From Candidatus Saccharimonadia bacterium (lineage in GTDB: Bacteria; Patescibacteriota; Saccharimonadia; Saccharimonadales; 2-12-FULL-41-12): a DNA stretch of 64,000 nt. Below the pieces are notes generated by a model. It ran no database searches. It was not told the origin of the DNA and saw only the letters and a program-made list of their open reading frames with translations. Of the stretch, positions 1 to 64,000 are shown in pieces. How positions within the stretch are numbered: the stretch's first letter is position 1; each line of letters starts with the position of its first letter. Where the stretch lies: the NCBI GenBank assembly GCA_963717365.1, contig OY970327.1, forward strand, positions 459,599 through 523,598, given 5' to 3'. A program made the position numbers and the translations under genes.

Positions 1-520
1 TAGATACTAATCTCATCAGCCTCGACTTAGCGGGGCTTGCCTCATCAAAAGATAGTCTTGATAATAAAGCTAAGGAATTCATCAGCAACATTACTTCACA
101 GTGGCAGATAAGCAGCGATCTTTTGAATGAAAGACTAGTATCATACGTTCGCTTAAGGTATGGCATTTCTTAAAAAATTTTGCGTGAGCACTAAGTACAG
201 AAAACAAGAAAGCAAAAGAGAAGGTGGGGGTTATTCTTCGTATAAATAGCGAGCAAGTCGCACAAGTCCTTGTACAACACGCAATAAACCTTGGTAGTCA
301 TCGCACAATATTCGACATTGTGCAACGCCTAGCCACACCACCTTACCTAAAAAAGTAGGGGGGTACCCCCCTACTCGCATAGAGACACAGCAGGTGTTTT
401 GGGCTTCGACCTCTGTTAGCTTATTATTTTGATTAGTTTATTTTTACGCCCAAAGTCCATGATTTCTAATTCATAGTTGCGAAGTGTGTCCAGTATGGGG
501 AGCCATGCTGTACTAGATGA

Positions 521-552
521 AGTCAGAACCGTTAATTGGTTCTGACTTTTTA
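521..552 (+). terminator. Rho-independent terminator-like hairpin
   Basis: AGTCAGAACC (521-530) pairs with GGTTCTGACT (538-547) around a 7-nt loop, followed by a T-run at 547-551. Confidence 0.6.
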
Positions 553-641
553 TATACCCGAAGTGGAATTGAAACCAACCACAATGTCTTTCTCTGATAT
601 AGTTAGATTACAAAAATAAACTTAAGATATAAGGAGAACGA

Positions 642-1130
642 ATGCGAAAAGTAGTAACATTTTTTTGGATGAATGATCGAGCAGATGAAGCAGTAAATCT
701 ATATGTATCGCTGTTTGAAGATGCGAAAATTATACGGACATCATACGTAACTGAGGCTGTTGCTGAAGCGGCAGGAATTGAAGCAGGATCAGTATCATCA
801 GTAGATTTTGAACTGAATGGGCAAAACTTCACAGTCCTAAATGGTGGCCCTATGTATAAGTTAAGTGAAGCAGCTTCGATAGCTGTAAGTTGCAAAGATC
901 AAGAAGAAATTGATATGCTCTGGAACGCACTATCAGAAGACGGTCAAGTGATGTCTTGTGGCTGGGTTACTGACAAGTACAACGTAACGTGGCAGATCAT
1001 GCCTGAAAGTCTAGATGCGATGATGAGTGATCCAGACACAGCTAAAGCCGAGCGAGTTAGCACCGCTATGCTTAGCATGGATGGCAAATTAGATTTAAGC
1101 GCACTTGAAAAAGCCTACCGAGGCGAATGA
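642..1130 (+). CDS. VOC-superfamily protein, PhnB/YjdN-like (3-demethylubiquinone-9 3-methyltransferase-domain family)
   Basis: 162-aa ORF with SD TAAGGAG about 6 nt upstream. The C-terminal CGWVTDKYNVTWQI motif is typical of this family. Confidence 0.65.
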   Translation: MRKVVTFFWMNDRADEAVNLYVSLFEDAKIIRTSYVTEAVAEAAGIEAGSVSSVDFELNGQNFTVLNGGPMYKLSEAASIAVSCKDQEEIDMLWNALSEDGQVMSCGWVTDKYNVTWQIMPESLDAMMSDPDTAKAERVSTAMLSMDGKLDLSALEKAYRGE

Positions 1131-1141
1131 GGAGAAGTTTT

Positions 1142-1528
1142 ATGGAGATGAAGATTGAAGTCATAATGCTGCCTGTTCATGATATTGATGTAAGTATTGA
1201 TTTTTACAAAAATAAATTGGGTTTTAATCTCGATCATGACGTACAGCCTGGAAATGGTATGCGAGTTGTCCAACTTACACCTAAAGGCTCGGGTTGCTCC
1301 ATCGTATTTGGTATGGGTATGGGCGAATTATCTGAGCCTGGTTCAATAAAAAATACTCATCTCGTTGTAGCTGACATTGAAGACACAAGAAACAAATTAG
1401 CTGCAAACGAAGTTAGTATTAGTGAGATCAATGGTATGGGGGGCGTAAAATACGCCTACTTTGAGGATCCTGACGGGAATACTTGGACCCTTCAACAAGT
1501 TAATAAAGACGCCAAACTTAGCAAGTAA
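1142..1528 (+). CDS. Glyoxalase/bleomycin-resistance (VOC) family protein
   Basis: Sequence VHDIDVSIDFYKNKLGF...YFEDPDGNTW matches the glyoxalase fold signature. I chose ATG 1142 after SD GAGGAG (1129-1134) rather than the track start at 1127. Confidence 0.65.
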   Translation: MEMKIEVIMLPVHDIDVSIDFYKNKLGFNLDHDVQPGNGMRVVQLTPKGSGCSIVFGMGMGELSEPGSIKNTHLVVADIEDTRNKLAANEVSISEINGMGGVKYAYFEDPDGNTWTLQQVNKDAKLSK

Positions 1529-1695
1529 GAAAGTTATATAAATGTATAATCACTTTGAATAGTGCTTATAGCTTCCTTCATACCGGATTTCTAAACCCTA
1601 TTATATGAAATCAGTACTTTCATTTGGTTACGGCTTTTTATAAAAGCAGAATAGAATTGAAACCATGGTAACAACTTCTTTGTTACAATTCCTAT

Positions 1696-2469
1696 ATGCC
1701 TAAAATTACATCCAAAGATGGAACGACAATTGCTTACAATAAAAAAGGACAAGGACCTTTAGTTATTCTGGTACTTGGAGCACTAAATAGGCGAAGCCAA
1801 GGTAAGAAGTTAACAGAGTTACTATCGGATAGCTTTACGGTCGTAGCCTATGACCGTCGAGGCCGAGGAGAGAGTACAGACACTCAGCCGTACTCCACAT
1901 ATAAGGAAGTAGAGGATATTAAAGCACTCATCGACACTCATTGCGGCAACGCATTCTTATATGGTCATTCTTCTGGCTGTATACTAGCCTTGATGGCAGC
2001 CATCAAATTAGACAAGCAGGTTAACGCCTTAGCATTATATGAATTACCTTATAATTATGATCCTTCCTCACAAATAGAATCACAAGCATACAGAAAAAAG
2101 CTTGCACAGTTTCTTGATGAAGATAAAACCGGTGAAGCCGTAACTTTATTTGTTAAGTCAGTCGGCGTAACCGATAAGCAGATCGCAGCGATGCAGCGCC
2201 TTCCAATGTGGAAAGGCCTAACAGCAATGGCACCTACACTTGCTTACGACACTATTGCACTCATAGAACAGTACCCGACGTTAGATACCAAAGATATTTA
2301 TGCAAAGACACTTTTACTGTACGGTGCCAAAAGTCCGTCATTTATGAGCGATACCGCAAAAAAGCTGTCAAATTCTATGCAAGATGCAAAATTGGAATCA
2401 TTAGAAGGGCAAACTCATGATGTTAAAGCAGATGCTCTCGCGCCAATCTTGTCTGATTTCTTTAACTAA
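1696..2469 (+). CDS. Alpha/beta-hydrolase fold protein
   Basis: 257 aa with nucleophile elbow GHSSG (LYGHSSGCILAL) and an HG-like N-terminal strand. TGT-TACAAT lies 10 nt upstream of the ATG. Confidence 0.7.
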   Translation: MPKITSKDGTTIAYNKKGQGPLVILVLGALNRRSQGKKLTELLSDSFTVVAYDRRGRGESTDTQPYSTYKEVEDIKALIDTHCGNAFLYGHSSGCILALMAAIKLDKQVNALALYELPYNYDPSSQIESQAYRKKLAQFLDEDKTGEAVTLFVKSVGVTDKQIAAMQRLPMWKGLTAMAPTLAYDTIALIEQYPTLDTKDIYAKTLLLYGAKSPSFMSDTAKKLSNSMQDAKLESLEGQTHDVKADALAPILSDFFN

Positions 2470-2540
2470 ATACCTAATTATTCATATAAAGACTACTACT
2501 TGCAGTTCTAAAAAGTTTGAAAATCACGCTTAATAACGGT

Positions 2541-2607
2541 TATAACTTCCTCTACCGTGGTGAGCCAAACATTTACAAATACCTTTTATGTGGTATTCTT
2601 GTTTATT
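2541..2607 (+). promoter_or_regulatory. Cassette promoter module copy 1 (upstream GTGAGCC motif, -35, palindrome/extended -10, leaderless ATG)
   Basis: TATAACTTCCTCTACCGTGGTGAGCC at 2541-2566, -35 TTTACA at 2572-2577, ATACC..TGGTAT with -10 TATTCT at 2594-2599, and ATG at 2608. Confidence 0.6.
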
Positions 2608-2835
2608 ATGAGTAGTTCTGAAAAATTTCCTGAGCCTAGAATAAGCATTCCAGAGAATAGCGATGCTTTTAAGGACTGGGAAAGACGACGTGATGCTGGC
2701 GAATTAGAGCAGGCGCCCTCAGAAAGCACTTTACCTACTGATATGCCTGAGATTCGAATAGGTATTCCAGAGAATAGCGATGCTTTCAAAGAGTGGGGAA
2801 AAAACCGAGATACTAATAATCATCCTAACTCGTAA
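2608..2835 (+). CDS. Small hypothetical protein with internal IPENSDAFK(D/E)W repeat
   Basis: In-frame ATG 8 nt after the -10 box. The track start at 2557 reads through the promoter module and is unlikely to be real. A 23-nt exact internal DNA repeat is present (2647-2669 and 2764-2786). Confidence 0.5.
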   Translation: MSSSEKFPEPRISIPENSDAFKDWERRRDAGELEQAPSESTLPTDMPEIRIGIPENSDAFKEWGKNRDTNNHPNS

Positions 2836-2860
2836 TCGCTAAATCCTTGCTTAATAGTAG

Positions 2861-2927
2861 CTATAACTTCCGCTATTGTGGTGAGCCAGATTTTGACAGG
2901 TTACCACTTTTGTAATATTTTTGTTTT
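2861..2927 (+). promoter_or_regulatory. Cassette promoter module copy 2
   Basis: CTATAACTTCCGCTATTGTGGTGAGCC at 2861-2887, -35 TTGACA at 2893-2898, a 17-nt spacer containing TTACCACTTTTGTAAT, -10 TATTTT at 2916-2921, and ATG at 2928 (6-nt gap). Confidence 0.65.
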
Positions 2928-3152
2928 ATGGAAATCAATAAAGAGCAAGTCTCTGAACTAGCCGACGCTTTTGAAGCTCTAATGCACCCCTTAAAGACAT
3001 TTAGGGTTGCGCGTGTAGGTACCACAGTTCTGGCATTAAGCGGAGCCGCAGAATTTGTAAATTTTGTGAGCTTTACAATTGGTGAAAGGGATGTAAGCGA
3101 CTTCACTTCTGCGTCAGAGATCCTTTTAGCCGGAGTTGCAATTGGGGTTTAA
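2928..3152 (+). CDS. Small hypothetical protein (74 aa)
   Basis: ORF starting exactly 6 nt after the -10 box. No recognisable domain. Confidence 0.5.
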   Translation: MEINKEQVSELADAFEALMHPLKTFRVARVGTTVLALSGAAEFVNFVSFTIGERDVSDFTSASEILLAGVAIGV

Positions 3153-3230
3153 GAATCGCGGGAAACCTTAGGCGCCAACGAGCCGAAGAACAACAGGCGT
3201 CGCGATCATCCGCACTTATAGTTCAAGGTA

Positions 3231-3288
3231 AGTCCATTAGCGGTAGCCATATATTGACTAATTACCACTTTTGTGGTATTTTTCTTTT
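3231..3288 (+). promoter_or_regulatory. Cassette promoter module copy 3
   Basis: TCCATTAGCGGTAGCC, -35 TTGACT at 3254-3259, a 17-nt spacer with ATTACCACTTTTGTGG, -10 TATTTT at 3277-3282, and ATG at 3289. Confidence 0.7.
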
Positions 3289-3732
3289 ATGGAATTTTTA
3301 TCAAGCTTAGATGGATCGATTATCCCAGATCCAAGCCAGTCACCTACAAGAGAGCAGCTTGAAAGAACTCAGGCAGCAATGGAATTCTTTAAAGGCAATG
3401 CCGAGCGGGTAAGGCATTTCACGCAAAGAGTTGAAGAATTAGGACGTACTGGCGAAGATACTGTAATTACCCTAATAGATGTGGATGACCGAGTAGGCAA
3501 AGTACTCGCAGATATGTTAATGCCTGGGCACGATTGGCAAAGGTATCGTGATGCAGGCGAAATCCCAGTCGCTAGAGGATTGGCTGCAAAAGATGGAATT
3601 CCAGAATTTTTAAAGGATGCTGGTTATGAGTTGGCAGCTAACGAACTTTTAGCAACCAACGATCTGAGGGTGGTTGTATTAAATTCAGGGGTCGCTCTAG
3701 TATTAGATGTAGAGTTTAGCGGGCAAAAATAG
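3289..3732 (+). CDS. Hypothetical protein (147 aa)
   Basis: The ORF track starts at TTG 3271, which is inside the promoter palindrome. ATG 3289 fits the leaderless pattern. No domain recognised. Confidence 0.55.
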   Translation: MEFLSSLDGSIIPDPSQSPTREQLERTQAAMEFFKGNAERVRHFTQRVEELGRTGEDTVITLIDVDDRVGKVLADMLMPGHDWQRYRDAGEIPVARGLAAKDGIPEFLKDAGYELAANELLATNDLRVVVLNSGVALVLDVEFSGQK

Positions 3733-4051
3733 TTGCGAAGTACATCCGCTAATCTGACACCAATCTCCTGAGTTAGCGGGCAAAATCTAGTTTTATTGCA
3801 ATAAACTTCCTCTATTACGGTGAGCCGATTTCCATTATTGGAACAAAAGGCCATCGTATCGAATGGCTTTTTTAGTTCCCACCGAAGTAAATCACTCTCA
3901 AGCTGTAAGTTCGAAAGCACCATATTGATAAGTGATCGTTTTGTGAGGTAGGGAGATAGAGAAATGACAGCCCTGTCAGAAAGTTATCTTTGTTGGTTAA
4001 TATTTAATATCAACTTGCACAAGCGTTGCAATCAGAGGATAATCTGGTCAA

Positions 4052-4660
4052 ATGAATAGCTTAATACGATCAGTCTGGAACATAGTTAAGATCTTGTGTA
4101 AGAGCAGGACATTTACATTGGCATTCATGAGCGCCGTAGCTTTGTCCGTCTTCGGATTAATAATTAGATACCGGGTAGCTGGAGATAATATAGCAGAACC
4201 AGCCCAGACAGTACTTATATCGCTTACGACAACTCTTTATGCCTATATTACTGGGCTATTCACAGGAATCGTCTACAGATATAAGAAATATGCTGATATG
4301 GCAGGTACATACACGGGTTACGCATATAAAAACGAAGACGACGTGGGAAATATAGACTTTTACCAGATAAAAGGTGACCCCCAGTCGGTTGCAATACTGG
4401 ATTATGTCGGCGGAACTGATTTTAGAATTCAAGTAAGCATTAATTACCCACCTGAGCTAAATGATTTAGTCTGGGTTGGTGACTTCACAATAACTTCATC
4501 GAATACGGCATCAATCGGTTGGTGGTATACAAATGACCGCGTTAAATACGAGATAGGCCATAAGCGAGCAGTTCTTATAAATGATATTATAGTTTTATTC
4601 TCTGATGGCACGTCTATTCATGGCCGAGAAGTATTTATCAAAGACAAAAAATTAAATTAA
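4052..4660 (+). CDS. Hypothetical membrane protein (two predicted TM helices plus a C-terminal soluble domain)
   Basis: 202 aa with hydrophobic stretches FTLAFMSAVALSVFGLII and VLISLTTTLYAYITGLFTGIV. No cassette module lies upstream. Confidence 0.5.
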   Translation: MNSLIRSVWNIVKILCKSRTFTLAFMSAVALSVFGLIIRYRVAGDNIAEPAQTVLISLTTTLYAYITGLFTGIVYRYKKYADMAGTYTGYAYKNEDDVGNIDFYQIKGDPQSVAILDYVGGTDFRIQVSINYPPELNDLVWVGDFTITSSNTASIGWWYTNDRVKYEIGHKRAVLINDIIVLFSDGTSIHGREVFIKDKKLN

Positions 4661-4700
4661 TTTGCTAATAATATTTAGGATAGTTACAAAAATACATTCA

Positions 4701-4774
4701 ATAGTGAGAGCGGAAGCATTTACAAATATCACTTTTTGTGGTATTCTTGCTGTATCTACAAATAAGGAGACACT
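4701..4774 (+). promoter_or_regulatory. Cassette promoter module copy 4 (this copy has a leader with SD)
   Basis: ATAGTGAGAGCGGAAGC, -35 TTTACA at 4719-4724, a 17-nt spacer ATATCACTTTTTGTGG, -10 TATTCT at 4742-4747, then SD AAGGAG at 4764-4769 and ATG at 4775. Confidence 0.6.
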
Positions 4775-5056
4775 ATGCCAGTTAGTATTCATGAACAAAT
4801 TGGTACGCGTACAGTCAGTCAAATGGATCAGTTGGCAATGCAACTTGGCGTTGAACTGGAAAATATGCCAGCCTTCGCAGCCGGCAGGAATACTGCTGGC
4901 TGGGTATTCGCAGATCAAGATGTACCCGACGACTTATCCGAGGTAATAACAGTCATCAGAGAACAGGCTACCAGCACTCCATTTGGCGGCCATGTTGATC
5001 GACCAGAGTTTATCTTAGGCTCGGTCATGGCCGCTTTTGCAATCAGAACTCGATAG
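4775..5056 (+). CDS. Hypothetical protein (93 aa)
   Basis: ORF with a good SD. Overlapping ORFs in other frames (4652-4918 minus, 4662-4946 plus) have odd composition and no start signals. Confidence 0.55.
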   Translation: MPVSIHEQIGTRTVSQMDQLAMQLGVELENMPAFAAGRNTAGWVFADQDVPDDLSEVITVIREQATSTPFGGHVDRPEFILGSVMAAFAIRTR

Positions 5057-5067
5057 AACTGCACCCC

Positions 5068-5145
5068 AGTTGCAAAGTACGTTCACTAGCGGGAGCCGAT
5101 CATAAGCAATATGAAAATACCATATTTAGTGGTATTTTTAGTTTT
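5068..5145 (+). promoter_or_regulatory. Cassette junction motif plus promoter module copy 5
   Basis: AGTTGCAAAGTACGTTCACTAGCGGGAGCC at 5068-5097, ATACCATATTTAGTGGTAT with -10 TATTTT at 5133-5138, and ATG at 5146. The -35 is weak. Confidence 0.55.
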
Positions 5146-5493
5146 ATGGAAAAGCGACTTACCCTTGGTATGTACGGTGGAGAATTTAAAAGAGCGCCAC
5201 ACGATTCCACGCTTTTCAATTTACGAACAAGTCAATTTCGAGAAAGTCTTGGCGAAGAAAAACGACTAGTAAAAAATGCTGGCTGGTACAACGCAGATGG
5301 GCATAAACTGGGTTGGGGAGACTTAGGACCTCAAGACATCAAATCAGTATGCTCCGGACTAAATGAGAGTGAGATATTTGTCGTCCTTAACGAGGATGAT
5401 TCATTTCACGAGTTTGTAGAAGGGCACGATGCGTTAAGCGGAATCGGTTCACTTGCGAACGTCGACTCAACCGCGGAATATCTGCCGAGCTGA
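5146..5493 (+). CDS. Hypothetical protein (115 aa)
   Basis: ORF starting 7 nt after the -10 box. No domain recognised. Confidence 0.55.
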   Translation: MEKRLTLGMYGGEFKRAPHDSTLFNLRTSQFRESLGEEKRLVKNAGWYNADGHKLGWGDLGPQDIKSVCSGLNESEIFVVLNEDDSFHEFVEGHDALSGIGSLANVDSTAEYLPS

Positions 5494-5499
5494 GCCTAC

Positions 5500-5688
5500 G
5501 TGGCAGGTAAAGCTGTTCTCGCCTTAGTGTCAGGCAAAATGATAGATACAGGCAAATACGGGACAGTTAAGGCATTTCACGATTTATACCCTGGATATTA
5601 TCCTGAATTAGAGATTGTCCAGCAAGCAGAGCTTGAGCTTTACCTAACACTGGAAAATCTTGCGCATCAGCAAAGTAAAGTTGCATAG
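5500..5688 (+). CDS. Hypothetical small protein (62 aa, GTG start)
   Basis: ORF starting 7 nt after the upstream stop, so possibly translationally coupled. Its 3' end overlaps junction motif copy 5679-5708. Confidence 0.35.
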   Translation: MAGKAVLALVSGKMIDTGKYGTVKAFHDLYPGYYPELEIVQQAELELYLTLENLAHQQSKVA

Positions 5689-5754
5689 CGTATCCACTAG
5701 CGAGAGCCGCGGCTTGGCAAATACCACTTTTGTGGTATTTTGTGTATGAGCTAG
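5679..5754 (+). promoter_or_regulatory. Cassette junction motif plus promoter module copy 6, orphan (drives only ATG-AGC-TAG)
   Basis: AGTTGCATAGCGTATCCACTAGCGAGAGCC at 5679-5708, -35 TTGGCA at 5714-5719, perfect ATACCACTTTTGTGGTAT, -10 TATTTT at 5736-5741, then ATG AGC TAG at 5746-5754. Confidence 0.55.
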
Positions 5755-5758
5755 TTAT

Positions 5759-6070
5759 TTATGATGACTTTTTAGATTGCTTATCGAGCGCCCAGCGCAC
5801 CGAAGGGCTAATTGACTTGTCTGGGCGGTGAATGCAACCGATCCAGCAACAGGGACGGCGTTTTCCTTCGAGAAGTTCTTCGCACGATCTTTGGATGCGA
5901 CGATTTCTAGTTTCAATTTGTTTGGCATTCTTAACCCAGCAGATAAATTCATTACGCGCGAGCGGGGTAATGTCTCCCCATTGAGCGAGCACTTTTGGAT
6001 CAGCAACCAGCGCTTTGCGTAGATCGGCGGGCATTTTGTGTACTGTGCCGCCAAATATTTTTGTAGCCAT
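5759..6070 (-). CDS. YdeI/OmdA-family (bacteriocin-protection-like) protein
   Basis: 103 aa. ARNEFICWVKNAKQIETRNRRI...GKRRPCCW matches the C-terminal signature of that family as I recall it. The alternative 149-aa ORF 5755-6204 in another frame looks spurious. Confidence 0.6.
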   Translation of the reverse strand: MATKIFGGTVHKMPADLRKALVADPKVLAQWGDITPLARNEFICWVKNAKQIETRNRRIQRSCEELLEGKRRPCCWIGCIHRPDKSISPSVRWALDKQSKKSS

Positions 6071-6168
6071 GTATTTATTTTACATGTTTTGGTAACTAGG
6101 AAGAAATGCCTGGGACGGGAATTTCTAACGAAAATTTGGAAGTCTTTTTGTTTTGGTATAGTTAGAGC

Positions 6169-6582
6169 ATGATAAGAAGTTATCGAGATTCTGATTATGA
6201 CCAATTGAAGAATTTATATTTACATCCGGAGTGGTACGGAGGTGTATTTGACGAAAGTCGTGACGGGAGAGAACGACTAGCGGCTAAAATACAATCTGAT
6301 TCCGAAGCCATTATAGTGTATGAAGATGATTCAACTATTCTCGGCACTGTATCGATCATTGAAGATGGAAGAGTTGCTATGTTGTATCGTTTTATTACCA
6401 GCCCTGAAAACCACGATATGGCGAAGAAACTCTATGCTGCTGCGACCAAAGTGTTAAAAAAACGCGGCCATACTGAGGTTTTAGTATATTCCGCGATTAA
6501 TAATCCTGTTTTAGACAAGAAGTATATGCAATTAGGGATGATCAAAGGCAGTGATTATAGGTGTTTTTGGGCAAGTTTGTAA
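6169..6582 (+). CDS. GNAT-like N-acetyltransferase (tentative)
   Basis: 137 aa of GNAT-like size and pattern (IRSYRDSDYDQL...GHTEVLVY). Leaderless-type promoter TGG-TATAGT at 6157-6162, 6 nt before the ATG. Confidence 0.45.
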   Translation: MIRSYRDSDYDQLKNLYLHPEWYGGVFDESRDGRERLAAKIQSDSEAIIVYEDDSTILGTVSIIEDGRVAMLYRFITSPENHDMAKKLYAAATKVLKKRGHTEVLVYSAINNPVLDKKYMQLGMIKGSDYRCFWASL

Positions 6583-6610
6583 ATTATTGTAGTACAAAAC
6601 TTGCTTATAT

Positions 6611-6659
6611 GAGTAGCCAGTACATTGACGAATCACTACTTTTGTGATATTAATTACTT
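6611..6659 (+). promoter_or_regulatory. Cassette promoter module copy 7
   Basis: GAGTAGCCAG, -35 TTGACG at 6625-6630, 17-nt spacer AATCACTACTTTTGTGA, -10 TATTAA at 6648-6653, and ATG at 6660. Confidence 0.6.
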
Positions 6660-6983
6660 ATGAAAGAAATAGCTTCAGAGTTATGGGAAGTCTTAGTGCC
6701 AGCTTCAAACAATAATGGTGATGAATTTACTGTTGTGCACCACCAGCTTTGGGATGAAGAAGTGCGACTGATAACTGGCGGACTTACCATAATGCGCACC
6801 GCCAAGGGACGATGGGAAGATTCTCAAGGAAATCTATTTGCCGAGACGGTGATACCCGTAAGAGTTGCATGCGATGAAGAAAAAGTACGATCAATTATGG
6901 ATCTTACTCTGCGCCACTATGGCCAGCTAGCCGTGATGGCATACAGAATCAGTGATCAAGCCCTGATATTAGAAGCTGAATAG
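6660..6983 (+). CDS. Hypothetical protein (107 aa)
   Basis: ORF 6 nt after the -10 box. No domain recognised. Confidence 0.55.
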   Translation: MKEIASELWEVLVPASNNNGDEFTVVHHQLWDEEVRLITGGLTIMRTAKGRWEDSQGNLFAETVIPVRVACDEEKVRSIMDLTLRHYGQLAVMAYRISDQALILEAE

Positions 6984-7010
6984 CTTGCTACTATTGTTAT
7001 ACTTGTCATT

Positions 7011-7475
7011 ATGTTAGAAAAACTCAATATGACGATCAAACAGATCAGTAACGAAATTATTGATTTAAGTACTGCGCTTGCTCATAAAATGGAAAAGTGG
7101 AGCGACACCGCTACGCGCCCAAACGATCTAGACACTACAGAGTGTGTCGGCTTTATAAATAAGGAAACTGCTGTGGACGGCATACAGATTGTTGTTGACC
7201 TGCAGGCGCCACCTGATAATAATCAGGCGATTTTGCGTACTTGGGCTATTGATATTCAACGCGATAGCAATAATATTGAACGCTTTAATAACATTCAGTT
7301 AGAGTTTGCGATACGTTACGACCAAGCCCGCTCGGTCGCGCAAAAGGGCAGGGAAGTTACCCGTGAAGACATGAAAGCACTTTTAAATCTTAACGACACG
7401 AGCTTGATACACCTAGTAGTAAGTGATCAAGCTGGTGTTGGACGAGACAGGCGATCTACTTGGTCAGCGCTATGA
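7011..7475 (+). CDS. Hypothetical protein (154 aa)
   Basis: ORF only. Its last ~15 codons look non-protein-like, and an overlapping frame continues to 7584 (see findings). Confidence 0.45.
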   Translation: MLEKLNMTIKQISNEIIDLSTALAHKMEKWSDTATRPNDLDTTECVGFINKETAVDGIQIVVDLQAPPDNNQAILRTWAIDIQRDSNNIERFNNIQLEFAIRYDQARSVAQKGREVTREDMKALLNLNDTSLIHLVVSDQAGVGRDRRSTWSAL

Positions 7476-7696
7476 ATTGGACGTAAATCAGCTAAATCAA
7501 AACGAAGACGCACAAACAGAAATTGGCGAGACATTAAATGCGGTATTGTCCAAGCTACAACAGTCTGCTCAACGCGAATCATAAGCAAAAAATATGTACA
7601 TTCATGAAAGCCATTTCACTTATGCGTAAAGCTTTCATTTGTTGACAAAATTAAATAAAGATAGTACGGTTATCTCAATAGTTTAAGGAGAATGCA

Positions 7697-7942
7697 ATGC
7701 GGGAAGCATATAAAGTTGACATATTAAGCCCTGAAGAATGTGCAGAGTTGGTCCTTATTGAGCCGGAGGCAGTATATATCCATATGGCTAATGACAAAGT
7801 TCCCTATATTGATCGTCAAGACGGTACATACGCAATACCATTGGGAGGCTTTCTGGGTTCTTTAGAAGGTCTTCTTGATTTAAAACCTCAGTTAATTGAG
7901 CAAAATGAACGTATGCTAGCGCTCAACCTAGAAGAAGATTAG
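7697..7942 (+). CDS. Small HTH protein, excisionase/MerR-like (HTH_17-type) (tentative)
   Basis: 81 aa with SD TAAGGAG upstream. LSPEECAELVLIEPEAVYIHMANDKVPYIDRQDGTYAIPL resembles the Xis/AlpA-type pattern (LT.eEaA.lLgvs..tvyrl...g.lP..r.g....ip). Confidence 0.4.
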   Translation: MREAYKVDILSPEECAELVLIEPEAVYIHMANDKVPYIDRQDGTYAIPLGGFLGSLEGLLDLKPQLIEQNERMLALNLEED

Positions 7943-8013
7943 TGAGCTCCTGTGAAGAGTAGGGAAACTATTTGTTACCTATTGGTTGAGCTGTTTGGAG
8001 AAGGTTTATAATT

Positions 8014-8682
8014 ATGGCAGTTGGATTGGTGCGCTCTGAACTTCCTGATTCTTGGTTTGATCTGTATCGGCATTTTGCCAACAATGTTAGTGGTATGCCG
8101 GTAAAGAAACTTGCTCGTAAGGATGCTTTACTCTTTACTGATACTATTCCTCCCGATGGATTCGGTACAGGCTTTTTTTATAATACACCCGCTAGTGTCA
8201 GCCAATTAGTGGTTGCTCTGGCGGTAGCACCCAATCCAGAGATTCGAGAGTTAGCCAGTAACAGTATGCTGTTTCCCAGCTTAGCTAGCTTAGCGAAAGC
8301 AATGCGTGTCAAAAAAGTACTAAAAAATTTCAAGCTATTAGATTTGGGTTGCGGCATAGTGCCTGGTTTTGCCATGGTTGCTAAAACCCTGGGGGCTGAA
8401 GTACATACTGTAGATGGCGAATCGCTTGGATCAGGCCAAGCAAAATTAGTAGATACGCACACTGTTGTTGATCTATGTTCCCCGGAAGCTATTCCAGCCA
8501 TCAAAGCAAATACAGGCGGTCAGTTTGATTTTATTAGCGAATGTATAATTGGCTCAGTCCCAGGGCATCCTAGCTGGAAAACTCCTCTGAAAGATGATCT
8601 GTATCTCTACGGTGAACATCTATTAAAGCCTAGTGGCTTTCAACATCATGCAGGCTATGTTCACGTACTACAAAAAACGTGA
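8014..8682 (+). CDS. Class-I SAM-dependent methyltransferase-like protein (tentative)
   Basis: 222 aa. LLDLGCGIVPGFAMVAKTLGAEVHTVD resembles motif I (LDLGCGxG) plus an acidic post-I residue. Confidence 0.4.
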   Translation: MAVGLVRSELPDSWFDLYRHFANNVSGMPVKKLARKDALLFTDTIPPDGFGTGFFYNTPASVSQLVVALAVAPNPEIRELASNSMLFPSLASLAKAMRVKKVLKNFKLLDLGCGIVPGFAMVAKTLGAEVHTVDGESLGSGQAKLVDTHTVVDLCSPEAIPAIKANTGGQFDFISECIIGSVPGHPSWKTPLKDDLYLYGEHLLKPSGFQHHAGYVHVLQKT

Positions 8683-8693
8683 ATAGATAACTA

Positions 8694-8730
8694 TTTACAA
8701 ACATCAGTATTTGTGGTATTTTTAGCTTTA
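8694..8730 (+). promoter_or_regulatory. Cassette promoter module copy 8
   Basis: -35 TTTACA at 8694-8699, 17-nt spacer AACATCAGTATTTGTGG, -10 TATTTT at 8717-8722, and ATG at 8731. Confidence 0.55.
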
Positions 8731-9309
8731 ATGAATAATCGAAGTGTAGAGCTCAGGTTCGGCATGCAAACTGCTCCAATTAGGTTTCCGGAAGAAAGAG
8801 TTGTTCGCAATAACTGGATTACAGATATATACGGCATGAATCTGGCATATGGCGATATGAACGTGCTGGATATTGCCTCGGTTGAGAGACAAGTTGATAG
8901 TTTTGGTGCGTTGCTGTTAATTGAAGAACAGATGGGGAGTGCTTTGCGTCTTGGTCAGGCTGCAAGCTCGTTTTATGAACCCAGCCAGGATCAACTTGCT
9001 GTAGTAGAAGAGTTATCTCGACTAGATGCTTCAGACAATTATATCCCATCCTTACTAAATGATCGGGCGCTACATGAAGTACCTGCGCTGTATTTATCTC
9101 GCGCAGCAATTGTCAAAGACAATCTACTTTTTAAGGGGATACTTGGGGAAAGATTTGCAGAAGCCTTAAGCTATACTGAAAAGACACCACAACTTGATGA
9201 TCCAGAGAAGAAGGAATTATATGACCGAGCTGCCGCATTAAAAAGCATAAATTTGTCTCCGGCAGCTTTTATAATCGAAGCTGCCAAAGCCGCGCACGGC
9301 ATTAAGTGA
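8731..9309 (+). CDS. Hypothetical protein (192 aa)
   Basis: The track start GTG 8713 lies inside the promoter. ATG 8731 fits the module. No domain recognised. Confidence 0.5.
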   Translation: MNNRSVELRFGMQTAPIRFPEERVVRNNWITDIYGMNLAYGDMNVLDIASVERQVDSFGALLLIEEQMGSALRLGQAASSFYEPSQDQLAVVEELSRLDASDNYIPSLLNDRALHEVPALYLSRAAIVKDNLLFKGILGERFAEALSYTEKTPQLDDPEKKELYDRAAALKSINLSPAAFIIEAAKAAHGIK

Positions 9310-9315
9310 TCTATC

Positions 9316-9807
9316 ATGATTAGACAGAATTCAACCACAGGAATACCTCGGGGACGGACTCGGTTTGAAGATGCTTGGGAGAAGCCACTAGTCGGAGATC
9401 ATTTATTTAAATCAGAACGCTATGGCGTTATGGCTCTAGCTGATCCTTTCGCAAAATTTCCCATGCATGTAGTTGTGGCGCCACGGGAGGGCATGCCGGA
9501 TGAGGAGGTATATTTTAGTGACTTACCTCGAATCACTAAACGGTTGCTGCACGAGGTTTCCGACGCGGTAGAAGAAAAAATCAAACAGCATTGTCAGCCA
9601 GGACAGCGTGTTATTACACATACTGAAGGGTTTGGTATTCCTGATCATGCCCATATAGTGCTATTTGCAGCTGAACGCGGCGAGGGTCAATCTTTATATG
9701 TACCCTGTTCAGCCGGGGCATTAGCAGTTCAACATACACTAGAAATAATTTCATTTAGTCCTATTGAAGCCCAAGCCCTTGAGCAACGGCTTGACCAAGT
9801 TTCATAG
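9316..9807 (+). CDS. HIT-like hydrolase/nucleotidyltransferase superfamily protein (tentative)
   Basis: 163 aa, 6 nt downstream of the previous gene. PMHVVVAPRE ... PDHAHIVLF resembles a degenerate histidine-triad motif. Confidence 0.4.
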   Translation: MIRQNSTTGIPRGRTRFEDAWEKPLVGDHLFKSERYGVMALADPFAKFPMHVVVAPREGMPDEEVYFSDLPRITKRLLHEVSDAVEEKIKQHCQPGQRVITHTEGFGIPDHAHIVLFAAERGEGQSLYVPCSAGALAVQHTLEIISFSPIEAQALEQRLDQVS

Positions 9808-9883
9808 TTTCGCTGTCTCAAAATACATACTCCTACTGTATATAGTCTCGATATCTACGATTGACACGTATTAGCATGAGCAA

Positions 9884-9918
9884 TATTTTAAATTTCGTTT
9901 TCGTGGTATTTTTTCTAT
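9884..9918 (+). promoter_or_regulatory. Cassette promoter module copy 9 (degenerate left half)
   Basis: TTTTCGTGGTATTTT with -10 TATTTT at 9907-9912 and ATG at 9919 (6-nt gap). A TTGACA at 9861-9866 is too far upstream to serve as the -35. Confidence 0.45.
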
Positions 9919-10323
9919 ATGTTTGAAAAATTAGAAAATATCTCATTTAGTCGTCGTGCTGGACTCGGGCTTATCACATTAACGGGCATCGGTGTAGCAA
10001 TCGGTTGCAAGCTGTACCAGTCAGGTGGACAAAATAATAAAGAAACTTTGGTGCGTGGCATACCATATACCGAAACCCAATTTCGGCGTGCCGGCTGTGC
10101 GTTAGTGCCGTTCGTTGAGGAGTGGAAACTTAGTCTTAACCCTGAGAATTTAGATTTAATGGCATATGTTGTGCTGAAACATGCTTCTAGCCAAGAGGGG
10201 CTTGATTCAGCAGAAAATTATCAGCAAATCGATGATAGTGTCCGAGAATTAATAAATGAGGATAGAGAAAGTCATGCCCGTATGCTGGAAGCCTGGCAGC
10301 GTGATATTGATAGTCGCCAATAG
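9919..10323 (+). CDS. Hypothetical membrane-anchored protein (134 aa)
   Basis: N-terminal hydrophobic segment AGLGLITLTGIGVAIG. No domain recognised. Confidence 0.5.
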   Translation: MFEKLENISFSRRAGLGLITLTGIGVAIGCKLYQSGGQNNKETLVRGIPYTETQFRRAGCALVPFVEEWKLSLNPENLDLMAYVVLKHASSQEGLDSAENYQQIDDSVRELINEDRESHARMLEAWQRDIDSRQ

Positions 10324-10349
10324 TTCAATAGGTACTTGTTAATTTAAAG

Positions 10350-10378
10350 TTGCTATGCTTTTGAGTTAGTGTTAGAAT
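10350..10378 (+). promoter_or_regulatory. Putative sigma70-type promoter of the GC-rich cassette
   Basis: TTGCTA at 10350-10355, a 17-nt spacer ending in TGT, and TAGAAT at 10373-10378. It lies about 170 nt upstream of the first island gene. Confidence 0.5.
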
Positions 10379-10549
10379 GACACTTACATCAGTTCGTGTT
10401 TGTAATACACTTATCCATGCGGAGCTACGTCTCCCAGATGTAGAACCTTAACAGCCTGGCAAAATACTTAGTAAGACGAAGAGTGCAGGCAGCACGCCGA
10501 CTCTTCAGAACATTCCATACTTCAACTACCACGAAAGGATGTTATAGGT

Positions 10550-11362
10550 GTGGTAATAACGAATGGCACTACTCAGTACCGCATCGGTAGACTAGTGGCA
10601 GAAGCTGCAGCATTTCGGCTCTACATCTGCAAGGATGTTGCTGCCGATAAGCAGTATCTGCTACAAGTCGCCGCCCAGATCGAGCACAACAGTGGACTCG
10701 ACCGTGCGGCGTTCGTACTAAAGAAGCTCAAGCAGACTTCCGATCTCTATGAGACGGAATACGCAAAGGTTTCAGAGGGACGGATGCTCAACTACGATCG
10801 TCTCTTCCCAGGTTTGGTGGACAGTTTTATCTGCGATGAGCAGGGCAAGCGTCGGGTTAACATCCTGACGTTTAAAGATATCGACTCCATCTCTATGATG
10901 GTGCCGTTGTCTAACCTGATCAACAAGGATCGGCTGCGCATCGATCTGGAAACCAGTGCTTGGATCATGGGACGGCTTCTAAAGCTGCTTGCATTTACGC
11001 ACGGCCAAGGAATCACCGTTGGCATGCTCACTGGTAACAACGTGCTGATCAGTCCGTCGAACCACTTTGTTGTGGTTCTCGACTGGTCGGCGGCACGGAC
11101 GTTCCAGCGGGAAGTTCCGCTCGAAGATCGCAGAGCCGACATCGCACGCGCCGCGCAAGCAGTGTTTGCAGCCATCGGCGGTGATCCCGCGACGCAGGAC
11201 TATCCGTACAGCACAGACGACAACCGTCGGTATGTCGAGCATCTCATGCGCTTGGCGAGCAGGCGGGAAGGCAATGCCGAACGGGCTCATGCCAACTTCT
11301 ACAAGTTGGTCTACGAGCTGTTTGGCAAAGGGTTCCGACCCTTCACTACGTTGCCCCTATAG
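10550..11362 (+). CDS. Protein-kinase-like fold protein, probably atypical or pseudokinase
   Basis: 270 aa with a GTG start about 10 nt after AAAGGA. THGQGITVGMLTGNNVLISP aligns with the HRDLKxxNxLI catalytic loop but lacks the catalytic Asp. VVVLDWSAA matches a DFG-like Mg-binding Asp. GC-rich codon usage. Confidence 0.45.
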   Translation: MVITNGTTQYRIGRLVAEAAAFRLYICKDVAADKQYLLQVAAQIEHNSGLDRAAFVLKKLKQTSDLYETEYAKVSEGRMLNYDRLFPGLVDSFICDEQGKRRVNILTFKDIDSISMMVPLSNLINKDRLRIDLETSAWIMGRLLKLLAFTHGQGITVGMLTGNNVLISPSNHFVVVLDWSAARTFQREVPLEDRRADIARAAQAVFAAIGGDPATQDYPYSTDDNRRYVEHLMRLASRREGNAERAHANFYKLVYELFGKGFRPFTTLPL

Positions 11363-11383
11363 ACACCCTCATGAGGAGAAGTA

Positions 11384-12553
11384 ATGGGATACGATACGTT
11401 TTCAACCACGTCATTCCGCAGGATCCACGATTCTGCGACTCGTGGCGGCACGACCAGTGCCACCCGGGCAGCCGAGGAACGCATCAACCAAGGTCTCGGT
11501 CTCGACCCGTTGGTCGACCCGAAGGGCTTGGCGCACCTCGGTCCGGTTCGCATGTCGTTGCCGCGCTTCGAAAAGCAAGGTGACTACTGGCTCCTGACCA
11601 AGGGTCTGCCGATGGCCGAGGAAACGCTCCTGGACACCACAAGCTCGATGGGCAACAACGTCGACATGGCCTTCGCGGCTTTGCCAAACGCCTACGAGAT
11701 GCTGACATCCGGGGAACAGCCAATCCTTGGCCGGTACGACCCCCAGATCGCTACGGCGATCTTCAACGACGTACAAGACAATATGTACCGGGGCAACATT
11801 CCCGTCCTGGCCCGTAGCCAGTTCGAGATGGCCGACAAGATCGCGCAGCAAATGACGCTGCTGGTTCCCGGTCGCGGTGGGTGCGGTAACGGCAAGGAAG
11901 ATCCCCAGTTCGGGCTCTTCGGCGCCGCCTACCTGACCGCTGCCTCGATCAACAAGTGGGGTCTCAAGTACTACCACTTCACAATCTCCGATGAGCCGAT
12001 TGTCGATTACATCGACCTTCAGTGGCTCAAGACCATCTTCGGAGATGACGTGTTGGACCGAGTCAAGGAAAACGGCTACGACTTCGCAGCCGCCGAACTT
12101 CCCGATACCGCGCAAGCGGTCAGCGACCTGCAGATGCGGGCACATGCCTTCTTCCTGCAGGTTCCGGGATACGGTGCCGAACGACGTGTGACGGATCAGT
12201 GGACTGAGCTTTACGGCGATGACCACACCATCATGCTTCCCGGCAGCACCGAACACGTGCACTACCTGAAGGCCGTCATCATTGGTCTGACCGAAGGAGT
12301 GCTCGACCTCAATTCGGCCGACACGTTTCTGCGCGACCACGGGCTGGACCGACGCACCGCCGATTCAATCGTACGTGCCGTGGCCCACATCCCGCTGGCC
12401 GCCCAGACGCAGGCGCCGAACTTCGACAAGATCCCCAAGGCCGGCGATCTCTTCCAAGAGAAGACCGACCTGTGGCCGATCGATTCGAATGAGGTACCGG
12501 AGCAGTCCCAGAGCCAGCCGGATGCAACCGATGACGAGCTGAACTGGCTCTAG
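11384..12553 (+). CDS. von Willebrand factor A (vWA)-like protein with a MIDAS-like motif
   Basis: 389 aa with SD GAGGAG. LLDTTSSMG is a DxTxS variant of the DxSxS MIDAS motif following a beta-strand. The tail is acidic (DATDDELNWL). Confidence 0.5.
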   Translation: MGYDTFSTTSFRRIHDSATRGGTTSATRAAEERINQGLGLDPLVDPKGLAHLGPVRMSLPRFEKQGDYWLLTKGLPMAEETLLDTTSSMGNNVDMAFAALPNAYEMLTSGEQPILGRYDPQIATAIFNDVQDNMYRGNIPVLARSQFEMADKIAQQMTLLVPGRGGCGNGKEDPQFGLFGAAYLTAASINKWGLKYYHFTISDEPIVDYIDLQWLKTIFGDDVLDRVKENGYDFAAAELPDTAQAVSDLQMRAHAFFLQVPGYGAERRVTDQWTELYGDDHTIMLPGSTEHVHYLKAVIIGLTEGVLDLNSADTFLRDHGLDRRTADSIVRAVAHIPLAAQTQAPNFDKIPKAGDLFQEKTDLWPIDSNEVPEQSQSQPDATDDELNWL

Positions 12554-12595
12554 GTCACACCGTCATCAAACTACAACTGTCCAGATAGGAGACAA

Positions 12596-13981
12596 ATGAC
12601 TCATAAGGTCTACGTCGTCACCGATCTTGGACCAGGTGACGGTGGCAAGGGTGGTGTGGTGCACAAAATCAGTAGCATGATGCGTGCCCACACCATTATC
12701 AAGCGCGGCGGCGCACAGGGAAGCCATGGCGTCCGCACCTCCAGAGGCGAGCAGTTTGCCTTTAGCCAATGGGGGTGCGGTACGTTTGAAGGTATTCCCA
12801 CCTTTCTCTCCGAGCAGATGATCATCAGTCCGGAGGGATTGCTCAACGAAGCCGCCGATCTGCGCTACCTGCACGGCATACACAACGCTTGGGATCTACT
12901 GACCGTAGACGAACGAGCCTTGTGTGCTACACCGTTCCACGGGATAGCTTCTCATCTAAAAGAACTGGCGAGACGCGATAACCCTCGTGGAACGGTTGGC
13001 ACCGGCGTTGGTGAGGCGTACCGCAGCTACCAACAACTGCCGGAACTCGCAATCATGGCCAAAGACCTGAAAGGAGGAGGTCTGCGAGACCGGCTAGCAG
13101 CGATCAGGGACCACATCAGGTCCGACCTTCAACCGGTTATCAACGGCGAGTTTCTTGCCAGCGATCTGGACGCTTACAACAAGGAGGTTGGCCTACTGTA
13201 CGACGACGCGTTTTTGGACTACGTTACCGTACGGTTTGAAGAAGCCGCCAAGCAGGTGAATATCGTCGGTTCCAACTACCTGGGTGATGAAATACTTGCT
13301 CGGGAAGGGGTGGCCGTCGTAGAAACCTCGCATGGCGTTCTAACCGACCGCCTTACTGGCTTTCACCCGCATACTAGTGCTATCCGGACGCTGCCGCGCT
13401 TTACGCATGGCATGCTTTCAGATGCCGGCTATGACGGAGAAGTGGTCGACATTGGAGTAACCAGAGCCTACGCCGTTAGGCATGGAGCTGGTCCGATGCC
13501 AACCGCCAACACTGAGATGACGGAGCGCCTGCTGCCTGGCAGCGCCAAAGGCGCTAACCGTTATCAGGGAGAGATACGAGTTGGTCCTCTGGATCTCCTG
13601 CTGCTTCGATATGCAATCGATGCTTGTGGTGGCCCGGTCTCATTTGATGGCCTTGCCATAACCTGGTTCGACCAAATCCAAGTAAATGGAGTCTGGGAGA
13701 TATGCAACGCGTATTTCAATGCTGACAAGCCCACCTTTTTCACACCTCAGGGTGAGATCAAGATTGATCGCAGCACGGACGTACAGCATCTTGAGTATCA
13801 GCGTGGCCTTGGCCGCCAGCTACTCAGCTGCTCGCCAGAAATCACGGCGCTGCCGGTCAATTCGGATATCAGCCATGATGAGCTATATGCCATTTGTGCT
13901 GACACCATGCAAGCGTTGACCGCAGTACCTGTCCGAATGGTTTCATTTGGACCAACAGAGCTCGACAAGCTCTGCAAGTGA
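12596..13981 (+). CDS. Divergent adenylosuccinate synthetase (PurA/PurZ) family enzyme
   Basis: 461 aa with SD AGGAG. Motif-by-motif match to PurA as I recall it. [11 protein letters not shown] aligns with QWGDEGKGKIV, and GGAQGSHGV with [20 protein letters not shown] aligns with GTTGRGIGPAY, and [20 protein letters not shown] with [35 protein letters not shown] aligns with KAYSTRVGAGPFPT, and SFGPTE with STGPDR. Confidence 0.75.
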   Translation: [461 protein letters not shown]

Positions 13982-14010
13982 CCCGCAAGACAAAAAACAA
14001 GGAGATAACC

Positions 14011-15159
14011 ATGTCCGACGAGACAGATACGACCACCGAAGCCAACGGCTCCGACCCCGTCGTTGACAAGCTCAAGGAATACGGCGCTGCCGACGAGACG
14101 ATCAGCAATATCCAGAACCTGGGTGTCACCACCCTCGAGGATCTGGCCTTGCTGAACGAGACGGATCTGGTGGACGCAGGCGTGAAGACGATTCCGGCGC
14201 GCAAGCTGCTGGTCTCGCTCAAGCCGGCAACACCACCCGTCGACACGGCAGCGCTCGGTGCGGCTGCGTTCGACAGCGTTCTGCCGCTCGTACCCGATGA
14301 CGGCTCGTGGCTGGCAGCCCTCAAGACCGGTGGCGTCTTGAAGGTCGATCAGTCGACTGTCATCTCGGCCATCAGGGCGGCCCTGGCTGACCGTGTGGGT
14401 CTCTTCGAGATTCCGGCCAAGCTGGTCGCCGCCATGGAGCAGTTCGCCGCCAGCAACGACGAGCCGGTGGATCCGTCGTTCTTCACTCTGCGTGAGCAGC
14501 TTACGCAGCGGAAGTACGCCGAGATCTTCGAGGCCATCCCCGGTCTCAACGGCAGCTACGTCACCGACGGCCGCAAGAAGCAGCTGTTCGACCGCATGGA
14601 CAGCAACCTCTGGCCAGCCATCATGGCCTTCAACGACCAGCTGAAGAGCTGGCAGGAGACCTGGATGCAGCAAGGGGCGAACCCCGGCATGCTGTTGGCG
14701 GCAATCGCTTCCAACAGCGGCAGCGGACTGCAGATGCCTCCCGGCATGATGCAGCCGCCCGACACGAGTGGTCTGCGCGACTACGCCGATGCCATCAACG
14801 ATGCCGTGAACCGTGTGTTCGCCGGCACCGGAGTGCAGATCGCGGCCGCGTTGGCCTACGACGCTTCGCAGATCAAGCGGACGCTGGAAGACCCCCGTCT
14901 CCCGTCCATGATCGGCGCGGCAAACCGTGACCAGATGCTCAAGCAGTTGAATGTCACGGTCAGCTCCACCTACCCCAGGTTGGAGCTCAACCTCACCCGG
15001 TTCGTCCTGGCTTGCATGCAGGCCAAGGACCAGCCATCGGGCAATGAGGAGCTGCAGTACTTCGGCATGCTCAACATGCTCGGCTCCCAGATTCCCTGGT
15101 CTGAGCTGGGCTATCACAGCAACCAAGTACACGGCATCACTGGTCGTACGAGGATCTAG
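14011..15159 (+). CDS. Hypothetical protein (382 aa), last gene of the GC-rich cassette
   Basis: ATG 14011 lies 7 nt after AAGGAG (13999-14004), whereas the track start GTG 13978 overlaps the purA-like stop. The N-terminus is acidic, with a small helical region (LGVTTLEDLALLNETDLVDAGVKTIPARKLL) and a Q/P/M-rich linker. No domain recognised. Confidence 0.6.
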   Translation: MSDETDTTTEANGSDPVVDKLKEYGAADETISNIQNLGVTTLEDLALLNETDLVDAGVKTIPARKLLVSLKPATPPVDTAALGAAAFDSVLPLVPDDGSWLAALKTGGVLKVDQSTVISAIRAALADRVGLFEIPAKLVAAMEQFAASNDEPVDPSFFTLREQLTQRKYAEIFEAIPGLNGSYVTDGRKKQLFDRMDSNLWPAIMAFNDQLKSWQETWMQQGANPGMLLAAIASNSGSGLQMPPGMMQPPDTSGLRDYADAINDAVNRVFAGTGVQIAAALAYDASQIKRTLEDPRLPSMIGAANRDQMLKQLNVTVSSTYPRLELNLTRFVLACMQAKDQPSGNEELQYFGMLNMLGSQIPWSELGYHSNQVHGITGRTRI

Positions 15160-15182
15160 TCCTCACCGCGACCAGTCCCAAA

Positions 15183-15217
15183 GGACCGGCGAAACCTCTG
15201 ATAGGTTTCGCCGGTCC
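15183..15217 (+). terminator. GC-rich hairpin terminator without a U-tract
   Basis: GGACCGGCGAAACC (15183-15196) pairs perfectly with GGTTTCGCCGGTCC (15204-15217), giving a 14-bp stem and 7-nt loop, 24 nt after the stop. No T-run follows. Confidence 0.6.
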
Positions 15218-15339
15218 AGCAGGGGCTCTCGATTGATGTTAGTCTTTACCGACTATTTCCAATCTTGAGCCCCTTTTTTCATATTTATTACTTTAGCCAA
15301 CGAGACGTGACCTTGGATGTAGATTTTATTATGGAAGAG

Positions 15340-17106
15340 CTATAGTTTAGGCAAGAATACTTTTTCAATAAACAATTGAGTCGCTAGACGACGATACCCA
15401 GAATCCCAAAATACGCTCCCGTCGTTGATTGGAGCGCTGAAAGAAGAGGAGTAACGAGGAAAATGCCGCTTATACCCAGAGTGCATCAGCCGATACTGCA
15501 AGGCGTCTTGCTCCATGATCTCTAGGCACTTCTGTCGTTCAGACTGATCAGAACCCTCTGCGTCAGATTGATAAAAATAAGCGGGCAATAATCTTTTTTG
15601 TAAATCGAGGATATGCTTTTCGCTGCCAACCCACGCCGCACCAAATAGTATATGCGCCCAGTTACTATCAGCTATATGGTTATTGCGTTCATTAAAATTG
15701 TGGACGCGCAGCTGATTATTTTGTTCATCAAGCCAGAATTGCGCTATTTCATAGCGGTAATCATGGTTATTAAGAACGCTATCGAGTAGTGCTTGGATCT
15801 GTTTTTGGGCAGATTTGGGAATACCTGGTCTTATAAAAATACACACATCTACATCCGAGTTACGCTCTCCGTAGCCCTTGAGTCGGGACCCTGCAACCGT
15901 CAAAATTGGGTAAATATACTCATGTAACTCCGGATGGCTGGCAATTAATTCAGTTACTGCTTTTAAGTTACTGATATCTTCAGGGAAAAGGGAAAGATTT
16001 TCTGACAATTGACCTGCTAAATTAGGCACGTCAATGCCAAGATCAGCTATTTGTTCGGCGCTTCCTATCTTTAGTCGGTGTAATCGACGGTAAACTCTTG
16101 TGAGTCGATCTGTAATACCTGAGTCATCACGTTTCCACAACGCTTTTAGATCTTCACTATAGTGGTCATATAACGCTGCTGTTTTATCTGGGTCTGTCAT
16201 GGCAGTAGCTTCGATAGCATTATAAATACCCTCTATCAGCGCATGGGGGGCTAGTTCCTTACCATCCGTGGCTAGTGACTCAGCGATGAGCTCAGGTGGT
16301 AAATTGTTATTCATAATTGCTTCTGTAATATGCTGTGCAGCCATTGTTATAGCGTCTTGGTGTTGTTTTTGTGCCAGCCAGGCTTTTCTAGCGTCAGAAA
16401 GTGGCTCTAGCAATGATTCCTCAGCACTATCACCACTTGTGGCAGTATGAGACGCGCCGGCAAGTACTTCTATAATGCTTTGTCTAAGGACCGGATCATC
16501 AGCCTTCTGCAGTAATTCTGTTATCTCAACTTTAGAGAGCATGCCGCGGTCAATCAGTGCCGGTAAAAGATGCGCAGCTTTTACTACTCTTGGGAGGTCA
16601 CCATTTCGATACGATGGCTCTAATACATCTCCGTCAATAAAGTTAGCTCGCACATCGTGCACAGCGAGCAGTCTGTGCCAAGCAGTAAGATATGTTTTTT
16701 TAAATCTATTTACTTCGTGATTCAAGTCATCGCTGCTCGGCTTCCATGACTCGGCCGGCATGAACTCGAAGGGGAGATACAGCACTAGTCGTTGGTAGTC
16801 TGTATCTTCCAATATATCGCCCAGTATACTATAGAGTCGAATGGCCGACATCTCACTTATTAAACCAGTTCCTACGGCTGATTCGATATTAATCGTGGGG
16901 GAGGGGAGATTATCTACTACTTCTTGAATGGCATGGATCCGTTTAGTATGTGTCTCAATTTGTTCCGATAGGAGAGAGTTATTTTGCTCTTCCATCGGCC
17001 ATAAAGCAGCGGCTTGATGCGAGTTCTGCAAGACTTCATTCACGGGAACCATAACAGTGGTATCCGAGAGGAAATCTAATTCATGAAGTGAAGGCTCGGA
17101 ATTCAT
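15340..17106 (-). CDS. Large protein with a Pol-beta-superfamily nucleotidyltransferase domain
   Basis: 588 aa. VAGSRLKGYGERNSDVDVCIFI matches the GS-x(n)-DxD NTase signature in the C-terminal third. The N-terminal ~390 aa are unassigned. Confidence 0.5.
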   Translation of the reverse strand: MNSEPSLHELDFLSDTTVMVPVNEVLQNSHQAAALWPMEEQNNSLLSEQIETHTKRIHAIQEVVDNLPSPTINIESAVGTGLISEMSAIRLYSILGDILEDTDYQRLVLYLPFEFMPAESWKPSSDDLNHEVNRFKKTYLTAWHRLLAVHDVRANFIDGDVLEPSYRNGDLPRVVKAAHLLPALIDRGMLSKVEITELLQKADDPVLRQSIIEVLAGASHTATSGDSAEESLLEPLSDARKAWLAQKQHQDAITMAAQHITEAIMNNNLPPELIAESLATDGKELAPHALIEGIYNAIEATAMTDPDKTAALYDHYSEDLKALWKRDDSGITDRLTRVYRRLHRLKIGSAEQIADLGIDVPNLAGQLSENLSLFPEDISNLKAVTELIASHPELHEYIYPILTVAGSRLKGYGERNSDVDVCIFIRPGIPKSAQKQIQALLDSVLNNHDYRYEIAQFWLDEQNNQLRVHNFNERNNHIADSNWAHILFGAAWVGSEKHILDLQKRLLPAYFYQSDAEGSDQSERQKCLEIMEQDALQYRLMHSGYKRHFPRYSSSFSAPINDGSVFWDSGYRRLATQLFIEKVFLPKL

Positions 17107-17120
17107 GGCAATACTCTTTT

Positions 17121-18134
17121 TTACATATGATTCTGGTCATCAAAAATCTGTGAGACAGAGCCATCTTGCACAATCTCTATTAGAGCTCTGCCTATCATTG
17201 GAGCGATACTAATGACTCGTAGCTTGTGGCCAAGTTCAGTTTTTGCTTCATCCATTGGAAACGTATCAGTTACTAATATCTTATCGATAGGGGCGTCTTT
17301 AAGCCGTTGCAGCGCAGGACCAGAGAATATACCGTGGGTTGCTGCCACATAAATTGCTTTAGCGCCAGAGTTTTTCAGCGCTTCAGCAGCAGAAACAAGT
17401 GTACCGGCAGTATCTATCAAATCGTCAAAGAGCATGCATACACGGCCCTCAGCTTCCGGTACCTTTTCTTCCCGTTGTATTTTCTGACTATCAAGTGGAT
17501 CACGTAATTTTGCCAGGTGAAGTAATCTGACACCTAAGTCCAACCGATGTCGCTCCGCCTGTTTGCCAGCACCTGCGTCTGGCGCAACTACCAAACAGTC
17601 ACTTAAGTCGTAGCCGCTAACTTCTTCTTCCATTGCATCTCGTAACAAAGATTGAGCAGTTAGGTGGTCAAACGGACCTCTAAAAATAGCTTGAGTTTGT
17701 GGCGAATGCATATCTACCGTTACAATCCTATTAACTCCGACTGCCGCTAGATGGTCAATAATAACCCGGGTTCCAATTGGTTCGCGACCGCGGGATTTAC
17801 GATCTTGCCGGCTATAGGCAAGGTAAGGGCTAACCGCGGTTATCTCTGCGGCAGATGATGACCTGGCTGCGTCAGCCAGTAAATATTGCTGCATAATCGC
17901 GTCATTCACAGATGTATCTTTGGTTCGAACATGAGGTTGAATTATAAAGACATGTTTTCCACGGACGCTATCTTCATAACGGGTATAGATTTCGCCATTA
18001 GAGAATATTTTTTCTTGTACGCCACCGGATTCAACGCCCATTTCCTGGGCAATTCCTGCAGCCAGCTCGGGATGGGCAAACCCGCTGGCTATGTAGACTT
18101 TTTCTTTTTCCGGATTGGTTAAAACTGGTGTCAT
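17121..18134 (-). CDS. prs: Ribose-phosphate pyrophosphokinase (PRPP synthetase)
   Basis: 337 aa with VDMHSPQTQAIF, the PRPP-binding loop MLFDDLIDTAGTL, and overall Prs length. Confidence 0.85.
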   Translation of the reverse strand: MTPVLTNPEKEKVYIASGFAHPELAAGIAQEMGVESGGVQEKIFSNGEIYTRYEDSVRGKHVFIIQPHVRTKDTSVNDAIMQQYLLADAARSSSAAEITAVSPYLAYSRQDRKSRGREPIGTRVIIDHLAAVGVNRIVTVDMHSPQTQAIFRGPFDHLTAQSLLRDAMEEEVSGYDLSDCLVVAPDAGAGKQAERHRLDLGVRLLHLAKLRDPLDSQKIQREEKVPEAEGRVCMLFDDLIDTAGTLVSAAEALKNSGAKAIYVAATHGIFSGPALQRLKDAPIDKILVTDTFPMDEAKTELGHKLRVISIAPMIGRALIEIVQDGSVSQIFDDQNHM

Positions 18135-18253
18135 GGTATCTCCTTAGTGTTAATTCTACACTTACTGTATCTTATTGTCAACTATAAAAAACGGAAATTG
18201 TTTTTACAAAACATACATTACTCGCAGGCTTACGGTCAGCTATACTGATACAC

Positions 18254-18907
18254 ATGCATATATACCAGAAAAATATACTTGATCTGCTGAGACAATCGGC
18301 GGAACTGCGATACAGTCAGATGCAGCCTGATGACGTAGAAAGCGGTCATTTTAAGTATCACCTCAATTTATTAGTTAAGGATGGTTTGGTTGCGCGAAAA
18401 GATCGTGGGCTTTACGCACTTACAGATAAAGGAAAGTCTGCCGTTGACCGGTTATCCCGAGGACGTGTCAATCCGCACCTAACACCAAAAGTGATCACTT
18501 ACACCCTACTTCAGGACGAGCAAAATTACTACTTGCATCGGAAAGATAAAGAGCCTTATCTAGGTCTTATTAATTTGGTGGGTGGAAAGGTTCATATTGG
18601 CGAATCAACCGAGAACGCAGCAGCGCGAGAGATTTACGAAAAAGCCGGTCGTTCGATCGCCACTCCCACACTAAGAGGTATTGCAGAAATCAGGATTAGC
18701 AACAAGGATACTCTTTTAAGTCACGTTGTTGCCTATGTCTATGCAGCCAACGTGGAAGTCGATAGTACTGCCGAAAATAACCTAATACCATTCACTCATG
18801 CAATGCTGCCAAAAGAAAAGGATGTAGCCCCCGACTTACTTGAAATACTTACTGCCATCCAAACATCCAAAACGTTGTTCGCGCTTGATCTAGACATTAT
18901 TTGGTAA
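18254..18907 (+). CDS. Winged-HTH plus Nudix-domain protein (putative Nudix-type regulator)
   Basis: 217 aa. The N-terminal ~70 aa are wHTH-like (HLNLLVKDGLVARKDRGLYALTDKG). The Nudix box is GGKVHIGESTENAAAREIYEKAG. Leaderless-type TATACT at 18241-18246 lies 7 nt before the ATG. Confidence 0.6.
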   Translation: MHIYQKNILDLLRQSAELRYSQMQPDDVESGHFKYHLNLLVKDGLVARKDRGLYALTDKGKSAVDRLSRGRVNPHLTPKVITYTLLQDEQNYYLHRKDKEPYLGLINLVGGKVHIGESTENAAAREIYEKAGRSIATPTLRGIAEIRISNKDTLLSHVVAYVYAANVEVDSTAENNLIPFTHAMLPKEKDVAPDLLEILTAIQTSKTLFALDLDIIW

Positions 18908-19002
18908 ATATAGTCGTTTTGTAAAATCTATTTTACAAAATAATTCCTACGCGCTAGATATAGTTGTCTCTGCGGCCAAATTAACTGCTAAGGAGCGAGC
19001 CA

Positions 19003-19551
19003 ATGATACAGCCAGAACAAGACATCGATTATAAAGCATACATACGCGCCGTGGATAATTTTCCTAAGCCAGGCATTCGATTTTACGATATTGCACCACT
19101 ACTAGGCAATGGGGCAGTTTTCAGTAGTGTTATTAAAGAAATGGCCGAACCGCTCCGTGGAGAGATCAGTAAGATAGTTAGTTTTGATGCCAGGGGATTT
19201 TTATTTGGTAGTGCTATGGCAGCTGAATTGGAGATTGGCAACGTGATGCTTCGTAAACCGGGTAAACTGCCTGGTGAAACGTATAGCATAACTTACGATC
19301 TAGAATACGGCAGCAATACGATTGAAATTCAATCCGACGTGATTGAATCAGGCGAAAAAGTAGCTCTTGTTGATGATGTTATAGCCACGGGTGGAACCGC
19401 CTTAGCCGGCATTGATCTTGTACGCAAATGCGGTGGCACTATAATAGAATTTTGTGCGCTCGTCGATCTACCACAGCTTGGTGGATCAGCCAAGATTATA
19501 GATCAAAATATTCCTGTGCGAGCTGTGATTGAATATAACGGAGACTCGTAA
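19003..19551 (+). CDS. apt: Adenine phosphoribosyltransferase
   Basis: 182 aa with the PRPP motif VALVDDVIATGGTALA and typical Apt N-terminal sequence (FPKPGIRFYDI). Confidence 0.85.
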   Translation: MIQPEQDIDYKAYIRAVDNFPKPGIRFYDIAPLLGNGAVFSSVIKEMAEPLRGEISKIVSFDARGFLFGSAMAAELEIGNVMLRKPGKLPGETYSITYDLEYGSNTIEIQSDVIESGEKVALVDDVIATGGTALAGIDLVRKCGGTIIEFCALVDLPQLGGSAKIIDQNIPVRAVIEYNGDS

Positions 19552-20025
19552 ATGGAACAATTATGCGACAACGTGAGCGTTGGGGTTATATTACAAAATC
19601 CACAAGGTGAGGTGCTATTACTAAATCGGGCACGCTTTCCTTATGGATTAGCCCCACCGGCTGGCCATTTAGACGATCATGACAACTTAGAGCAAGCTGC
19701 TGTCACTGAAGTATATGAAGAAGTAGGTTTGTCGGTGGCAACTTCTAGCTTAGTAAAAGTTATCGATGCGCGCCGAGTTAATAACAAATGCCGGCGGAAA
19801 AATGGCAATTTCCATATCTGGACAGTTTATACAGCTGAAAACATTGAAGGACAAATAACCGCAAGCCCCGAAGAAACCGATGGGGCGACGTGGCAGTCAC
19901 CACGGGAGCTGCAACAACTGGCTGACCAAACACGCTCAAATCCAGAGAGGGCACACTACGCTGGAGCTCAAATTCTAGAATTGATCTGGCTCGAGTTCTT
20001 TACTGAACTCGGGTTTTTTAAATAA
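19552..20025 (+). CDS. Nudix hydrolase
   Basis: 157 aa, starting directly after the apt stop. The Nudix box is PAGHLDDHDNLEQAAVTEVYEEVGL. Confidence 0.7.
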   Translation: MEQLCDNVSVGVILQNPQGEVLLLNRARFPYGLAPPAGHLDDHDNLEQAAVTEVYEEVGLSVATSSLVKVIDARRVNNKCRRKNGNFHIWTVYTAENIEGQITASPEETDGATWQSPRELQQLADQTRSNPERAHYAGAQILELIWLEFFTELGFFK

Positions 20026-20064
20026 TATTTTAAGAACATTGCGTGTTTAGAAGCGAAGATAAGT

Positions 20065-20201
20065 AAACTATTGAACCTGGGTCTCAAACCCTGCCGACAA
20101 CTGCTTTTCTATGCTAGTCATTCTTCATTATAAATTAATGAAGAATGAAGTTTAACTAGCATACTTTTTGTAGGGTTTTGATATTCAGGTTATCAATAGT
20201 T
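20065..20201. repeat. Long (~137 bp) imperfect palindrome
   Basis: The perfect inner arms are CATTCTTCATTA (20119-20130) and TAATGAAGAATG (20136-20147). The middle arms are TATGCTAGT and ACTAGCATA. The outer arms, AACTATTGAACCTGGGTCTCAAACCCTGC versus GTAGGGTTTTGATATTCAGGTTATCAATAGTT, are largely complementary. Confidence 0.6.
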
Positions 20202-20210
20202 GGCTAAAGT

Positions 20211-20252
20211 AGCTAAGTAGGCAGAATACTATCTTTGTGATATTTTAATTTT
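20211..20252 (+). promoter_or_regulatory. Cassette promoter module copy 10 (distant copy)
   Basis: AGCTAAGTAGGCAG, AATACTATCTTTGTGATATTTT with -10 TATTTT at 20241-20246, and ATG at 20253 (6-nt gap). Confidence 0.5.
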
Positions 20253-20717
20253 ATGTCCGAAATTTTGACCACCAACGTGCGGGCTTTTCGCAATTCTATG
20301 ATTAGGCAATCGGTTAGGGATCGTTACAACATTATATATGACGATCTGCTGGACGAAGATGACCTTGAAGATGCCGATATACATAACGTGTTTCGTTTCA
20401 TGTTAGATGTTGAAACATACCACGCGCTATGGGTTGATCAAGCAGTCGCGCAATCTAATTCTCTTCAGTCAGGGGATCTGGAATATATACAAAATGGCAG
20501 CATTGAGAATGCAGAAGCAATTAATTTCACTATGGATCAAATAAGACGGGGGAATACGGTTATTATTTCGTATCTTAGTCAGGCAGAAGAAAACCATCAA
20601 GCCAAATACGGCACTAAACTATATACCAACGATGGTGTATGGGTAGCTGAGTTAAAGTGGGCGACATTTATCAACTATATACTGCCATCAGCTCCAGATC
20701 CGCAAGATTTTCTATAA
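20253..20717 (+). CDS. Hypothetical protein (154 aa)
   Basis: ORF with the leaderless module upstream. No domain recognised. Confidence 0.5.
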   Translation: MSEILTTNVRAFRNSMIRQSVRDRYNIIYDDLLDEDDLEDADIHNVFRFMLDVETYHALWVDQAVAQSNSLQSGDLEYIQNGSIENAEAINFTMDQIRRGNTVIISYLSQAEENHQAKYGTKLYTNDGVWVAELKWATFINYILPSAPDPQDFL

Positions 20718-20769
20718 TAAACAGTAAGTTGCGATTTTCAAAATTTTATTTTAATGATATCGTACTCTG

Positions 20770-21000
20770 ATGAATGAACAGCCACCTTTTGTATTACAGC
20801 GCTATGATACGTTAAGTGATGAATATTTCGATATTTGGCCAGTTGAAAATAATACATATGATAGCCTTGATGACGCTTACGAGGGAGCGGGCACACAACT
20901 GCGTGAAATAAAAGAAACTCCACCCAATGATATAGCCGGAGTGGAAAAAAACACTTTATATATAGTTGATGTAAACGGTAAACGAATCCAATATCCATAA
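20770..21000 (+). CDS. Hypothetical small acidic protein (76 aa)
   Basis: The plus-strand ORF has protein-like composition. The overlapping minus-strand ORFs (20738-21055, 20877-21098) are Cys/His/aromatic-rich and look spurious. Confidence 0.4.
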   Translation: MNEQPPFVLQRYDTLSDEYFDIWPVENNTYDSLDDAYEGAGTQLREIKETPPNDIAGVEKNTLYIVDVNGKRIQYP

Positions 21001-21041
21001 CAACGCGGGCAACAGTGATCTCCTTTTGATATAGTTGAGAT

Positions 21042-21965
21042 ATGAAGATTGGCATTATTGGCAGTAGGGAGGAGACTGGGGTAAGTTATTCTCTGCACCG
21101 CTGTGAAGAGCTGGGTCTTAATAAAAAAGAGGTCTTGGCAGCCGCCTTAGAAGACTTAGGTATACGACGATATCGCCTAATGAGTTATTGGAATATTCAT
21201 GAGCAAAAAGCAGGTGAATATAATTTTGATGAGCTGGACTGGCAGCTAGACCTAGTTGCAAAATATGACGGCACAGCATCGTTATGTCTTGGCAAACGGC
21301 AGCCGCGCTGGCCTGAGTGCCATATCCCTGACTGGGCGGCAAAACTTTCGAAAGAGGAGTGGTATCATGCGCTTTATAAATATATAGAGGTCATTGTAAA
21401 ACGATATAAAGATCACCCGGCGGTTGCAAGTTGGCAATTAGAGAATGAAGCACTACTTAGGGAGTTTGGCTATTGCATTGATCAAGATTACAACCGCCGC
21501 AGACTGGAAATCGAGTATCAATTAATAAAATTACTGGACGCTGATCATCCGGTAATTATGACTTTATCAGATAGTTGGGGATTACCATGGCGCCGTCCGC
21601 ATCCAGACGGATACGCCATATCCTTGTACCGGACAACTATAAATAAACGCGGCAACTATGCTTTTTCTAAACGACCGGCACTTTTCTATAAAATACGAGC
21701 TGGACTTATTTATCTCATACGCCGGCGGCCGGTCTTTATTCATGAGCTGCAGGCCGAGCCATGGTTGGCTAAAGGCATTGTGGAAACAACAATAAAAGAA
21801 CAATTACAGGTTATAGGTGCACGAAGTATAGAAAAAAATTATGAGTTTGCGAAAAAGACCGACTTATACCCTGTAGATTTATGGGGCTTGGAGTGGTGGT
21901 ACTGGTTAAAAGAAAAACATAATAAACCGGAGTGTTGGGAGATGGTACGTAAAATTATTCAGTAA
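21042..21965 (+). CDS. TIM-barrel glycoside hydrolase-like protein (clan GH-A type, tentative)
   Basis: 307 aa. HPAVASWQLENEA resembles the conserved Asn-Glu acid/base motif of GH-A families. Leaderless-type TGA-TATAGT at 21030-21035 lies 6 nt before the ATG. Confidence 0.45.
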   Translation: MKIGIIGSREETGVSYSLHRCEELGLNKKEVLAAALEDLGIRRYRLMSYWNIHEQKAGEYNFDELDWQLDLVAKYDGTASLCLGKRQPRWPECHIPDWAAKLSKEEWYHALYKYIEVIVKRYKDHPAVASWQLENEALLREFGYCIDQDYNRRRLEIEYQLIKLLDADHPVIMTLSDSWGLPWRRPHPDGYAISLYRTTINKRGNYAFSKRPALFYKIRAGLIYLIRRRPVFIHELQAEPWLAKGIVETTIKEQLQVIGARSIEKNYEFAKKTDLYPVDLWGLEWWYWLKEKHNKPECWEMVRKIIQ

Positions 21966-24207
21966 TACGTCGAAGCAATTTTAGTACTTGGTCAACCTCT
22001 GCAACCTGATAATTCGCAAACGTTTTGCCAATGCCTACCTTGATGCTATAGGCCTCATCTGGAAGCACCTCAAACATTGCTTCATCGGTATAGTCATCAC
22101 CAATTGCCATTATAAAATCGGCCGGATGCATCGCAAGAAGTTCTAAACATGCTGCGCCTTTATTTATACTACGGGGCTTAATTTCAATAATCTTGTGACC
22201 GCTATAAATAGCCAAGGCACTGTTAGCAGTTGCCTTATTAAGTTCATGTTCTAGGCCAGTACTGCGAGTGTGCCCAAGCTCTGGCAACACATTCCGGTAA
22301 TGCCACACTAGACCAAATTCCTTCTCTTCAATTACTGCCCCGGGCGTACGCTCCGTAAATCGTTCCATAATGGCAAGCAAGCCTTTCTTATGCTTTTGAA
22401 AAGAGAATTCAGCCTGTGACCATTCACCATCATCCTTAACCCAAGCGCCATGCTCAGCTATTAAAGAAATATTCATATCACCGAACCATGATTCTAAAAC
22501 ATCGCGTGGACGGCCGCTCATAATACATATCTTAGTCCGAGGCTTACCTGCTAGTCTTTGGAGTAAACGACGCAAAGCTTTTGGAGGTGAAGAATGACGT
22601 GGCTCAGGACTTGACACCATTTCATGCAGCGTTCCATCATAATCCAGAATTATTAAACGTTCTTTAGCGGCGTTACATTTTAGAATTATTTTTTGCCTAA
22701 TCTCCGAGGTTAGAACATTTCGTTGATAATTAGGTTGTACGCTTTTAGTTTGGGTTAACTGCTCGATAAAATCAGCCGCCCAGCGCTGAACCGTGTACCT
22801 GGAAAGCCGTTTTTGCATAATTGATAGCCTTTGTCGTTGCTCCCATTTCGGCATTGTTAAAGCAGTTTTAATTGCAGCCACCATTGAGCCGATGTCGTTT
22901 GGATTAATTAACGTTGCCTCCGGCAATTCGTCGACAGCGCCAGTCATCTCACTTAGTATAAGTACCCCCGGACGTTTTTGATGACTGGCCACAAATTCTT
23001 TGGCTACTAAGTTCATACCGTCTCTCGTAGGTGTAACTAGCGCTACGTCAGCCATCGCATAAAGAGCAACCAGCTGGTTAAACGGTAGATTTTGAAATTG
23101 ATACGAGATTGGTGTCCAATCAACCGAGGCGAATGTACCATTAATGCGACTAACTGTTTTTTCAATCATATCGCGTAAATCTTTGTATGTTTCAACTTCC
23201 GTTCGAGAGGGAACGGCAATTACTACCAGCACAACTTTCTTATGATACTTAGGAAAAGTATTTAGAAATCGTTCAAATGCTTCTAAACGTTTTAATATCC
23301 CTTTGGAATAGTCGAGACGATCTACCGAAATAATAATTTTTTTATTGCGATAGTGATCCTGAAGTATTTTAATCTCTGCAAGTGTCGTGAGATCAGTAGT
23401 GGCGGCTTTAAATTTCTTGTAGTCAATACCGATCGGGAATGCCTCTACCTTTACTAAGCGGTCACTTAGAACGATAGATCCATGATTACTTTCCTGTCCT
23501 GCGATCCTGAGCGTACTTGTCAAAAAGTGTCGAGCATAGTCGTGAATATGGAAACCGATTAAATCTGCTCCTAGCAGGCCTTCTAGAATTTCTTGGCGAT
23601 TTGGTAATAAACGAAAAATTTCGTAGGAAGGAAAAGGAATATGCAAGAAATAACCAATGGCGCTCGAAGGTAGACTGTCTCTCAAAAGCTTCGGCAATAG
23701 CATTAAATGATAATCATGTACCCATATTAACGTCTGACCATCGGCTTGTTTAATAATTGCCTTACTAAACAACTCATTTACTTCTTTATATGCCTGCCAG
23801 TATTCGGGCTTAAATTTAGCAAGCGACTGAAAATAGTGGAACATCGGCCAGATAGTATCGTTAGAGTATCCTTCGTAGAAGTTAGCTACTTGGGCTTCGG
23901 TCATAAAAATGGGATAGCAACCTGAGCGGCGCAGCTTACGAATAATTACCGCCCGGTCTCCTGGTTTGAGCTCATCTGAACTGATGCCTGGCCAGCCAAT
24001 CCACACCATATCAGCATTATCGGTATTTACTGAAGATACGGCAGTAGCCAGACCTCCAGGGCTTGGGGTAAACACCAATTTTCCATTTTGTCGCGATACG
24101 CTTACTGGCAAACGATTGGACACAATAATAATTTTCTGCCTAGTAGCAGGTTGTTTAGGTTTAGTTACGTCTACGGGAAACTCCTGACTTTGGCGCAAGC
24201 TATGCAT
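21955..24207 (-). CDS. otsAB: Bifunctional trehalose-6-phosphate synthase / trehalose-6-phosphate phosphatase fusion
   Basis: 750 aa. GT20 motifs are IIVSNRLPV, WVHDYHLMLLP and VTPTRDGMNLVAKE. The C-terminal HAD/TPP part carries ILDYDGTL and GDDYTDE. Confidence 0.8.
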   Translation of the reverse strand: MHSLRQSQEFPVDVTKPKQPATRQKIIIVSNRLPVSVSRQNGKLVFTPSPGGLATAVSSVNTDNADMVWIGWPGISSDELKPGDRAVIIRKLRRSGCYPIFMTEAQVANFYEGYSNDTIWPMFHYFQSLAKFKPEYWQAYKEVNELFSKAIIKQADGQTLIWVHDYHLMLLPKLLRDSLPSSAIGYFLHIPFPSYEIFRLLPNRQEILEGLLGADLIGFHIHDYARHFLTSTLRIAGQESNHGSIVLSDRLVKVEAFPIGIDYKKFKAATTDLTTLAEIKILQDHYRNKKIIISVDRLDYSKGILKRLEAFERFLNTFPKYHKKVVLVVIAVPSRTEVETYKDLRDMIEKTVSRINGTFASVDWTPISYQFQNLPFNQLVALYAMADVALVTPTRDGMNLVAKEFVASHQKRPGVLILSEMTGAVDELPEATLINPNDIGSMVAAIKTALTMPKWEQRQRLSIMQKRLSRYTVQRWAADFIEQLTQTKSVQPNYQRNVLTSEIRQKIILKCNAAKERLIILDYDGTLHEMVSSPEPRHSSPPKALRRLLQRLAGKPRTKICIMSGRPRDVLESWFGDMNISLIAEHGAWVKDDGEWSQAEFSFQKHKKGLLAIMERFTERTPGAVIEEKEFGLVWHYRNVLPELGHTRSTGLEHELNKATANSALAIYSGHKIIEIKPRSINKGAACLELLAMHPADFIMAIGDDYTDEAMFEVLPDEAYSIKVGIGKTFANYQVAEVDQVLKLLRRITE

Positions 24208-24312
24208 TACCTAACAGTATACACACCTTCATACAACATAAAGTAGCCATTCTTACAGAAATGGTAATGTATTTTTGACTGAATAATGATAAAATGATAA
24301 AATATATAAATA

Positions 24313-25638
24313 ATGAGTGAGATAATTACCGCCAAAGCTGGTGGAACCTCTAATCGTGACGGCGAAGCTGTTCGTCAGTCTATGGCTTGGGCTGAACGGG
24401 CCAATATTTTTATTGCGTCAGCACCTGGTAAGTTACCAGGAGATGGGCTAACTTCCGAAAAAGCTACCGATCTGCTCATTTTAGCACGCGAAAAATACGT
24501 TGAATCAGGCTATGTGCCTGCGTGTATTACCGATATTCTCACTAGTCGGTACGCCGCGATAGTCAGTGATATTGGCAGGGCAGCACTACCGTTAAGGTGG
24601 ATCGACAAAATTGCCACCCGCGTTGAACAGACCGCCACCCAAAGCATGCACGCTTCTTCAATGCTGGGAGAACGGCTAATGGCAGAGATTTACGAAGCAC
24701 ATGGTTTCACAATGCTTGATCCAAGCCGTTCCCCCCATACTCTTGGCAGTGATCCTGACGCCTGGCGCGGATGGATCCAGGGCGTTTATCAGCCTGATCA
24801 AAGATATATCCTTCTAGGAAACACAACATTAGTAAATGACCATTTAGAAACATTTTCAAGGGGTGGCTGCGATACTACTGATGGAATGGCGGCCTATGCT
24901 ATTCGGGCTGATCTTAATCTTAATCTTACTGATGACAGTGCATTATCGGCTGATCCGCGCCAGATTACACAAAGGGAAAGATTAGTCCGAATAAAACATA
25001 TGCTATACGAAGTAGGCCGTGAATTGGGGAGAAATGGCACCGGCTTGGTACATCCAGCTGGCATGGTCCCGCTAATGATTGCGAATATTCCCACCGAGAT
25101 ACGCAGTACTTTTGATTCAAAAGCTTCTCCGACATTGCTTGATAATGATTACACGGAAGCCAGTCGCTACGCTGGCCAGGTAGCAGCAGTATCGTTGATG
25201 AATAACGTTACGATGCACCGTGTTCATGAAGCCGGCATGGCAGAGGCTGTCGGTAGGTTGGCTGCTTTTGAAACAGCACTTGCAAATAGTGGGGTAGCGT
25301 TAATAGATTCACAGGGTGACGGAGTGGACGGACAGAAATATTTCATTGACTCTTCAAACGCAGAAAAAGCTCATGCAATTCTGCAAGAAGTCACTCGTGG
25401 CAGCGTTGAGCTGGGTGAAAATCGATCATTTATTACTTTGGCTGGATACCGACTTGAAAGAAGTCTCTTCGATACTATTTCAGGGCTAGAGATCACCCTA
25501 GGAATGAATGATAAAACCTGGCAAACCGAAGGTCATGATTTTTCAACCGGACGCCATAGCTTGCGGATTAGCGTAGAACAAGACGAAGCTCTGACCGTAT
25601 TAGACAAAGTTCATTATCATTTTTTAGAAAAACTTTAA
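24313..25638 (+). CDS. Amino-acid-kinase family protein, aspartokinase-like
   Basis: 441 aa. N-terminal AKAGGTS aligns with the KFGGTS motif, and the length is compatible with a kinase plus regulatory domains. The promoter is TTGACT-17-TAAAAT (24275-24303), 9 nt before the ATG. Confidence 0.45.
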   Translation: MSEIITAKAGGTSNRDGEAVRQSMAWAERANIFIASAPGKLPGDGLTSEKATDLLILAREKYVESGYVPACITDILTSRYAAIVSDIGRAALPLRWIDKIATRVEQTATQSMHASSMLGERLMAEIYEAHGFTMLDPSRSPHTLGSDPDAWRGWIQGVYQPDQRYILLGNTTLVNDHLETFSRGGCDTTDGMAAYAIRADLNLNLTDDSALSADPRQITQRERLVRIKHMLYEVGRELGRNGTGLVHPAGMVPLMIANIPTEIRSTFDSKASPTLLDNDYTEASRYAGQVAAVSLMNNVTMHRVHEAGMAEAVGRLAAFETALANSGVALIDSQGDGVDGQKYFIDSSNAEKAHAILQEVTRGSVELGENRSFITLAGYRLERSLFDTISGLEITLGMNDKTWQTEGHDFSTGRHSLRISVEQDEALTVLDKVHYHFLEKL

Positions 25639-25642
25639 TATT

Positions 25643-26056
25643 ATGAATCCTGAAAAAAAATCATTAACCATTCAAATGAACGAAGACATATACGCTATGG
25701 CTGTCAGGTGTTTTGAAGAATACGGCGCATCACTGCCTGCTTCATTTGAAAGATCACCTCACATGGCCTACGCAGTTTTTGATGTCTGTGTTCGTCAAAT
25801 ACACAGAGCCCATCTTGGCACTCCGAGTATTACGCACATTGTATCGGGACATGATATTCAGGAAGCGGAACAAATACTTGAGTTAGAGAAACAAATTGAA
25901 CTTGGAGGTAGGCTTCCTCCACTAGAAGACGACACTCAAGAAATTGTGATTCAGGTAATAAGAAATCCGTCTCTGTGGCAGAGTATTCGTAGAAAAAATA
26001 AAAAACCAAAGATAAAAACCGTGCTTCATTTTAATATTCCGATAGAAGATAAATAA
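25643..26056 (+). CDS. Hypothetical protein (137 aa)
   Basis: ORF 4 nt after the upstream stop. No domain recognised. Confidence 0.45.
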   Translation: MNPEKKSLTIQMNEDIYAMAVRCFEEYGASLPASFERSPHMAYAVFDVCVRQIHRAHLGTPSITHIVSGHDIQEAEQILELEKQIELGGRLPPLEDDTQEIVIQVIRNPSLWQSIRRKNKKPKIKTVLHFNIPIEDK

Positions 26057-26122
26057 AATCCAATTATCCAACTCGGATGATGGTCTAGGGATTTACTAGA
26101 AATTTATGTCATACTGTTAGTC

Positions 26123-26968
26123 ATGAGCACAATTATACATATTCGTGATTTTACCGATCCTACCTGCCCATTTGCATATTCTACAGAACCGGTTCGCTGG
26201 CGATTAAAATGGCTATACGGTGATGCTATCACTTGGCAGTCCAGCATGATTGTACTCCATGAATCTGTTGAAGCAATGGGAGGACTAACACCAGAAATCC
26301 TAGCTAAAACACGTACCCGTTTGCAGCAATATTATGGTATGCCAATTAATGATACTCATGCACCGCGTTTAAGCAGCACGTTAGAAGCATGTCGAGCGTA
26401 CGTTGCCGTAAGCTTGAACTCACCATCAAATGCAGAGACCGTATTACGACAACTACGCATTGCTACTATGAGCGGGGAATTGCCTGATGATCCAGAAGTC
26501 ATTAACGGTATTATTGAAAATATCGGCGTCAAACAAGACTTGTTTGACAGCTGGCTGCAACAAACCGGTGTCGAAGCATTGCTTAGAAATGATATGCGAG
26601 AAGCGCGTGAACCAAGTAACATCGGCAAAGCCCTAGCTTATAAACTTGGACGAACACCAGAGCATACGAAACGATATAGCGCAGGCTCTTACCGTTTTAG
26701 TAAAGATGATGAGACCGTGTTTGAGCTACCTGGCTTTTGGCCAGCTGCGACATATGAAGCGGTGATGGGCAACCTTGCTCCAGACGTACAGCGCCATGAT
26801 GATGCTACTCATGCTGACAAAGTTTTGCAATGGGCCGGTGAACCCCTGGCCACCGTTGAAGTTGCAGCCATGATGAACAAACCAATCGACGAAGTTCGAA
26901 CCGAATTGCAACAAGTAGCCACCATGCAGCCGGTGGGCCAAGATGGCTTCTGGACGCTGACTGGCTAA
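26123..26968 (+). CDS. DsbA-like thioredoxin-fold protein (tentative)
   Basis: 281 aa. The N-terminal FTDPTCPFAYS resembles the DsbA/FrnE-family active-site region but has a single Cys. Confidence 0.4.
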   Translation: MSTIIHIRDFTDPTCPFAYSTEPVRWRLKWLYGDAITWQSSMIVLHESVEAMGGLTPEILAKTRTRLQQYYGMPINDTHAPRLSSTLEACRAYVAVSLNSPSNAETVLRQLRIATMSGELPDDPEVINGIIENIGVKQDLFDSWLQQTGVEALLRNDMREAREPSNIGKALAYKLGRTPEHTKRYSAGSYRFSKDDETVFELPGFWPAATYEAVMGNLAPDVQRHDDATHADKVLQWAGEPLATVEVAAMMNKPIDEVRTELQQVATMQPVGQDGFWTLTG

Positions 26969-27067
26969 TTTAGACGGCAGCTTATTCATCATACCGCTCA
27001 TGCTTGTGTTTCTTTGAATGCCACATCATAATTCTGTCAAAGCAGTGTAAGAGGGGACTTAACGAAC

Positions 27068-29911
27068 ATGCCTGATATCCATGAAATTCGCATAACGTCG
27101 ACGGAAGAAGTTGATCCGGCCGGACATGCGGTGTCCCAAGAGATTCGTCGCACCTTTAACAGCAATGTCGATGTCCGTACCGCCAAAATCTACCGCATAC
27201 AAGGGGGCACTCCAGAGCAAGCACGGGAGCTGGGCAACAAATTGCTGGCCGATCCGGAAATCGAAACATTTACCGTCAATGAACTTCCGCTTGACTCCGA
27301 TTTTTATACCAGGGAAGTAGCCTATAAGCCCGGGGTGATGAACCCCGCCTCGGGATCTTTCCTCAAAGCTGCCGAGTACCTTGGCATAAAGCCGGAGGCG
27401 GTCGATTCGTCTATCGAATATATTTTACCTAGGACGGTTGACGCGGACTTTGCAGATTTAATTGTAAATCGGTTGTTAATGAATAAAACAGTGCAGCGAA
27501 TAGTAGATACGCCGCCGTCAAGCTTAACCTTTGAAGCTGAACCCGGCCCGGTTACAACTATTCCAATCCGCCAGGCATCCGATAATGAGTTAATGGAATT
27601 ATCAAAAGATAAACTATTTTTGACACTGGATGAAATGCGGGCCGTAAAAGCAAAATTTACTAAACTGAACCGCGAACCGACCGACTGTGAACTGGAAATC
27701 GTCGCCGCGGCTTGGAGCGAACACTGCGGCCACAAAACTTTTAACGCCGGCATTGAACTGCCTGACGGCAGTATAAAAGATCCGTTATTCAAACGCATCA
27801 AAGATACTGCCCGAAAACACTTTGAAAAGGTTGGAGTTTTATCAGCCTTTCATGATAACTCCGGCGTTATTAAATTTTATGACGGCCAGGCAATTTGCGG
27901 CAAGGTAGAAACTCATAACAGCCCATCAGCTATTGAACCGTATGGCGGTGCTATGACCGGCAGCGGCGGCGTTTTCCGTGATATTGTAGGCACCGGCCTG
28001 GGAGCCAAAAATATTATTTCTACCGATATGTTCTGCCTGGCTCCGCCTGATCTTGATGACTCACGGCTGCCCGCAGGCACGCTTCGGCCTGATTATTTGC
28101 AGCGGCGGGTAGTCGACGGTGTCCGTGACTACGGTAATCGGATGGGCATTCCCACTGCTAACGGCTCCTTGCATTTCCATGAAGATTTTCGCGCTAAACC
28201 AACCGTTATAGTAGGCGCTTATGGCATAATGCCCGAGGAATACGCTCAAAAAGGCGAGCCGCTGGTGGGTGACCTAGTTATTGCAATGGGCGGCCGGACC
28301 GGACGGGATGGCATCCACGGCGCTACCTTCTCATCTGGCGAAATGACCGACCGCACGGCGAACGTCAACTCCAGTGCTGTCCAAATTGGCAATGCCATTG
28401 AAGAAAAACGCACCTTCGATGCCATTATGGAAGCCCGTGACACCGGCTGCATCAGAGCCATAACCGACTGTGGTGCGGCTGGTTTTTCATCGGCCATTGG
28501 CGAAATCGGCGAGAACATTGGCGTAACGGTAGACATCAGCAAAGCACCGCTTAAATATCAAGGCCTGGCACCATGGGAGATCTTCCTCAGCGAATCGCAG
28601 GAACGTATGGTACTGGCAGTTCCGCCCGAAAAAGCTGAATCCTTAGCTGCTATCTGCGCCAAATATAATGTTGAACAAGCCGTCTTGGGCGAATTTGACG
28701 GCAGCCATACGCTGACGGTCACCTATGGCGACCAGACGGTGGCGGAGCTAGATTATGAATTCCTTAAGAACGGCTTGCCGGAGCGTGTCATGAAAGCCAA
28801 TTGGCAACCTGAAATAATTGAAGAAGAGCGCCCAACGTGGCCCCATGGATCAGAGGACTGGATTAATCGTCTAAGCGGAGTTTTGTCCCACGGCAACGTT
28901 TGCTCTAAGCAACCAATAGTTCGCCAGTATGACCATGGTGTGCAGGGTGGCAACGTTGTCAGCCCGTTTGGCGGCGTAACCGAAGAAGGACCCAACGACG
29001 CGCTAGTTGTTCGGCCTATGCTTGATAAGCCATACGGAGTTGTTCAGTCGCACGGCATGAATCCAATTTTAAACCGCTATAACCCATACGAGGGCAGCAA
29101 ATGGGCAATCGCCGAGACTATGGCAAATTATGTGGCAGTTGGCGGCAATCCGCGGGAAGCGGCTCTGGTTAATAATTTTATCTGGCCATTTCCCGACGAA
29201 CAGGAAATGGGTTCGCTCGATAAATCTGTCGACGCCATCACCGATATGATGGACGCTTTGGAAATTCCGGTAATCTCAGGTAAAGACAGCCTGTCATCTA
29301 CGTACCGCGGCAAAGACGGTGAAGTAATTAAAATTCCGCCGGTTCTTTGTATGTCAGCTTTTGGACGGATACCGGACGTAGAAAAAACCATGACCGCCGA
29401 AATTAAAAAACCCGGCTCAACACTTGTTTTAGTAGGAAAACAATCAGCTGGCATGGCCGGCTCGGCTTATTATGACGTAGCGGGCGGACAGAGTTCCCAT
29501 GTGCCAGAGATTGATATCGAAAACCTGCCTAAGACCCTTGATGCGGTGCATAAAGCCATCGTCTCCGGTGATGTCTTAGCCTGCCACGACATAAGCGAAG
29601 GCGGACTGGTTTCAGCCGTAACCGAAATGGCTATCGGCGGCAACTGCGGCGCCACACTGGATATTCCATCACACGCCGACGAAGAACACTTTCTCTTTAA
29701 TGAAACAGCTGGTTGTTTTGTGGTAGAAGTAGCAGACGAGGAACAAGCTCAGAAGTTATTTGGCGAAGTCGACTATCAAATTATCGGCAAGACGCATAAC
29801 ATGGCAATTCTTGGCGTTACTAGCGACGCCACAGAAGAAGTTATTTTCTTTGCTAGGGTTGAAAAGCTAAAAAATGATTGGCAACGCCCGACCAAGGAGT
29901 TGTTTGAATGA
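27068..29911 (+). CDS. purL: Phosphoribosylformylglycinamidine synthase, PurS-PurL fusion
   Basis: 947 aa. The N-terminal ~85 aa are PurS-like (IRITSTEEVDPAGHAV...). PurL motifs are WSEHCGHKTFN, VETHNSPSAIEPYGGAMTGSGGVFRD and a duplicated AIRS-type domain. Confidence 0.85.
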   Translation: MPDIHEIRITSTEEVDPAGHAVSQEIRRTFNSNVDVRTAKIYRIQGGTPEQARELGNKLLADPEIETFTVNELPLDSDFYTREVAYKPGVMNPASGSFLKAAEYLGIKPEAVDSSIEYILPRTVDADFADLIVNRLLMNKTVQRIVDTPPSSLTFEAEPGPVTTIPIRQASDNELMELSKDKLFLTLDEMRAVKAKFTKLNREPTDCELEIVAAAWSEHCGHKTFNAGIELPDGSIKDPLFKRIKDTARKHFEKVGVLSAFHDNSGVIKFYDGQAICGKVETHNSPSAIEPYGGAMTGSGGVFRDIVGTGLGAKNIISTDMFCLAPPDLDDSRLPAGTLRPDYLQRRVVDGVRDYGNRMGIPTANGSLHFHEDFRAKPTVIVGAYGIMPEEYAQKGEPLVGDLVIAMGGRTGRDGIHGATFSSGEMTDRTANVNSSAVQIGNAIEEKRTFDAIMEARDTGCIRAITDCGAAGFSSAIGEIGENIGVTVDISKAPLKYQGLAPWEIFLSESQERMVLAVPPEKAESLAAICAKYNVEQAVLGEFDGSHTLTVTYGDQTVAELDYEFLKNGLPERVMKANWQPEIIEEERPTWPHGSEDWINRLSGVLSHGNVCSKQPIVRQYDHGVQGGNVVSPFGGVTEEGPNDALVVRPMLDKPYGVVQSHGMNPILNRYNPYEGSKWAIAETMANYVAVGGNPREAALVNNFIWPFPDEQEMGSLDKSVDAITDMMDALEIPVISGKDSLSSTYRGKDGEVIKIPPVLCMSAFGRIPDVEKTMTAEIKKPGSTLVLVGKQSAGMAGSAYYDVAGGQSSHVPEIDIENLPKTLDAVHKAIVSGDVLACHDISEGGLVSAVTEMAIGGNCGATLDIPSHADEEHFLFNETAGCFVVEVADEEQAQKLFGEVDYQIIGKTHNMAILGVTSDATEEVIFFARVEKLKNDWQRPTKELFE

Positions 29912-30657
29912 GCCGTTCTCCAGAAATCTGTATCCTAAAAACCGACGGTATTAACTGCGAAGAAGAAATGGCTAATGCCTTCACAGTAGCCGGCGGCAGC
30001 CCGGACATCGTCCATATCAATCAACTCCGTTCCGGCGAAAAAAAGCTGGTGAATTATGCGGCTCTGAGCTTACCCGGCGGTTTTTCGTACGGCGACGATA
30101 TTAGATCCGGTGTCGTATTAGGCACCGAGTTAACTGCATATCTAGGGGATGAGTTACACGCGTTTGTAGATGCTAAAAAACCTATTCTTGGTGTCTGCAA
30201 CGGTTTCCAGGTACTGGCCCAGACCGGCTTGCTGCCAAATCGCAGTCTTGGCGAACAAACTATTACTTTGGCGCGCAACGATATTGGCCGGTTCGTCTGC
30301 AAATGGGTTGACCTTGACGTTGAGGACAGTATTTGTAAATTTACTCCGACGAAAGATTTTGAAGAAATTATTTCAATGCAGATTGCACATGGAGAGGGAC
30401 GATTTTCAACGAAAGACTCTCAGTTACTAGAGCTCATCTATGGTAAGCAAATTGTCTTTAGTTATCTTGATAACCCCAATGGTTCGCTTGCTAGTATTGC
30501 CGGAGTTTGCGATAAAACCGGTTTAATCCTCGGTATGATGCCCCATCCCGAGCGTTCAACCGCCGCCTTTCATCCTGACCGTAAACGAACTGACGCCGCT
30601 CGCCGTGCCAGTGCCATCATCTTCAATAACATCGTTAATTATGCCAAGGAATCCTAA
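29908..30657 (+). CDS. purQ: Phosphoribosylformylglycinamidine synthase glutaminase subunit
   Basis: 249 aa with GVCNGFQVL (the catalytic Cys) and MMPHPER. There is a 4-nt overlap with purL. Confidence 0.85.
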   Translation: MSRSPEICILKTDGINCEEEMANAFTVAGGSPDIVHINQLRSGEKKLVNYAALSLPGGFSYGDDIRSGVVLGTELTAYLGDELHAFVDAKKPILGVCNGFQVLAQTGLLPNRSLGEQTITLARNDIGRFVCKWVDLDVEDSICKFTPTKDFEEIISMQIAHGEGRFSTKDSQLLELIYGKQIVFSYLDNPNGSLASIAGVCDKTGLILGMMPHPERSTAAFHPDRKRTDAARRASAIIFNNIVNYAKES

Positions 30658-30661
30658 ATCT

Positions 30662-31813
30662 ATGCAGGAGACACTCAGAAAACCAATCCAAGAAGTAAAT
30701 ATTGAACTGGGCGATGATGTTTCACGAATGCTGTACGAAGCTTCCCAGGCTACCCACCAAAACCGGCCTGGACTACTGGAAGAGGTGCATGCTTCTTTCT
30801 CGGGATTCCGGGGCGTGCCGCTGGGCAAGCTAGTAGATGTTCAAAATCTATATAGCAATATGGGTTTTGACGGCGTTGGTACTAAAGTCGAAATTGCCGA
30901 ACGACTGGGAGATCATTCTGTTGTCGCCTTTGATCTGTTTGCAATGGTCTGTGATGATGCGGTAGCTAACGGTGCCGAGCCTCTAACAATTGGTTCAATT
31001 TTAGATGTCCGACAACTGGAAGACACTGCTTATACGCGTAAAACACTCCGACAATTGGCAGCTGGTTATATAGCGGCGGCCAAAGCTGCTGGCGTGATAG
31101 TGGTCAATGGGGAAGTAGCTGAACTTGGCGACCGGGTGGGCGGACATGGCCATTTTAACTATAACTGGGGAGCGGCGGTCTGGTGGGCAGCCCATAAATC
31201 CCGCGCGTTAACCGGCGGAGAGATTAAACCTGGGCATTCGCTGGTAGGCTTGGCAGAACATGGGTTCCGGTCTAATGGCATAACCGATGTCCGTAAAACC
31301 TTACTTACAGAGTATGGCCCCAATTGGCAAAATGAAAGGGTAAAAGGGCTCGGGCGACTCACGCTTGGAAAATTAGTCCAGAATCCTTCAACGATTTACA
31401 CTCCGTTCATGAATCACTTAACCGGCGGTTATGATATTACTCGTGAGCCGGCCGCAAATATTACCGGAGCAGCCCATATTACCGGCGGTGGGCAGCCCAG
31501 CAAACTTGGAAGAATGCTCAAGCCGTCCGGACTGGGAGCACGTATAATCGCGCCATTGGATCCTCCGGCTATAATGAGACATTTACAACAAGTAGGGAAG
31601 TACAATGATTATCAGGCCTATAATAAATGGCACATGGGGCCTGGATTCGTTATTGTAACCACCGAGCCCGAAAAAGTCCTGGCCGCTGCTCATGAATTTG
31701 GCATTGATGCCCAGGAAATAGGGTTTATTACGGAAGAGCCCGGTATATCTATTAAAAACCGGGGCTGGGAACAAAAAGAAGAGTATCTTTATTTCGCTAA
31801 AGCTGTAAAATAG
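30662..31813 (+). CDS. purM: Phosphoribosylformylglycinamidine cyclo-ligase (AIR synthetase)
   Basis: DGVGTKVEIAE and overall AIRS N and C domains. I chose ATG 30662 after AAGGA (30646-30650). Alternative in-frame starts are at 30641 and 30605. Confidence 0.8.
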   Translation: MQETLRKPIQEVNIELGDDVSRMLYEASQATHQNRPGLLEEVHASFSGFRGVPLGKLVDVQNLYSNMGFDGVGTKVEIAERLGDHSVVAFDLFAMVCDDAVANGAEPLTIGSILDVRQLEDTAYTRKTLRQLAAGYIAAAKAAGVIVVNGEVAELGDRVGGHGHFNYNWGAAVWWAAHKSRALTGGEIKPGHSLVGLAEHGFRSNGITDVRKTLLTEYGPNWQNERVKGLGRLTLGKLVQNPSTIYTPFMNHLTGGYDITREPAANITGAAHITGGGQPSKLGRMLKPSGLGARIIAPLDPPAIMRHLQQVGKYNDYQAYNKWHMGPGFVIVTTEPEKVLAAAHEFGIDAQEIGFITEEPGISIKNRGWEQKEEYLYFAKAVK

Positions 31814-31839
31814 AAATACAAAAGATAAGGGAGTACCGC

Positions 31840-33039
31840 ATGCTTGAAACGGCTCAAAGTCATATAACTCGAGCCGGTAAAAAAGCTGGTCTCAGCGACC
31901 AGGCAATCGCAGACTTGCTGAAAATAGATGCCGAACATGTATTTGAGATTAGTCACAGTAATGGCAACGCCTATCCCGCATATCGCATCCAACATAGCAA
32001 TAAGCGAGGACCGTACAAAGGCGGAATTCGTTTTCATCCCGAGGTAGACATGGACGAAGTGCGGGCGCTCGCTACCTTGATGAGCCTGAAGACTGCGGCC
32101 GTAAATCTGCCGCTCGGCGGTGCCAAAGGCGGCATTGCCGTAGATCCACGACAATTAAATGAGGAAGAACTTGAAGAGTTAAGTCGGAAGTATGTTCGGT
32201 ATCTGGAACCATATATTGGTCCAGCCAAAGATATTCCAGCGCCGGACGTTAATACCAACCCTAAAATCATCGACTGGATGGCAGACGAATGTAAAAATAT
32301 CACTGGAGACACCTCTGGAGCTAGTTTTACCGGTAAAAGTATCGCAGCCGGTGGAAGTTTGGGCCGGAATGCCGCAACCGGGCGCGGAGGCGTCTACGCC
32401 CTCCGAGAGCTGCTTACCCATGATCAAATACTAGACCAGCCCTTAACATATGCAGTGCAAGGCTACGGCAATGTAGGATCGTTCTTCGCTACAGTGGCCG
32501 CCAGCGATCACCCTAACTGGAAGTTAGTCGCCGCCAGCGACTCAGTCAGCGCTGTTTATAACCCGAACGGGTTACTCGCTCAGGAATTAGCGGTGTATAA
32601 AGCCAGTCGCAAGCGCTTTTCAGACTATACAAAACCAGCTGAGCACATTACTAATGAAGAACTCCTAGCACTAGATGTAGACGTCTTGGTTTTTGCGGCG
32701 CTTGGTGATGCGGTGAATCAAGACAACATAGCAGAAATTCAGGCTCGGTATCTTGTGGAGCTTGCCAATGGGCCGATTAATTTAGCCGCGCACGACGGTT
32801 TGACACAGGCCGGCAAAATAATTTTACCAGATATAATAGCCAATTCTGGCGGGGTTATTGTTAGTTATCTTGAGTGGTTGCAAAATAAAGCCGGTGAAAA
32901 ATGGCCTGAGAAACAAGTAAATGAGCAGTTGGATGAGTATTTGAGCAGTGGACTGTCAGACTTATTAAAATCCGCAGATACTTATAAAACTTCAAGCCTT
33001 ACCGAAGCAGCATATATTTTAGCGATCAGCCGTTTGTAA
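31840..33039 (+). CDS. gdh: Glutamate (Glu/Leu/Phe/Val-family) dehydrogenase
   Basis: 399 aa with the catalytic-Lys motif PLGGAKGGI and the Rossmann motif VQGYGNVG. Confidence 0.8.
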   Translation: MLETAQSHITRAGKKAGLSDQAIADLLKIDAEHVFEISHSNGNAYPAYRIQHSNKRGPYKGGIRFHPEVDMDEVRALATLMSLKTAAVNLPLGGAKGGIAVDPRQLNEEELEELSRKYVRYLEPYIGPAKDIPAPDVNTNPKIIDWMADECKNITGDTSGASFTGKSIAAGGSLGRNAATGRGGVYALRELLTHDQILDQPLTYAVQGYGNVGSFFATVAASDHPNWKLVAASDSVSAVYNPNGLLAQELAVYKASRKRFSDYTKPAEHITNEELLALDVDVLVFAALGDAVNQDNIAEIQARYLVELANGPINLAAHDGLTQAGKIILPDIIANSGGVIVSYLEWLQNKAGEKWPEKQVNEQLDEYLSSGLSDLLKSADTYKTSSLTEAAYILAISRL

Positions 33040-33076
33040 AAATGATACGCTATAAGAAGTAGCAGGAGATTAGTAT

Positions 33077-33604
33077 ATGGAAACTATTGTATTAGGCGGC
33101 GGCTGTTTCTGGTGCATAGAAGCTGGATTTAACCTTATAAACGGAGTAGAGCGTGTGATTTCCGGCTACGCCGGTGGGACAGAAATTGATGCTGATTATT
33201 ATAAGGTCAGTAGCGGCGGCACCGGACATGCTGAGGTTGTGCAAGTAACATTTGACCCTACCATAATTACGTTAGGTGATATTCTGGACATTTTCTGGGT
33301 ATTGCACGACCCGACTACGTTAAATCAGCAGGGAAATGATAGTGGACCCCAGTATCGTTCAGTTATTTTCTATACAGGAGAAAGACAACTAGATACAGCT
33401 AAGAAATCAATAGCGAAGATACAAGAGCTATGGAACAACTCAGTAGTGACCAAGTTAGTGTCACTTGAGACATTTTATCCAGCAGAGGATGAGCATCAAA
33501 ATTATTTTGAAAATAATCCTGGCAATGGATATTGCCAGGTAATTATTAATCCAAAATTGAAGAAATTACGTCAGAAATTCGCCGAACGAATTAAAATTAA
33601 TTAA
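33077..33604 (+). CDS. msrA: Peptide-methionine (S)-S-oxide reductase
   Basis: 175 aa with the active-site motif GGGCFWC and GHAEVVQVTFDP. Confidence 0.85.
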   Translation: METIVLGGGCFWCIEAGFNLINGVERVISGYAGGTEIDADYYKVSSGGTGHAEVVQVTFDPTIITLGDILDIFWVLHDPTTLNQQGNDSGPQYRSVIFYTGERQLDTAKKSIAKIQELWNNSVVTKLVSLETFYPAEDEHQNYFENNPGNGYCQVIINPKLKKLRQKFAERIKIN

Positions 33605-33622
33605 CAGTAATTACGGTAAAAA

Positions 33623-34384
33623 TTAATTTTGCTGACTTAAAATACTTACGTAGCTGTCGCCGGCAATTACAAGGTGGTCAAGCAAATCAATGCCGAGTAT
33701 TTTACTAGCGACCAACAAACGTTCCGTTACCTCATTGTCGGCGTAGGTTGCATTTAAACGGCCTGAGGGGTGATTATGGGCAATAATTACAGCAGCAGCG
33801 CCATATTCAATTGCTGGTTGAAATACCTCGCGGGGGTGAACTATATTGGAAGTGAGACTGCCTACAGAGATAACTTCTTCATGAATGACTTGATAACGGC
33901 TATTTAAATATAGCCCTCTGAGCTGCTCTTTTTTCATTTGACCCATGTCATGCAAATAATCAAAGGCTTGCTGAGCGGTACTCACAAACACTGCTCGGCC
34001 AGCCCGCTTTTCATAAAAACGGCGTCCAAGCTCAAAACTAGCTATAAGCTGGCAAGCTTTAGAAACAGGAATCTGAAGTGTATCAGCTAGGCGTTGCGGA
34101 TTCATTTCATTGATGATTGCCCGTTCGCCGTACTCTTTAAGAATACGACCCGCCATTGTCAAAACTTCTTCTCTTTTAGTTCCTACGCCAAGTAAAATTG
34201 CCACCAACTCTGTCATCGTGAGACTGCCAGGGCCGGTAGCCAATAGCTTTTCGCGCGGTTTTTCATCTGAAGCTAGATCCTTAACCCTCAGAACATAACG
34301 TGTATCTCCCTCACCCATAATTGATTCGGTGTCATGGAGATTATAGGAACGCGTGGCGGCAACAGTAGACATGTGATTTATCAT
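33623..34384 (-). CDS. radC: RadC-like JAB/MPN-domain protein
   Basis: 253 aa with an HhH-like N-terminal region (ELVAILLGVGTK) and the JAMM motif HNHPSG. The true start may be the internal Met at codon 5. Confidence 0.75.
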   Translation of the reverse strand: MINHMSTVAATRSYNLHDTESIMGEGDTRYVLRVKDLASDEKPREKLLATGPGSLTMTELVAILLGVGTKREEVLTMAGRILKEYGERAIINEMNPQRLADTLQIPVSKACQLIASFELGRRFYEKRAGRAVFVSTAQQAFDYLHDMGQMKKEQLRGLYLNSRYQVIHEEVISVGSLTSNIVHPREVFQPAIEYGAAAVIIAHNHPSGRLNATYADNEVTERLLVASKILGIDLLDHLVIAGDSYVSILSQQN

Positions 34385-34520
34385 AGCAAACGACAGTGTT
34401 TATTTATAGCGACTAGGCAGCTTTTAATAATTCCTTAATAAGGGCTACGTTTTTGGGGGTATTGACATACAGTTATCAGAGTAAGCAAGGTTCTTGCTAT
34501 AATAACGATGGATAGGTCAT

Positions 34521-36998
34521 ATGAAGCAGAACACATCCCAGCCAGACTTCTTAAAAAATGGTGGCAAACTGGGGGAGTTGATTGCTAAAAAAAAGTGGGA
34601 CAACACACCTTTTGGACCAATTGAATTATGGCCGCAGAGCCTAAAATCAACATTAAGTATATGTCTGTACTCAAAATTTCCAATAGCGATTTACTGGGGT
34701 GAGGATATGCGGTTGTTATTCAATGATGCGTGGAGCCCATTGCTGGGGGAAAGATATGTTTCCGCTCTGGGCCAGCCTGCTGAAAAAGTCTGGGGCGATA
34801 TGTGGGAATTAATCGAGCCAAGCTTGGGTAGTGTGCTGCACAGTGGACATAGTGCATTATTTAAGCATGAACTACTACCAATGAACCGACGGGGTTTTAT
34901 TGAAGAATCATACTTTGACTACACGATAAGCCCTATATTTGGAGAAGATCAACAAATTGTCGGAATAATAAACGTTGGGCATGAAGTCACTGGGCAAATT
35001 TTGCACGAGCGAAGGGATCGAATACTTCGAAAATTGTCGGAAAAATCAATAACGGCTGAATCACCGGACGCAGCTTGTATTCTTGTCGCAAACACGTTAA
35101 GTGAAGCACCAGCGGACATCCCATTTAGTCTAATCTATCTGATTAATAATGATTGTGATGCATTGCGATTAGCGGGCAGTACATCTCTAGATACCGATAC
35201 TTCTTTGGCCCGCAGTACGATAGATCTAAAAGCTGATAACTATATTTTGCCGGTTAATGAAGTAATCAAAACCAAAAAGCCACAACTTGTGGAAGGGCTT
35301 AGTAAACATTTTGATCTGCCCGGAGGTATATGGGAAGAACCAACCGACAGTGCCGTTATCGTACCCATAATCAGACCTCAGACCAAAGAATTGTATGGGA
35401 TATTTGTCGGTGGTATAAGTCCGCGTCTTTTATATAACAACTTTTATTCAAGCTATTTTCAGCAAATTAGCGAACTGACCGCTTTTTCAATTGGAACTGC
35501 CTATGACCTTAGGCGTAAATTAGCCTTGGAAGCACGCGAAAGCGAAGCTCAACAGCAACTACAGACCGCTCTCTCAACAGGATCGATCGGCATTTGGCTC
35601 TGGGATATACCTAGAAATGTAGTGATTGCCGATAGAAATCTCGCCTACAGATTTGGCATAGATTATGATGCTGCCCAAGCAGGGCTACCAATCTCGGTAT
35701 TTACTGACTCGATCCACCCAGATGACCGACAAAGAGTAATTAATGAAATTGATCATGCACTGGTGGTTACAAAAGTGTTTGAATCTGAGTATCGTACAAT
35801 AACGGGCGAAGGAGAGATAAAGTGGGTAATGGCAAGAGGCAGAGTAAATGACGATGCTGAAGGCACTCCTATACGACTACCTGGCGTTATTGTTGATATT
35901 ACCGATCGCAAAGAAGTGGAGCATGAACTTGCCAGTAGCGAACGAATGTTTAGCGCATTATTTGGATCAAGTATTATTGGAGTGATAGTTGCTACGTTAG
36001 ATGGAAAGATTCATGAAGCTAACGATACATTTCTGGACATGTTTGGATTCACAAAAAAAGAATTGGATCACGGTCTCTACTCATATATGATAACTCCTTC
36101 CAAATCCAGAGGAGTAACCTCAATTATTTATCAAATGCTGCGCGAGAAGGGGGAAGTAGAACCAACCGAGCGGGAATATATCAATAAAGCCGGCACCACC
36201 ATACCGGTAATGGTGGGCGCAGTGATGATCTCTGGTTCTGCCGACCGTTTCATAATGTTTATGTTAGATATTTCTGAGCAGCGTCAGTTGATGGCGGTCA
36301 ATAAAGCTAAGGATGAGTTTATTTCGATTGCTTCACATCAGTTGCGCACACCCGCTACTGGAGTTAAGCAGTATCTTGGAATGCTTATTGAGGGATATGC
36401 CGGTAAACTTACCCCTAAACAGAATAAAATGCTGCATACGGCTTATCAAAGCAACGAACGGCAACTAACTATTGTTAACGACCTACTTCGTGTCGCGCAG
36501 GCAGACGCCGATGAGATAAAACTACGTTTCGAGAAAATTGATCTCGGAGGATTGTTGCAAGATGTAATAAACGAACAATCAAGTAAATTTGCAGCTCGCA
36601 AGCAACAAATTGTATACACGCAAAGTACTAAGCGCAGCATGGCCATGCTTGATAAGCTCCATATCCGAATGGTTTTTGACAACATTATTGATAATGCCCA
36701 TAAATATACGCCTGAGAACAAAACAATAACAATTTCTTTATCAGCCAAGCGTTCATCACTTGTTGTAGCAGTTAAAGATCAAGGCGTAGGTATTTACAAA
36801 AGGGATATGTCAAAATTATTTAAAAAATTTTCTCGCATCGAAAACCCACTATCTACTACCGCAGGCGGTACAGGGCTTGGATTATACTGGGTGCAAAAGA
36901 TAATCGATCTACATAACGGAACAATTAATGTCTCGTCACAGCATCGACATGGCACCGAATTTGTTATTACCTTGCCAACAAGTATTAAAAACACCTAG
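34521..36998 (+). CDS. Multi-PAS/GAF sensor histidine kinase
   Basis: 825 aa with PAS-like repeats (e.g. GIWLWD...YRTITGEGEIKWV), the H-box SHQLRTP, and N/G boxes including GGTGLGLY. Confidence 0.8.
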   Translation: MKQNTSQPDFLKNGGKLGELIAKKKWDNTPFGPIELWPQSLKSTLSICLYSKFPIAIYWGEDMRLLFNDAWSPLLGERYVSALGQPAEKVWGDMWELIEPSLGSVLHSGHSALFKHELLPMNRRGFIEESYFDYTISPIFGEDQQIVGIINVGHEVTGQILHERRDRILRKLSEKSITAESPDAACILVANTLSEAPADIPFSLIYLINNDCDALRLAGSTSLDTDTSLARSTIDLKADNYILPVNEVIKTKKPQLVEGLSKHFDLPGGIWEEPTDSAVIVPIIRPQTKELYGIFVGGISPRLLYNNFYSSYFQQISELTAFSIGTAYDLRRKLALEARESEAQQQLQTALSTGSIGIWLWDIPRNVVIADRNLAYRFGIDYDAAQAGLPISVFTDSIHPDDRQRVINEIDHALVVTKVFESEYRTITGEGEIKWVMARGRVNDDAEGTPIRLPGVIVDITDRKEVEHELASSERMFSALFGSSIIGVIVATLDGKIHEANDTFLDMFGFTKKELDHGLYSYMITPSKSRGVTSIIYQMLREKGEVEPTEREYINKAGTTIPVMVGAVMISGSADRFIMFMLDISEQRQLMAVNKAKDEFISIASHQLRTPATGVKQYLGMLIEGYAGKLTPKQNKMLHTAYQSNERQLTIVNDLLRVAQADADEIKLRFEKIDLGGLLQDVINEQSSKFAARKQQIVYTQSTKRSMAMLDKLHIRMVFDNIIDNAHKYTPENKTITISLSAKRSSLVVAVKDQGVGIYKRDMSKLFKKFSRIENPLSTTAGGTGLGLYWVQKIIDLHNGTINVSSQHRHGTEFVITLPTSIKNT

Positions 36999-37113
36999 GT
37001 AGTTACCGTTTAATACTGGTTTATATTATCTTTCCCTATCGGCCAAGGACGTAATTTGATATGATTTAAGACGTAACCGGTTTATCTCGCAACGGTCGGT
37101 TAATACAAACATT

Positions 37114-38055
37114 ATGTACAAGAATTCCAAAAATAATCCCCAGGTATGGAGCCGGGAGGTAAACGCAATTGCTTTGCCCGCCAGCAAACGTCCTTTGTTT
37201 ATTAAAGTCACTTTTTTATTGATTATATTCTTAGCACTCCTTGCTATTGGCCGTCAGGTATTCGCTGTAGAGCCGCCTGTTTCACCCCAATCAGCCCAAG
37301 TTGTCGGCGCAGTCAGTCAGCCGGAAGCTGAGCCAAATAACCTGGTAACACCAAAACGTCAGATAAATACTTCCGGTTTGCAGGCTTCCATGAGCCAAAT
37401 TATTAAAAAATACCCCTATGACACGAGTGTATCTGTTATAGATCTAAATTCCGGCACCTTAATTCAAACAGGCGATAGTTATCCTTTTATTGCTGCCAGT
37501 ACTACCAAACTAATGACCACCTTACTTTATCTTAATAATATTGAAGTAGGACAAGCAAGTCTGACGGATCAAATTGGTACATTTACTGCCGGCGAACAGC
37601 TAAAGCTCGCCATAAACCAAAGTGATAATGCCGCATGGCAGGAACTAAATAACCATTTAGGAAAAGATAGTCTGGCAGCTTACGCTAAAGTCCAAGGCAT
37701 AGAAAGTTACGACCCAGCACGAAACACCATTACCTCTAATGACATGGCTCGCCTGATGGCAAAATTATATAACCACGAATTACTCAACAAAGAACACACA
37801 AAGTTATTATTATCATGGATGCAAAATACTTCAGATGAACGTTTCATTCCTGCCGGTCTACCACAAGGAATAACTTCGTATCACAAAGCAGGTTATCTAA
37901 ATGATAGAGTCCATGACGTAGCTATTATAGACAATGGAAGTGCTCCATTTGTTTTAGTTGTGTACTCAAAATCGTATACTAACAACTACGACTTCGGAGT
38001 TGGTCAGAAACTTTTCAAGCAAGTAGCAACACAAGCAGTAACTACATTCCAATAA
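37114..38055 (+). CDS. Class-A beta-lactamase-like serine hydrolase, secreted or membrane-anchored
   Basis: 313 aa with an N-terminal TM/signal segment. Motifs are ASTTK (SxxK), QSDN (SDN) and HKAGY (a KTG-like KAG). Confidence 0.55.
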   Translation: MYKNSKNNPQVWSREVNAIALPASKRPLFIKVTFLLIIFLALLAIGRQVFAVEPPVSPQSAQVVGAVSQPEAEPNNLVTPKRQINTSGLQASMSQIIKKYPYDTSVSVIDLNSGTLIQTGDSYPFIAASTTKLMTTLLYLNNIEVGQASLTDQIGTFTAGEQLKLAINQSDNAAWQELNNHLGKDSLAAYAKVQGIESYDPARNTITSNDMARLMAKLYNHELLNKEHTKLLLSWMQNTSDERFIPAGLPQGITSYHKAGYLNDRVHDVAIIDNGSAPFVLVVYSKSYTNNYDFGVGQKLFKQVATQAVTTFQ

Positions 38056-38056
38056 C

Positions 38057-39115
38057 ATGAATACATCTACGCTTTCCTTTAATCTATACAGTCGTATACA
38101 GTACTTTGACTATCTTATTGAGCGTTGCAACCAGGCAAAAACGGGCGATTCAATAATTTTAGCAACCTTAGAATTTAGGCCAGACCTACCCATGATCCAA
38201 GATATTGTTACAGCACTTGGTACTGCCGCCAAGCAAGGCGCGGATGTCACCTTTGTAGTCGATGCTTATTCTTTCTTAGTAAAAGCCGGCGCCGGACTAG
38301 GGCCGTTATTTTTTAGTAAAAAAGATCCAAAGTTGGGTTACGGGGAATTTAAACCGGTTGTTGAAGCAGTTAACTGGCTTCGTGATCAGGGAGTAAATTG
38401 CGCTGTTATTAATAAGCCCCAGCGTGCCCTAAAAAACCCATTTATGGGTCGTTCGCATATAAAATTCGCTGTTATTAATGAGGAAGTATACATTGGTGGC
38501 TGCAATCTCAGTGAGCCTGAGTTAATTGATGTAATGGTTCGTATGGACAACAAACGGTTGGCAAAATATATGACACGTTTTACCCAAGACGTGATTAAGC
38601 ACAAAAGCGTACGCAAAGCACTGCTACAACGAGACGTCAGTTTTAAAATAGACGCTGAGACAGAATTATTGATTGACGCTGGCGTCAAACGGCAGTCATT
38701 AATATATGATCGTGCACTAGCACTCATCGGTAGCGCTACTAGTCGTGTATATATGACCTGCCAATACTTTCCGAATAACCGAACACCTACCGAGCTAGCC
38801 CGAGCTCACTACAGGGGCGTTAACGTTCATTTGGCCTATAATCATCCGGATCAACATAATAGTTTGATTCGTAGCTTCCAAAAGCGCACCGTAGCCTATA
38901 ATCGCAGACGTCTACCGGAAAATGTTTTCGAAAACCAACTCAAAATCGATAGCGATTTTTTGCATGCTAAGATTTTAATAAGCGAGAAAGAAGCTATTAT
39001 TGGTAGTCATAATTTTGTAAAAATGGGCGTTAATCTTGGAACGGCAGAAATTGCGCTGCATAGTACTTCAAAGGATTTTATCCGCACAGCGCGAAACTGG
39101 ATAACCGCGCTTTAG
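38057..39115 (+). CDS. Phospholipase-D-superfamily protein (cardiolipin/phosphatidylserine-synthase-like)
   Basis: 352 aa with two HKD-like motifs, HIKFAVINEEVYIGGCN and HAKILISEKEAIIGSHN. Confidence 0.6.
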   Translation: MNTSTLSFNLYSRIQYFDYLIERCNQAKTGDSIILATLEFRPDLPMIQDIVTALGTAAKQGADVTFVVDAYSFLVKAGAGLGPLFFSKKDPKLGYGEFKPVVEAVNWLRDQGVNCAVINKPQRALKNPFMGRSHIKFAVINEEVYIGGCNLSEPELIDVMVRMDNKRLAKYMTRFTQDVIKHKSVRKALLQRDVSFKIDAETELLIDAGVKRQSLIYDRALALIGSATSRVYMTCQYFPNNRTPTELARAHYRGVNVHLAYNHPDQHNSLIRSFQKRTVAYNRRRLPENVFENQLKIDSDFLHAKILISEKEAIIGSHNFVKMGVNLGTAEIALHSTSKDFIRTARNWITAL

Positions 39116-39154
39116 CAACTATGTTCTGTTTGTCTTCATGGTATTGTTTACTAT

Positions 39155-39781
39155 ATGGCGCTTAATCTACATATTTCTCCTCACAGGCCCGACTGGGAGA
39201 CCATCCCAACACGTGATAGGAACAGCTGGCAAAAACTAGCAGCCGGCAGTAAGGGCTGGTTGACGCCTGCCAATGCCATAAGTTTGCTGGGAGCCACGCT
39301 AGTTTTGGCAGGGCTACTACAGTTGAGAAGTGAAGTGACGATCACTGGGGTAGTATTGATACTAATTGGTCGTCTAGCTGACATAGCAGATGGATATATT
39401 GCCGATAAAACCGGTACAAAAAGTCCTCTCGGTGAGTTAGTGGACACCACGAGTGACAAATTTATTGCGGCAATCACCATCATTGCTTTATTTGTATATG
39501 GATTATTGCCCCTTATCTTTATTATCACAATTGCACTTCATACAATTGTGAACAGCAGCGTATCTCTTCTTGGCCGATACAAAAAGACTATTATTCACCC
39601 CTCGCTTGAGGGAAAATTAGCAACATTTTCAGCCTGGGCAGTAATTATTGCGTATCTCATGCATACACTTCTACGTAGCGATGTTATTTTATTCTTTGCA
39701 ATAATTCTTTTTATTGGCTTTACATACTTTGCTACGCGATCTACTTACGCATACATAACTCAGCTGATTCACGCATGGTAG
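39155..39781 (+). CDS. CDP-alcohol phosphatidyltransferase family protein
   Basis: 208 aa and multi-TM. DGYIADKTGTKSPLGELVDTTSDK fits the signature DG-x2-A-x9-G-x3-D-x3-D. Confidence 0.75.
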   Translation: MALNLHISPHRPDWETIPTRDRNSWQKLAAGSKGWLTPANAISLLGATLVLAGLLQLRSEVTITGVVLILIGRLADIADGYIADKTGTKSPLGELVDTTSDKFIAAITIIALFVYGLLPLIFIITIALHTIVNSSVSLLGRYKKTIIHPSLEGKLATFSAWAVIIAYLMHTLLRSDVILFFAIILFIGFTYFATRSTYAYITQLIHAW

Positions 39782-39815
39782 GATTTTTCATGGCATAATT
39801 AACATTACTATAAAA

Positions 39816-39841
39816 AATCGGCACCTGCGAAAGTGCCGATT
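39816..39841 (-). terminator. Rho-independent terminator for the minus-strand small gene
   Basis: AATCGGCAC (39816-39824) pairs with GTGCCGATT (39833-39841). On the minus strand a T-run follows (complement of AAAAAA at 39812-39817). Confidence 0.55.
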
Positions 39842-39866
39842 GGTCAGTCAAAGGGAAAATGATGTG

Positions 39867-40001
39867 TTAGATGCGGGCGTTGCGCTTGTTGGACTCAACT
39901 TTACGAGCCCATTGACTGGCAAGTTTATCATATAGTTCCATTAGCTTATCCTCAGCTTTATATTCGTCTTGCATTGGATCTTTTCTATATGTTTTACCCA
40001 T
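39867..40001 (-). CDS. Small hypothetical protein (44 aa), not in the supplied ORF track
   Basis: My translation of the minus strand is MGKTYRKDPMQDEYKAEDKLMELYDKLASQWARKVESNKRNARI. A strong SD AAGGAG lies 7 nt upstream (complement of 40009-40014) and a terminator lies downstream. Confidence 0.45.
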   Translation of the reverse strand: MGKTYRKDPMQDEYKAEDKLMELYDKLASQWARKVESNKRNARI

Positions 40002-40702
40002 TGTTTTGCTCCTTTTTTTGGCTTTTGCCTTATTTAAGCACTATCATTGTCTTACGTTTATGCTGTCTCCGACTGTAAGATATTTAACTCATATAAATTA
40101 AGTAGGGTAGATGTTAGATTTTTTATAGTTACATCGCTATCTAGCCCTCAAACTAGAGGTATGATAAAAGATCATATTCACAAATTTAAAGCAGTGCAAC
40201 CCAATCGCACTCATGTGGTGCGTATACACTATGGCATGTCATTTATTGACAGCATTAATGTAGCCGCAGACAACAAGCACCGTATGGTTAACACCATTCC
40301 TGCTACATACTAAATAACCGTAAGCAGGGAAGGCAAGAATGGGGAAGTCGTTGAAATATTTCAGAATGCATTTTGGCAATAATGATCGAGATATGAAATC
40401 AAATCAAAGCAGCCACAGCGTGTACAAATACTCAATGTATATGCAAAGCAAGGACAGTGCGTGGATAGACCGAAATGTTAAGGATGACGACGATGTCGTT
40501 GAGCCGATAGAAGAGGACATACGCGACTAGATAGCTTTAACATTAATAATAGATTCAAGAAACTTGTCAGTAACACAAAAAGGTGGTACCCTAAAACATA
40601 AGTTGTCAACAATAAATAGTGATATCATGGTAGTCTAGTAGATGAGCATTAATCAAGCATGCGAGCTATTGCTTAATCTAATTGGAGACCCCCATAACTG
40701 AG

Positions 40703-41377
40703 ATGGACATTCCTGAAGAACTTTTAACTATCTGCAAACAGCATCCTGTCCATAAACGGGAGGCTGGTGAACCTATTTTGTATCAAGGGGAAATACCTCG
40801 TCATGCCTATATTCTCACTAGTGGCATTGTAAAAGTCTACGATATAGGTGGCGCCGGTGACGAAAAAATTATTAATTTCCTCTCGGTCGGCGACCTTATG
40901 CCCCCAGCCTGGGTATTTAAAAAGGCCCCGGTAAGTCTTTATTATTATGATGCGTTTACACCATGCAATTTTTATCGCATCGGTCGCGATACGCTTCTTG
41001 AAGCAATACGTACAAAGCCAGCCATCACACATTTTATGTTTGAACATTACGCCACTTCCTTTGTCGGCTCGCTGTTAGAAATAAACGCCCTGGAGCAATC
41101 AAAAGGTAATGAAAAAATTATCCATATGCTGCAGTATCTTCTAATGCGTTTTCCAAGCCCGCGTAATCATTCAGAGGAGTGGCAGCGCATTGACCTGCGC
41201 ATAACTCACCAAGACTTAGCCAATATGACCGGCTTAACCCGTGAAACCACTTCCACAGAGCTAAATAAGTTGCGTCGCAAAGGTATCGTCGAGTACGCCA
41301 ACCAGCATTACTCCTTAAATATCCCACTCTTACGCTCACTGCTTAGCTCTGAAGAATTCCTCAGCTTCAAGTATTAG
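40703..41377 (+). CDS. Crp/Fnr-family transcriptional regulator
   Basis: A cNMP-binding-like beta-barrel (GEIPRHAYILTSGIVKVY) plus a C-terminal HTH (THQDLANMTGLTRETTSTELNKLRRKGIV). The start is ambiguous between ATG 40703 and TTG 40682. Confidence 0.7.
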   Translation: MDIPEELLTICKQHPVHKREAGEPILYQGEIPRHAYILTSGIVKVYDIGGAGDEKIINFLSVGDLMPPAWVFKKAPVSLYYYDAFTPCNFYRIGRDTLLEAIRTKPAITHFMFEHYATSFVGSLLEINALEQSKGNEKIIHMLQYLLMRFPSPRNHSEEWQRIDLRITHQDLANMTGLTRETTSTELNKLRRKGIVEYANQHYSLNIPLLRSLLSSEEFLSFKY

Positions 41378-41380
41378 CCT

Positions 41381-41467
41381 TTAGATATTCATACGAATAG
41401 ACACGGAAATTGCCTAACGAGCAATTTCCTGCGGAATATAACCGAGTCTATACGTATGAATATCTAA
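41381..41467 (+). repeat. Structured palindromic element E1 (outer 22-bp stem plus inner hairpin with loop CTAACGA)
   Basis: Outer arms 41381-41402 and 41446-41467 have 1 mismatch. The inner hairpin is GGAAATTGC (41405-41413), loop CTAACGA, GCAATTTCC (41421-41429). The element begins 4 nt after the crp-like stop. Confidence 0.6.
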
Positions 41468-41510
41468 AGCCAGGATTTTAATGATATTTCACTTAATCCG
41501 CAGAGTACAG

Positions 41511-42128
41511 CTATAAACCTGGACCGTATTTTGCTATAAAATCGGCAATCTCTTCGGCCTTTTCGGGAAAAAGCGCTGAATACCAGGTTGTTCTACCTGA
41601 GTATCTTGTTATAAAATCCAGCGAAAGTCCGATACCCATGTTCATAAAATACGCTGCTACGTCAACCTCGTGATCGAGCTCACCGGTTAGCGATGTATCA
41701 CTAGCATGTTGTGCTGCGTGCAGCCACTCTTCTGCAGCGCCCATAGCTATTTCTTTCTGAAGTTGTTCAACTAATTCAGGATCAAACCTGTCCCTATCTA
41801 TATTTTCATTATAAGGGCCTTGTATATGATATCCTGTAATTTTTAAATTGTGACTTGGTCTCTGATACCAATTTCTACTAACTACAGAACGAGTTTCTTT
41901 GACTAGATCATCTTTTGAGAGTAACGTGCGAATACCGATAACAAGGTTAAGACCCGGTCTTTCTCTTTGGGGGACGAAGTCACTATCTAGGTTATATTGA
42001 GCAAAGTGATTAAATGCTTCTTCGTTCTGCCCAGATTGAAGTAGCGCAATACCTGAGGCAATATGATCCAGCAGTAGGACCTGTCTCTCAGTTTCAGTGA
42101 TAGAGACATAAGCTTCAAAACCAGACAT
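41511..42128 (-). CDS. Hypothetical protein (205 aa)
   Basis: ORF only. No domain recognised. Confidence 0.5.
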   Translation of the reverse strand: MSGFEAYVSITETERQVLLLDHIASGIALLQSGQNEEAFNHFAQYNLDSDFVPQRERPGLNLVIGIRTLLSKDDLVKETRSVVSRNWYQRPSHNLKITGYHIQGPYNENIDRDRFDPELVEQLQKEIAMGAAEEWLHAAQHASDTSLTGELDHEVDVAAYFMNMGIGLSLDFITRYSGRTTWYSALFPEKAEEIADFIAKYGPGL

Positions 42129-42219
42129 AATAATACTTTACAATAATATGTTATTAATTTCAAATCTAGTAGAATTCGTATAAACCTTGCGTGGTGATTA
42201 AGTCAAGTTCTAGGATAGA

Positions 42220-42310
42220 AGCATACCGTTGCAAAGTAATGACTTTGCTCTCTGCAAGAGGAACTTGCTCGTTAGGCAAGTTTCGGGTCATTACTTTGCA
42301 ACGGTATGCT
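42220..42310 (-). repeat. Structured palindromic element E2 (outer 24-bp perfect stem plus inner hairpin, loop CTAACGA on the minus strand)
   Basis: AGCATACCGTTGCAAAGTAATGAC (42220-42243) is the exact reverse complement of 42287-42310. The inner hairpin is GAACTTGC / TCGTTAG / GCAAGTTTC (42261-42284). The element lies directly 3' of the response-regulator stop at 42312. Confidence 0.65.
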
Positions 42311-42311
42311 G

Positions 42312-42695
42312 TTATTCGTCGATAAGGCTGTTTCGAACAATCCGCACTAGTTCTTTAGGAGAAGCGTAAGCTTTTAGCACATAGTGGGTAGCGCCGAGGT
42401 CAAATGAGCTGTCAATGTCTTTCTGAACGTCATAGTTGCTGAAGACAATAATTTTATAATCTGGATGGTCCTTTTTCTGCAATTCGGCAAGGAAGGTAAG
42501 TCCGTCCATTTTTGGCATTCTCAGATCAAGCAAAATTAAGTCAGGGGTTTTATCTTTAAGGATTTCCAGTGCCTCTTCGCCGTTGAAGGCTTTGTAAACC
42601 TTGTAGCCCTCATGCTTAAGGACAGTCTCATAGGCTTCATTTAATAAGGTTTCGTCTTCGACGATCAAGATCTGAGCTTTTTTGGATGTAGTCAT
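42312..42695 (-). CDS. Single-domain response regulator (CheY-like receiver)
   Basis: 127 aa with ILIVEDE, DLILLDLRMPKMDG and a conserved Lys region. Confidence 0.85.
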   Translation of the reverse strand: MTTSKKAQILIVEDETLLNEAYETVLKHEGYKVYKAFNGEEALEILKDKTPDLILLDLRMPKMDGLTFLAELQKKDHPDYKIIVFSNYDVQKDIDSSFDLGATHYVLKAYASPKELVRIVRNSLIDE

Positions 42696-42758
42696 TGCGT
42701 TGTCTGTACTTTCTGTAACCCTTACATTATGTATTATTTATCATCAATATTCCAATTA

Positions 42759-44573
42759 TTATGGACTGTTGTTGTTAGTATGGTCTGTAAGATTGTTTGC
42801 GGTGTAATTAGAATCTTGCGGGAGGATGATTGTGAACGTCGAACCAACCCCAACTTCACTTATAAACTCTATTCTACCGCCGTGAAGTTCAATCAACACT
42901 TTATCGATATATAGCCCAATACCACTTCCTCCGACTTCAAGCGACCTATCATTATCAAGTCTTGAGAATTTTTTAAAGAGCTTATCATAATCTTCAGGCT
43001 CAATTCCGACACCTTGATCGATTATCGCTATTATGACTTCGTTATTATTAGTCAGCGAGGTTTTAACGGTTATTTGGGTTTTAGGATGACTGTACTTACT
43101 AGCATTCGATATTACGTTTTCAATAACCATTCGAAGACAGGACTCATCAGCGTTTACTAACAACGCTTCCTCCGGGCGATCAATAACTATAGATTGTTCA
43201 TTTTCTTCAAGAGTATCAGACAAATCGAGCACAATATCATCCAGTAATATATTGATGTCAAAAAGCTGACGATTAACACTCAGTCTGCCGGCATCAGCTT
43301 TAGCAACATACAAGATCTGATTAATGGTATCTATTTGGCGCTCATTACTAGCGTATGCCTTTTGAATAGCAGGCAATTGTTTTTTGCTGATCTTTCCAGT
43401 GTAACCTTCGAGGATCATTCCTAAATATTGCTTAACTGCTGTTGCCGGTGTACGCAATTGGTGTGATGCTAAGGAAAGCAGGTCGTCCTTTGCTTGCTGG
43501 GTTTCATTTTGCTTGCTATAAACAATCGCACGAGCACGGGTCAACATAACTAAAAATAAAAATCCAGCGATGGCAAAGCTGATGGTCGTACCGCCGATAA
43601 TAATCATATTGGCCCGCTGAACATCACTTCGTGCCGAATCCATCGGTCCAGCCAAACGAAATGACCAAGTCTGATTAAAAACATTGGCGGTAAATGCTGT
43701 GGTTGTCTGATGCTGCTCAAAGTCTTTATAATTTGGCGACTCATAAAGCAGGGGGTCATTTTCTGTATTAATACCATCAAAAATCTGAATAGCTGAATAG
43801 GAATTAAATTTTGAGGTGTCGATGGCATGGCCAAAAAAATCGTTCGATCCATAGGCTGCAAAGACAAAGCCCTGAAGATTGGCACGCCTTTCTTCAACTG
43901 TCGTAGGTTTTGTATCTTTTGTATATAATGGCTGATACATAGTAAAGCTAGATTGACCTGGAATAGTATATTCGGGTAACTGTGCAAGCTTGTCAGAAAG
44001 TCCAGCTTCTCCAGAGTCCCTTGTTTTTATAGCTAAATCAAGCCGTTGTGGATCGGTGAAAATATCAAAGCCAAGCAGCTTATTTGTTTCATCATCCATT
44101 GGCTCCACATAGGTAACGGACGCATACTCCGTGCGTACACCATTGGGCTTAATAGAGAAGTCTGACAAACCTTCTTGGCGTACATTAGCTGTGTAAACAT
44201 CGGCCGATTGGCCAGGAAGATATTGTATAAATCCAAGACGAGAGACACCCGGATAAGTCTCCCCTAGGTCATACTGTTGAATATAACGACGCCAGTCCTC
44301 ACGAGTAACATGGTCTGAAGCGCTAAACAATCCACTGGCACCGCGTAATATTTGTTCATAAATAACCAAGCGGTTAGTAATATCCATCTCAATTGAACGA
44401 ATCTGCTCATTCAGCCGAGCTACCTCTTGAGTATCGATACGTTGTCGGTCGATATGCCAAGATAACAATGTGATAATCATGCCGAGGATAAATACAAAGG
44501 CTGTGGCCAGCACATAACTTTTAATTCCAGGTATGATTCGTATATACCGCTTATATAATGCCGTTATATTCAT
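42759..44573 (-). CDS. Sensor histidine kinase with an extracytoplasmic CHASE-like domain
   Basis: 604 aa with two TM segments flanking a ~280-aa domain (SDHVTREDWRRYIQQYDLGETYPGVSRLGFIQYLP, which is CHASE-like). The H-box is SHQLRTP and the G-box is GGSGIGLY. Confidence 0.75.
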   Translation of the reverse strand: MNITALYKRYIRIIPGIKSYVLATAFVFILGMIITLLSWHIDRQRIDTQEVARLNEQIRSIEMDITNRLVIYEQILRGASGLFSASDHVTREDWRRYIQQYDLGETYPGVSRLGFIQYLPGQSADVYTANVRQEGLSDFSIKPNGVRTEYASVTYVEPMDDETNKLLGFDIFTDPQRLDLAIKTRDSGEAGLSDKLAQLPEYTIPGQSSFTMYQPLYTKDTKPTTVEERRANLQGFVFAAYGSNDFFGHAIDTSKFNSYSAIQIFDGINTENDPLLYESPNYKDFEQHQTTTAFTANVFNQTWSFRLAGPMDSARSDVQRANMIIIGGTTISFAIAGFLFLVMLTRARAIVYSKQNETQQAKDDLLSLASHQLRTPATAVKQYLGMILEGYTGKISKKQLPAIQKAYASNERQIDTINQILYVAKADAGRLSVNRQLFDINILLDDIVLDLSDTLEENEQSIVIDRPEEALLVNADESCLRMVIENVISNASKYSHPKTQITVKTSLTNNNEVIIAIIDQGVGIEPEDYDKLFKKFSRLDNDRSLEVGGSGIGLYIDKVLIELHGGRIEFISEVGVGSTFTIILPQDSNYTANNLTDHTNNNSP

Positions 44574-44699
44574 TGTTTCAAAAATTTACTTCCGTTATAT
44601 CTCATAGTATGATGCCCACTCTGTAATGATTTGTAAGAAATTTAACAGCATTTAAATCATAAGAGTATTGCTGTACTAAGCAGATGTTATTATAAGTAA

Positions 44700-45917
<1,218 letters not shown>

Positions 45918-45986
45918 TCATTACTTGACATTATCAAGTAATGATCGGTATGCTTATCAGTATAACCTCGTGAACGGAATATTTTC

Positions 45987-48830
45987 ATGGTATTAAACTC
46001 AAAGTTTAAAAAAACAAAGACAAAGCCAGCACAAAAGCTCAGTCGTTTTCAAAATCTTAGCTTATTCTTTTTTAGAAGACCACGAAAAACCGCCATTATA
46101 TGGGTAGTTGTCGCTCTATTTGGAGTTGCAAGCTATGCCACGCTCCTTAAACGAGAGGGCTTTCCTTCTATTGAAACTCCGTTCGCACTTTCGCAAGGGG
46201 CATACCTAGTCAACGATCCTGCTAAAGTCGACAACGATGTTGCTCGACCGCTGAGCGAATTCATATTAAAGCAAGACGGTGTTAAAACCGTACAAACACA
46301 GAGCTTTAACAATTTTTATGTCGCTCAGGTTGCCTATGATGAACAAGTTAACGCCGAAGTTCGCAGCCCTGAAATTCAAAAAGCCATTGATGAGCAGAAT
46401 ATACTTCCAGAACAGGCTACTGGAAAATTAGAAGCATTCAAGTTTGGCTTTACCGAACGTGGTGATGAACTTGTTATATCTTTTTACTCAAAAGATTCCT
46501 CGGTTAGTACAACGGAACTGACAGCAAAAGCTACTGATGCGGCAAATTATCTTAAATCTCAAAATATGCCGCTGGTAGAAAATGTTTCGATTATCAACCC
46601 CTATGAAACAGCAATTAACCCTAATACTGGTGTAAGCGAACTTGCTCAAAAAAGTTTTGATCGTTTTGGCAAACGAGAAGGCGATGCCAATAACTTTTAC
46701 CACTCTGTTGTGATTGGCGTAAACGCTAAAGACAAGGTCGATCAGTTGGAACTTGATAAGCAGGTTCAGGCAGCAATCAATAATCTTAGTAATGAATCAC
46801 AGTTTACCGATTACCGCGCCGAGATCAGTGCCAGCACTGCGCCGTCAATTAATCTTCAGATAAGCGAGTTACAAACCACCTTACTGGAAGGGTTACTGGC
46901 AGTACTTATCATTGGTTCGATTATAATCGCGGTGCGCGCTTCTCTGATAACAGTTATTTCAATGGTGACAGTCATCGCAATCGTCAATGGATTACTGTTT
47001 ATATTTGGCTATAGTCTCAATACCATTACCTTATTCGGATTAGTTTTAGGTCTCTCGCTGATTGTTGATGACACGATTATTATGGTGGAGGCGATTGATG
47101 CTCAGCGGCGAAAGCGAAAAGATCCTGATGAAATAATTAAAGTTGCTACCGGTAAAGTAGGCCAGGCCATGATCGCAGCTACCTCTACGGCAGCTCTGAG
47201 TTTTGCTCCGCTTTTATTTGTTGGCGGTATTTTAGGTAGCTTTATCCGAGCGATACCAATTACTATCATCTCGGCATTGCTAGTCAGCTTACTGGTTGCG
47301 TTAGTATTTATACCTTTATTTGCGCGCTATATTTTACTGGGTAAACATCAACTTGGCAAAGACAATGTTAACGAGCCTGCAGCTGCCGTCGAGGCCCGCG
47401 TGGCACGTTTTTTATCTACACCAATGCTATGGGCTAAACATTCCAAGAAAAAATTATTAGCAGTTGGCTTAGTTGCCGTGTTCATTGGTTTTAGCTTTAT
47501 TGCTGCCGGCGGATATCTATTTAAAGAAGTTAAGTTCAGTATTTTCCCCGTCGACAAAGACAGCAACCAACTAAGCGTAACTTTGACCTTCGCACCTGGT
47601 ACTGGAACGGCTGATGCAGAAAAAATAATCGATGAAGCTAACAAAATAGTTTCCGAACGCCTTGGCAGCAACTTGATTAAGGCATCTTACTACGGCTCAG
47701 GTGACATCCAGAATGCTATTTTAGTGGTTGATATTGTCGACTATAAAGAACGAGACATTAAGGCTCCTGAACTAGTCGACCAGTTAAACAACCAGTTCAA
47801 AGAATTTCCGGGTGCCCAAGTTAAAACCGGCCAAATTGGTGCAGGACCCCCAGAATCTGCTTTTGCTGCCCGAGTTGATTCCAGCCAGAATCGCCAAGCA
47901 GCCACCCAGCTTGCAACCGATATAACAAAATTCCTAGAGTCTACCGAACTTAAGCGCCCCAATAGTACAGTAGCTAAAATTGAAACAGTGACTGCGCCAG
48001 ACCCAAATATATACACCCGTGATGATAATAAAACCTATGTCCAAGCTGGCGCTCAGTTTACTGACGACGATACCAGCGCTCTAGTTACGATTGCCCAAGA
48101 TGCCGTTAAGAAAGAGTTTCCGAAGGAACGAATTGCTTCATACGGCTTAAATGAAGATGCCTTAAGCTTTGACTTTGGCCAAGAAACTGAGAACCAGGAT
48201 AGCTTTAAAACACTAGCGCTGGCATTTCCATTTCTACTCATAGCAATTTACTTACTATTGGCATTACAGTTCAAGAGCCTGCTGCAGCCGCTACTCATTT
48301 TCATGGCGATTCCATTCAGTCTATTTGGTATTACGCTCGGCCTATATCTTACCGACAATCCGTTTAGTTTCTTTGCCATGCTCGGTTTCTTCGCCCTGAT
48401 TGGATTGAGTATTAAAAATACCATCCTGCTAACAGATTATGCTAATCAGGCCCGTAGGGCCGGCATGAACGCTGTAGACGCTGCCCACGAAGCACTAGCT
48501 GAACGATTCCGCCCGCTGATCGCAACAAGTTTAACTGCAGTCTTTTCACTCATTCCATTAGCTCTCACCAGTCCGTTCTGGGAAGGCTTAGCGGTTGTGC
48601 TAATCTTTGGTCTGCTTTCCAGTACCTTCCTAGTCGTTACTGTATTTCCGTACTACTATTTGGGAGCTGAGTACCTGCGCAGTCACATTAATCGCTGGAC
48701 CGGATTGTCTTGGGTGGTTATGACCGTTAGCTTAATTGCCATACTAGTAACTATTAAACCACTGTTAGCAATAATCGCTCCATTCATTACGGCCATCATG
48801 ATAATGATCTATAAAAAGCAGGGCTGGTAA
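45987..48830 (+). CDS. RND-superfamily transporter permease (AcrB/MMPL-like)
   Basis: 947 aa with two blocks of multiple TM helices separated by large soluble loops, which is the typical RND topology. No adaptor or outer-membrane partner is seen nearby. Confidence 0.6.
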   Translation: MVLNSKFKKTKTKPAQKLSRFQNLSLFFFRRPRKTAIIWVVVALFGVASYATLLKREGFPSIETPFALSQGAYLVNDPAKVDNDVARPLSEFILKQDGVKTVQTQSFNNFYVAQVAYDEQVNAEVRSPEIQKAIDEQNILPEQATGKLEAFKFGFTERGDELVISFYSKDSSVSTTELTAKATDAANYLKSQNMPLVENVSIINPYETAINPNTGVSELAQKSFDRFGKREGDANNFYHSVVIGVNAKDKVDQLELDKQVQAAINNLSNESQFTDYRAEISASTAPSINLQISELQTTLLEGLLAVLIIGSIIIAVRASLITVISMVTVIAIVNGLLFIFGYSLNTITLFGLVLGLSLIVDDTIIMVEAIDAQRRKRKDPDEIIKVATGKVGQAMIAATSTAALSFAPLLFVGGILGSFIRAIPITIISALLVSLLVALVFIPLFARYILLGKHQLGKDNVNEPAAAVEARVARFLSTPMLWAKHSKKKLLAVGLVAVFIGFSFIAAGGYLFKEVKFSIFPVDKDSNQLSVTLTFAPGTGTADAEKIIDEANKIVSERLGSNLIKASYYGSGDIQNAILVVDIVDYKERDIKAPELVDQLNNQFKEFPGAQVKTGQIGAGPPESAFAARVDSSQNRQAATQLATDITKFLESTELKRPNSTVAKIETVTAPDPNIYTRDDNKTYVQAGAQFTDDDTSALVTIAQDAVKKEFPKERIASYGLNEDALSFDFGQETENQDSFKTLALAFPFLLIAIYLLLALQFKSLLQPLLIFMAIPFSLFGITLGLYLTDNPFSFFAMLGFFALIGLSIKNTILLTDYANQARRAGMNAVDAAHEALAERFRPLIATSLTAVFSLIPLALTSPFWEGLAVVLIFGLLSSTFLVVTVFPYYYLGAEYLRSHINRWTGLSWVVMTVSLIAILVTIKPLLAIIAPFITAIMIMIYKKQGW

Positions 48831-48844
48831 GTATAGAAAACGGG

Positions 48845-49288
48845 TTACCCGTGATGGTATTTTCCATCAGCTAGAATGCTATAGGTCCGATAAAGTTGCT
48901 CGGCTAGGATTAGCCGAACGATCTGGTGGGGAAATATTAATGGTGATAACGCTAGGATGTAGTTGGCGCGGCGCTGCAAACTAATATCTACCCCATAAGC
49001 TCCGCCTATCAGGAAAATTAAACGCTTGGTAGATTGATTTTGCAGTGTTTCTAGGGCATAGGCCAGCCGGTCATTAGCCCAGAGTTTACCGCGCTCATCC
49101 AGCAAGATAACAATATCATCATCTTTTAACTGCTTTAAAATAGCTGCCGATTCTTGTACTTTATCGGAAGAGGGGATCAACTGCCAGCTAAAGTCGCAAA
49201 ACTTTGTCAGACGTTTTTCGTATTCTTCAATGGCACCAGCCAGATTTGGATCATGTTTTTTACCAACCGTGATACAAATATTCTTCAT
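48845..49288 (-). CDS. rlmH: 23S rRNA (pseudouridine1915-N3)-methyltransferase
   Basis: SPOUT-type sequence (VILLDERGK..., FLIGGAYG, LSPLIFPHQ). I chose the start at the internal Met (MKNICITVGKK), because the track N-terminus lies inside the palindromic element. TATAGT lies 6 nt upstream on the minus strand. Confidence 0.8.
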   Translation of the reverse strand: MKNICITVGKKHDPNLAGAIEEYEKRLTKFCDFSWQLIPSSDKVQESAAILKQLKDDDIVILLDERGKLWANDRLAYALETLQNQSTKRLIFLIGGAYGVDISLQRRANYILALSPLIFPHQIVRLILAEQLYRTYSILADGKYHHG

Positions 49289-49290
49289 AT

Positions 49291-49343
49291 GAGTACTATA
49301 CCTCGGTTTCATTAAATTTTAATGAAGTTGAGGTATAGTACTC
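49291..49343. repeat. 53-bp near-perfect palindrome, family copy A (apex TTCATTAAA/TTTAATGAA)
   Basis: GAGTACTATACCTC (49291-49304) pairs with GAGGTATAGTACTC (49330-49343), with inner TTCATTAAA / TTTAATGAA. It lies between the ABC permease stop and the rlmH start. Confidence 0.65.
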
Positions 49344-49384
49344 AGCTTGCACGTACCCCCAAGCAAATAAATTAGAATAGCGCA

Positions 49385-50614
49385 TTAGAATGACCGCAGT
49401 GATTCAATGGGGTCTTTACGTGATGCCTTAATAGCCGGAATCATGCCAAATACAATACCTATTATTACTGATGCAGCGGCCGAAAGGGCAACTGCCTCCC
49501 AAAGAATGATCGGCTCCAGATCAGTCGTGATACGAAGTACAAGGTTAATTACACCTGACAAGCCAATTCCAATAACAGCGCCCCAAATTGATATAACGAC
49601 CGCTTCAACCAGGAACTGGGTTTGGATTTGGCGGTTAGTCGCCCCCACGGCTTTGCGTATGCCTATTTCTCGCGTTCGTTCGGTAACTGATACTAACATG
49701 ACGTTCATAATGCCTACACCCCCCACAAACAGCGCAACAGCCGCCATTACGGTAACAGAAGTGGTTACCAGCCCAAGCACGCTGTTGGCTACTGCCAGCA
49801 TCTCGTCTTGCCGTAATACCGTGAAATCTTCTTCGCCAGCATGATTTTCTTTCAGAGTTGTACTCAGACTAGTAATGGTCTCGTCGACCTTATTTACATC
49901 TTTAGGACGAGCCAGTATTTCATAAATGTTTAGCTCTTCTCCCACTAAATTGACACCTGTTTGATAGGGGATAAATACACCATCATTAAAGTCAGCTTCG
50001 GGACTCAGAGGGTTTGCTGGAAACCGTTCATAGACGCCACGTACAATAAAATCTTGGCCACGAATCTGGAATGTCTTGCCCAGCGGCACATTTTCTTTAA
50101 ACAAATTCTCAGCCACGCCTTGGCCGATAACAGCTACCCGGCGGTCTTTATCGGTTTCTCCAAAGAAATTCCCAAATTCAATATTGCGTTTTATGACGTC
50201 AGGCATGTTCTGGTTGCTGGCCATTACAAAACCTTCGTTAAATCGATTTTGGTCCAGGCTGGGGGCACCAGAAATAATACTCAGCGGCACGGCGATATCG
50301 ACGTTGGGGTTATTTTGAACTGATTGAAGGTCTTTGTCGCTGATCCGGCTGGAAGATAGGAATGACAACACATTAACACCGGTGATTTTGCCAGTATCAT
50401 CTCGCTTGACCAGCGACCCAGGACGGATTGTAATTAGGTCACTGCCTACGCTATTAGTTTGGCCTGAGACTTGGCGCTTAACACCTTCACCTAAGCTAAC
50501 GGTGGTAATGACACTCACCACACCAATAATAATACCTAGCATTGTAAGAAAACTGCGAAAACGGGCGGCCTTAATAGATGATCGAGCCATGCGCAAGTGT
50601 TCGGAAAACATCAT
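49385..50614 (-). CDS. ABC transporter permease, MacB/FtsX-type
   Basis: 409 aa with an N-terminal TM, a large extracytoplasmic domain and three C-terminal TMs with the REIGIRKAVGA motif. Confidence 0.8.
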   Translation of the reverse strand: MMFSEHLRMARSSIKAARFRSFLTMLGIIIGVVSVITTVSLGEGVKRQVSGQTNSVGSDLITIRPGSLVKRDDTGKITGVNVLSFLSSSRISDKDLQSVQNNPNVDIAVPLSIISGAPSLDQNRFNEGFVMASNQNMPDVIKRNIEFGNFFGETDKDRRVAVIGQGVAENLFKENVPLGKTFQIRGQDFIVRGVYERFPANPLSPEADFNDGVFIPYQTGVNLVGEELNIYEILARPKDVNKVDETITSLSTTLKENHAGEEDFTVLRQDEMLAVANSVLGLVTTSVTVMAAVALFVGGVGIMNVMLVSVTERTREIGIRKAVGATNRQIQTQFLVEAVVISIWGAVIGIGLSGVINLVLRITTDLEPIILWEAVALSAAASVIIGIVFGMIPAIKASRKDPIESLRSF

Positions 50615-51504
50615 TTTTTAGCTCTCCGCGGACGCTTTTTGGTTAATCCTTTTGTCGGGAGCTGCGGTTTTTTCTTTTTGGCAGGCCCTCGCCTGCGTGG
50701 TTTGTCGTCACCATGCTTTGGAATCGCACTGATCATTGCCGACACTCCGGCCAGCTCCTCATCATCAATATCTTTGGGAACAAAAACTACCTTTTCGGCA
50801 ACACCTTTTGCTACTTCGCCAACCTTGGTCTTTTCATCTCGAACAATTGCTCCGTCGTACATGTACAACACTCGAGTCGCATATCGAGTCAATTCCGGAT
50901 TATGAGTTACCATTAAAATTGTATTACCCATGCGATGAACTTCATTTAGCAGCTCCATAACCAAGCGGGAAGAAGCGCTGTCGAGATTACCGGTAGGTTC
51001 GTCGGCAATCAAAATCTTAGGTTCGTTAATAAGCGCCCGCGCAATCGTGACACGTTGCACTTGGCCGCCGCTCAGTTGATGGGGGAGGTAATAAGCGCGG
51101 TTACTCAGTCCAACCCGTTCTAACATCGTGTGGGCCTGTTTTAGACGACGTCCGGTACGCTTACCTTTGTAGGTAAGTGGTAACGCAACGTTTTCTAGTG
51201 CAGTTAATTTTGGAATAAGACTTGATGACTGAAATACAAAACCAATCTTATCTCGACGAGTCTTAGCCCGGCCATTCGGCCTGAGTCCTTCTACCGAACG
51301 ACCGTCAAGCCGGAAAACACCGTGTGTCGGCCGATCCAGCATACCAATGATATTTAACAGGGAGGATTTCCCCGATCCGCTCGGTCCCATTATTGCTACA
51401 AATTCACCTTTTTCCACGCTAACGCTTACTTCTTCCAACGCAATGGTTGTTGCGTCCCCGAAGCCATACAGTTTACTAACGTCTTTTAACTCAATAATTG
51501 GCAT
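50611..51504 (-). CDS. ABC transporter ATP-binding protein (MacB/LolD-like) with a basic C-terminal tail
   Basis: Walker A is GPSGSGKSS, the signature is LSGGQVQRV and Walker B is ILIADEPT. About 70 extra C-terminal residues end in PRRRGPAKKKKPQLPTKGLTKKRPRRAKK. Confidence 0.85.
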   Translation of the reverse strand: MPIIELKDVSKLYGFGDATTIALEEVSVSVEKGEFVAIMGPSGSGKSSLLNIIGMLDRPTHGVFRLDGRSVEGLRPNGRAKTRRDKIGFVFQSSSLIPKLTALENVALPLTYKGKRTGRRLKQAHTMLERVGLSNRAYYLPHQLSGGQVQRVTIARALINEPKILIADEPTGNLDSASSRLVMELLNEVHRMGNTILMVTHNPELTRYATRVLYMYDGAIVRDEKTKVGEVAKGVAEKVVFVPKDIDDEELAGVSAMISAIPKHGDDKPRRRGPAKKKKPQLPTKGLTKKRPRRAKK

Positions 51505-51630
51505 TACGTCTATAATACGCTGTAATTAGTGTCTATGACAGGGGTTTTGTAGTAAAATTTAACCTGTAGACCGTGGTTTTTAATAATTTGTTAATATTTT
51601 TATGTTATTCACGAAATCGAATGCCTAGAA

Positions 51631-51683
51631 AAGTACTATACTTCAACTTCATTAAAATTTAATGAAAAACAGATATAGTAATA
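51631..51683. repeat. Palindrome family copy B (degenerate)
   Basis: AAGTACTATACTTCAACTTCATTAAAATTTAATGAAAAACAGATATAGTAATA matches the reverse complement of 49291-49343 at most positions by eye. Confidence 0.6.
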
Positions 51684-51728
51684 GAATAGGGTATGCTTTG
51701 TTTAACTACAGAGTCGTTCAAATACTAT

Positions 51729-51818
51729 GGAGGGGTCGCCTAGTGGCCTATGGCGCCGCCTTGGAAAGGCGGTTTGGGAGCAATCTCATCGAGGGTTCGA
51801 ATCCCTCTCCCTCCGCCA
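51729..51818 (+). tRNA. tRNA-Ser (anticodon GGA), CCA encoded
   Basis: Hand-folded cloverleaf. The acceptor is GGAGGGG/TCCCTCC, the anticodon stem-loop is CCGCC-TTGGAAA-GGCGG, the variable arm is long, the T-arm is GAGGG-TTCGAAT-CCCTC, and the discriminator G is followed by CCA. Confidence 0.85.
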
Positions 51819-51990
51819 AAAATATAGTTCTTTTTCGACCCGTTCCCTTGAAGTGTCTACTAATAAAGGAGTTAGTTGGTTTTATTTAGCCGGAAATGTT
51901 ATGGACGGACTATATAGTCCGGAATTCCTTGCAAGAGACGGGCTATTTTGCTTTTTCCACCAGACAATAATATAAAAAATTTTGCAAATA

Positions 51991-52142
51991 TTGACAATAT
52001 ATGTTATTGTTTTATGTATTATGATTTCAACCATCATGAAGCAGTATCAACTACTCCTCGGCCTTAATGGGCTGTGCTTCATCATGGTTGAAGCCTAGAC
52101 ACTATTTGTCTCCAGTACAGCCCCACTAAATAGGCTTCAACC
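51991..52142 (+). promoter_or_regulatory. Promoter plus structured leader with mutually exclusive pairings
   Basis: TTGACA at 51991-51996. An 18-bp stem forms between 52026-52043 and 52075-52092 (1 mismatch), and a second stem pairs GAAGCCTA (52090-52097) with TAGGCTTC (52131-52138). GGTTGAAGCC (52087-52096) is also perfectly complementary to GGCTTCAACC (52133-52142). Confidence 0.45.
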
Positions 52143-52180
52143 GAAGTCTATTTTTAATTTGTACATAAGGAGAAAACACC

Positions 52181-52768
52181 ATGATAGGAAATGAAGTAAT
52201 AGCAAGCAACCGAGACAGCGCTGAATACCATCGATTGGAAGCCATGAGAAAGCCCGACGATGCTATGGTTCGGGTAATGGCTAAAAACGTCGATTGGGAC
52301 GGCACACCACTGCCGAAGCCAGAAGAGACAAAGGGTTGGGTCACGGCCTCCGAAATCGAAAACGGGGTCTACACGGCTCATGAAGACCAGACCTATCCAT
52401 ATGAGAAAACAAGCATAACGTACGCTGATGTAACGGCCGGTAATGTGCCATGGCTAGGCGTTATACATATAGTGCTGTTTGAAGAAAAGGCACGCATGAA
52501 AGAAGACATTGCCCGTGAAGCTTGTATTGCCGTCATGAGGGGGAGGTCGCAGATGGCGATCCATTGGGCGACTAAGGTGGCTGCCGGTAAAGACCACGAA
52601 GCTTACGCAGTTAGAGCGCGGCAAGAATTGTCTGAGATACAAACTGGAGTGGGTCTGGAGCAAGTTGCAGAACTGGTTTCGCGGCCATTCCCCGATCCCA
52701 CGGACTTTGCGTTTGCGGCAAATGCCGTGATGCAAGCCCCTCACCCTAAAGTTGAAAAATATCGGTAA
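52181..52768 (+). CDS. Hypothetical protein (195 aa)
   Basis: ORF with SD TAAGGAG. No domain recognised. Confidence 0.55.
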   Translation: MIGNEVIASNRDSAEYHRLEAMRKPDDAMVRVMAKNVDWDGTPLPKPEETKGWVTASEIENGVYTAHEDQTYPYEKTSITYADVTAGNVPWLGVIHIVLFEEKARMKEDIAREACIAVMRGRSQMAIHWATKVAAGKDHEAYAVRARQELSEIQTGVGLEQVAELVSRPFPDPTDFAFAANAVMQAPHPKVEKYR

Positions 52769-52854
52769 ATAAATCATGCGCTGCTAGCAAAGCGAATTGG
52801 TTTTGCTAGTGGCGCAAAAATAATACATGAAGGAGATTTTGAAAGGAAGAAAAT

Positions 52855-54441
52855 ATGACGAACCCAACAATAGAAACCATACCGAGTAACCCTAGTACGT
52901 TTGATGCGCACTGGGCGGCCAATGACATGCGTGAACGCCCGGCATACTACGACGCTGTTCGTGATGCCGTACACACGCCATTTGACCCAGAGACACCGCC
53001 GGCGCTGGTCGACGTTACCGATGTCTCACTGCGCGACGGCTTGCAACAGCCTACAAAAGAAACGGGCATTACAGAATATACCCCGGAAATCACGGCTATC
53101 ATCGTTGCTGAGCGCACCGAAATTTTTGACGCCATTGTGAGTATGGGCATTAAGCGCATCGAAATTGGCCACCTGGGCAATGATGTAATCGATCAAGCTT
53201 TTGGTAGCCACCTGGTCGGCCATATTGCTCATATGCGGCAAACTGATCCGCGCTACGAAGATGTGGAATTGCAGATACTGTTTGGCAGTCAGCAAAAACA
53301 GATAGACAAAGGCACCGACGTAGTAGTCGAAGCCTACCAAGAGCACTACCCAGACACCTGGCAAGAGGAAATGAGCAAGGGTGTAGTGGTTCACGTCTAC
53401 GATCGTGTTGATGAAGTAGTCACGGCTATGGCTTCCGTGCCCTATACCATAGAAGACTCGGCTCGGCGCGTTACCGAAGCCACAGCAATTGCTATAGCTA
53501 AGGGCTTTACGAAGTTCTCAATATCCGGCGAATTGGCTACTGGCGCTAGTCCCAGGAAGGTGACGCAGTTCTTTCGCGCCATCAATGCAACCATGTTTGA
53601 TCAGGGTGCCAAAGAAATTAACGACAACCTGGCCAATACCTATGGCTATTCTAGTCATAAGCGCTGGAACACTGCTACCTTAACTGCATTCAATATAATG
53701 GTTACGCATGGTTTTGAGCCAGGTAGCGTGACCACGAGCATACATGCTCACAACGATACTGGCGATGCTGTAGCTGGTTCAAAGCGGGCCTACGTCGCCG
53801 GGTGCAAAAGAGTAGAAGGCACTATGCTTGGTACTGGCGAACGTTATGGCAATACAGCAAATATTGATGTGGTAGCTGGTGTTGCTGGAGACGGCCGGCA
53901 CGAAGACATTGCCGAAACCAGAGACTACCAGGACGATTGGATGGTCGATCTGGCCGGGGAGGTTTCGGTTCGCCGGACTGTTTACTTTCGCCAAGATTTG
54001 GTCGATAGCTTACACAACTGGTACTCGAAATGTGAAAGGATTGCGCAGATATTGGGTGAGCACGCGCTGTTCCGCTTTTACCACACGGCAGTTGGTAATC
54101 CCTACGCCCATTACAATGGCTCGGGTCCGCACGACCAGATTATGGCTGAAGCCATCATGGATCCAGTTGGCCGGCCGGGCGACGCCAGCTATGCTTGGAA
54201 GCTGATCGTCAACAACATCATGGGCAGGCCTGGCACCAAGGAGATTGCCATTGGCGATCCCGAGGCAGTCGATTCCGTGACTGTCGGCAACCATGCTGGC
54301 GGTCGCAAAACAGCCATGATTAAAAATGGTGAATTAAAACGGCCGTCACAGGAAATCATCGATCAGGCGAGCCGAGACTTTGACGAACGGAAAGCTCGAA
54401 TCCTTGGCCGCATGGCAACGGGAGTAACAATCCATGCGTAG
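52855..54441 (+). CDS. DRE-TIM metallolyase family enzyme (2-isopropylmalate/homocitrate-synthase-like)
   Basis: 528 aa. DVSLRDGLQ aligns with DTTLRDGEQ, HAHNDTGDAVA with HxHNDxGxAxA, and GTMLGTGERYGNT with GTxxGxGERxGN. SD AAGGAG lies upstream. Confidence 0.65.
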   Translation: MTNPTIETIPSNPSTFDAHWAANDMRERPAYYDAVRDAVHTPFDPETPPALVDVTDVSLRDGLQQPTKETGITEYTPEITAIIVAERTEIFDAIVSMGIKRIEIGHLGNDVIDQAFGSHLVGHIAHMRQTDPRYEDVELQILFGSQQKQIDKGTDVVVEAYQEHYPDTWQEEMSKGVVVHVYDRVDEVVTAMASVPYTIEDSARRVTEATAIAIAKGFTKFSISGELATGASPRKVTQFFRAINATMFDQGAKEINDNLANTYGYSSHKRWNTATLTAFNIMVTHGFEPGSVTTSIHAHNDTGDAVAGSKRAYVAGCKRVEGTMLGTGERYGNTANIDVVAGVAGDGRHEDIAETRDYQDDWMVDLAGEVSVRRTVYFRQDLVDSLHNWYSKCERIAQILGEHALFRFYHTAVGNPYAHYNGSGPHDQIMAEAIMDPVGRPGDASYAWKLIVNNIMGRPGTKEIAIGDPEAVDSVTVGNHAGGRKTAMIKNGELKRPSQEIIDQASRDFDERKARILGRMATGVTIHA

Positions 54442-54505
54442 TCAAGATGTTCAAGACAATGCCCAGTGCCAAACCGTGGCAAAAAATTGCACGAGTAGCG
54501 CAAAG

Positions 54506-54550
54506 AATGAGACACGGCTGTACATTGTGTGCTGTGTCTCATTTTCCTCT
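54506..54550 (+). terminator. Terminator-like hairpin
   Basis: AATGAGACAC (54506-54515) pairs with GTGTCTCATT (54534-54543), followed by a T-rich TTCCTCTT. Confidence 0.5.
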
Positions 54551-54649
54551 TGAAACTGCTAACATGTGAGACAGGAACAGGTTCCAGACCCGTGTGTTCC
54601 GCCATATTAAGAAGGAGCGTGGTCGCGCGATATTCCTCTACCGATTTAA

Positions 54650-55042
54650 TTACTCCTTTGAAATAAGCATTTCAAATAGTATTTTATAAGGATCTTTTTT
54701 ATCAAGCTTAGCCTGAATTGAAAGATTTTCTGTTCCATCAGGAACATCCAAGCCATTCTTACAAGCGGCAACTAAACCATTAAACATTGCTTCGCCAAAT
54801 AATTGCATCGCTTCGTAAGAATCTCTGACTAAACCAATTGCTACCATAGGCAGACAGTCAATATTTGCATCAATACTGTCTTCACCGGTAAATAATGTTT
54901 TGTTTATATCCGTAGTAAGCAGATATTTAGTCATACCCGCACTAACAATGTTGCACTTATACTCCATGATGCTTTCCTTAAAATCAGGACTAAATATTTC
55001 ATCCAGTGGCGGCGCTTCATAGTTCTTAAAGGAATGTGTCAT
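54650..55042 (-). CDS. Hypothetical protein (130 aa)
   Basis: ORF only. Confidence 0.45.
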   Translation of the reverse strand: MTHSFKNYEAPPLDEIFSPDFKESIMEYKCNIVSAGMTKYLLTTDINKTLFTGEDSIDANIDCLPMVAIGLVRDSYEAMQLFGEAMFNGLVAACKNGLDVPDGTENLSIQAKLDKKDPYKILFEMLISKE

Positions 55043-55057
55043 ATATTGCCAGTACTG

Positions 55058-55765
55058 TTAACTAATCTTGGTGCCGATATCTTCACCTGATATTACACGG
55101 GCGATGGCACCTTCGTTCATTGGATTGAATATAACTAGTTTCATGCCTTGCTCCATGGCAAGACCCATAGCGGCTTTATCCATCACTTTAATTTCAGCAT
55201 TTTCAACAGCTTGCTGGAATTGTAGTGAATCATACAAAATAGCGTCGTCATGCTTATGGGGATCTTTATCATAAACACCATTAACTTTAGTAGCTTTTAG
55301 AACAATCTCGCAGTCCATCTCGAGCGCCAGCGAAACCGCGGCCGTATCAGTAGTCAAGTAGGGTCGACCCAGACCGCCGCCGGCGATAACTACGCGGCCT
55401 TTTTCCAAATGCTTGTTGGCAAGCCGGTAAACAAAAGGTTCGGCCACTTGTTGTGCGAATATATTAGTTAAACAGCGAGTCTTAACACCTTGATCTTCAA
55501 AGATATCTGTTAAAGCCAATGCGTTAATCATAGTGCCAAGCATACCCATGTGATCGCCAGTTACACGACGAATACCATGACCAGCTACCTGGGCCCCTCG
55601 GACAAAATTGCCCCCACCCACCATAATTACAACTTCGGTACCACTTTCAGATGTTTTTTTAACTTCTCGAGCAAACCAGGACGCAAGTTCCGGATCGATA
55701 CCATGTTCATATTTTCCCGCCAGCATTTCACCGGACAGCTTCAGGAGGACTCGTTTGTATGCCAT
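55058..55765 (-). CDS. pyrH: UMP kinase
   Basis: KRVLLKLSGE and GGGNFVRG motifs. I chose the start at the internal Met (MAYKRVLLKLSGE) rather than the track start at 55813. Confidence 0.85.
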   Translation of the reverse strand: MAYKRVLLKLSGEMLAGKYEHGIDPELASWFAREVKKTSESGTEVVIMVGGGNFVRGAQVAGHGIRRVTGDHMGMLGTMINALALTDIFEDQGVKTRCLTNIFAQQVAEPFVYRLANKHLEKGRVVIAGGGLGRPYLTTDTAAVSLALEMDCEIVLKATKVNGVYDKDPHKHDDAILYDSLQFQQAVENAEIKVMDKAAMGLAMEQGMKLVIFNPMNEGAIARVISGEDIGTKIS

Positions 55766-55852
55766 TAAATGAAAATTATAACAGACCAATAGCAACTGTG
55801 GGAAAATCCGCAAAGTTCATTATTTAGTTAAAAGTCCGTTATACTGTAATTC

Positions 55853-56647
55853 ATGAAAATCTACTCATGGAATGTCAATGGTATCCGCGCCGTTTGGAAT
55901 AAGGGAATGTTTCAGAAATTTATAGAACAGCATGACCCGGACATAATATGCTTACAAGAAACTAAAGCACAGCAAGAACAGTCCGAAGTGGATACTCCCG
56001 GCTACCACGAGTATTGGAATTCGGCTGTTAAGAAAGGTTATTCTGGCACTGCAATCTTCACAAAAACGAAGCCGATTGATGTTCTCTACGGCTTGCCCGA
56101 TGTAATCGCCCACAACTATACTGCTATGGCCGACTCATATGGCGATCCGTTGCAAGAGGGCAGAGTGTTGGCAGCTGAATTTAAAGACTACTATGTACTC
56201 ACGGTCTATACCCCTAATTCAAAAGGGGATCTGGGACGATTAAAATTGCGGCATGAACAATGGGACAAGGCTTTCTTAGATTATATTAAGCTACTAGAAC
56301 AGAAAAAGCCGGTTATTTTTTGTGGCGATCTTAATGTTGCCCATACCGAAGATGATCTAGCTAATCCAAAGCCTAACGTTGGTAAGCATGGTTTTACCGA
56401 TGAAGAACGCCAAGGCTTCCAGAATTTTTTGAACGCCGGTTTTATTGACACCTTTCGTATGTTTACGCAGGGAAACGGGCACTACAGCTGGTGGACGCAT
56501 TGGGCCAAAGCCCGCGAGCGTAACGTCGGTTGGCGCATTGATTATTTTTTAGTATCAGGAGATCTAAAGTCTCAAATTAAAGCCGCTACCATCCATGCCG
56601 ACGTGATGGGCTCTGACCACTGTCCAGTCAGTATTGAAATTAACTAA
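55853..56647 (+). CDS. xth: Exodeoxyribonuclease III
   Basis: 264 aa with MKIYSWNVNGIR, LQETK and the C-terminal SDHCPV. Leaderless-type TATACT at 55840-55845 lies 7 nt before the ATG. Confidence 0.85.
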   Translation: MKIYSWNVNGIRAVWNKGMFQKFIEQHDPDIICLQETKAQQEQSEVDTPGYHEYWNSAVKKGYSGTAIFTKTKPIDVLYGLPDVIAHNYTAMADSYGDPLQEGRVLAAEFKDYYVLTVYTPNSKGDLGRLKLRHEQWDKAFLDYIKLLEQKKPVIFCGDLNVAHTEDDLANPKPNVGKHGFTDEERQGFQNFLNAGFIDTFRMFTQGNGHYSWWTHWAKARERNVGWRIDYFLVSGDLKSQIKAATIHADVMGSDHCPVSIEIN

Positions 56648-56776
56648 TAAATAAAATATGATATAATAGTTGAGTTATGATTAAGCGTTATTTTGGATTC
56701 TTTTGGTTTACAGCCCCCAAATTGGCGGTTAGTCTGGTGCGTATTAAAAAGTAAGTTTCAAAAGCAGCAGAATGAT

Positions 56777-56805
56777 AACCGCCAAGATGGCGGTTTTTTA
56801 TTTTT
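56777..56805 (+). terminator. Rho-independent terminator
   Basis: AACCGCC (56777-56783) pairs with GGCGGTT (56789-56795) around a 5-nt loop, followed by TTTTTATTTTTTT. Confidence 0.7.
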
Positions 56806-56957
56806 TTGATTTTACAGAAAGGAAAAATAGTAAGATGATAACAGGACCAGAAATAATCCCTCAGCTGCACCAAATTTCCGACCATGAACGGCGCGGCAAC
56901 GCCGAGATAATCGCCGTTCTGGGAATCGCACGTAGCGTAGTAGATCAAAGGCCAAAA

Positions 56958-58025
56958 ATGGAAGAGACAATTAAAGACGTGAATATTAAAAGTACGATGC
57001 GTCCTGTTTCGCCCCTGGAAGTTGCCAATAAATATCCTCAGACTGAGGAGTCCGCTAGAACAGTGCTTTCAAGCCGGCGCGCTATTGCTGAGATCATAAC
57101 TAATCCGACAACCAATAATCGACTTCTCGTAGTCGTAGGCCCATGCTCTATCCACGACCCAGAGGCAGCTCTGGAGTACGCTAAATGGCTACAACCACTC
57201 CGTATAATGTATGCCGACCGTTTAGAAATAGTCATGCGCACTTATGTCGAAAAGCCTCGTACAACGATTGGCTGGGAGGGTTTTGTAGAGGATCCACACT
57301 TGGATAAATCTTACGATAAAGATGCCGGCTTGTTGAAAAGTCGTAAACTCTTACTAGCTATAACTGAGCTTGGCATACCGGTTACTATGGAACTGCTAAA
57401 TACGGCCACGCCCCAGTATTTAGATGAACTAATCTCCTGGGGTGCAATTGGAGCCCGCACGGTAGAGAGCCAACTACATCGTAAATTGGCGTCCGGTGTA
57501 TCGTTTCCGGTTGGTTTTAAAAACGGCACCGGTGGGGGAATTGATATTATGATCAATGCTATTAAGGCAGCCCAGCATTCTCATCATATGGATGGGATCG
57601 ACCGACTTGGTAGTGCAGCTCGCATTGAAACTAAAGGCAATAAACTGTTACACGCAATACTGCGTGGTGGTGGTGGTAAACCCAATTACTTAAAACAAGA
57701 CATTCAAGAAGTTACGCAGCAAATGACTAAGCAAGGTCTGGTGCCAGCAGTTATGGTTGACTGCTCACACGTCAACAGTAATTCTGACTTTACCCAGCAA
57801 CCCGCAGTTGCCGAGGCAGTAGCCCAACAGGTCGCCGACGGGAACTCATACATCATCGGCGCAATGATCGAAAGCAACTTAGTGCCGGGCAGGCAAGACG
57901 TTGCCGAAGGTAGAGAGCTTTTGTATGGACAGAGTATCACAGACAGCTGCGTTGGCCTTACAGAGACACAAGCAATGCTGGAGATGTTAGCAGATTCAGT
58001 CACTGCCAGGCGAAAGAACCGTTAA
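56958..58025 (+). CDS. aroG: 3-deoxy-7-phosphoheptulonate (DAHP) synthase, class I
   Basis: LLVVVGPCSIHDPEAALEYAKWL and KPRTTIGWEGF are present. Alignment from memory with the E. coli AroG N-terminus supports ATG 56958. In-frame upstream starts (56835, 56772) would add 41-62 aa. Confidence 0.75.
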   Translation: MEETIKDVNIKSTMRPVSPLEVANKYPQTEESARTVLSSRRAIAEIITNPTTNNRLLVVVGPCSIHDPEAALEYAKWLQPLRIMYADRLEIVMRTYVEKPRTTIGWEGFVEDPHLDKSYDKDAGLLKSRKLLLAITELGIPVTMELLNTATPQYLDELISWGAIGARTVESQLHRKLASGVSFPVGFKNGTGGGIDIMINAIKAAQHSHHMDGIDRLGSAARIETKGNKLLHAILRGGGGKPNYLKQDIQEVTQQMTKQGLVPAVMVDCSHVNSNSDFTQQPAVAEAVAQQVADGNSYIIGAMIESNLVPGRQDVAEGRELLYGQSITDSCVGLTETQAMLEMLADSVTARRKNR

Positions 58026-58068
58026 TACTGCTACACTATAGTCACCGTTAGACCGATCAAGAGAGGAC

Positions 58069-58848
58069 ATGATGACAACCGATTTTTGGCAGCAGCAATC
58101 AGATAAACCGCTATTTCCAAACATGCTTTGGAGTCGGCCTGAAACAAAATCAGGAGCTGGCAAACTCCTGATTATCGGCGGTCAGGCCCAAGAATTTATT
58201 CATGTCGCCGAGAGTTTTGCTTGCGTCGAACAAGCCGGGGCAGGCACAGTGCGAGTTCTAATGCCCGAAAGTACCCGCAAGCTTACTAAAATGCTGCCGA
58301 ACATAGAGTATGCTACCAGCAACGTTAGTGGCAGCTTCGCTCAGAATGCTCTGGCAGAATTACTAGACGCTGCACTATGGGCCGACGGTGTGCTGCTGGC
58401 AGGAGATCTTGGCAAAAACAGTGAGACTAATCTAATGCTAGAAAGCTTTACTACCGGCTACAGTGGGACGTTGGTAATCGCTGGAGCCGCTGTTACCAGT
58501 ATACCTGTCTCAGCTAATGAACTTTTTAAGAAACCATCAGCTATTCTTGTGTTGTCTTTCGATGAACTGCAAAAACTTAGTAAAGTACTTGGCCTGGCTA
58601 CACCCATAACTTCAAGCATTGCCATTCCAGCTTTTGCCGGTATTTTACATGAGATTACTACTAAGTTTCCTGTTACTCTGGTCATTCATAAAGAAAACGA
58701 GGTCTGGACTTCCTATAACGGCCGCGTGGCATTCACGCATTTAAAGGACACAAAGACAAATAGTCGACTTGCCTCTTACACAGCCGTATGGAGTATCCAA
58801 AATCCAACCAAACTATTTGAAGCTGTAACAACCGCTGTTTACTGTTAG
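58069..58848 (+). CDS. YjeF-C-terminal-like (NAD(P)HX dehydratase / ribokinase-fold) protein (tentative)
   Basis: 259 aa. SGAGKLLIIGGQAQEFIHVAESFACVEQAGAGTVRVLMPES resembles HKGxxGxxxIIGGSxxYxGAxxLAxxAAxRxGAGLV. Confidence 0.4.
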   Translation: MMTTDFWQQQSDKPLFPNMLWSRPETKSGAGKLLIIGGQAQEFIHVAESFACVEQAGAGTVRVLMPESTRKLTKMLPNIEYATSNVSGSFAQNALAELLDAALWADGVLLAGDLGKNSETNLMLESFTTGYSGTLVIAGAAVTSIPVSANELFKKPSAILVLSFDELQKLSKVLGLATPITSSIAIPAFAGILHEITTKFPVTLVIHKENEVWTSYNGRVAFTHLKDTKTNSRLASYTAVWSIQNPTKLFEAVTTAVYC

Positions 58849-58929
58849 CTCCGATCCTCCGTTCTCTTGACAAAATAGCATTTATTTGCTATTATATAAA
58901 GAATAGTTCGGTTATTTATAAGGTGAAAT

Positions 58930-59691
58930 ATGAGTGGACACGAAAACGGCCTAGATCCAGATGTAAAACGAGCTCTAGAGCTTATTCTTCCGTCTGGAGC
59001 CGACTTTTCCGATAAAGTTTGCGAACCTGATACAGAAGAGCATGTTGTACAGGATTCCAGAGAAATTCCTATGGCAGACCCAGCCACACCTTTTCATGAC
59101 GACGGTGAGACTACGTTAGTTATTACATTAGAGCTGCCCGAAGTTACCAAGCGCCGATTTAATCGCGCCAGAGCCGCTACCTTAGGAACTGCCGCGTTGG
59201 TAAGCGTAGGCGCAGTAGTCGCGGCCCTTACGCTATTTGATACGCCACGGAAAACACATCCCGTGCCCGTTCCACAGCTAACAACGCCTAAGAAAATTCC
59301 GAGCAAATCTAGTCTAACTCCTCAAACCGACCAGCGTAAGCCAGCCAACGAGCAGTCAAAACCTAGTAACTCCAATCAGCCACAAGCTATCCAAAAATCA
59401 TCTGGTAACTCGGTTTCAACCAAACCTGAATCAACAGTTCAATATACTGCGCCTGTAACCACTGCCCGGCAGCAAGCTGCTCCGCCGGTTACTAGAACTG
59501 GGCGCACTGCTAATACCGCTCCGGTAAAGCCGATTACTAACTCATCATCTTCTAATATAACTACTGTGGCAACTGAATCAGGCGGCGCGGCTCCATCCGG
59601 TATCGAAGCGCCAGTAGCGGGAAGCGGTGGTGATACCTACGGCAACGGTAAGGCTCAGCCAAGTGGCGGCGTTACTCCAACCATCCGTTAG
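58930..59691 (+). CDS. Membrane-anchored Pro/Ser/Thr/Gln-rich low-complexity protein
   Basis: 253 aa with one TM (AATLGTAALVSVGAVVAALTLF) followed by an extended low-complexity region. Confidence 0.5.
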   Translation: MSGHENGLDPDVKRALELILPSGADFSDKVCEPDTEEHVVQDSREIPMADPATPFHDDGETTLVITLELPEVTKRRFNRARAATLGTAALVSVGAVVAALTLFDTPRKTHPVPVPQLTTPKKIPSKSSLTPQTDQRKPANEQSKPSNSNQPQAIQKSSGNSVSTKPESTVQYTAPVTTARQQAAPPVTRTGRTANTAPVKPITNSSSSNITTVATESGGAAPSGIEAPVAGSGGDTYGNGKAQPSGGVTPTIR

Positions 59692-59729
59692 ATAGTGTTA
59701 CTAAGTAACTTGTTTATTAAACTCTAAAC

Positions 59730-62675
59730 TTAGCGTGGTTTTTTAGGCTGCTGATATGACCAGTGCCATGGCTCCATAAAGTACTGTACGTAACCATATT
59801 TATGAGCGTTTTTATCTAACCATTTGTAAACTTTACTCTTTAAAGCTACGCGTGGATTTGTAGTAGAAACGGGTTTATTAGGGTGCTGGACTGGGTACGC
59901 GTTGGCTTTAATAGGGCCGCCGATAGCTATATCGATTGCTGATTTTCGTGGGTCTTGGTGGCCGGAGTGCTTAGGGCGGGCAACATAGTTTGAATCTTGT
60001 ACCGGTTTCCATAGTTCCGTCTGGTGGCTGTTTCTTCGGTAAGAGCTGAGTGCTTGTAATGTAATGCCGTCCACTTTTGCGGCATTAAACATCCGAATCA
60101 CATTTTTTACTGCTCCGGCGCCCACAATCACATTGCGGTTTGCGCCAGCAATATAATGACGGCTACCTGGCTTGCTCTCTTCGCTAGAGCTTTTAAAACC
60201 ATTGACGGCGTACAAGCGTGTATCAATTGACTGGCCTTTTACAAAAGCAGGTTGCATGCCTAAGTCGGTGGCCCCGGTTATCTTTAAGCCGCCTTTTTCA
60301 GTGTGAGTAGCACTGGCAGAGCCAGCAGTAAGACGGCGCTCACGTTCTTCGCGGTTTTTAATAATCTGGTTGGCGTGCGGCTTAACCTGTCGCAAACGGC
60401 GGTAGGAATACAGCGGGTACTCCTTATCAAGCAGAGACCAATCCACCGCGTTTGGATGCTGTTTTATAACTTCTTTTAAAAATGGCAACTGTTCGTGGAT
60501 ATCGACATTTTTAATGCGTTCTTCCATGGTGGTCATATATGTTTCAATCGAAGTTCCATTGCCGTCTTTTTTGCTAATTGCCTTATTATAAGTGTCAATA
60601 TCTTTACTGGCGACGTGTATCCCAACACCCGGACCTTTTAGCCACGAGGCCGCAGCGGCATCAGCGCTGCCGGTGTGCTCAAGCAAATTGAGCATTTTTT
60701 TCATGGTAACAATCGTTTGGTTGGCAGGGGTTAATGGAGCGTTAGGATTGCCTAGTTCCTGGCCAGCCCACTCTTCCCAGAAACAGAATTGCATATAGCC
60801 TTTGCATTTGGCCCAGTTTTCGGCGTTCGGGTTAGCCGGTCTGCCAGACTCAAAAATAGAGATCGCCGCGATTATTTGCCCTAGAGAATACCGTGGGTTA
60901 AGTTCTTCCATTTCGGCATTGCTAGACGCGGATTCGGCTTGCTTATTGGCGCTTTCTAGCGTCTTGTCGGCCCGCGCCAAAATAGCTCGGAAGACATTAA
61001 TCACATCTTCCTGTGCGGATTCTGGTGTTAGTGTACTGAGTACCTCTGCCTGCATCGTAAAAATCTTTTGACGTTCTTCATCGCTATAACGATCCATGCC
61101 AGGATCATCCTTAAATGTAATTTCTAATAATCCAATTAGTTCTTTTTGGAATTCACTGTTAGGGTTAGTTTTTAGAGCGTCCTGATTAAAATCATCAGGG
61201 TAACGAGCGGTCAGCATAATATTGGAAATTTGTTGGCTTATTGCATCGGTCATGCCAGCCGTAACGCCAGGACGATGGGTTAATAAGTCAAGACTACTGA
61301 GTGCAATTTCGTCCATTTTATTAATAGTCAGACGACCTTTGTCTTTAGCGCCTAAACTAATTTTGCCGAGCTCCAAGCTAATGTTTCCAACTCTTCCGGT
61401 AACGTAAGCTTCTCCGCCGGTAACGATAATCCGGTTACGGTATTTTTCGTCAATAGCAGTTGACGATGAAATACCGGCTACCTGCTTGGCTACTTCGGAC
61501 GGCGTATGAAGGGCTGTTTTCTTAACTTTACCAGCTTCACCAATGATGGCTATTGGGGACTTAGCCTCATCACGCGAACTATCAGAGCCATTCAGCGCGC
61601 TAATACCAGCAGCAGTTAAAGCTACGACGCTGGTAGCAACAATAAGCGCATTTCGCCGTACATCATAGGGAAGCTTGTTCCATTCTGTTTTTACGGTATC
61701 TATTTTTTCAGCTAATTTTTCCGCCAGACCTGGTGTATTCAATACTTCTTTTGGAATATCTAATGTAATAACTGACGAGCGATTGGATCGTGCGGCTTTT
61801 CTATTTTGTTTTGTCTGATACTTTTTAAATTCGTTACTTCTATATTGGTCATTCACTAACGACAATACTTTGCTTGATGGAACACCGGCGTCAAGAAGCC
61901 TATCTACCGCAACTGGCTGCTTTGATTTAGCTAGATAACTTCTAAGCGCATGGTTCTCCAAAAGCTCAACCAGCTTTTCGGCAGCATCACGTTCTCGGTT
62001 GAGGACTGCGGTTTTTGTAGCGTCTAGACGCCGTTGATCAGCGGTTTGCTGACGGCATTTATCGACATCTTGAGCAATAAATTCTTTATGGTATTCCTGC
62101 AGCTTTGTAAGACGCTCATTCATCGGCAGTGTATCTAAGATTCGTGCTACTTCGGGGCTCTCATCCTCTAACCAAGGTGTGAATCCTTCAATTGACTGAT
62201 AGTCTCCAACTGCGGTTCTAACCGTCAAAAAGTCGCTGTGAATAGCTTCTACCCAGTCGTCTTTTTGTTTAATCGGAGCACTGTTAAGCAAGTCACGGTC
62301 ATGAGGAGTGATACAGACAACAAACTCCTGATCGTCTAAGCGCCGCTGAATTTTCTCTTGTTTTTTAGCATAGTCAACGCAGCCCGCTAAAAGATTTTGT
62401 ACATTACCGGCTACATCGCTAGGGTTACTGTGAAAATCGTGCCGATCGTATAAAAAACCTTGCAGATCTTCAATTGGATCATTGGCACGTGCCTGGCCAA
62501 TCACTTTTAGTTTTTCTGTATCAGTAGCGTGTGGATCATAGAGAACTGCTATCTGGTCCTCGTTAAAAACACCTGCTGTTAGGGCAGGTAGGTGTTCTTG
62601 AGTTTGGTAAGTTTCATGTTGTCCCGTAGGATTCAAATCGACTGACTGCTGCTCGATATACGAAGATCGTGCCAT
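59730..62675 (-). CDS. Large membrane-anchored peptidoglycan hydrolase fusion (lytic-transglycosylase-like plus M15/VanY-like peptidase)
   Basis: 981 aa with a TM near residue 350 (LIVATSVVALTAAGISAL). SLT-like motifs are IFESG and KGYMQF. The C-terminal M15B-like motifs are SSYRRNSHQTELW, HSGHQDPRKSAIDIA and YFMEPWHWSY. Confidence 0.65.
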   Translation of the reverse strand: MARSSYIEQQSVDLNPTGQHETYQTQEHLPALTAGVFNEDQIAVLYDPHATDTEKLKVIGQARANDPIEDLQGFLYDRHDFHSNPSDVAGNVQNLLAGCVDYAKKQEKIQRRLDDQEFVVCITPHDRDLLNSAPIKQKDDWVEAIHSDFLTVRTAVGDYQSIEGFTPWLEDESPEVARILDTLPMNERLTKLQEYHKEFIAQDVDKCRQQTADQRRLDATKTAVLNRERDAAEKLVELLENHALRSYLAKSKQPVAVDRLLDAGVPSSKVLSLVNDQYRSNEFKKYQTKQNRKAARSNRSSVITLDIPKEVLNTPGLAEKLAEKIDTVKTEWNKLPYDVRRNALIVATSVVALTAAGISALNGSDSSRDEAKSPIAIIGEAGKVKKTALHTPSEVAKQVAGISSSTAIDEKYRNRIIVTGGEAYVTGRVGNISLELGKISLGAKDKGRLTINKMDEIALSSLDLLTHRPGVTAGMTDAISQQISNIMLTARYPDDFNQDALKTNPNSEFQKELIGLLEITFKDDPGMDRYSDEERQKIFTMQAEVLSTLTPESAQEDVINVFRAILARADKTLESANKQAESASSNAEMEELNPRYSLGQIIAAISIFESGRPANPNAENWAKCKGYMQFCFWEEWAGQELGNPNAPLTPANQTIVTMKKMLNLLEHTGSADAAAASWLKGPGVGIHVASKDIDTYNKAISKKDGNGTSIETYMTTMEERIKNVDIHEQLPFLKEVIKQHPNAVDWSLLDKEYPLYSYRRLRQVKPHANQIIKNREERERRLTAGSASATHTEKGGLKITGATDLGMQPAFVKGQSIDTRLYAVNGFKSSSEESKPGSRHYIAGANRNVIVGAGAVKNVIRMFNAAKVDGITLQALSSYRRNSHQTELWKPVQDSNYVARPKHSGHQDPRKSAIDIAIGGPIKANAYPVQHPNKPVSTTNPRVALKSKVYKWLDKNAHKYGYVQYFMEPWHWSYQQPKKPR

Positions 62676-62684
62676 TATGATTAC

Positions 62685-63848
62685 CTACAGACCGAGTTTA
62701 GTCGTGTCTATGCCATTAGATTTGTTAAGAATGTCATAATATTGTTGTAAAGCGTCACCTGTAGGAGTACAGGTACCGGTTTGCGTAACGTGTACATTAT
62801 CTGAAGATTTGCCCATTTTCTCAGCTAGGCCCTTGCTCGTATAAATAGTTTCTTGCGGCAGTTGCACGGCTGCTCCGGCAACAATACGAGTATTAACTAT
62901 GCCTTTTCTATTACGATAAGTTTCTACATAATTTACCTTAATATCTGGCTGCAGCATCTCTTTAAGTAGGCCAGCGGTGGTTTGTTCACGCTTGCCAGGC
63001 ATTGCCTCAAGCAGCTGACGGGCAGTGTTAATTTGATCTTCGACGTTAACCATAACGCCGGCTTTAAGCCCCTTAACAAGCATCTTGCCGCAAGCAACCT
63101 TAAAGCCACTGTCAGCAATATCAGCAGTATTTACCCCTCGTTCGGCAGCACCGTCAACCGTTTCAAAGGCAAAAAAGTCATCATCGGTATTTACTTTTGA
63201 TTCGCCATCTTTGTCTCGAGCAGACTCCATGCTCACCTGGGAGAATAATTTTTTAATATCTACATTGGCCTGGATGCCGTATCGTTGTTTTCCATCCTCG
63301 GATAGGGGCAATTTGAATGGCCGCAAAGTGATTGCATTCCGTTTTGTCCCTACTTGTACTACACCTTCGCGTTCGGCAGAAGTTTTCTTATCCATTACTT
63401 TTGCAACGGTGCTATTGAAGATGCCGCCTAAAACAGGAATATCAGATTCTGGACGAGTCTGTACTTCAGCGGTGCCGGTACCTTCACCCTCAACCAGTAT
63501 GGGTTTGTTTGGTAGTGTTATCCGTTTCAGGGCGTTATAAGGAGATACCTGTACGTCTTCATGCAGTACACCTGATTTAAACTTATCAAGCAAGTCGGAT
63601 CCGCAACTGGCAAGCCCAACTGTACCTAGCGCAAAACATGCCAAAGCCACTGCCGGACGGGCACCTATTCTCCAAGCAGTTCGTTTTAACTTCGCGTCGG
63701 CTGTCCGAGCACGAGCTTCGGCTATCAGGACTTGAGGGTCCGTCACAGACCCTTCGACACTTCTGTGAGGTAGCCGCGAAACTTCTTCCCATTCAAATTC
63801 ATTAGTCTCTGGTGAATCAATCTGAGGTATATCTTTTTTTCTAGGCAT
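62685..63848 (-). CDS. Hypothetical membrane/lipoprotein-like protein (387 aa)
   Basis: The hydrophobic segment AVALACFALGTVGLASCGS has a lipobox-like LASC after a ~60-aa N-terminal region. It lies immediately upstream of, and is co-oriented with, the hydrolase fusion. Confidence 0.5.
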   Translation of the reverse strand: MPRKKDIPQIDSPETNEFEWEEVSRLPHRSVEGSVTDPQVLIAEARARTADAKLKRTAWRIGARPAVALACFALGTVGLASCGSDLLDKFKSGVLHEDVQVSPYNALKRITLPNKPILVEGEGTGTAEVQTRPESDIPVLGGIFNSTVAKVMDKKTSAEREGVVQVGTKRNAITLRPFKLPLSEDGKQRYGIQANVDIKKLFSQVSMESARDKDGESKVNTDDDFFAFETVDGAAERGVNTADIADSGFKVACGKMLVKGLKAGVMVNVEDQINTARQLLEAMPGKREQTTAGLLKEMLQPDIKVNYVETYRNRKGIVNTRIVAGAAVQLPQETIYTSKGLAEKMGKSSDNVHVTQTGTCTPTGDALQQYYDILNKSNGIDTTKLGL

Positions 63849-64000
63849 AATTCGTATATATGATACTCAAAAAATTACATATCTTTTGCTATATCACCCT
63901 AATTATTACTTAATATAAGGTATAAATACATTGTACACTATTTTTGAAATAAGTCAATAGTATTGTATAATTTAAACTTTTTAAATAACAGGGGTAGTAA

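Follow-up and report, generated by a model that had tools for sequence, protein, structure and literature searches.

A palindromic promoter module that may form the stop/start junction of exchangeable gene cassettes in Saccharibacteria

Why would a run of small, unrelated genes carry the same palindrome in front of one start codon after another? The locus lies in a 64-kb stretch of DNA (the window) from a Saccharibacteria-type (Patescibacteria) chromosome of ~1.2 Mb, where a first-pass annotation had placed an array at 2541-10323 and read ATACCAC-N4-GTGGTAT as an operator common to ten promoters. The shared motif is real. With up to three mismatches, the palindrome gave eight matches against 2.25 expected, a number reached in none of 100 shuffles, and TTTGTGGTATTTT with up to two mismatches gave 11 against 2.87 expected (0/100 shuffles). 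A 24-nt PWM, derived from the module copies themselves and scanned over the 64 kb, returned exactly the ten named sites, all on the forward strand, with scores of 22-31. Because the best non-module site scored just 13.8, the module is a discrete class and not a generic feature of most promoters.

A consensus scan found a -35 box, a 16-17-nt spacer and TATTTT or TATTCT in six copies, five of them also flagged for a TG upstream of the -10, and the -10 lies 4-9 nt from the ATG in 9/10 copies, which supports the proposed sigma-70-type promoter with a TRTG-extended -10 and a leaderless ATG. The leaderless geometry is a trait of the genome and not special to the array, since 25 of the 63 window genes have a leaderless-type -10, with other -10 sequences, 4-9 nt before the start codon.

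The palindrome, supposed to be common to all copies, folds by prediction in six of the ten, at -4.4 to -10.8 kcal/mol compared with about -1 in shuffles. It is perfect in module 6 (5714..5745; TTGGCA, ATACCAC-TTTT-GTGGTAT at 5721-5738, TATTTT; PWM 29.5; -10.8 kcal/mol). Module 3, also described as perfect, reads TTACCAC-TTTT-GTGGTAT at 3262-3279, with 6/7 pairs (3254..3288; TTGACT, TATTTT, T-tract, ATG 3289; PWM 31.1; -7.9 kcal/mol). The other folding copies are module 5 (5111..5145; weak -35 ATGAAA, ATACCAT-ATTTA-GTGGTAT, TATTTT, ATG 5146; PWM 22.7; -8.5 kcal/mol), module 4 (4719..4774; TTTACA, ATATCAC-TTTTT-GTGGTAT with a U.G wobble, TATTCT, ATG 4775 separated from it by a 27-nt leader that contains AAGGAGA; PWM 26.7; -7.1 kcal/mol), module 1 (2572..2607; TTTACA, arms ATACC../GTGGTAT at 2579-2596, -10 TATTCT at 2594-2599, ATG 2608; PWM 26.9; -5.6 kcal/mol) and module 7 (6625..6659; TTGACG, a shifted and compensated ATCAC..GTGAT stem, TATTAA, ATG 6660; PWM 22.3; -4.4 kcal/mol). 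Four copies are essentially hairpin-free yet keep the rest of the module: module 2 (2893..2927; TTGACA, TTACCAC/GTAATAT with the palindrome broken, TATTTT, ATG 2928; PWM 25.5; -1.2 kcal/mol), module 8 (8694..8730; TTTACA, left arm degenerate, GTGGTATTTTT, ATG 8731; PWM 24.3; -0.6 kcal/mol), module 9 (9884..9918; without a clear -35, left arm degenerate, CGTGGTATTTTTT, ATG 9919; PWM 24.7; -0.1 kcal/mol), near which a second TTGACA-17-TATTTT match lies at 9861-9889, and module 10, outside the array (20218..20252; TAGGCA, ATACTAT/GTGATAT, TATTTT, ATG 20253; PWM 24.0; -1.5 kcal/mol), which has a separate canonical terminator upstream at 19988-20021.

Within the array, modules start single ORFs at 2608-2835, 2928-3152, 3289-3732, 4775-5056, 6660-6983 and 9919-10323, and ORFs with a second gene at 5146-5493 (then 5500-5688) and 8731-9309 (then 9316-9807), all on the plus strand. 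On the same strand stand ORFs with their own ordinary promoters at 4052-4660, 6169-6582 (GNAT), 7011-7475, 7697-7942 and 8014-8682, and an OmdA/YdeI ORF occupies 5759-6070 on the minus strand. All ten sites stand, but not each with a gene: module 6 is followed at 5746 just by ATG AGC TAG, two codons facing the 3' end of the convergent OmdA gene. The downstream products had been called unrelated small proteins without domains, which holds in Pfam and PHROG searches except for one weak match, for g6660, and except for one weakly related pair, g5146/g8731 (E=2e-5). Neither Pfam nor PDB supports the labels 'HIT-like' for 9316 or 'Xis/MerR-like' for 7697.

The CTA..G.GAGCC motif noted upstream of the -35 is the 3' end of conserved elements of 30-45 nt, which fall into two families here, A and B; a relative has a third, C. 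These elements run from the stop codon of the upstream ORF to a terminal GAGCCA, the hexamer that also closes the tRNA-Asn 3' end. Element A, which can form two stems with 90% of positions paired (28-56% in slid controls), is present on the plus strand at 2528..2567 (GCTTAATAACGGTTATAACTTCCTCTACCGTGGTGAGCCA; GAGCCA ends 4 nt before the -35), 2849..2888 and 3790..3827, the last followed by a canonical terminator at 3845-3873 and no module. Element B, also on the plus strand, precedes module 5 at 5068..5098 and module 6 at 5679..5709, where it overlaps the stop codon of ORF 5500-5688. A further copy at 477..505 (TTGCGAAGTGTGTCCAGTATGGGGAGCCA) directly follows TAG, which we read as the stop codon of an upstream ORF cut off by the window edge, and a terminator (520-551) and the gene 642 promoter come after it, so that the array reaches further left than had been drawn. 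A B-like element at 3219..3249 (+; ..TCCATTAGCGGTAGCCA) precedes module 3, and weaker B-like remnants lie at 3731-3761, 4683-4713 and 6590-6619. Following 23 A, B or C elements we found 11 modules, nine canonical hairpin-plus-T terminators and three other sequences, and the 3' side of tRNA genes carries either a canonical terminator or a module at equal distance; the module occupies the slot of ordinary terminators after elements A/B and tRNAs.

The arms of the palindrome covary. Variant right arms pair best with their own left arms (56/63 pairs vs 49.1 expected, P=0.002 by permutation; P=0.09 with Watson-Crick pairs only), and generic promoters show no such excess (136 vs 134.6 expected). One contig carries both ATACCAC/GTGGTAT and ATAGCAC/GTGCTAT, and another has the consensus arms plus GTACTAT/ATAGTAT. 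Compensated variants occur in L063, L098 (at tRNA-Ala), L239 and the window copy at 6660, and uncompensated right-arm changes in L243 and the window copies at 2928 and 20253. The palindrome is followed by a T-tract, with 7.5 T per 10 nt compared with 3.8 in generic promoters (P=9e-6). A simple terminator scan passes one of the ten copies, module 3; the stem is short and AT-rich. The ORF-less copy at 5746 lies between convergent genes, as does the same 18-mer at the three Bacteroidota loci checked.

The complete module, with TTGACTA and the spacing to the ATG, was found in Saccharibacteria MAGs and metagenome contigs of 41-55% GC, although many of these copies came from exact-match searches, which inflates their apparent conservation. 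In many Saccharibacteria MAGs it stands mostly before unrelated genes that lack Pfam domains, often directly 3' of tRNA genes; 8/10 of the downstream ORFs tested lack a Pfam domain. In the relative L239, which encodes a g3289 protein of 84% identity, tRNA-Asn anchors a row of over 20 small genes with GAGCCA elements at most co-directional junctions; this row has just three genes in common with the window array. No two of the genomes examined place the g3289 family in the same surroundings, and 5/8 retain a diverged module. The strain comparison proposed in the first-pass annotation revealed two indels of whole module-ORF-element units, exactly at GAGCCA, bearing out its suggestion of a hypervariable cassette array. 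Relative to L167, L197 (97.7-99.5% identical) carries a 718-bp insert of module, 198-aa ORF and element A that starts exactly after the ..GGAGCCA of tRNA-Asn and ends in ..GGTGAGCCA, and L131 carries a GAGCCA-bounded insert of 1559 bp with three cassettes. Cassettes that begin with an unrelated canonical terminator insert at the same GAGCCA, and a second junction family, a terminator with a TTGAAACC promoter, is likewise reused before genes. Some junctions in L107 and L241 hold 18-nt tRNA-Asn 3' fragments, and in L243 the distance between a g3289 cassette and a Y1_Tnp (IS200/RAYT-like) gene is 3.6 kb.

We give even chances to the reading that the module is a fusion of terminator hairpin and leaderless promoter with which exchangeable cassettes begin, and it is more likely that the shared palindrome is a cassette stop/start signal than a regulator's binding site. 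The latter would require a conserved dimeric helix-turn-helix repressor on the 7-4-7 palindrome over the -10, co-regulating an accessory or orphan regulon, e.g., for host contact, which we regard as unlikely. An 18-bp palindrome that overlaps the -10, with half-site centres 11 bp apart, is classical repressor geometry, the left arm is unnecessary for RNA polymerase, generic promoters lack the palindrome, and the class-specific module goes with genes lacking known domains. Both arms are also nearly identical in primary sequence across genomes of 41-55% GC, and the near-identity of a 33-mer across genomes could, against a hairpin or terminator, reflect a sequence-specific protein; this identity is, however, partly ascertainment from exact-match searches. 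An operator predicts neither the T-tract nor the slot shared with terminators, its left half-site is missing in 4/10 copies, and different arm pairs within one contig fit it poorly. The arrays examined have no regulator gene as a consistent neighbour, and the proposed 81-aa regulator is unique to this genome: a search of 5.8 billion proteins detected no homolog, whereas the module itself is spread widely through Saccharibacteria. LexA- and CI/Cro-type operators similarly place an 18-bp palindrome over the -10 of several promoters, but the module differs in its covarying arms and in the T-tract behind them, and no regulator was found.

It seems quite improbable that the palindrome and elements A, B and C are a cassette recombination site that folds in single-stranded DNA, as in integron attC, IS200/IS605 or REP ends, and is served in trans by a recombinase or HUH enzyme, promoter activity being a by-product or second use. 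The cassette indels do stop exactly at GAGCCA, 8-16 nt before a hairpin, arm pairing is selected, and the two stems of element A, the Y1_Tnp gene and the tRNA-Asn fragments all fit. Yet this palindrome is not required for insertion, because cassettes with unrelated canonical terminators enter at the same GAGCCA, and the deduced crossover lies outside it. The 4-nt spacer would not be expected to suit tyrosine-recombinase core sites, the hairpins on the left and right do not resemble each other as those of IS200/IS605 ends do, and no linked recombinase (integrase or transposase) was found in the window or beside the arrays examined. Microhomology deletion could also yield the six-bp boundaries, against cassette recombination. 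We consider it very unlikely that the module is a duplicated 'mobile promoter' copied before new genes, or an alternative-sigma promoter, with the palindrome a functionless accident of descent. TGGTAT, 14 nt away from the -35, is reminiscent of sigma-B-type -10 boxes, and the second junction family is reused in the same manner. Homologous junctions before non-homologous genes, within and between genomes, match putative mobile promoters, defined as highly similar promoters upstream of non-homologous genes (Matus-Garcia et al., 2012, PMC3488235; Nijveen et al., 2012, PMC3575422). Nevertheless, a 7-bp complement would rarely arise by chance (roughly 4^-7), the arms covary, and orthologous cassettes of diverged genomes retain the palindrome; unlike mobile promoters, the unit adds a selected hairpin and T-tract, marks a defined boundary between cassettes and has been conserved in many lineages of Saccharibacteria.

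Sedentary chromosomal integron arrays resemble this locus in their tandem, co-oriented, short and unrelated ORFs, many without a known function, in other cassette genes of GNAT, glyoxalase/VOC, NUDIX or OmdA type, in a structured 3' element that runs from the stop codon to a short conserved core where cassettes come and go, and in very high turnover between relatives. Here, in contrast, no IntI gene or attI adjoins the array, the elements lack RYYYAAC/GTTRRRY attC cores (by inspection) and have GAGCCA as core, the anchor in relatives is the tRNA-Asn 3' end, and each cassette brings a promoter of its own where integrons use one common Pc. CIME-like accretion shares insertion exactly at tRNA 3' ends, units without an internal recombinase and short tRNA-derived direct repeats at junctions (GAGCCA; the 18-nt fragments), but the units here are single genes of 0.3-1.5 kb accumulating by the dozen, the repeat is just 6 bp at most junctions, and a cognate integrase was not found. 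REP/BIME and Correia palindromes are likewise short, extragenic and able to terminate or carry promoter elements, and one relative has a RAYT-like Y1 gene; the modules differ in numbering only ten in 64 kb, confined to cassette junctions, always oriented the same way relative to the gene that follows, and constant in their -35 and ATG spacing.

In the stop/start reading that we prefer, a cassette would consist of a 5' junction, most commonly the module, one or two ORFs, usually without known domains, and a conserved 3' element. A sigma-A-type promoter (-35 TTGACW, 16-17 nt, extended -10 TGTGgTATTTT) would produce a leaderless mRNA from the ATG, and its spacer holds the complement of the extended -10, such that in a transcript arriving from upstream AAAUACCAC-UUUU-GUGGUAUUU could form a hairpin with a U-tract behind it. 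What we infer here are the start of transcription, the termination activity and the mechanism of recombination; most likely, the same 35 nt end the preceding unit, cassette or tRNA, and start the next. Gain and loss would involve whole cassettes, with GAGCCA as the boundary, and in relatives would occur mainly at the tRNA-Asn 3' flank. A leaderless AUG inside a read-through transcript is expected to be translated poorly, and a dual junction would suit an organism with many leaderless genes. On the same even footing, the stretch that starts left of 477 and reaches to about 10.3 kb may be part of a hypervariable array of self-contained cassettes.

The first-pass annotation had proposed at least ten copies of a module in which a -35 box is followed by an ATACCAC-N4-GTGGTAT palindrome lying over an extended -10 and then by an ATG, whose position names each copy here. 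The motif is real: the palindrome occurs eight times in the window against 2.25 expected and its TTTGTGGTATTTT core 11 times against 2.87, with none of 100 shuffles as high in either case, and a position weight matrix built from the ten sites returns just those ten, all on the + strand. Their scores of 22-31, compared with 13.8 for the runner-up in 64 kb, mark the module as a discrete class. Its layout comprises a -35 (TTGACA/TTTACA), a spacer of 16-17 nt and TGTGgTATTTT, a TRTG-type extended -10. In a consensus scan for sigma-70-type promoters (-35 hexamer, spacer of 16-18 nt, TG at -15/-14, -10 TAnnnT) six copies fitted, all with spacers of 16-17 nt and five with the TG flagged, in agreement with the promoter reading; the -35 boxes of copies 5146, 9919 and 20253 are poor.

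Nine of the ten copies have their ATG 4-9 nt past the -10, where transcription is predicted to start, and have no Shine-Dalgarno sequence, so that the proposed leaderless starts hold for these nine, from which we infer that transcription from the module begins at the ATG. Copy 4775 is the exception, with a 27-nt leader carrying AAGGAGA. Of 63 genes in the window, 25 have a TAnnnT box 4-9 nt upstream of their start codon, so that leaderless geometry is a habit of this genome. The ORFs downstream of the module are, as first described, mutually unrelated and without a Pfam or PHROG family. One of them has to be struck out: copy 5746 drives no ORF, since its ATG opens the string ATG-AGC-TAG opposite the 3' end of a convergent OmdA/YdeI gene. 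Such two-codon start-stop ORFs (ATG AGC TAG or ATG CAT TAG) follow some modules, at 5746-5754 in the window and, among related loci outside it (L-numbers), at ~1340 of L131 (reverse complement) and ~4358 of L167. In both of these loci the real ORF begins ~50 nt further on, behind GGGAG, and the two-codon ORF may have been left behind when one ORF replaced another, or may itself be regulatory.

We then considered what lies upstream of the module. The 'CTA..G.GAGCC' element reported there is conserved, but it is not free-standing and represents the tail of longer conserved elements. These fall into three families of 30-45 nt (A, B and C) that start at the stop codon of the ORF before them, or immediately behind it, and all end in GAGCCA, the final hexamer of tRNA-Asn (..CCGGAGCCA). 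Element A (consensus GCTTAATnnCGGTTATAACTTCCTCTATnGTGGTGAGCCA) has three copies in the window, at 2528-2567, 2849-2888 and 3790-3827, and eight in six other loci. Element B, (TAG)TTGCGAAGTACGTCCACTAGCGrGAGCCA, is found at 477-505, 5068-5098 and 5679-5709, in addition to degenerate copies in the window and numerous ones in relatives, and element C (GGTTCAAGACCGG..GAGCCA), seen at junctions of L239, resembles a tRNA 3' end. A two-stem fold of element A is 90% paired over ten copies compared with 28-56% in slid controls, with modest covariation; RNAalifold did not predict this fold, and the pair counting gives it only moderate support. Rfam recognized only a tRNA-Ser in the window, nothing in 2300-10500, and no family matching A, B or C. 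These elements could be att/attC-like sites or 3'-UTR RNA elements.

After the 23 A/B/C elements defined by regular expression, the module follows in 11 cases, an ordinary G+C-rich hairpin with a T-run in nine and neither in three. The ordinary terminators begin 10-20 nt past GAGCCA (window examples, element included, at 477-551 and 3790-3873), and in related loci tRNA genes are followed by either a canonical terminator or the module at equal distance. The module thus takes the same place after A/B/C elements and tRNAs as ordinary terminators do, i.e., it occupies a terminator slot at the 3' ends of transcription units, and copy 5746 lies between convergent genes.

The palindrome had been taken for a shared operator of one dimeric regulator, with a perfect inverted repeat in the best copies. 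That at 5721-5738 is indeed perfect, but all others are imperfect. Folding energies of six of the ten window copies range from -4.4 to -10.8 kcal/mol, whereas shuffled sequences reach about -1, and the other four copies have no usable hairpin; a terminator scan requiring at least three G-C pairs passes one of the ten. The 10 nt after the module contain 7.5 T, compared with 3.8 for generic leaderless promoters (P=9e-6). A set of 47 distinct copies contains 55 arm positions at which the pair is not the consensus one, comprising 25 G.U, five compensated Watson-Crick, 10 A.C and 15 other mismatches. We discarded the strand asymmetry of G.U over A.C as a test of RNA structure, since this bias already follows from left-arm base composition. 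Changed right arms are more informative, and they occur in L063 (ATAGCAC/GTGCTAT, with consensus copies on the same contig), in L098 after tRNA-Ala (GTACTAT/ATAGTAT, with a consensus copy after tRNA-Phe on the same contig), in L239 (ATGTCA/TGATAT and ATATCAT/ATGGTAT) and at window position 6632 (ATCAC/GTGAT). We used a custom permutation test in place of MAFFT pair counting, as an alignment without gaps misaligns copies whose loop is 5 nt long. For nine variant right arms, 56 of 63 positions pair with their own left arm, whereas 49.1 would be expected with the left arms of others (P=0.002 counting G.U; P=0.09 for Watson-Crick pairs only). Right-arm changes without compensation are found in window copies 2928 and 20253 and in L243. 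The 29 generic leaderless promoters have no excess of pairing between spacer and -10 (136 versus 134.6 expected), which rejects the idea that promoters of this genome commonly carry a hairpin over the -10. Their sole exception is the promoter of the hydrolase gene at 1696 (1652-1695), in which the inverted repeat GTAACAA-CTTCT-TTGTTAC (7-bp arms, 7/7 pairs, p=0.006) overlaps the promoter's own extended -10.

Together, the folding, the pairing of each arm with its own partner and the T-tract favor a selected stem-loop with a U-tract. As the probable start at the ATG lies downstream of the 3' arm, the RNA hairpin could form only in transcripts arriving from upstream. The module would then be the terminator of the preceding unit, and its 3' arm and U-tract would also serve the following gene as its extended -10. 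RNA polymerase recognition would fix TRTGnTAnnnT, the terminator would favor T after the stem and G-C pairs within it, and the left arm would be constrained to complement the right; these three constraints would account for much of the sequence identity across copies. A sequence-specific protein may bind the palindrome, and the left half-site is intact or wobble-compatible in six of ten copies; the arms, in turn, covary instead of staying fixed and a T-tract is present. On balance, what was taken for an operator is more probably a terminator hairpin joined to the promoter, marking where an exchangeable one-gene cassette begins. By inspection, the CAC/GTG core has the opposite orientation to a Crp-type site (TGTGA-N6-TCACA), and just five of nine positions match a DnaA box; a Crp-like gene is located at 40682-41377. 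The 81-aa ORF at 7697-7942, put forward as a candidate HTH regulator, has no Pfam, PDB or HTH match and no homolog among 5.8 billion proteins and, given that the module occurs across Saccharibacteria, it cannot be the module's conserved partner. No regulator gene was consistently linked to the arrays in seven related loci. In the terminator reading, transcripts of the upstream unit would have their 3' ends in the T-tract.

To follow the module in other genomes, we searched for an exact 18-mer in one genome per species, and obtained two kinds of match. In Saccharibacteria/Saccharimonadales MAGs the entire module is repeated, with TTGACTA upstream and an ATG 5-9 nt downstream, and in several loci it stands immediately 3' of a tRNA gene (Asn in L020, Asp in L082, Phe in L098). 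A metagenome search with the left arm left free added ~18 further copies of Saccharibacteria type among many unrelated promoters. Eight of ten ORFs behind such modules outside the window have no Pfam domain and, as in putative mobile promoters, homologous promoter regions precede non-homologous genes. The second kind of match is the identical 18-mer ACCACTTTTGTGGTATTT in Chitinophagaceae and Flavobacteriales (L007, L042, L044 and ~60 other Bacteroidota loci). All three of the loci that we inspected have it between two convergent genes, with A- and T-tracts on its flanks, much as a bidirectional terminator would be placed, and it appears to be a terminator conserved at several orthologous positions. 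The pattern search also yielded an unrelated conserved family of leaderless promoters, TTGACAcc-N9-TTTGTGGTATTTTTA-gcc-ATGGCCATTGACAAAAA, on metagenome contigs L146, L151, L158, L176, L177, L191 and L235. A phage origin of the module was rejected: IMG/VR held no exact match to the module and 11 matches to the cores of elements A and B, all by chance and without the flanking element, two junctions had no blastn match among GenBank phages or PLSDB plasmids, and PHROGs and PADLOC returned nothing on the ORFs save one hit to phrog_3543 (5e-6). This hit belongs to the ORF at 6660-6983, which has a weak likeness to the S-adenosylmethionine lyase family (Pfam E=0.0056, below cutoff) and may encode a phage-type SAM-degrading, anti-restriction-like protein.

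The description of the region as a hypervariable island of cassettes is supported, as relatives differ by whole units. Three rhizosphere contigs, 91-99.5% identical, do so. At the tRNA-Asn junction of L167 (tRNA-Asn..GGAGCCA, then a cgagaattt-terminator), L197 has 718 bp more after GGAGCCA, consisting of an agcTTGACTA-module, a GTG-started 198-aa ORF and an element A ending ..GGTGAGCCA before the cgagaattt. At another site L131 carries 1559 bp more than L167, bounded by GAGCCA at both ends and made up of three units, the first opening with an ordinary terminator and promoter and the others with the module. The gene family at 3289 has different neighbors in every genome examined, yet a diverged module still precedes it in the window, L131, L239, L241 and L243; the element before that module is B-like in the window and in L243, B in L131, C in L239 and a tRNA-Asn fragment in L241. 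Locus L239, whose 3289-type protein is 84% identical, begins at tRNA-Asn and holds >20 small, mostly domain-free genes, with a GAGCCA-ending element at most co-directional junctions; it shares just three genes with the window (the 3289 gene, 3-dmu-9_3-mt and OmdA), in different order and orientation. A second junction type, in which element B is followed by a AGTCAGAACC hairpin and a TTGAAACC promoter, precedes unrelated genes in the window, L131 and L161. The insert boundaries and varying neighbors define the unit of variation as 5' junction, ORF(s) and a 3' element ending in GAGCCA. Exact-protein look-ups for strain variants of this genome found one other sample, with the same gene order.

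Chromosomal integrons resemble these arrays in gene content (GNAT, VOC/glyoxalase, NUDIX, OmdA and domain-free genes) and in their co-oriented, unrelated cassettes with presence/absence variation at site boundaries. They differ in that no IntI or attI lies beside the array, the attC R''/R' cores (RYYYAAC...GTTRRRY) are by inspection absent from A and B, which have GAGCCA ends instead, and each cassette here has its own promoter, which makes sense if a common upstream promoter serves leaderless genes poorly. A tRNA-targeting integrative element would fit the tRNA-derived repeats (GAGCCA and 18-nt tRNA-Asn fragments), but no integrase was found in the window or beside the arrays examined. The 5' and 3' structures of the cassettes are dissimilar and the window has no Y1 gene, unlike IS200/IS605 or REP-RAYT elements. 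No recombinase domain was detected in the window ORFs scanned or in 10 neighboring large ORFs of related loci. Two genes elsewhere are weak enzyme leads, a Y1_Tnp (IS200/RAYT-like) gene at L243 5029-5658 (-), 31.7 bits, 3.6 kb from the 3289-type cassette, and a large serine recombinase in L245, where 729-8055, with terminase, ParB-methylase and reverse-transcriptase (prophage genes), abuts a small-gene array. The six-bp boundaries could also stem from microhomology-mediated deletion.

It is tempting to speculate, although we consider it doubtful, that Saccharibacteria possess a previously undescribed cassette-capture system, integron-like in outcome but different in parts. Single-gene cassettes would integrate and excise at the GAGCCA core provided by the tRNA-Asn 3' end and by A/B/C, these structured 3' elements standing in for attC. 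The recombinase would be unlinked. A terminator hairpin and a leaderless promoter would arrive with every cassette, as leaderless genes are unlikely to be served by a promoter shared upstream. If this is true, it is chiefly in the arrays that these epibionts would keep their lineage-specific orphan genes.

The remainder of the window (GC 44.6%) is in keeping with its Saccharibacteria assignment. DNA and protein matches are to Saccharibacteria MAG contigs, and all 32 homologs of the protein of ORF 3289-3732 are metagenomic or from MAGs, the named ones from Patescibacteria or Candidatus Saccharimonadales. The housekeeping genes (PRPP synthase, Apt, PurL/Q/M, OtsAB, Gdh, histidine kinases, an RND pump, Tgt and DAHP synthase) are divergent from reference families. 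The region 10550-17106 encodes large proteins without family matches (270, 389, 393 and 588 aa), none with a PADLOC match, and amid them, at 12596-13981, a very divergent adenylosuccinate-synthase-like protein (73 bits versus a cutoff of 395). The 75-aa ORF at 2608-2835 contains an internal 69-nt direct repeat, 78% identical (2629-2697 and 2746-2814), and thereby encodes one ~23-aa peptide (..IPENSDAFK[D/E]W..) in two copies. In the leftmost intergenic stretch, at 345-372, the palindrome AAAAAAGTAGGGGGGTACCCCCCTACT, with 9-bp arms GTAGGGGGG/CCCCCCTAC and a TA center, has the appearance of a two-way terminator.

Patescibacteria, Saccharibacteria among them, are epibionts of other bacteria with very small genomes, in which many genes have no known function. 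To our knowledge almost nothing is known of their promoters, terminators or accessory-gene gain, and we found nothing relevant in the literature on Saccharibacteria promoters, leaderless starts, cassettes or integrons. The present analysis provides evidence for frequent leaderless starts in this genome, and a probable promoter/terminator junction so widely conserved could serve directly in new genetic systems for these organisms. It also offers a testable model, in which orphan genes are self-sufficient cassettes inserted at a 6-bp core beside tRNA-Asn. If true, the model would explain the location and turnover of strain-specific genes in these epibionts and would point to a further recombination system.

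What the first reader, a model, noticed from the sequence alone, without database searches (positions are those of the whole stretch)
41381..42310. Two ~90-nt structured elements with identical architecture, a conserved CTAACGA hairpin loop and completely different (covarying) outer stems
E1 (41381-41467, plus strand) and E2 (42220-42310, read on the minus strand) have the same layout. Each has an outer stem of 22-24 bp, then 2 nt, then an inner hairpin, then 16-17 nt, then the closing arm. The inner hairpin is GGAAATTGC-CTAACGA-GCAATTTCC in E1 and GAAACTTGC-CTAACGA-GCAAGTTC in E2. The outer stems share no sequence, yet both pair almost perfectly, which is what is expected of a selected RNA or ssDNA structure rather than a simple repeat. 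Each element begins within a few nucleotides of the stop codon of a regulator gene (Crp-like and CheY-like) in the sense orientation. They may be an unusual terminator class, 3'-UTR-derived sRNAs or recombination sites.
Basis: seen in the sequence. Interest (0 to 1): 0.55.

Follow-up and report, generated by a model that had tools for sequence, protein, structure and literature searches.

The report
T-shaped palindromic elements bounding two regulator genes
Two ~90-base DNA palindromes that fold into the same T shape sit right after the stop codons of two regulator genes in a Saccharimonadales (CPR) bacterium; they belong to an undescribed conserved family found at the same spot in related genomes, and its function is still unproven.

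Summary
E1 (41380-41468, +) and E2 (42220-42310, -) are the two longest inverted repeats and among the most stable folds in the window. Each has a 23-24 bp outer stem, invariant GAC/GTC at its inner end, and exactly 43 nt between the arms.

Four more copies occur in three related Saccharimonadales genomes, all in the gap between the convergent CheY-like and Crp-like genes. All three helices covary. The core is 70-88% identical between positional orthologues, while four-fold degenerate sites are saturated for the more distant relatives.

The arms are almost purely Watson-Crick (311 of 314 pairs across 12 elements). One copy has a flipped core. Both fit DNA-level template switching, so covariation alone does not prove a selected RNA.

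The gap is a gene-turnover slot: it is empty, holds one element, or holds elements flanking unrelated cargo genes. No Rfam family, phage, plasmid, recombinase or transposase links were found.

Best guess (0.4): a cis-acting 3'-boundary hairpin with a conserved recognition cap. Rivals are a selfish palindromic repeat, a cassette recombination site, and a processed sRNA.

The parts
41380..41402 (+). E1 5' arm of the outer stem (23 nt)
   Evidence: Pairs with 41446-41468 with one A.A mismatch. Ends in the invariant GAC.
41403..41445 (+). E1 43-nt core: junction AC, H1 (41405-41413 / loop 41414-41420 CTAACGA / 41421-41429), TG, H2 (41432-41434 / loop 41435-41441 / 41442-41444), A
   Evidence: Aligns without gaps to five other copies. 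H2 is of the 'Crp type'.
41446..41468 (+). E1 3' arm of the outer stem
   Evidence: Starts with the invariant GTC.
42287..42310 (-). E2 5' arm of the outer stem (24 nt, read on the minus strand)
   Evidence: Perfect complement of 42220-42243.
42244..42286 (-). E2 43-nt core: CC, H1 (42284-42276 / loop 42275-42269 CTAACGA / 42268-42260), TC, H2 (42257-42254 / loop 42253-42249 / 42248-42245), A
   Evidence: H2 is of the 'CheY type', shared with L011A and L058.
42220..42243 (-). E2 3' arm of the outer stem. Its outer edge is where homology to the closest relative ends.
40703..41377 (+). Crp/Fnr-like regulator gene, whose stop codon abuts E1
   Evidence: Pfam cNMP_binding + HTH_Crp_2. Orthologues are 82-96% identical.
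42312..42695 (-). Stand-alone CheY-like receiver gene, whose stop codon abuts E2
   Evidence: Pfam Response_reg. Orthologues are 90-99% identical.
42759..44573 (-). CHASE-domain histidine kinase, upstream partner of the CheY-like gene. The HK-CheY / Crp convergent module is conserved across Saccharimonadales.
41511..42128 (-). Cargo gene ORF205 in the variable slot between E1 and E2. It is an all-alpha protein of unknown function.
   Evidence: No Pfam, NCBIfam, PADLOC or PHROG hit. Only 5 distant homologues, in unrelated contexts without such elements. AlphaFold model has pLDDT 75.8 and no fold match. Replaced by other genes in relatives.
42135..42163 (-). Promoter-like site (TTGAAA-17-TAAAGT) for ORF205, lying inside the variable segment just beyond E2
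   Evidence: Consensus match only.

Best explanation
E1 and E2 belong to a small, lineage-restricted family of ~90-110-bp palindromic elements that fold into a three-way junction (T shape). They mark the 3' boundaries of the CheY-like and Crp-like regulator genes in a conserved HK-CheY / Crp convergent module of Saccharimonadales.

Most likely mechanism: a cis-acting 3'-boundary element.
- Transcribed as the last ~90 nt of the regulator mRNA, it folds into an extremely stable hairpin.
- The hairpin insulates the gene from its neighbour. The neighbour is either a convergent gene or the promoter of the next gene.
- It also defines or protects the 3' end, either by blocking 3' exonucleases or by RNase III-type cleavage of the 23-34-bp perfect stem.
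- The conserved 43-nt cap (H1, common to both types; H2, specific to each gene) is the recognition surface for a trans-acting factor.
- The long arms carry little sequence information beyond their inner bases. They are kept perfectly complementary by replication template switching, which also explains the one flipped copy.

Shown: the structure, its conservation and covariation, purifying selection on the core, the position at stop codons, and the presence/absence pattern.

Inferred: that the RNA is the active form, that it ends or stabilises transcripts, and that a factor binds the cap.
For: Position:
- All six copies lie where a transcript boundary is expected. E1, L010 and L011A lie between convergent genes. 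E2, L058 and L011B lie between a stop codon and the next gene's promoter.
- They start 0-3 nt from, or overlap, the stop codon.
- Five of six are sense to the abutting gene.
- In another genome (L022) the same gap holds a canonical bidirectional intrinsic terminator, so a terminator is what the site calls for.

Stability and structure:
- Fold energies are -43 to -61 kcal/mol with z about -10.
- Watson-Crick-only stems are what a hairpin that must fold on both strands, i.e. a bidirectional boundary, would need.
- Unpaired positions on the sense strand are 44% A, as in structured RNAs.

Selection:
- Core identity between positional orthologues is 70-88%. Four-fold degenerate sites of the flanking genes are 24-40% identical in L010/L011 and 38-50% in L058/L009.
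- H2 stays tied to its gene (Crp type or CheY type) across genomes. This argues for stable residents with a local role.

Generality:
- Elements of the same architecture but with unrelated cores occupy the same CheY/Crp gap in distant Saccharimonadales (L031, L033, L043, L047, and an imperfect one in L014). In all, 10 of 15 long-arm elements found in 667 kb lie in this gap.
- Template switching as the source of perfect arms and spacer inversion: PMC8604942, PMC8794818.
Against: - There is no T/U tract after either element on either strand. The genome does use ordinary short hairpin + T-tract terminators (56777-56795, 39841-39816, 54503-54487). This is therefore not an intrinsic terminator, and a factor-dependent or processing mechanism has to be assumed.
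- A plain boundary hairpin needs no conserved branched cap.
- One copy (L011B) is antisense to both neighbouring genes.
- Two of the three arm mismatches and the single H1 mismatch are non-pairing on the sense strand (A.A in E1, A.C in L010 and in E2 H1).
- Close relatives do without it. L057 has a 9-bp gap, L059 has overlapping genes, and L058 lacks E1.
- No expression data were available.
- All copies come from loci fetched because they carry this gene module, and only about 5% of the source genome was visible. Locus specificity could therefore be an ascertainment effect.
Confidence: 0.4

Rival explanations
1. It is a selfish, non-autonomous palindromic DNA repeat, like a MITE, REP or REPIN. 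The element persists and occasionally spreads at the DNA level. Gene 3' ends, especially convergent junctions, are simply the places where insertion is tolerated. The conserved core is the site used by a transposase or nuclease encoded elsewhere. The arms are kept perfect by template switching.
For: - Presence/absence differs among close relatives: none in L057 and L059, one in L010 and L058, two in L011 and the window.
- Other families share the architecture. One (L023, two copies in 21.7 kb) is dispersed, with one copy between divergent ORFs. Its arms are 65% identical and every difference is compensated.
- Core flips occur in two families (L011B, L047).
- The arms are Watson-Crick only.
- The size, and the location next to variable foreign-looking genes, are typical of such repeats.
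Against: - No target-site duplication is visible.
- The arms, which would be the terminal inverted repeats, are not conserved between copies.
- No further copy was found in the 64-kb window with filters off, or in about 616 kb of related DNA.
- No transposase, RAYT or HUH gene is among about 55 window ORFs.
- The two subtypes have stayed linked to their own gene since before these genomes split. Their cores are conserved far above neutral expectation, which an inactive selfish copy would not show.
Confidence: 0.25
2. It is a structure-specific recombination site that bounds a gene-cassette slot. It would work like an integron attC site or the pdif/IMEX sites used by Xer recombinases. H1 (9-bp inverted repeats around a 7-bp asymmetric spacer) or the base of the folded stem would be the crossover site, and genes would be swapped in and out between the elements.
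For: - The CheY/Crp gap holds unrelated cargo in each genome: ORF205 in the window, an unrelated 248-aa ORF in the closest relative L058, DUF1653 in L011, and nothing in L010.
- Window and L058 are alignable up to exactly the outer edge of E2's arm and up to the Crp stop codon, and not in between.
- Structure is conserved while arm sequence is not, as in attC.
- H1 has the geometry of a tyrosine-recombinase core site.
- The spacer is identical in the two copies of one genome: CTAACGA twice in the window, CTACCGA twice in L011. Both window copies carry the derived A.
Against: - No recombinase was found in the window.
- The arms lack the attC R''/R' boxes, unpaired central spacer and extrahelical bases.
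- A crossover inside H1 would produce elements with non-complementary arms. All six have matching arms.
- H1 half-sites covary instead of being conserved.
- There is only one cargo gene per locus, and it has its own promoter.
- An element exists without cargo (L010), and cargo exists with only one element (L058).
- Homologues of ORF205 elsewhere have no such elements.
- GC3 skew gives no sign of a replication terminus, so a dif site is not supported.
Confidence: 0.15
3. It is a small RNA cut out of the 3' UTR. RNase III-type cleavage in the long perfect stem would release a ~50-70-nt Y-shaped RNA. The H1 loop (CUAMCGA) or H2 loop would then act in trans, on an RNA or a protein.
For: - A perfect stem of 23 bp or more is an RNase III-type substrate (established knowledge).
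- Loops and junctions are conserved and A-rich on the sense strand.
- Five of six copies are in the sense orientation.
- The H1 loop is identical in both copies of a genome, as expected if it co-evolves with one partner.
Against: - No complementary 7-mer sits at a conserved place in the loci.
- The L010 loop is entirely different (AAAATTA).
- There are no G.U pairs.
- One copy is flipped.
- No expression data were available.
Confidence: 0.1
4. It is a chance resemblance between two ordinary terminators.
For: Both lie at gene 3' ends.
Against: - Six copies have an identical 43-nt spacing, invariant GAC/GTC and a conserved core in four genomes.
- Covariance-model scores are 84-95 bits for the family members. 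The best hit that is not a family member (or its reverse strand) scores 14.3 bits.
- There is no T tract.
Confidence: 0.01

Closest known systems
REP / BIME / REPIN palindromic elements of proteobacteria
   Same: Extragenic palindromes placed just after stop codons and between convergent genes. They form stable hairpins that can protect upstream mRNA. They vary in presence between strains.
   Different: REPs are short imperfect palindromes with a conserved GTAG head, occur in tens to hundreds of copies per genome, and are tied to RAYT transposases. Here the arms are long, perfect and unique to each copy. The conserved part is a branched 43-nt cap. Only two copies are seen in 64 kb, and no RAYT was found.
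Intrinsic (Rho-independent) and bidirectional terminators
   Same: A hairpin immediately downstream of a gene, shared by convergent genes, with Watson-Crick stems able to fold on both strands. L022 has a canonical one at the same site.
   Different: There is no U tract. The stem is 23-34 bp rather than 5-12. The loop is a conserved three-way junction. The flanks have the opposite polarity (5'-TTT...AAA-3') in the Crp-type copies.
Integron attC sites (and CALIN clusters)
   Same: Structure is conserved while sequence is variable. The elements sit at the boundary of exchangeable genes. Homology between relatives ends at the edge of the hairpin.
   Different: attC has conserved R''/R' and L''/L' boxes at the stem base, an unpaired central spacer and extrahelical bases, and a variable tip. 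Here the base is variable, the stem is perfect and the tip is conserved. There is no integrase and no array.
Xer sites: dif, IMEX attachment sites, pdif modules of Acinetobacter plasmids
   Same: H1 is two short inverted arms around a 7-bp asymmetric spacer. Sites flank a discrete cargo gene in inverted (window) or direct (L011) orientation.
   Different: dif arms are 11 bp and conserved in sequence, whereas H1 arms are 9 bp and covary. dif is single-copy at the terminus, and no terminus signal was found. dif has no long outer palindrome or second hairpin.
Parvovirus (AAV) T-shaped inverted terminal repeats
   Same: A long palindromic stem capped by two small internal hairpins. The cap occurs in both orientations ('flip' and 'flop'), and the arms are kept identical by copying.
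   Different: ITRs are the ends of a linear ssDNA replicon and are nicked by a HUH Rep protein. These elements are internal to a bacterial chromosome with no Rep. The likeness is in shape and dynamics only.
Inverted repeats homogenised by replication template switching (quasipalindrome correction)
   Same: It explains perfect arms without G.T pairs, compensated multi-base differences between orthologues, and inversion of the spacer (PMC8604942, PMC8794818).
   Different: It is a mutational process, not a function. It does not explain why the 43-nt core is conserved or why the elements sit at this locus.

Membership tests
Intrinsic terminator | Hairpin directly downstream of a gene's stop codon | tested here: met
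Intrinsic terminator | Run of T (U) immediately 3' of the hairpin | tested here: not met
   The flanks of E1 and E2 on both strands, and of all other copies, lack it. The terminator scan finds true examples elsewhere in the window but not these.
Intrinsic terminator | Short G+C-rich stem with a 3-8 nt loop | tested here: not met
   The stems are 23-34 bp and A+T-rich, and the 43-nt 'loop' is branched.
REP / REPIN | Many near-identical copies per genome | tested here: inconclusive
   Two copies in 64 kb, and none elsewhere in about 616 kb of related loci. Only about 5% of the source genome was visible.
REP / REPIN | Conserved GTAG-type head and an associated RAYT gene | tested here: not met
   No conserved head outside the arms. 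No Y1/HUH transposase among the window ORFs. The rest of the genome was not visible.
MITE | Terminal inverted repeats conserved between copies | tested here: not met
   The E1 and E2 arms share only GAC/GTC. Orthologous arms diverge with compensation.
MITE | Direct target-site duplication | tested here: not met
   Flanks of all six copies were inspected.
Integron attC | R'' (RYYYAAC) and R' (GTTRRRY) boxes paired at the stem base | tested here: not met
   The stem bases are AG...CT or TTT...AAA. GCCTAAC occurs only at the H1 stem-loop border, which is the wrong place.
Integron attC | Unpaired central spacer and extrahelical bases in the stem | tested here: not met
   The stems have 0-1 mismatch and no bulges.
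Integron attC | Integron integrase or an array of cassettes nearby | tested here: not met
   No integrase in the window. At most one cargo gene lies between two elements.
Xer/dif-type site | Two recombinase-binding arms around a 6-8 bp central region | tested here: inconclusive
   H1 is 9+7+9, but its arms covary rather than keep a binding sequence.
Xer/dif-type site | Single copy at the replication terminus | tested here: not met
   There are two copies. The bulk GC skew follows gene strand, and GC3 skew shows no switch.
Any Rfam family | Covariance-model match | tested here: not met
   Nothing at gathering score. Only weak generic miRNA-precursor hairpin hits at E>0.002. No tRNA or tmRNA.
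RNase III substrate (works-like) | About 20 bp or more of uninterrupted double-stranded RNA | tested here: met
   Stems of 23-34 bp with 0-1 mismatch. Cleavage itself is not testable here.
Parvovirus-type T-shaped ITR (works-like) | Long stem capped by two small hairpins, found in flip and flop orientations | tested here: met
   L011B is flipped.
Parvovirus-type T-shaped ITR (works-like) | Terminal position on a linear replicon with a HUH Rep nickase | tested here: not met
   The elements are internal to a 1.19-Mb chromosome contig. No Rep was found, and there are no phage or plasmid matches.

The most novel reading that the evidence does not exclude
The elements are folded-DNA recombination sites of a so far undescribed cassette-exchange system in CPR bacteria. 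A recombinase encoded elsewhere would recognise the conserved T-shaped cap. It would cut at the base of the perfect stem, so the stem stays self-complementary, and genes would be swapped in and out of the CheY/Crp slot. This would be functionally parallel to integron attC sites but with the conserved and variable parts reversed.
Probability: 0.12. Interest if true: 0.85.

Novelty: new variant of a known kind. Interest (0 to 1): 0.55.

Why it matters
Candidate Phyla Radiation bacteria have almost no described cis-regulatory or repeat elements.

This family is a clean case of a conserved structured element. It is tied to one signalling module (CHASE kinase, CheY-like receiver, Crp-like regulator), and it flanks a spot where genes are replaced even between close relatives.

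If it is a transcript-boundary device, it shows a non-canonical way of ending or processing mRNAs in these reduced genomes. If it is a recombination site, it would be a new route of gene exchange.

It is also a textbook warning. Perfect 'covariation' in long stems can come from DNA template switching rather than from selection on an RNA.

Tried and rejected
Searches for further copies or known families:
- Exact-pattern scan of 185,579 reference genomes with AANTTGCCTAACGAGCAANTT gave 5 hits, all unrelated hairpins at the chance level. The source lineage is not in that collection.
- Viral-contig scans gave one chance hit in a coding region and otherwise nothing. The queries were the family core, the family-C core and both arm sequences (to test a 'guide/protospacer' idea).
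- BLAST of E2 against phages and plasmids gave nothing.
- Rfam at gathering score and at a loose E-value, and ARAGORN, gave no family.
- The other long hairpin in the window (52026-52092) scores 14 bits against the family model, so it is not a member.

Ideas rejected:
- Element linked to the cargo gene: ORF205 homologues in three other contexts have no such elements. The cargo proteins have no family, defence, phage or fold match.
- Conserved small ORF: a gene caller called a 41-aa ORF inside E2 in the public Logan contig that carries this locus. In E1 the same frame is preceded by TAG and has no start codon, and in L058 it ends after about 20 codons. It is not conserved.
- Stop-codon read-through or recoding signal: the CheY frame stops again after 6 codons.
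- Promoter inside the core: there is no conserved -35/-10 across the two H2 types.
- Crp-type operator: the H1 half-sites covary and their spacing is wrong.
- Replication terminus or dif: the bulk GC-skew maximum near 36-46 kb disappears when third codon positions are analysed by gene strand.
- Trans target of the H1 loop: no complementary 7-mer at a conserved place.
- Hammerhead, twister or other ribozyme: the junction strands are only 1-2 nt, and there is no Rfam signal.
Full report
**1. The observation**

The sequence at 41380-41468 (E1, + strand) and 42220-42310 (E2, read on the - strand) is as described.
- They are the two longest inverted repeats in the 64 kb.
- RNA folds have z = -9.4 and -10.4, with 0 of 200 shuffles as good. 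DNA folds give the same shape on both strands.
- E2 is the single most stable 110-nt window in the whole sequence.
- Both have exactly 43 nt between the arms. The innermost three pairs of the arms (GAC/GTC) are identical.
- Each element is therefore a three-way junction: an outer stem of 23-24 bp, H1 (9 bp with a 7-nt loop CTAACGA) and H2.
- E1 starts 2-3 nt after the stop of a Crp/Fnr-like gene. E2 starts 1 nt after the stop of a stand-alone CheY-like receiver that follows a CHASE histidine kinase.
- Between the two elements lies one gene, ORF205, on the CheY strand, with its own promoter-like site.

**2. Source and relatives**

The window comes from a 1.19-Mb contig of a Candidatus Saccharimonadales (CPR/Patescibacteria) bacterium. 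The reference-genome collection does not hold the lineage: a pattern scan gave only chance hits. Orthologous loci were reached through the kinase and Crp proteins. The CheY/Crp gap differs from genome to genome.

| Locus | HK identity to window | State of the CheY/Crp gap |
|---|---|---|
| L059 | 62% | Genes overlap by 4 nt, no element |
| L057 | 59% | 9-bp gap, no element |
| L010 | 66% | One element filling the 101-bp gap from stop codon to stop codon |
| L011 | 63% | Two elements flanking a DUF1653 gene |
| L058+L009 (closest relative) | 85% (Crp 96%) | An E2-type element, then an unrelated 248-aa ORF that runs up to the Crp stop; no E1 |
| Window | - | E2, ORF205, E1 |

**3. One family**

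- All six copies align without a single gap. There are 43 nt between the invariant GAC and GTC, and C17, T43 and A58 are invariant.
- On the six-sequence alignment, 98.1% of cells pair and 18 of 27 pairs show changes on both sides. No shuffle out of 500 and no slid register comes close.
- A covariance model scores the six copies at 84-95 bits. The best hit that is not one of the six or its reverse strand scores 14.3 bits. The search covered the window with filters off and about 616 kb of related DNA.
- No Rfam family, tRNA, phage, plasmid or viral-contig match exists.

**4. Selection**

- Four-fold degenerate sites of Crp, CheY and the kinase are 24-40% identical between the window and L010/L011, which is saturated. 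They are 38-50% identical to L058/L009.
- The cores of positional orthologues are 70-88% identical. Between the window and L058 the inner 16 bp of the arms are 88% identical.
- The core, and the inner part of the arms, are therefore under purifying selection.
- The H2 region sorts by position. The Crp type is found in E1, L010 and L011B. The CheY type is found in E2, L011A and L058. The two types split before these genomes did and have stayed with their genes.
- The H1 region does not sort this way. Loop position 4 is A in both window copies and C in both L011 copies and in L058. That means either a parallel change or a conversion.

**5. What the 'covariation' means**

- Across 12 elements of this architecture the arms hold 311 Watson-Crick pairs, 1 G.T pair and 2 other pairs.
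- The few mismatches do not favour one strand.
- Between the window and L058, six arm substitutions, including transversions, are all matched on the other arm.
- L011B has its core flipped relative to Crp.
- Replication template switching between inverted-repeat arms is known to homogenise arms and invert spacers (PMC8604942) and to create and maintain hairpins (PMC8794818).
- The perfect arms and the flip are thus explained by a DNA-level process. They are not evidence for an RNA.
- The conserved core and the persistence of long palindromes, which are normally unstable, still call for a function.

**6. A wider class**

A scan of all held Saccharimonadales DNA (667 kb) for long near-perfect inverted repeats found 15 distinct elements.
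- Ten lie in the CheY/Crp gap. They are the six above plus L031, L043 and L047 (core 72-79 nt, GCAGCCGG-hairpin-CCGCGCG, one of them flipped) and L033. L014 has an imperfect relative.
- A third family has two copies in L023, elsewhere in that genome. Their arms are 65% identical and every difference is compensated.
- In 20 loci where the gap could be measured it ranges from overlapping genes to 2.2 kb. In L022 it holds a canonical bidirectional intrinsic terminator.
- Caveat: every locus was fetched because it carries this module.

**7. A gene-turnover slot**

- Homology between the window and L058 stops at the Crp stop codon on one side and at the outer edge of E2's arm on the other. The 750-830 bp between are unrelated.
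- The cargo proteins (ORF205, ORF248, DUF1653) have no informative family, defence, phage or structural match.
- ORF205 homologues elsewhere are not accompanied by such elements.
- None of about 55 ORFs in the window is a recombinase, transposase or HUH enzyme.

**8. Interpretation**

Position is the strongest functional clue. All six copies sit where a transcript should end or be insulated, five of six are sense to the abutting gene, and a normal terminator occupies the site in L022. They are not intrinsic terminators, however. They have no T tract, while the genome uses ordinary hairpin + T terminators elsewhere.

- I commit, at 0.4, to a cis-acting 3'-boundary hairpin whose conserved cap is a recognition module. 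The RNA-level steps are inferred.
- A selfish palindromic repeat (0.25) fits the presence/absence pattern, the dispersed sister family and the DNA-level signatures. It does not fit the unique arms, the missing target duplications, the stable gene-specific subtypes or the conserved cores.
- A cassette recombination site (0.15) fits the slot, the homology break at the stem base, the 9-7-9 geometry of H1 and the identical spacers within a genome. It fails every attC and dif membership feature tested and lacks a recombinase.
- A processed sRNA (0.1) remains possible.
- Chance is excluded.

**9. Verdict**

This is a real, undescribed, conserved structured element family in a CPR lineage. It has an unusual combination of a conserved T-shaped cap and free, perfectly matched arms. 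It sits at the ends of two regulator genes and at the edges of a gene-replacement hotspot. Its function is unresolved. Interest is moderate to good.

Noticed in passing
L031 2137-2258, L043 8165-8291, L047 1603-1716 (flipped), L033 2099-2215, L014 ~5503-5612: Distant Saccharimonadales carry palindromic elements of the same architecture in the same CheY/Crp gap: perfect unique arms of 21-33 bp plus a conserved branched core. Their core is unrelated (GCAGCCGG - long hairpin - CCGCGCG). There is no Rfam match.
   Followed up: partly
L023 6162-6255 and 19654-19749: A third family has a 42-44-nt core (CCACGTTCC...CTGCACTGGGCRGTCACGA) and two copies in 21.7 kb. One lies between divergent ORFs and the other 17 nt after a gene. 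The arms are 65% identical and every difference is compensated. It looks like a dispersed repeat.
   Followed up: partly
window 10550-15240: A high-GC island (53-62% against about 42% for the window) holds four co-directional ORFs. Three have no Pfam match and one is a divergent adenylosuccinate-synthetase-like protein (12596-13981). The island ends in a strong G+C-rich hairpin at about 15183-15220. It is probably foreign DNA.
   Followed up: partly
window 49290-49344 and 51634-51680: Two near-perfect palindromes share the motif TACTATAC..TTCATTAAATTTAATGAA..TATAGTA. They flank the ABC/MacB-type operon, and promoter-like TATAGT boxes face both ways. They may be a shared operator or divergent promoter.
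   Followed up: no
window 52026-52092: Another long hairpin (18-bp arms, 31-nt spacer) lies between a tRNA gene (51729-51815) and the next ORF. It is not a member of the E1/E2 family (14 bits).
   Followed up: partly
window 42166-42291 (-): A 41-aa ORF lies inside E2. A public gene caller called it as a gene in the Logan contig of this locus. The frame is not conserved in the other copies, so it is probably spurious.
   Followed up: yes
window 41511-42128 (-): ORF205 belongs to a very rare protein family: 5 homologues among 5.8 billion clusters, at 33-43% identity. It is predicted to be all-alpha, with a conserved AAEEWLH...DFITRY motif and no fold match.
   Followed up: yes
L058 7763-8509 (-): In the closest relative the slot holds an unrelated, GC-richer, cysteine-rich 248-aa ORF. 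Its stop codon overlaps the Crp stop by 2 nt (the shared CTAG).
   Followed up: partly
window 27068-31813: Purine de novo synthesis genes are present: a fused PurS/PurL-type FGAM synthase, a PurQ-like amidotransferase and a PurM-like protein. From general knowledge this is unusual for Saccharibacteria, which mostly lack nucleotide biosynthesis.
   Followed up: no
L022 5044-5074: Here the CheY/Crp gap is a textbook bidirectional intrinsic terminator (CCAAAAAGCTCCCTGACCGGGAGCTTTTCTT). It is a useful contrast to E1/E2.
   Followed up: yes
window E1/E2 loops; L011 A/B loops: The H1 loop is identical in the two copies of a genome (CTAACGA in the window, CTACCGA in L011), although the H1 stems differ. 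Both window copies carry the derived A. This is unexplained; it could be a short conversion tract or co-evolution with a partner.
   Followed up: partly

Follow-up and report, generated by a model that had tools for sequence, protein, structure and literature searches.

A probable leucine-sensing leader-peptide attenuator, from a previously undescribed Saccharimonadales family, upstream of a divergent LeuA-family gene beside tRNA-Ser(GGA)

Analysis of a 64,000-nucleotide stretch of DNA from a Candidatus Saccharimonadia bacterium, hereafter the window, indicates that positions 51982-52155 very probably constitute a promoter and a leucine-sensing, ribosome-mediated leader-peptide attenuator controlling two genes, ORF195 and a divergent member of the LeuA family, ORF528 (Table 1). 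The interpretation draws on sequence comparison, in which a small open reading frame bearing a codon cluster, a terminator ahead of the first gene, competing pairings of the 1:2, 2:3 and 3:4 type, and agreement between the codons and the downstream pathway were all found. A preliminary description of the locus had read the leader as an attenuator or a riboswitch; the conserved terminator/antiterminator switch stands, while the riboswitch half of that reading sits poorly with a leucine-rich leader peptide of 25 codons, an element that the description had overlooked. The leader belongs to a previously undescribed family that is widespread in Saccharibacteria and, as far as sampled, confined to Saccharimonadales.

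Table 1. Features of the locus, in coordinates of the window.
Feature	Position	Strand	Basis or detail
tRNA-Ser(GGA)	51729..51818	+	ARAGORN; Rfam tRNA model, 52.7 bits
Segment of ~2.75-2.8 kb: leader, ORF195 and DRE-TIM gene	51819..54610	.	Missing from syntenic relatives
Probable promoter	51982..52010	+	-35 TTGCAA (51982-87), 17-nt spacer, extended -10 TGtTATTGT (52002-10)
Predicted leader-peptide mini-ORF	52021..52098	+	25 codons, MISTIMKQYQLLLGLNGLCFIMVEA then stop; frame listing; frame open in 56/56 homologues
Helix P1 (1:2, anti-antiterminator)	52026..52092	+	52026-43 with 52075-92; 94% complementarity over 18 nt
Putative regulatory codon block	52051..52074	+	CUA CUC CUC (52051-59), CUU (52063-65), CUG (52072-74)
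Hairpin P1a, inside P1	52060-64 with 52069-73	+	RNAalifold
Helix B:B'	52069..52123	+	GGGCUGUGCU (52069-78) with AGUACAGCCC (52114-23)
Predicted antiterminator (2:3)	52086..52142	+	GGTTGAAGCCTA / GGUUGAAGCCUA (52086-97) with TAGGCTTCAACC / UAGGCUUCAACC (52131-42), 12/12 perfect
Hairpin H, enclosed by B:B'	52097-52101 with 52107-52111	+	
Predicted intrinsic terminator (3:4)	52128..52155	+	52128-38 with 52143-53, U-run to 52155; terminator scan
ORF195, nearly orphan protein	52181..52768	+	Shine-Dalgarno AAGGAG at 52167-72
17-bp intercistronic hairpin, in the ORF195-ORF528 gap	52777..52816	+	MFE -28.8 kcal/mol, z = -5.9
ORF528, divergent LeuA-family DRE-TIM enzyme, 528 aa	52855..54441	+	Pfam HMGL-like, E = 2.4e-22
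Right-junction sequences	54598..54642	.	Comparison with L169 and L170; noticed post hoc and suggestive only

Both the 18-bp stem and the perfect alternative pairing named in the preliminary description were recovered, the latter being longer than claimed at 12 nt, such that the arm given as 52087-52096 is off by one and spans 52086-52097; in general, coordinates in that description erred by at most 1 nt. Absent from it was a third pairing, that of 52128-52138 with 52143-52153 followed by a T-run, the 5' arm of which is common to the 2:3 helix. The 3' arm of P1 (52075-92) overlaps the first antiterminator arm, and the 5' arm of the terminator (52128-38) overlaps the second (52131-42). The 2:3 pairing corresponds to the RNAalifold consensus helix, the terminator is present in both the MFE and the centroid folds, and the leader as a whole folds far more stably than shuffled sequences (z = -4.7), none of 200 shuffles being as good.

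Within the predicted peptide, the codon block reads LLLGLNGL, with leucine at five of eight positions, and the UAG stop (52096-98) lies inside the antiterminator arm. CUC is the rarest leucine codon among host genes of the window, contributing 10% of their leucine codons; the strong preference for it in the leader could stem in part from RNA-level constraint or shared ancestry. The start of the transcript appears to differ from that first proposed. The TTGACA previously taken for a promoter is present at 51991-51996, but spacing across the family favours TTGCAA together with TGtTATTGT, the 3' end of which lies 10 nt before the mini-ORF AUG; TTGCAA/TATTGT is therefore the likelier promoter on sequence grounds, and the transcript would be nearly leaderless. 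Consistent with this family-wide spacing, 54 homologous leaders display the recurring order TTGNC(A), a TGnTATAAA-like element, 7-10 nt and ATG. A Shine-Dalgarno-like motif precedes the mini-ORF in only two of these 54, as compared with the downstream genes in 54/54. A promoter consensus scan listed no plus-strand promoter in this region.

The comparison set consisted of 60 distinct homologous leaders from Saccharimonadales contigs, 58 of them scorable; since both collection scans admitted only leaders matching the conserved core exactly, the method of collection in part dictates how conserved the core looks. The two alternative reading frames are open in 6/56 and 0/56 homologues, and most homologues possess an in-frame ATG at codon -21/-22. 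Core regulatory positions specify leucine in 43-53 of the 58 leaders, with synonymous variation among the codons used, and isoleucine or valine in a minority. The peptide tail, GLCFxMVEA followed by the stop, is constant, and its third codon positions are kept as well (TTC in 56/58, GGG in 52/58 and TGC in 52/58), which points to constraint at the level of RNA. As judged from these alignments, the family is composed of a constant RNA scaffold and an exchangeable block of either Leu or Ile/Val codons.

The search for covariation among homologous leaders that the preliminary description had proposed revealed that B:B' covaries and that the switch pairings are conserved. In the B:B' alignment 97% of cells are paired, compensatory changes occur at four of the ten pairs (UA:23 versus CG:14), and the score exceeds that of all slid controls; pairing is 10/10 in 47 of 58 leaders and 9/10 in the other 11, across 26 distinct sequence combinations. 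Pairing of the 1:2 arm with the A' region averages -17.5 kcal/mol as against -8.8 for shuffles (p<=0.05 in 51/58 leaders), one leader (L008) bears changes on both antiterminator arms with pairing kept, and a terminator hairpin followed by 5-7 T is found in 58/58 homologues (median -10.6 kcal/mol). The identity of the codon block also tracks that of the genes downstream: a LeuA-family gene follows 29 of 46 Leu-type leaders and none of 14 with Ile/Val or mixed blocks (p = 2e-5), and one Ile/Val-type leader precedes ilvB-ilvN-ridA-ilvA. Genes following family leaders include those for a bona fide LeuA (603 bits, against a 532-bit cutoff) and IlvA (690 bits), as well as divergent DRE-TIM enzymes that stand alone, a deacylase of the M20 family and numerous orphan ORFs. 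Many leaders are followed by small orphan ORFs alone, which is unexpected for a purely biosynthetic regulon. As a separate observation, another attenuator built on this logic, rich in aromatic codons, lies upstream of the window's DAHP synthase gene and is conserved in L169, one of the relatives considered below.

A mechanism can be proposed from this arrangement. Transcription would begin a few nucleotides before the AUG at 52021, and the mini-ORF would be translated without a Shine-Dalgarno sequence. With no ribosome engaged, segment 1 (52026-43) would pair with segment 2 (52075-92), leaving the terminator (52128-53 and its U-run) to form and transcription to stop. Were leucine plentiful, the ribosome would reach the UAG and, because this codon lies within segment 2, mask 52086-97, such that the terminator would again form. 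Were Leu-tRNA scarce, the ribosome would be expected to stall on CUA-CUC-CUC, and also on the later CUU and CUG, blocking 1:2; 52086-97 could then pair with 52131-42, sequester the 5' arm of the terminator and permit read-through into ORF195 and the enzyme gene. B:B', a further conserved part of the switch, may either stabilise the terminator-competent fold or form a pseudoknot with the antiterminator.

Folding energies, computed for nested structures, agree with the terminating states of this model. The free full-length leader folds into 1:2 plus terminator (-44.5 kcal/mol), and when a ribosome is placed at the stop codon the RNA free behind it forms the terminator only. If the ribosome occupies the LLL run but leaves B free, the combination of B:B' and terminator (-29.5 to -32.8 kcal/mol) is preferred over the antiterminator (-23 to -25), and only when B is covered as well are the terminator and antiterminator about equal (-22.8 versus -21.8). 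Nested thermodynamics thus confers no clear preference for the antiterminator, and read-through would require kinetic control or a B:B'/C:C' pseudoknot.

It is this lack of a clear preference that lends itself to a different account, in which a ligand drives the switch, the leader acting as a riboswitch for a metabolite or binding tRNA in the manner of a T-box, and the small ORF is incidental. Conserved alternative structures, a covarying helix and a possible pseudoknot are all common in riboswitches. An Rfam cmscan of 51000-55200 at E<=10, however, placed nothing in the leader, whether riboswitch, T-box, RF00512, RF01743 or RF00230, and returned the tRNA match plus two non-significant matches, one on the tRNA and the other inside the enzyme gene. 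Nor does an incidental ORF accord with a frame open in every homologue, an AUG at fixed distance, a stop embedded in the antiterminator, leucine codons that vary synonymously, or a codon block whose Leu or Ile/Val identity follows the pathway encoded downstream, and the account is improbable in the extreme. Scarcely better placed, and likewise very improbable, is the suggestion that the product of the mini-ORF is itself functional, as a hydrophobic micropeptide of the membrane-peptide or toxin kind, with the hairpins serving its own short transcript and no sensing involved. The peptide is indeed hydrophobic, its C-terminal tail is very conserved, and many family members are followed by small orphan ORFs only; yet conservation of the tail extends to third codon positions and coincides with three RNA helices, the stop falls within the antiterminator arm, and variability is confined precisely to the run of Leu or Ile/Val codons, which correlates with downstream leuA or ilv. 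Taken together, the conserved frame, AUG and pairings, and a codon block that tracks LeuA-family genes, argue for a ribosome-mediated leucine attenuator rather than a riboswitch.

Comparable logic is well established elsewhere. The enterobacterial leu (RF00512), ilvGMEDA and ilvBN leaders employ the 1:2 / 2:3 / 3:4 scheme with consecutive leucine codons, including rare ones, and a stop codon placed such that the terminating ribosome masks segment 2; they start from a Shine-Dalgarno sequence and control complete biosynthetic operons, and leaders for different amino acids are non-homologous. The leader described here shares with the leu/ilv leaders the pairing logic, the leucine run and the stop masking segment 2, but lacks a match to RF00512 in the scan above. 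The Lactococcus Leu/Phe leader (RF01743) and the Firmicutes T-box (RF00230) resemble it in terminator/antiterminator control, branched-chain genes and tRNA charging. T-boxes sense uncharged tRNA directly and need no ORF; here neither model matched, and the sensor would be a translated codon run. On present likenesses, the closest known analogues are the leaderless leader-peptide attenuators of Corynebacterium upstream of leuA (MNRANLLLLRRGGSQA, then stop) and ilvBNC (MTIIRLVVVTARRLP), which similarly combine a short ORF with consecutive Leu or Ile/Val codons, a transcript start at or beside the AUG with no ribosome-binding site, and anti-antiterminator, antiterminator and terminator hairpins with leuA or ilvB downstream (PMC5784534, PMC11857589). 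Several differences are nonetheless apparent. The host phylum here is Patescibacteria, and the quoted Corynebacterium peptides, the peptides alone having been compared, show no resemblance to the Saccharibacteria family, whose peptide is longer (25-27 aa) and ends in an unvarying tail specified by the scaffold RNA. Moreover, in Saccharibacteria one homologous scaffold serves both Leu and Ile/Val versions and carries the extra covarying helix B:B', and its targets include the solitary divergent DRE-TIM enzymes, the M20-family deacylase and many orphan ORFs.

The second gene of the locus encodes the 528-residue enzyme whose three DRE-TIM motifs (LRDGLQ, HAHND and GERYGN), reported previously, are confirmed. 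The protein scores 80 bits against Pfam PF00682 (29-bit cutoff), and residues R60, D61, H297, H299, D301, E329, R330, G332 and N333, which align to the motifs of isopropylmalate synthase (IPMS), are invariant in 47 homologues. Profile comparison with IPMS structures yielded E = 9e-27 to 1e-21, and an AF2 model (pLDDT 93.4) returned MAM synthase, Mtb LeuA, IPMS and HCS as top Foldseek matches. In keeping with the LeuA/MAM synthase/homocitrate/citramalate synthase branch, it comprises a TIM barrel with RDG, HxH and GERxGN, then the SG-H-Q segment of subdomain I; in contrast to that branch at large, its clade appears restricted to Saccharimonadales and Patescibacteria, to which all organism-named members among the 66 homologues found belong. 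On sequence and modelled structure, ORF528 is a very divergent LeuA-family protein and probably a Claisen-condensing 2-oxoacid:acyl-CoA synthase, most likely condensing an acyl-CoA with a 2-oxo acid. The family leader also drives leuA, ilvA and ilvBN, and Leu blocks track LeuA genes; expression of ORF528, predicted to be induced by leucine starvation, would therefore be tied to leucine supply, whatever the reaction. For the same reason, the earlier proposal of a specialised role rather than branched-chain synthesis is weakened, even as the accompanying claim that leucine, lysine and pyruvate-pathway genes are absent nearby holds, the ~15 kb on either side in this 1.19-Mb genome containing none from the leu, ilv, lys or pyruvate pathways.

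ORF195, previously called an orphan, is nearly so. Searches of Pfam, NCBIfam, PHROG and PDB gave no match, and exhaustive HMMER searching recovered, apart from ORF195 itself, a single 115-aa relative (41% identity over 94 aa) and one repeat-driven match; an AF2 single-sequence model reached a pLDDT of 40. The intercistronic hairpin downstream of ORF195 has no U-run behind it.

The tRNA-Ser(GGA) gene is the left boundary of a variable segment whose edges are approximate (left 51819-51840, right 54570-54610). The check for an empty site in relatives, suggested in the preliminary description, found one: L169 and L170, the two compared (~70-80% nucleotide identity), are syntenic with the window on both flanks and lack the cassette at the same tRNA-Ser, which is identical to that of the window at 93/93 positions in L170 (51726-51818) and 28/28 in L169 (51791-51818). 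Only ~166 nt separate the 3' end of the tRNA from a 134-aa gene and pyrH in L169, and tRNA-Ser and pyrH are 492 nt apart in L170. At the right junction, TCCGCCATAT (54598-607) matches, over 10 nt, the tRNA 3' end and adjoining bases of the L169 empty site, and CGCGATATTCCTCTACC (54626-42) is a degenerate version of a tRNA 3'-end repeat found in exact form in L170. Neither pathway partners together with an unconserved leader nor synteny of the locus in all relatives, findings that the preliminary description had set against its own account, was observed. The whole cassette occupies a variable slot beside tRNA-Ser and was probably acquired horizontally.

Both of these conclusions, on the enzyme and on its origin, must be weighed against other readings. 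ORF528 could be a 2-isopropylmalate synthase isozyme of the canonical leucine pathway with the other genes elsewhere in the genome, a serious possibility if on balance doubtful: in other Saccharimonadales the same Leu-type leader is found ahead of genes for bona fide LeuA, the catalytic motifs R-D, HxH and GERxGN and an SGPHDQ segment do not vary across the family, and structural comparison ranks LeuA and MAM synthase highest. Such an enzyme is difficult to reconcile with the best NCBIfam matches, which are to LeuA models and reach at most 65.3 bits (NF002991, 455-bit cutoff; LeuA cutoffs 455-748 bits), scores against LeuA, CimA, HCS and DmpG models lying far below every cutoff (>=229 bits overall), with identity of only 15-19% to solved LeuA-family structures, or with ANTYG in place of PDTVG. 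ORF528 also lacks a LeuA_dimer regulatory (leucine-binding) domain, no Pfam match extending past residue 352 and the C-terminal 170 residues being almost all-helical in the AF2 model, and neither leuBCD nor ilvE lies nearby, here or beside the homologues examined. As for origin, the relatives might have lost a cassette that was ancestral at tRNA-Ser, with no insertion in the lineage of the window. Gene calls and a Pfam search revealed no integrase or recombinase in the segment, only ORF195 and the enzyme gene; the direct repeat in the window is short or degenerate, just two relatives, at the identity given above, were compared, and the leader family is not typically tRNA-adjacent. Deletion is nevertheless unlikely, as the composition of the locus is foreign: GC and GC3 are 0.517 and 0.528 in the two island genes and 0.459 and 0.427 in host genes, and leucine codon usage differs as well. 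Furthermore, the nearest homologues of the enzyme (78% identity) occupy unrelated contexts, one of them, in L001, preceded at a distance of ~3.6 kb by a serine-recombinase gene, and L170 retains an 18-nt direct repeat that reproduces the tRNA 3' end exactly (copies starting at 7848 and 8019, 171 nt apart), tentatively suggesting use of that site for integration and excision.

A tentative and rather doubtful prospect is that Saccharibacteria possess a lineage-wide, 'programmable' amino-acid-starvation switch driving interchangeable, partly mobile cargo, of which this cassette would be a horizontally acquired starvation-response module. If so, one leaderless leader-peptide scaffold would have its codon block swapped between Leu and Ile/Val, with an antiterminator that may act as a B:B'/C:C' pseudoknot. 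The cargo would comprise solitary, deep-branching LeuA-like enzymes catalysing reactions other than isopropylmalate synthesis, a deacylase, and many orphan small proteins that possibly act on the host, and the module in the window would belong to an episymbiont presumed to be incapable of leucine synthesis.

Between tRNA-Ser and ORF195, the first of the two genes of the cassette, lie four pairing segments in the order 1 to 4, with leucine codons between the first two and a mini-ORF whose stop codon falls within an arm of the antiterminator. This is the arrangement of a classical attenuator, and the leader is very probably a ribosome-mediated leader-peptide attenuator sensing leucine rather than a riboswitch. 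It folds far more stably than shuffled sequence (z = -4.7). The preliminary description had proposed an attenuator or riboswitch; a switch with alternative pairings is indeed present, but its sensor is very probably the leader peptide, which had been overlooked, and a riboswitch is very unlikely. The 18-nt stem reported there (helix 1:2, or P1, the anti-antiterminator) was found as described, and the competing pairing is real, although its coordinates were off by one and its length, 12 nt, exceeds that claimed. At E<=10, Rfam models matched nothing in the leader, and no other copy of it turned up when the whole window was searched with a covariance model.

Features of the tRNA-Ser locus and its surroundings (window positions)
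Feature	Position	Remarks
RND (AcrB-family) transporter gene	45987-48830 (+)	947 aa; between tgt and rlmH
tRNA-Ser(GGA)	51729-51818	ARAGORN and Rfam
Palindrome CGGACTATATAGTCCG	51906-51921	Perfect, 16 nt; between tRNA and leader promoter, within variable segment; might be an operator or recombination site
Candidate promoter	51982-51987; 52002-52010	TTGCAA; TGtTATTGT
Mini-ORF	ATG 52021; stop TAG 52096-52098	Encodes MISTIMKQYQLLLGLNGLCFIMVEA
Segment 1	52026-52043	Pairs with 52075-52092, 94% complementarity (repeat finder)
Leu codons CUA CUC CUC	52051-52059	Then CUU and CUG; between segments 1 and 2
Helix B:B'	52069-52078 : 52114-52123	Encloses hairpin H
Segment 2	52075-52097	
Antiterminator C:C' (2:3)	52086-52097 : 52131-52142	Perfect over 12 nt (repeat finder)
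Segment 3	52128-52142	
Terminator 3:4	52128-52138 : 52143-52153	Then T-run; flagged by terminator scan
Segment 4	52143-52153	Plus U-run
ORF195	52181-52768	
Hairpin between ORF195 and ORF528	52777-52816 (+)	17 bp; -28.8 kcal/mol, z = -5.9; no U-run; may serve in processing, stability or partial termination
ORF528	52855-54441	
Two hairpins directly 3' of ORF528	54487-54541	Hairpin 1, minus-strand terminator-like site (54503-54487 and T-run); hairpin 2, plus strand, GAGACAC...GTGTCTC then ATTTTCC; probably terminate convergent transcription units
DAHP synthase leader	56660-56807 (+)	TATAAT box 56662-56667, 9 nt before mini-ORF 56677-56754 (encodes MIKRYFGFFWFTAPKLAVSLVRIKK); candidate antiterminator arm UUGGCGGUU (56722-56730); terminator 56777-56807

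The same leader stands upstream in L001 to L007, contigs carrying homologues of ORF528. A pattern scan of GTDB representative genomes returned about 31 true leaders and seven chance matches inside unrelated coding sequences (L014, L024, L025, L026, L031, L033 and L042), discarded for want of the remaining leader; L121 and L133, from a scan of metagenome contigs, were set aside as not leader-like. Among the matches listed, the two scans yielded at least 60 distinct leaders, and 58 of the 60 leaders listed had enough upstream sequence for codons and helices to be scored. Since MAFFT with RNAalifold recovered only P1a, which helix 1:2 encloses, and the antiterminator, aligning the variable hairpin H poorly, helices were scored with anchored custom scripts. 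By this measure the upstream arm of helix 1:2, variable in sequence, has a mean pairing energy with segment 2 of -17.5 kcal/mol, where shuffles give -8.8 kcal/mol (significant in 51 of 58 leaders). Helix B:B' is 97% paired, beats all slid controls and carries compensatory changes at four of its ten pairs (e.g., U-A in 23 sequences, C-G in 14); it occurs in 26 distinct sequence combinations and is fully paired in 47 of the 58 leaders. All 58 leaders scored end in a terminator hairpin followed by 5-7 T. In L008, a more distant homologue, compensatory changes preserve helices 1:2, 2:3 and 3:4, so that, together with those in B:B', the alternative structures on which the preliminary description had leaned are conserved in homologous loci.

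Conservation of the encoded peptide is equally evident. The frame of the mini-ORF is open in 56 of 56 leaders, compared with 6 and 0 of 56 for the other two frames, and in most leaders an in-frame ATG lies 21-22 codons upstream of the M in MVEA. The tail of the peptide, GLCFxMVEA, does not vary, third codon positions included; constraint at the RNA level would predict this, since helices B, A' and C are encoded there. Three core regulatory positions encode Leu in 43-53 of 58 leaders and vary synonymously among CTC, CTT, CTA, CTG and TTA; CUC dominates among the regulatory codons and is used least of all Leu codons in the host genes of the window (10% of Leu codons). In a minority of leaders the Leu run is replaced by Ile/Val runs, such as MIIIPIIQGLCF, QIVIIIVLSL and SIIAVIIVLGI.

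When tblastn and NCBIfam were used to label the genes downstream, a LeuA-family gene was found after 29 of 46 Leu-type leaders and after none of the 14 Ile/Val or mixed leaders (Fisher p = 2e-5). These targets include a bona fide LeuA (603 bits, cutoff 532 bits), several LeuA-like paralogues and the window-type enzyme, i.e., the clade of ORF528. One Ile/Val-type leader precedes ilvB-ilvN-ridA-ilvA and other leaders precede an ArgE/DapE-family M20 deacylase; ilvA (690 bits) follows one Leu-type leader and ridA-ilvB another, and the Ile-type leader copy L044b precedes a partial LeuA/CimA-like gene. This correspondence between codon and pathway is the strongest argument for sensing of tRNA charging through translation. 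Many leaders are followed by small orphan ORFs alone, in many cases directly ahead of rplJ-rplL or in convergent orientation to nrd genes. At one genomic position, convergent with nrdA-nrdR, some genomes have a leader with the window-type enzyme, and others (L011, L015, L027, L029, L143, L157 and more) have the same leader with nothing behind it but small orphan ORFs of 70-270 aa, indicating that the cargo behind the leader is exchangeable.

Several loci bear more than one leader. L002 has two tandem copies in one operon, the first (1223-1377) preceding a 171-aa orphan gene and the second (1826-1978) a hexapeptide-repeat protein and the window-type enzyme. Two copies also occur in L044, L090 and L106, and those of L044 and L090 differ in type, a Leu-type copy being accompanied by an Ile- or Ile/Val-type one. 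The leader nearest to that of the window, in L047 (2665-2808, minus strand; peptide MISTIMKQQNLLLSLRGLCFTMVEA), drives other genes, encoding a 438-aa protein of no known kind and a protein resembling class-III aminotransferase, and in the same metagenome-assembled genome another leader stands before a long LeuA-like gene (L017).

Fifty-four leaders share a -35 element, TTGNC(A), and a TGnTATAAA-like -10 element ending 7-10 nt before the AUG, and an SD-like motif precedes only 2 of their 54 mini-ORFs compared with all 54 downstream genes. Translation of the mini-ORF therefore probably starts on an mRNA that is leaderless or nearly so. Family spacing likewise points to the candidate promoter listed in the table in place of the TTGACA at 51991 originally named.

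In the proposed mechanism, helix 1:2 and the terminator would form when no ribosome is present, and transcription would terminate. With ample leucine, the ribosome would reach the UAG and cover segment 2, again allowing the terminator to form; with Leu-tRNA scarce, a ribosome stalled at the Leu codons would prevent helix 1:2, and the antiterminator arm of segment 2 would pair with that of segment 3 once the latter is transcribed, pre-empting the terminator. Fold modeling of the full leader without a ribosome gives 1:2, P1a, H and the terminator as the minimum free energy structure (-44.5 kcal/mol), and with a ribosome at UAG covering segment 2 the terminator alone can form. Nested-fold energies favor B:B' with the terminator whenever B is free and approach parity when B is covered. 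As they show no clean preference for the antiterminator, the choice would have to be kinetic or to rest on a putative B:B'/C:C' pseudoknot; this would pair over 10 bp in one stem and 12 bp in the other, with loop 1 constant at 7 nt and loop 3 ranging from 7 to 17 nt.

Two further leaders were noted. A second attenuator in the window, unrelated in sequence, lies upstream of a DAHP synthase gene and encodes a peptide rich in aromatic residues; in L169, a syntenic relative, the peptide is kept with one substitution (Ala to Thr) and several synonymous changes, and the terminator retains a hairpin despite its different sequence. In L009, which holds the most distant enzyme homologue (32% identity), the leader is of another kind (4835-4985). 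It combines a short ORF encoding MQKVNLSLELPKNVI with AACCTCCCAGACGGGAGGTTTTTT as a strong terminator and GTCTGGG as a possible antiterminator, and may represent a separate attenuator family.

The Tgt protein of the host, 79% identical to that of a named metagenome-assembled genome, places it in Saccharimonadales. The insertion at tRNA-Ser suspected in the preliminary description gains support from L169 and L170, both syntenic, which have the tRNA-Ser without the cassette. L169 shows 77-80% nucleotide identity to the right-hand flank, with about 166 nt from tRNA-Ser to a 134-aa gene and pyrH; L170 shows approximately 68-75% over syntenic blocks on both sides, an identical tRNA-Ser and about 492 nt from there to pyrH. 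In L170, 18 nt of the tRNA 3' end recur exactly as a direct repeat (7848-7865 and 8019-8036, starts 171 nt apart), and the right junction in the window has a 10-nt match and a degenerate copy of this repeat. In the relatives, the tRNA-Ser 3' flank holds a segment of about 170 nt ending in the repeat (in L169, reverse complement 29-194), which looks like an att-type scar or landing pad. The cassette genes are higher in GC and GC3 than host genes and differ in Leu codon usage, and the nearest ORF528 homologues (78% identity) have unrelated surroundings, which in one case include a serine-recombinase gene some 3.6 kb away. The cassette segment itself contains no integrase, its non-coding flanks showed no similarity to other loci, and tRNA adjacency is not a trait of the leader family. 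Taken together, insertion in the lineage of the window is judged the probable history; that the cassette is ancestral and was deleted in the relatives is considered unlikely. A second insertion or deletion difference exists nearby: the RND transporter gene is absent from L170, in which rlmH directly follows tgt.

ORF528 matches Pfam HMGL-like (E = 2.4e-22) and, as first described, has the DRE-TIM motifs (LRDGLQ, HAHND, GERYGN). All of its 66 homologues that bear an organism name come from Saccharimonadales or Patescibacteria metagenome-assembled genomes. Its profile matches IPMS structures (E = 9e-27 to 1e-21) with catalytic motifs aligned, and its AF2 model (pLDDT 93.4) best resembles MAM synthase, Mycobacterium tuberculosis LeuA, IPMS and homocitrate synthase, with citramalate synthase, DmpG-type aldolases and HMG-CoA lyase ranking lower (all matches at 13-20% identity). 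ORF528 falls far under every NCBIfam cutoff, and no LeuA_dimer regulatory domain was found by Pfam or in the AF2 model, indicating a deep Saccharibacteria-specific clade of the LeuA family; lacking this allosteric domain, leucine control would have to be transcriptional. The surrounding 15 kb or so contain no leu, ilv or lys gene. The earlier suggestion of a role apart from branched-chain amino acid synthesis is weakened by the finding that the leader family drives leuA, ilvA and ilvBN. ORF195, preceded by a good SD sequence, is close to the orphan it was taken for: an exhaustive HMMER search of 1.8 billion representative proteins detected one relative, of 115 aa, while a 3443-aa match was regarded as spurious (15 repeats matching 37 residues). 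Neither ORF195 nor the neighboring 130-aa ORF matched Pfam, NCBIfam, PHROGs or the PDB, and the AF2 model of ORF195, built without an alignment (pLDDT 40), was left out of the fold search.

That leu and ilv genes can be attenuated through leader peptides is textbook knowledge. Leaderless leader-peptide attenuators precede leuA and ilvBNC in Corynebacterium (PMC5784534, PMC11857589), and the Saccharimonadales element, with its probably leaderless leader peptide, would work alike. The Saccharimonadales family is unusual in building on one common scaffold whose codon block can be exchanged, in its additional helix, and in having orphan ORFs and solitary LeuA paralogues among its cargo. Literature searches on attenuation, leader peptides and leuA or isopropylmalate synthase in Saccharibacteria or the CPR turned up no pertinent paper and none describing attenuators in these bacteria, and the family, absent from Rfam, could be added there. 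Patescibacteria (Candidate Phyla Radiation, CPR) are usually portrayed as metabolically minimal and sparsely regulated. At least 60 attenuators reading the charging of Leu or Ile/Val tRNA suggest that Saccharimonadales monitor branched-chain amino acid supply by a classical mechanism, and they define, from sequence alone, a regulon of LeuA paralogues, IlvA, IlvBN, an M20-family deacylase and many orphan ORFs. As the mechanism is a textbook one, the importance of the finding lies in CPR physiology and genome annotation, not in RNA biology: the regulon hints at the behavior of starved cells and offers a handle on the Saccharibacteria-specific LeuA-like enzyme.
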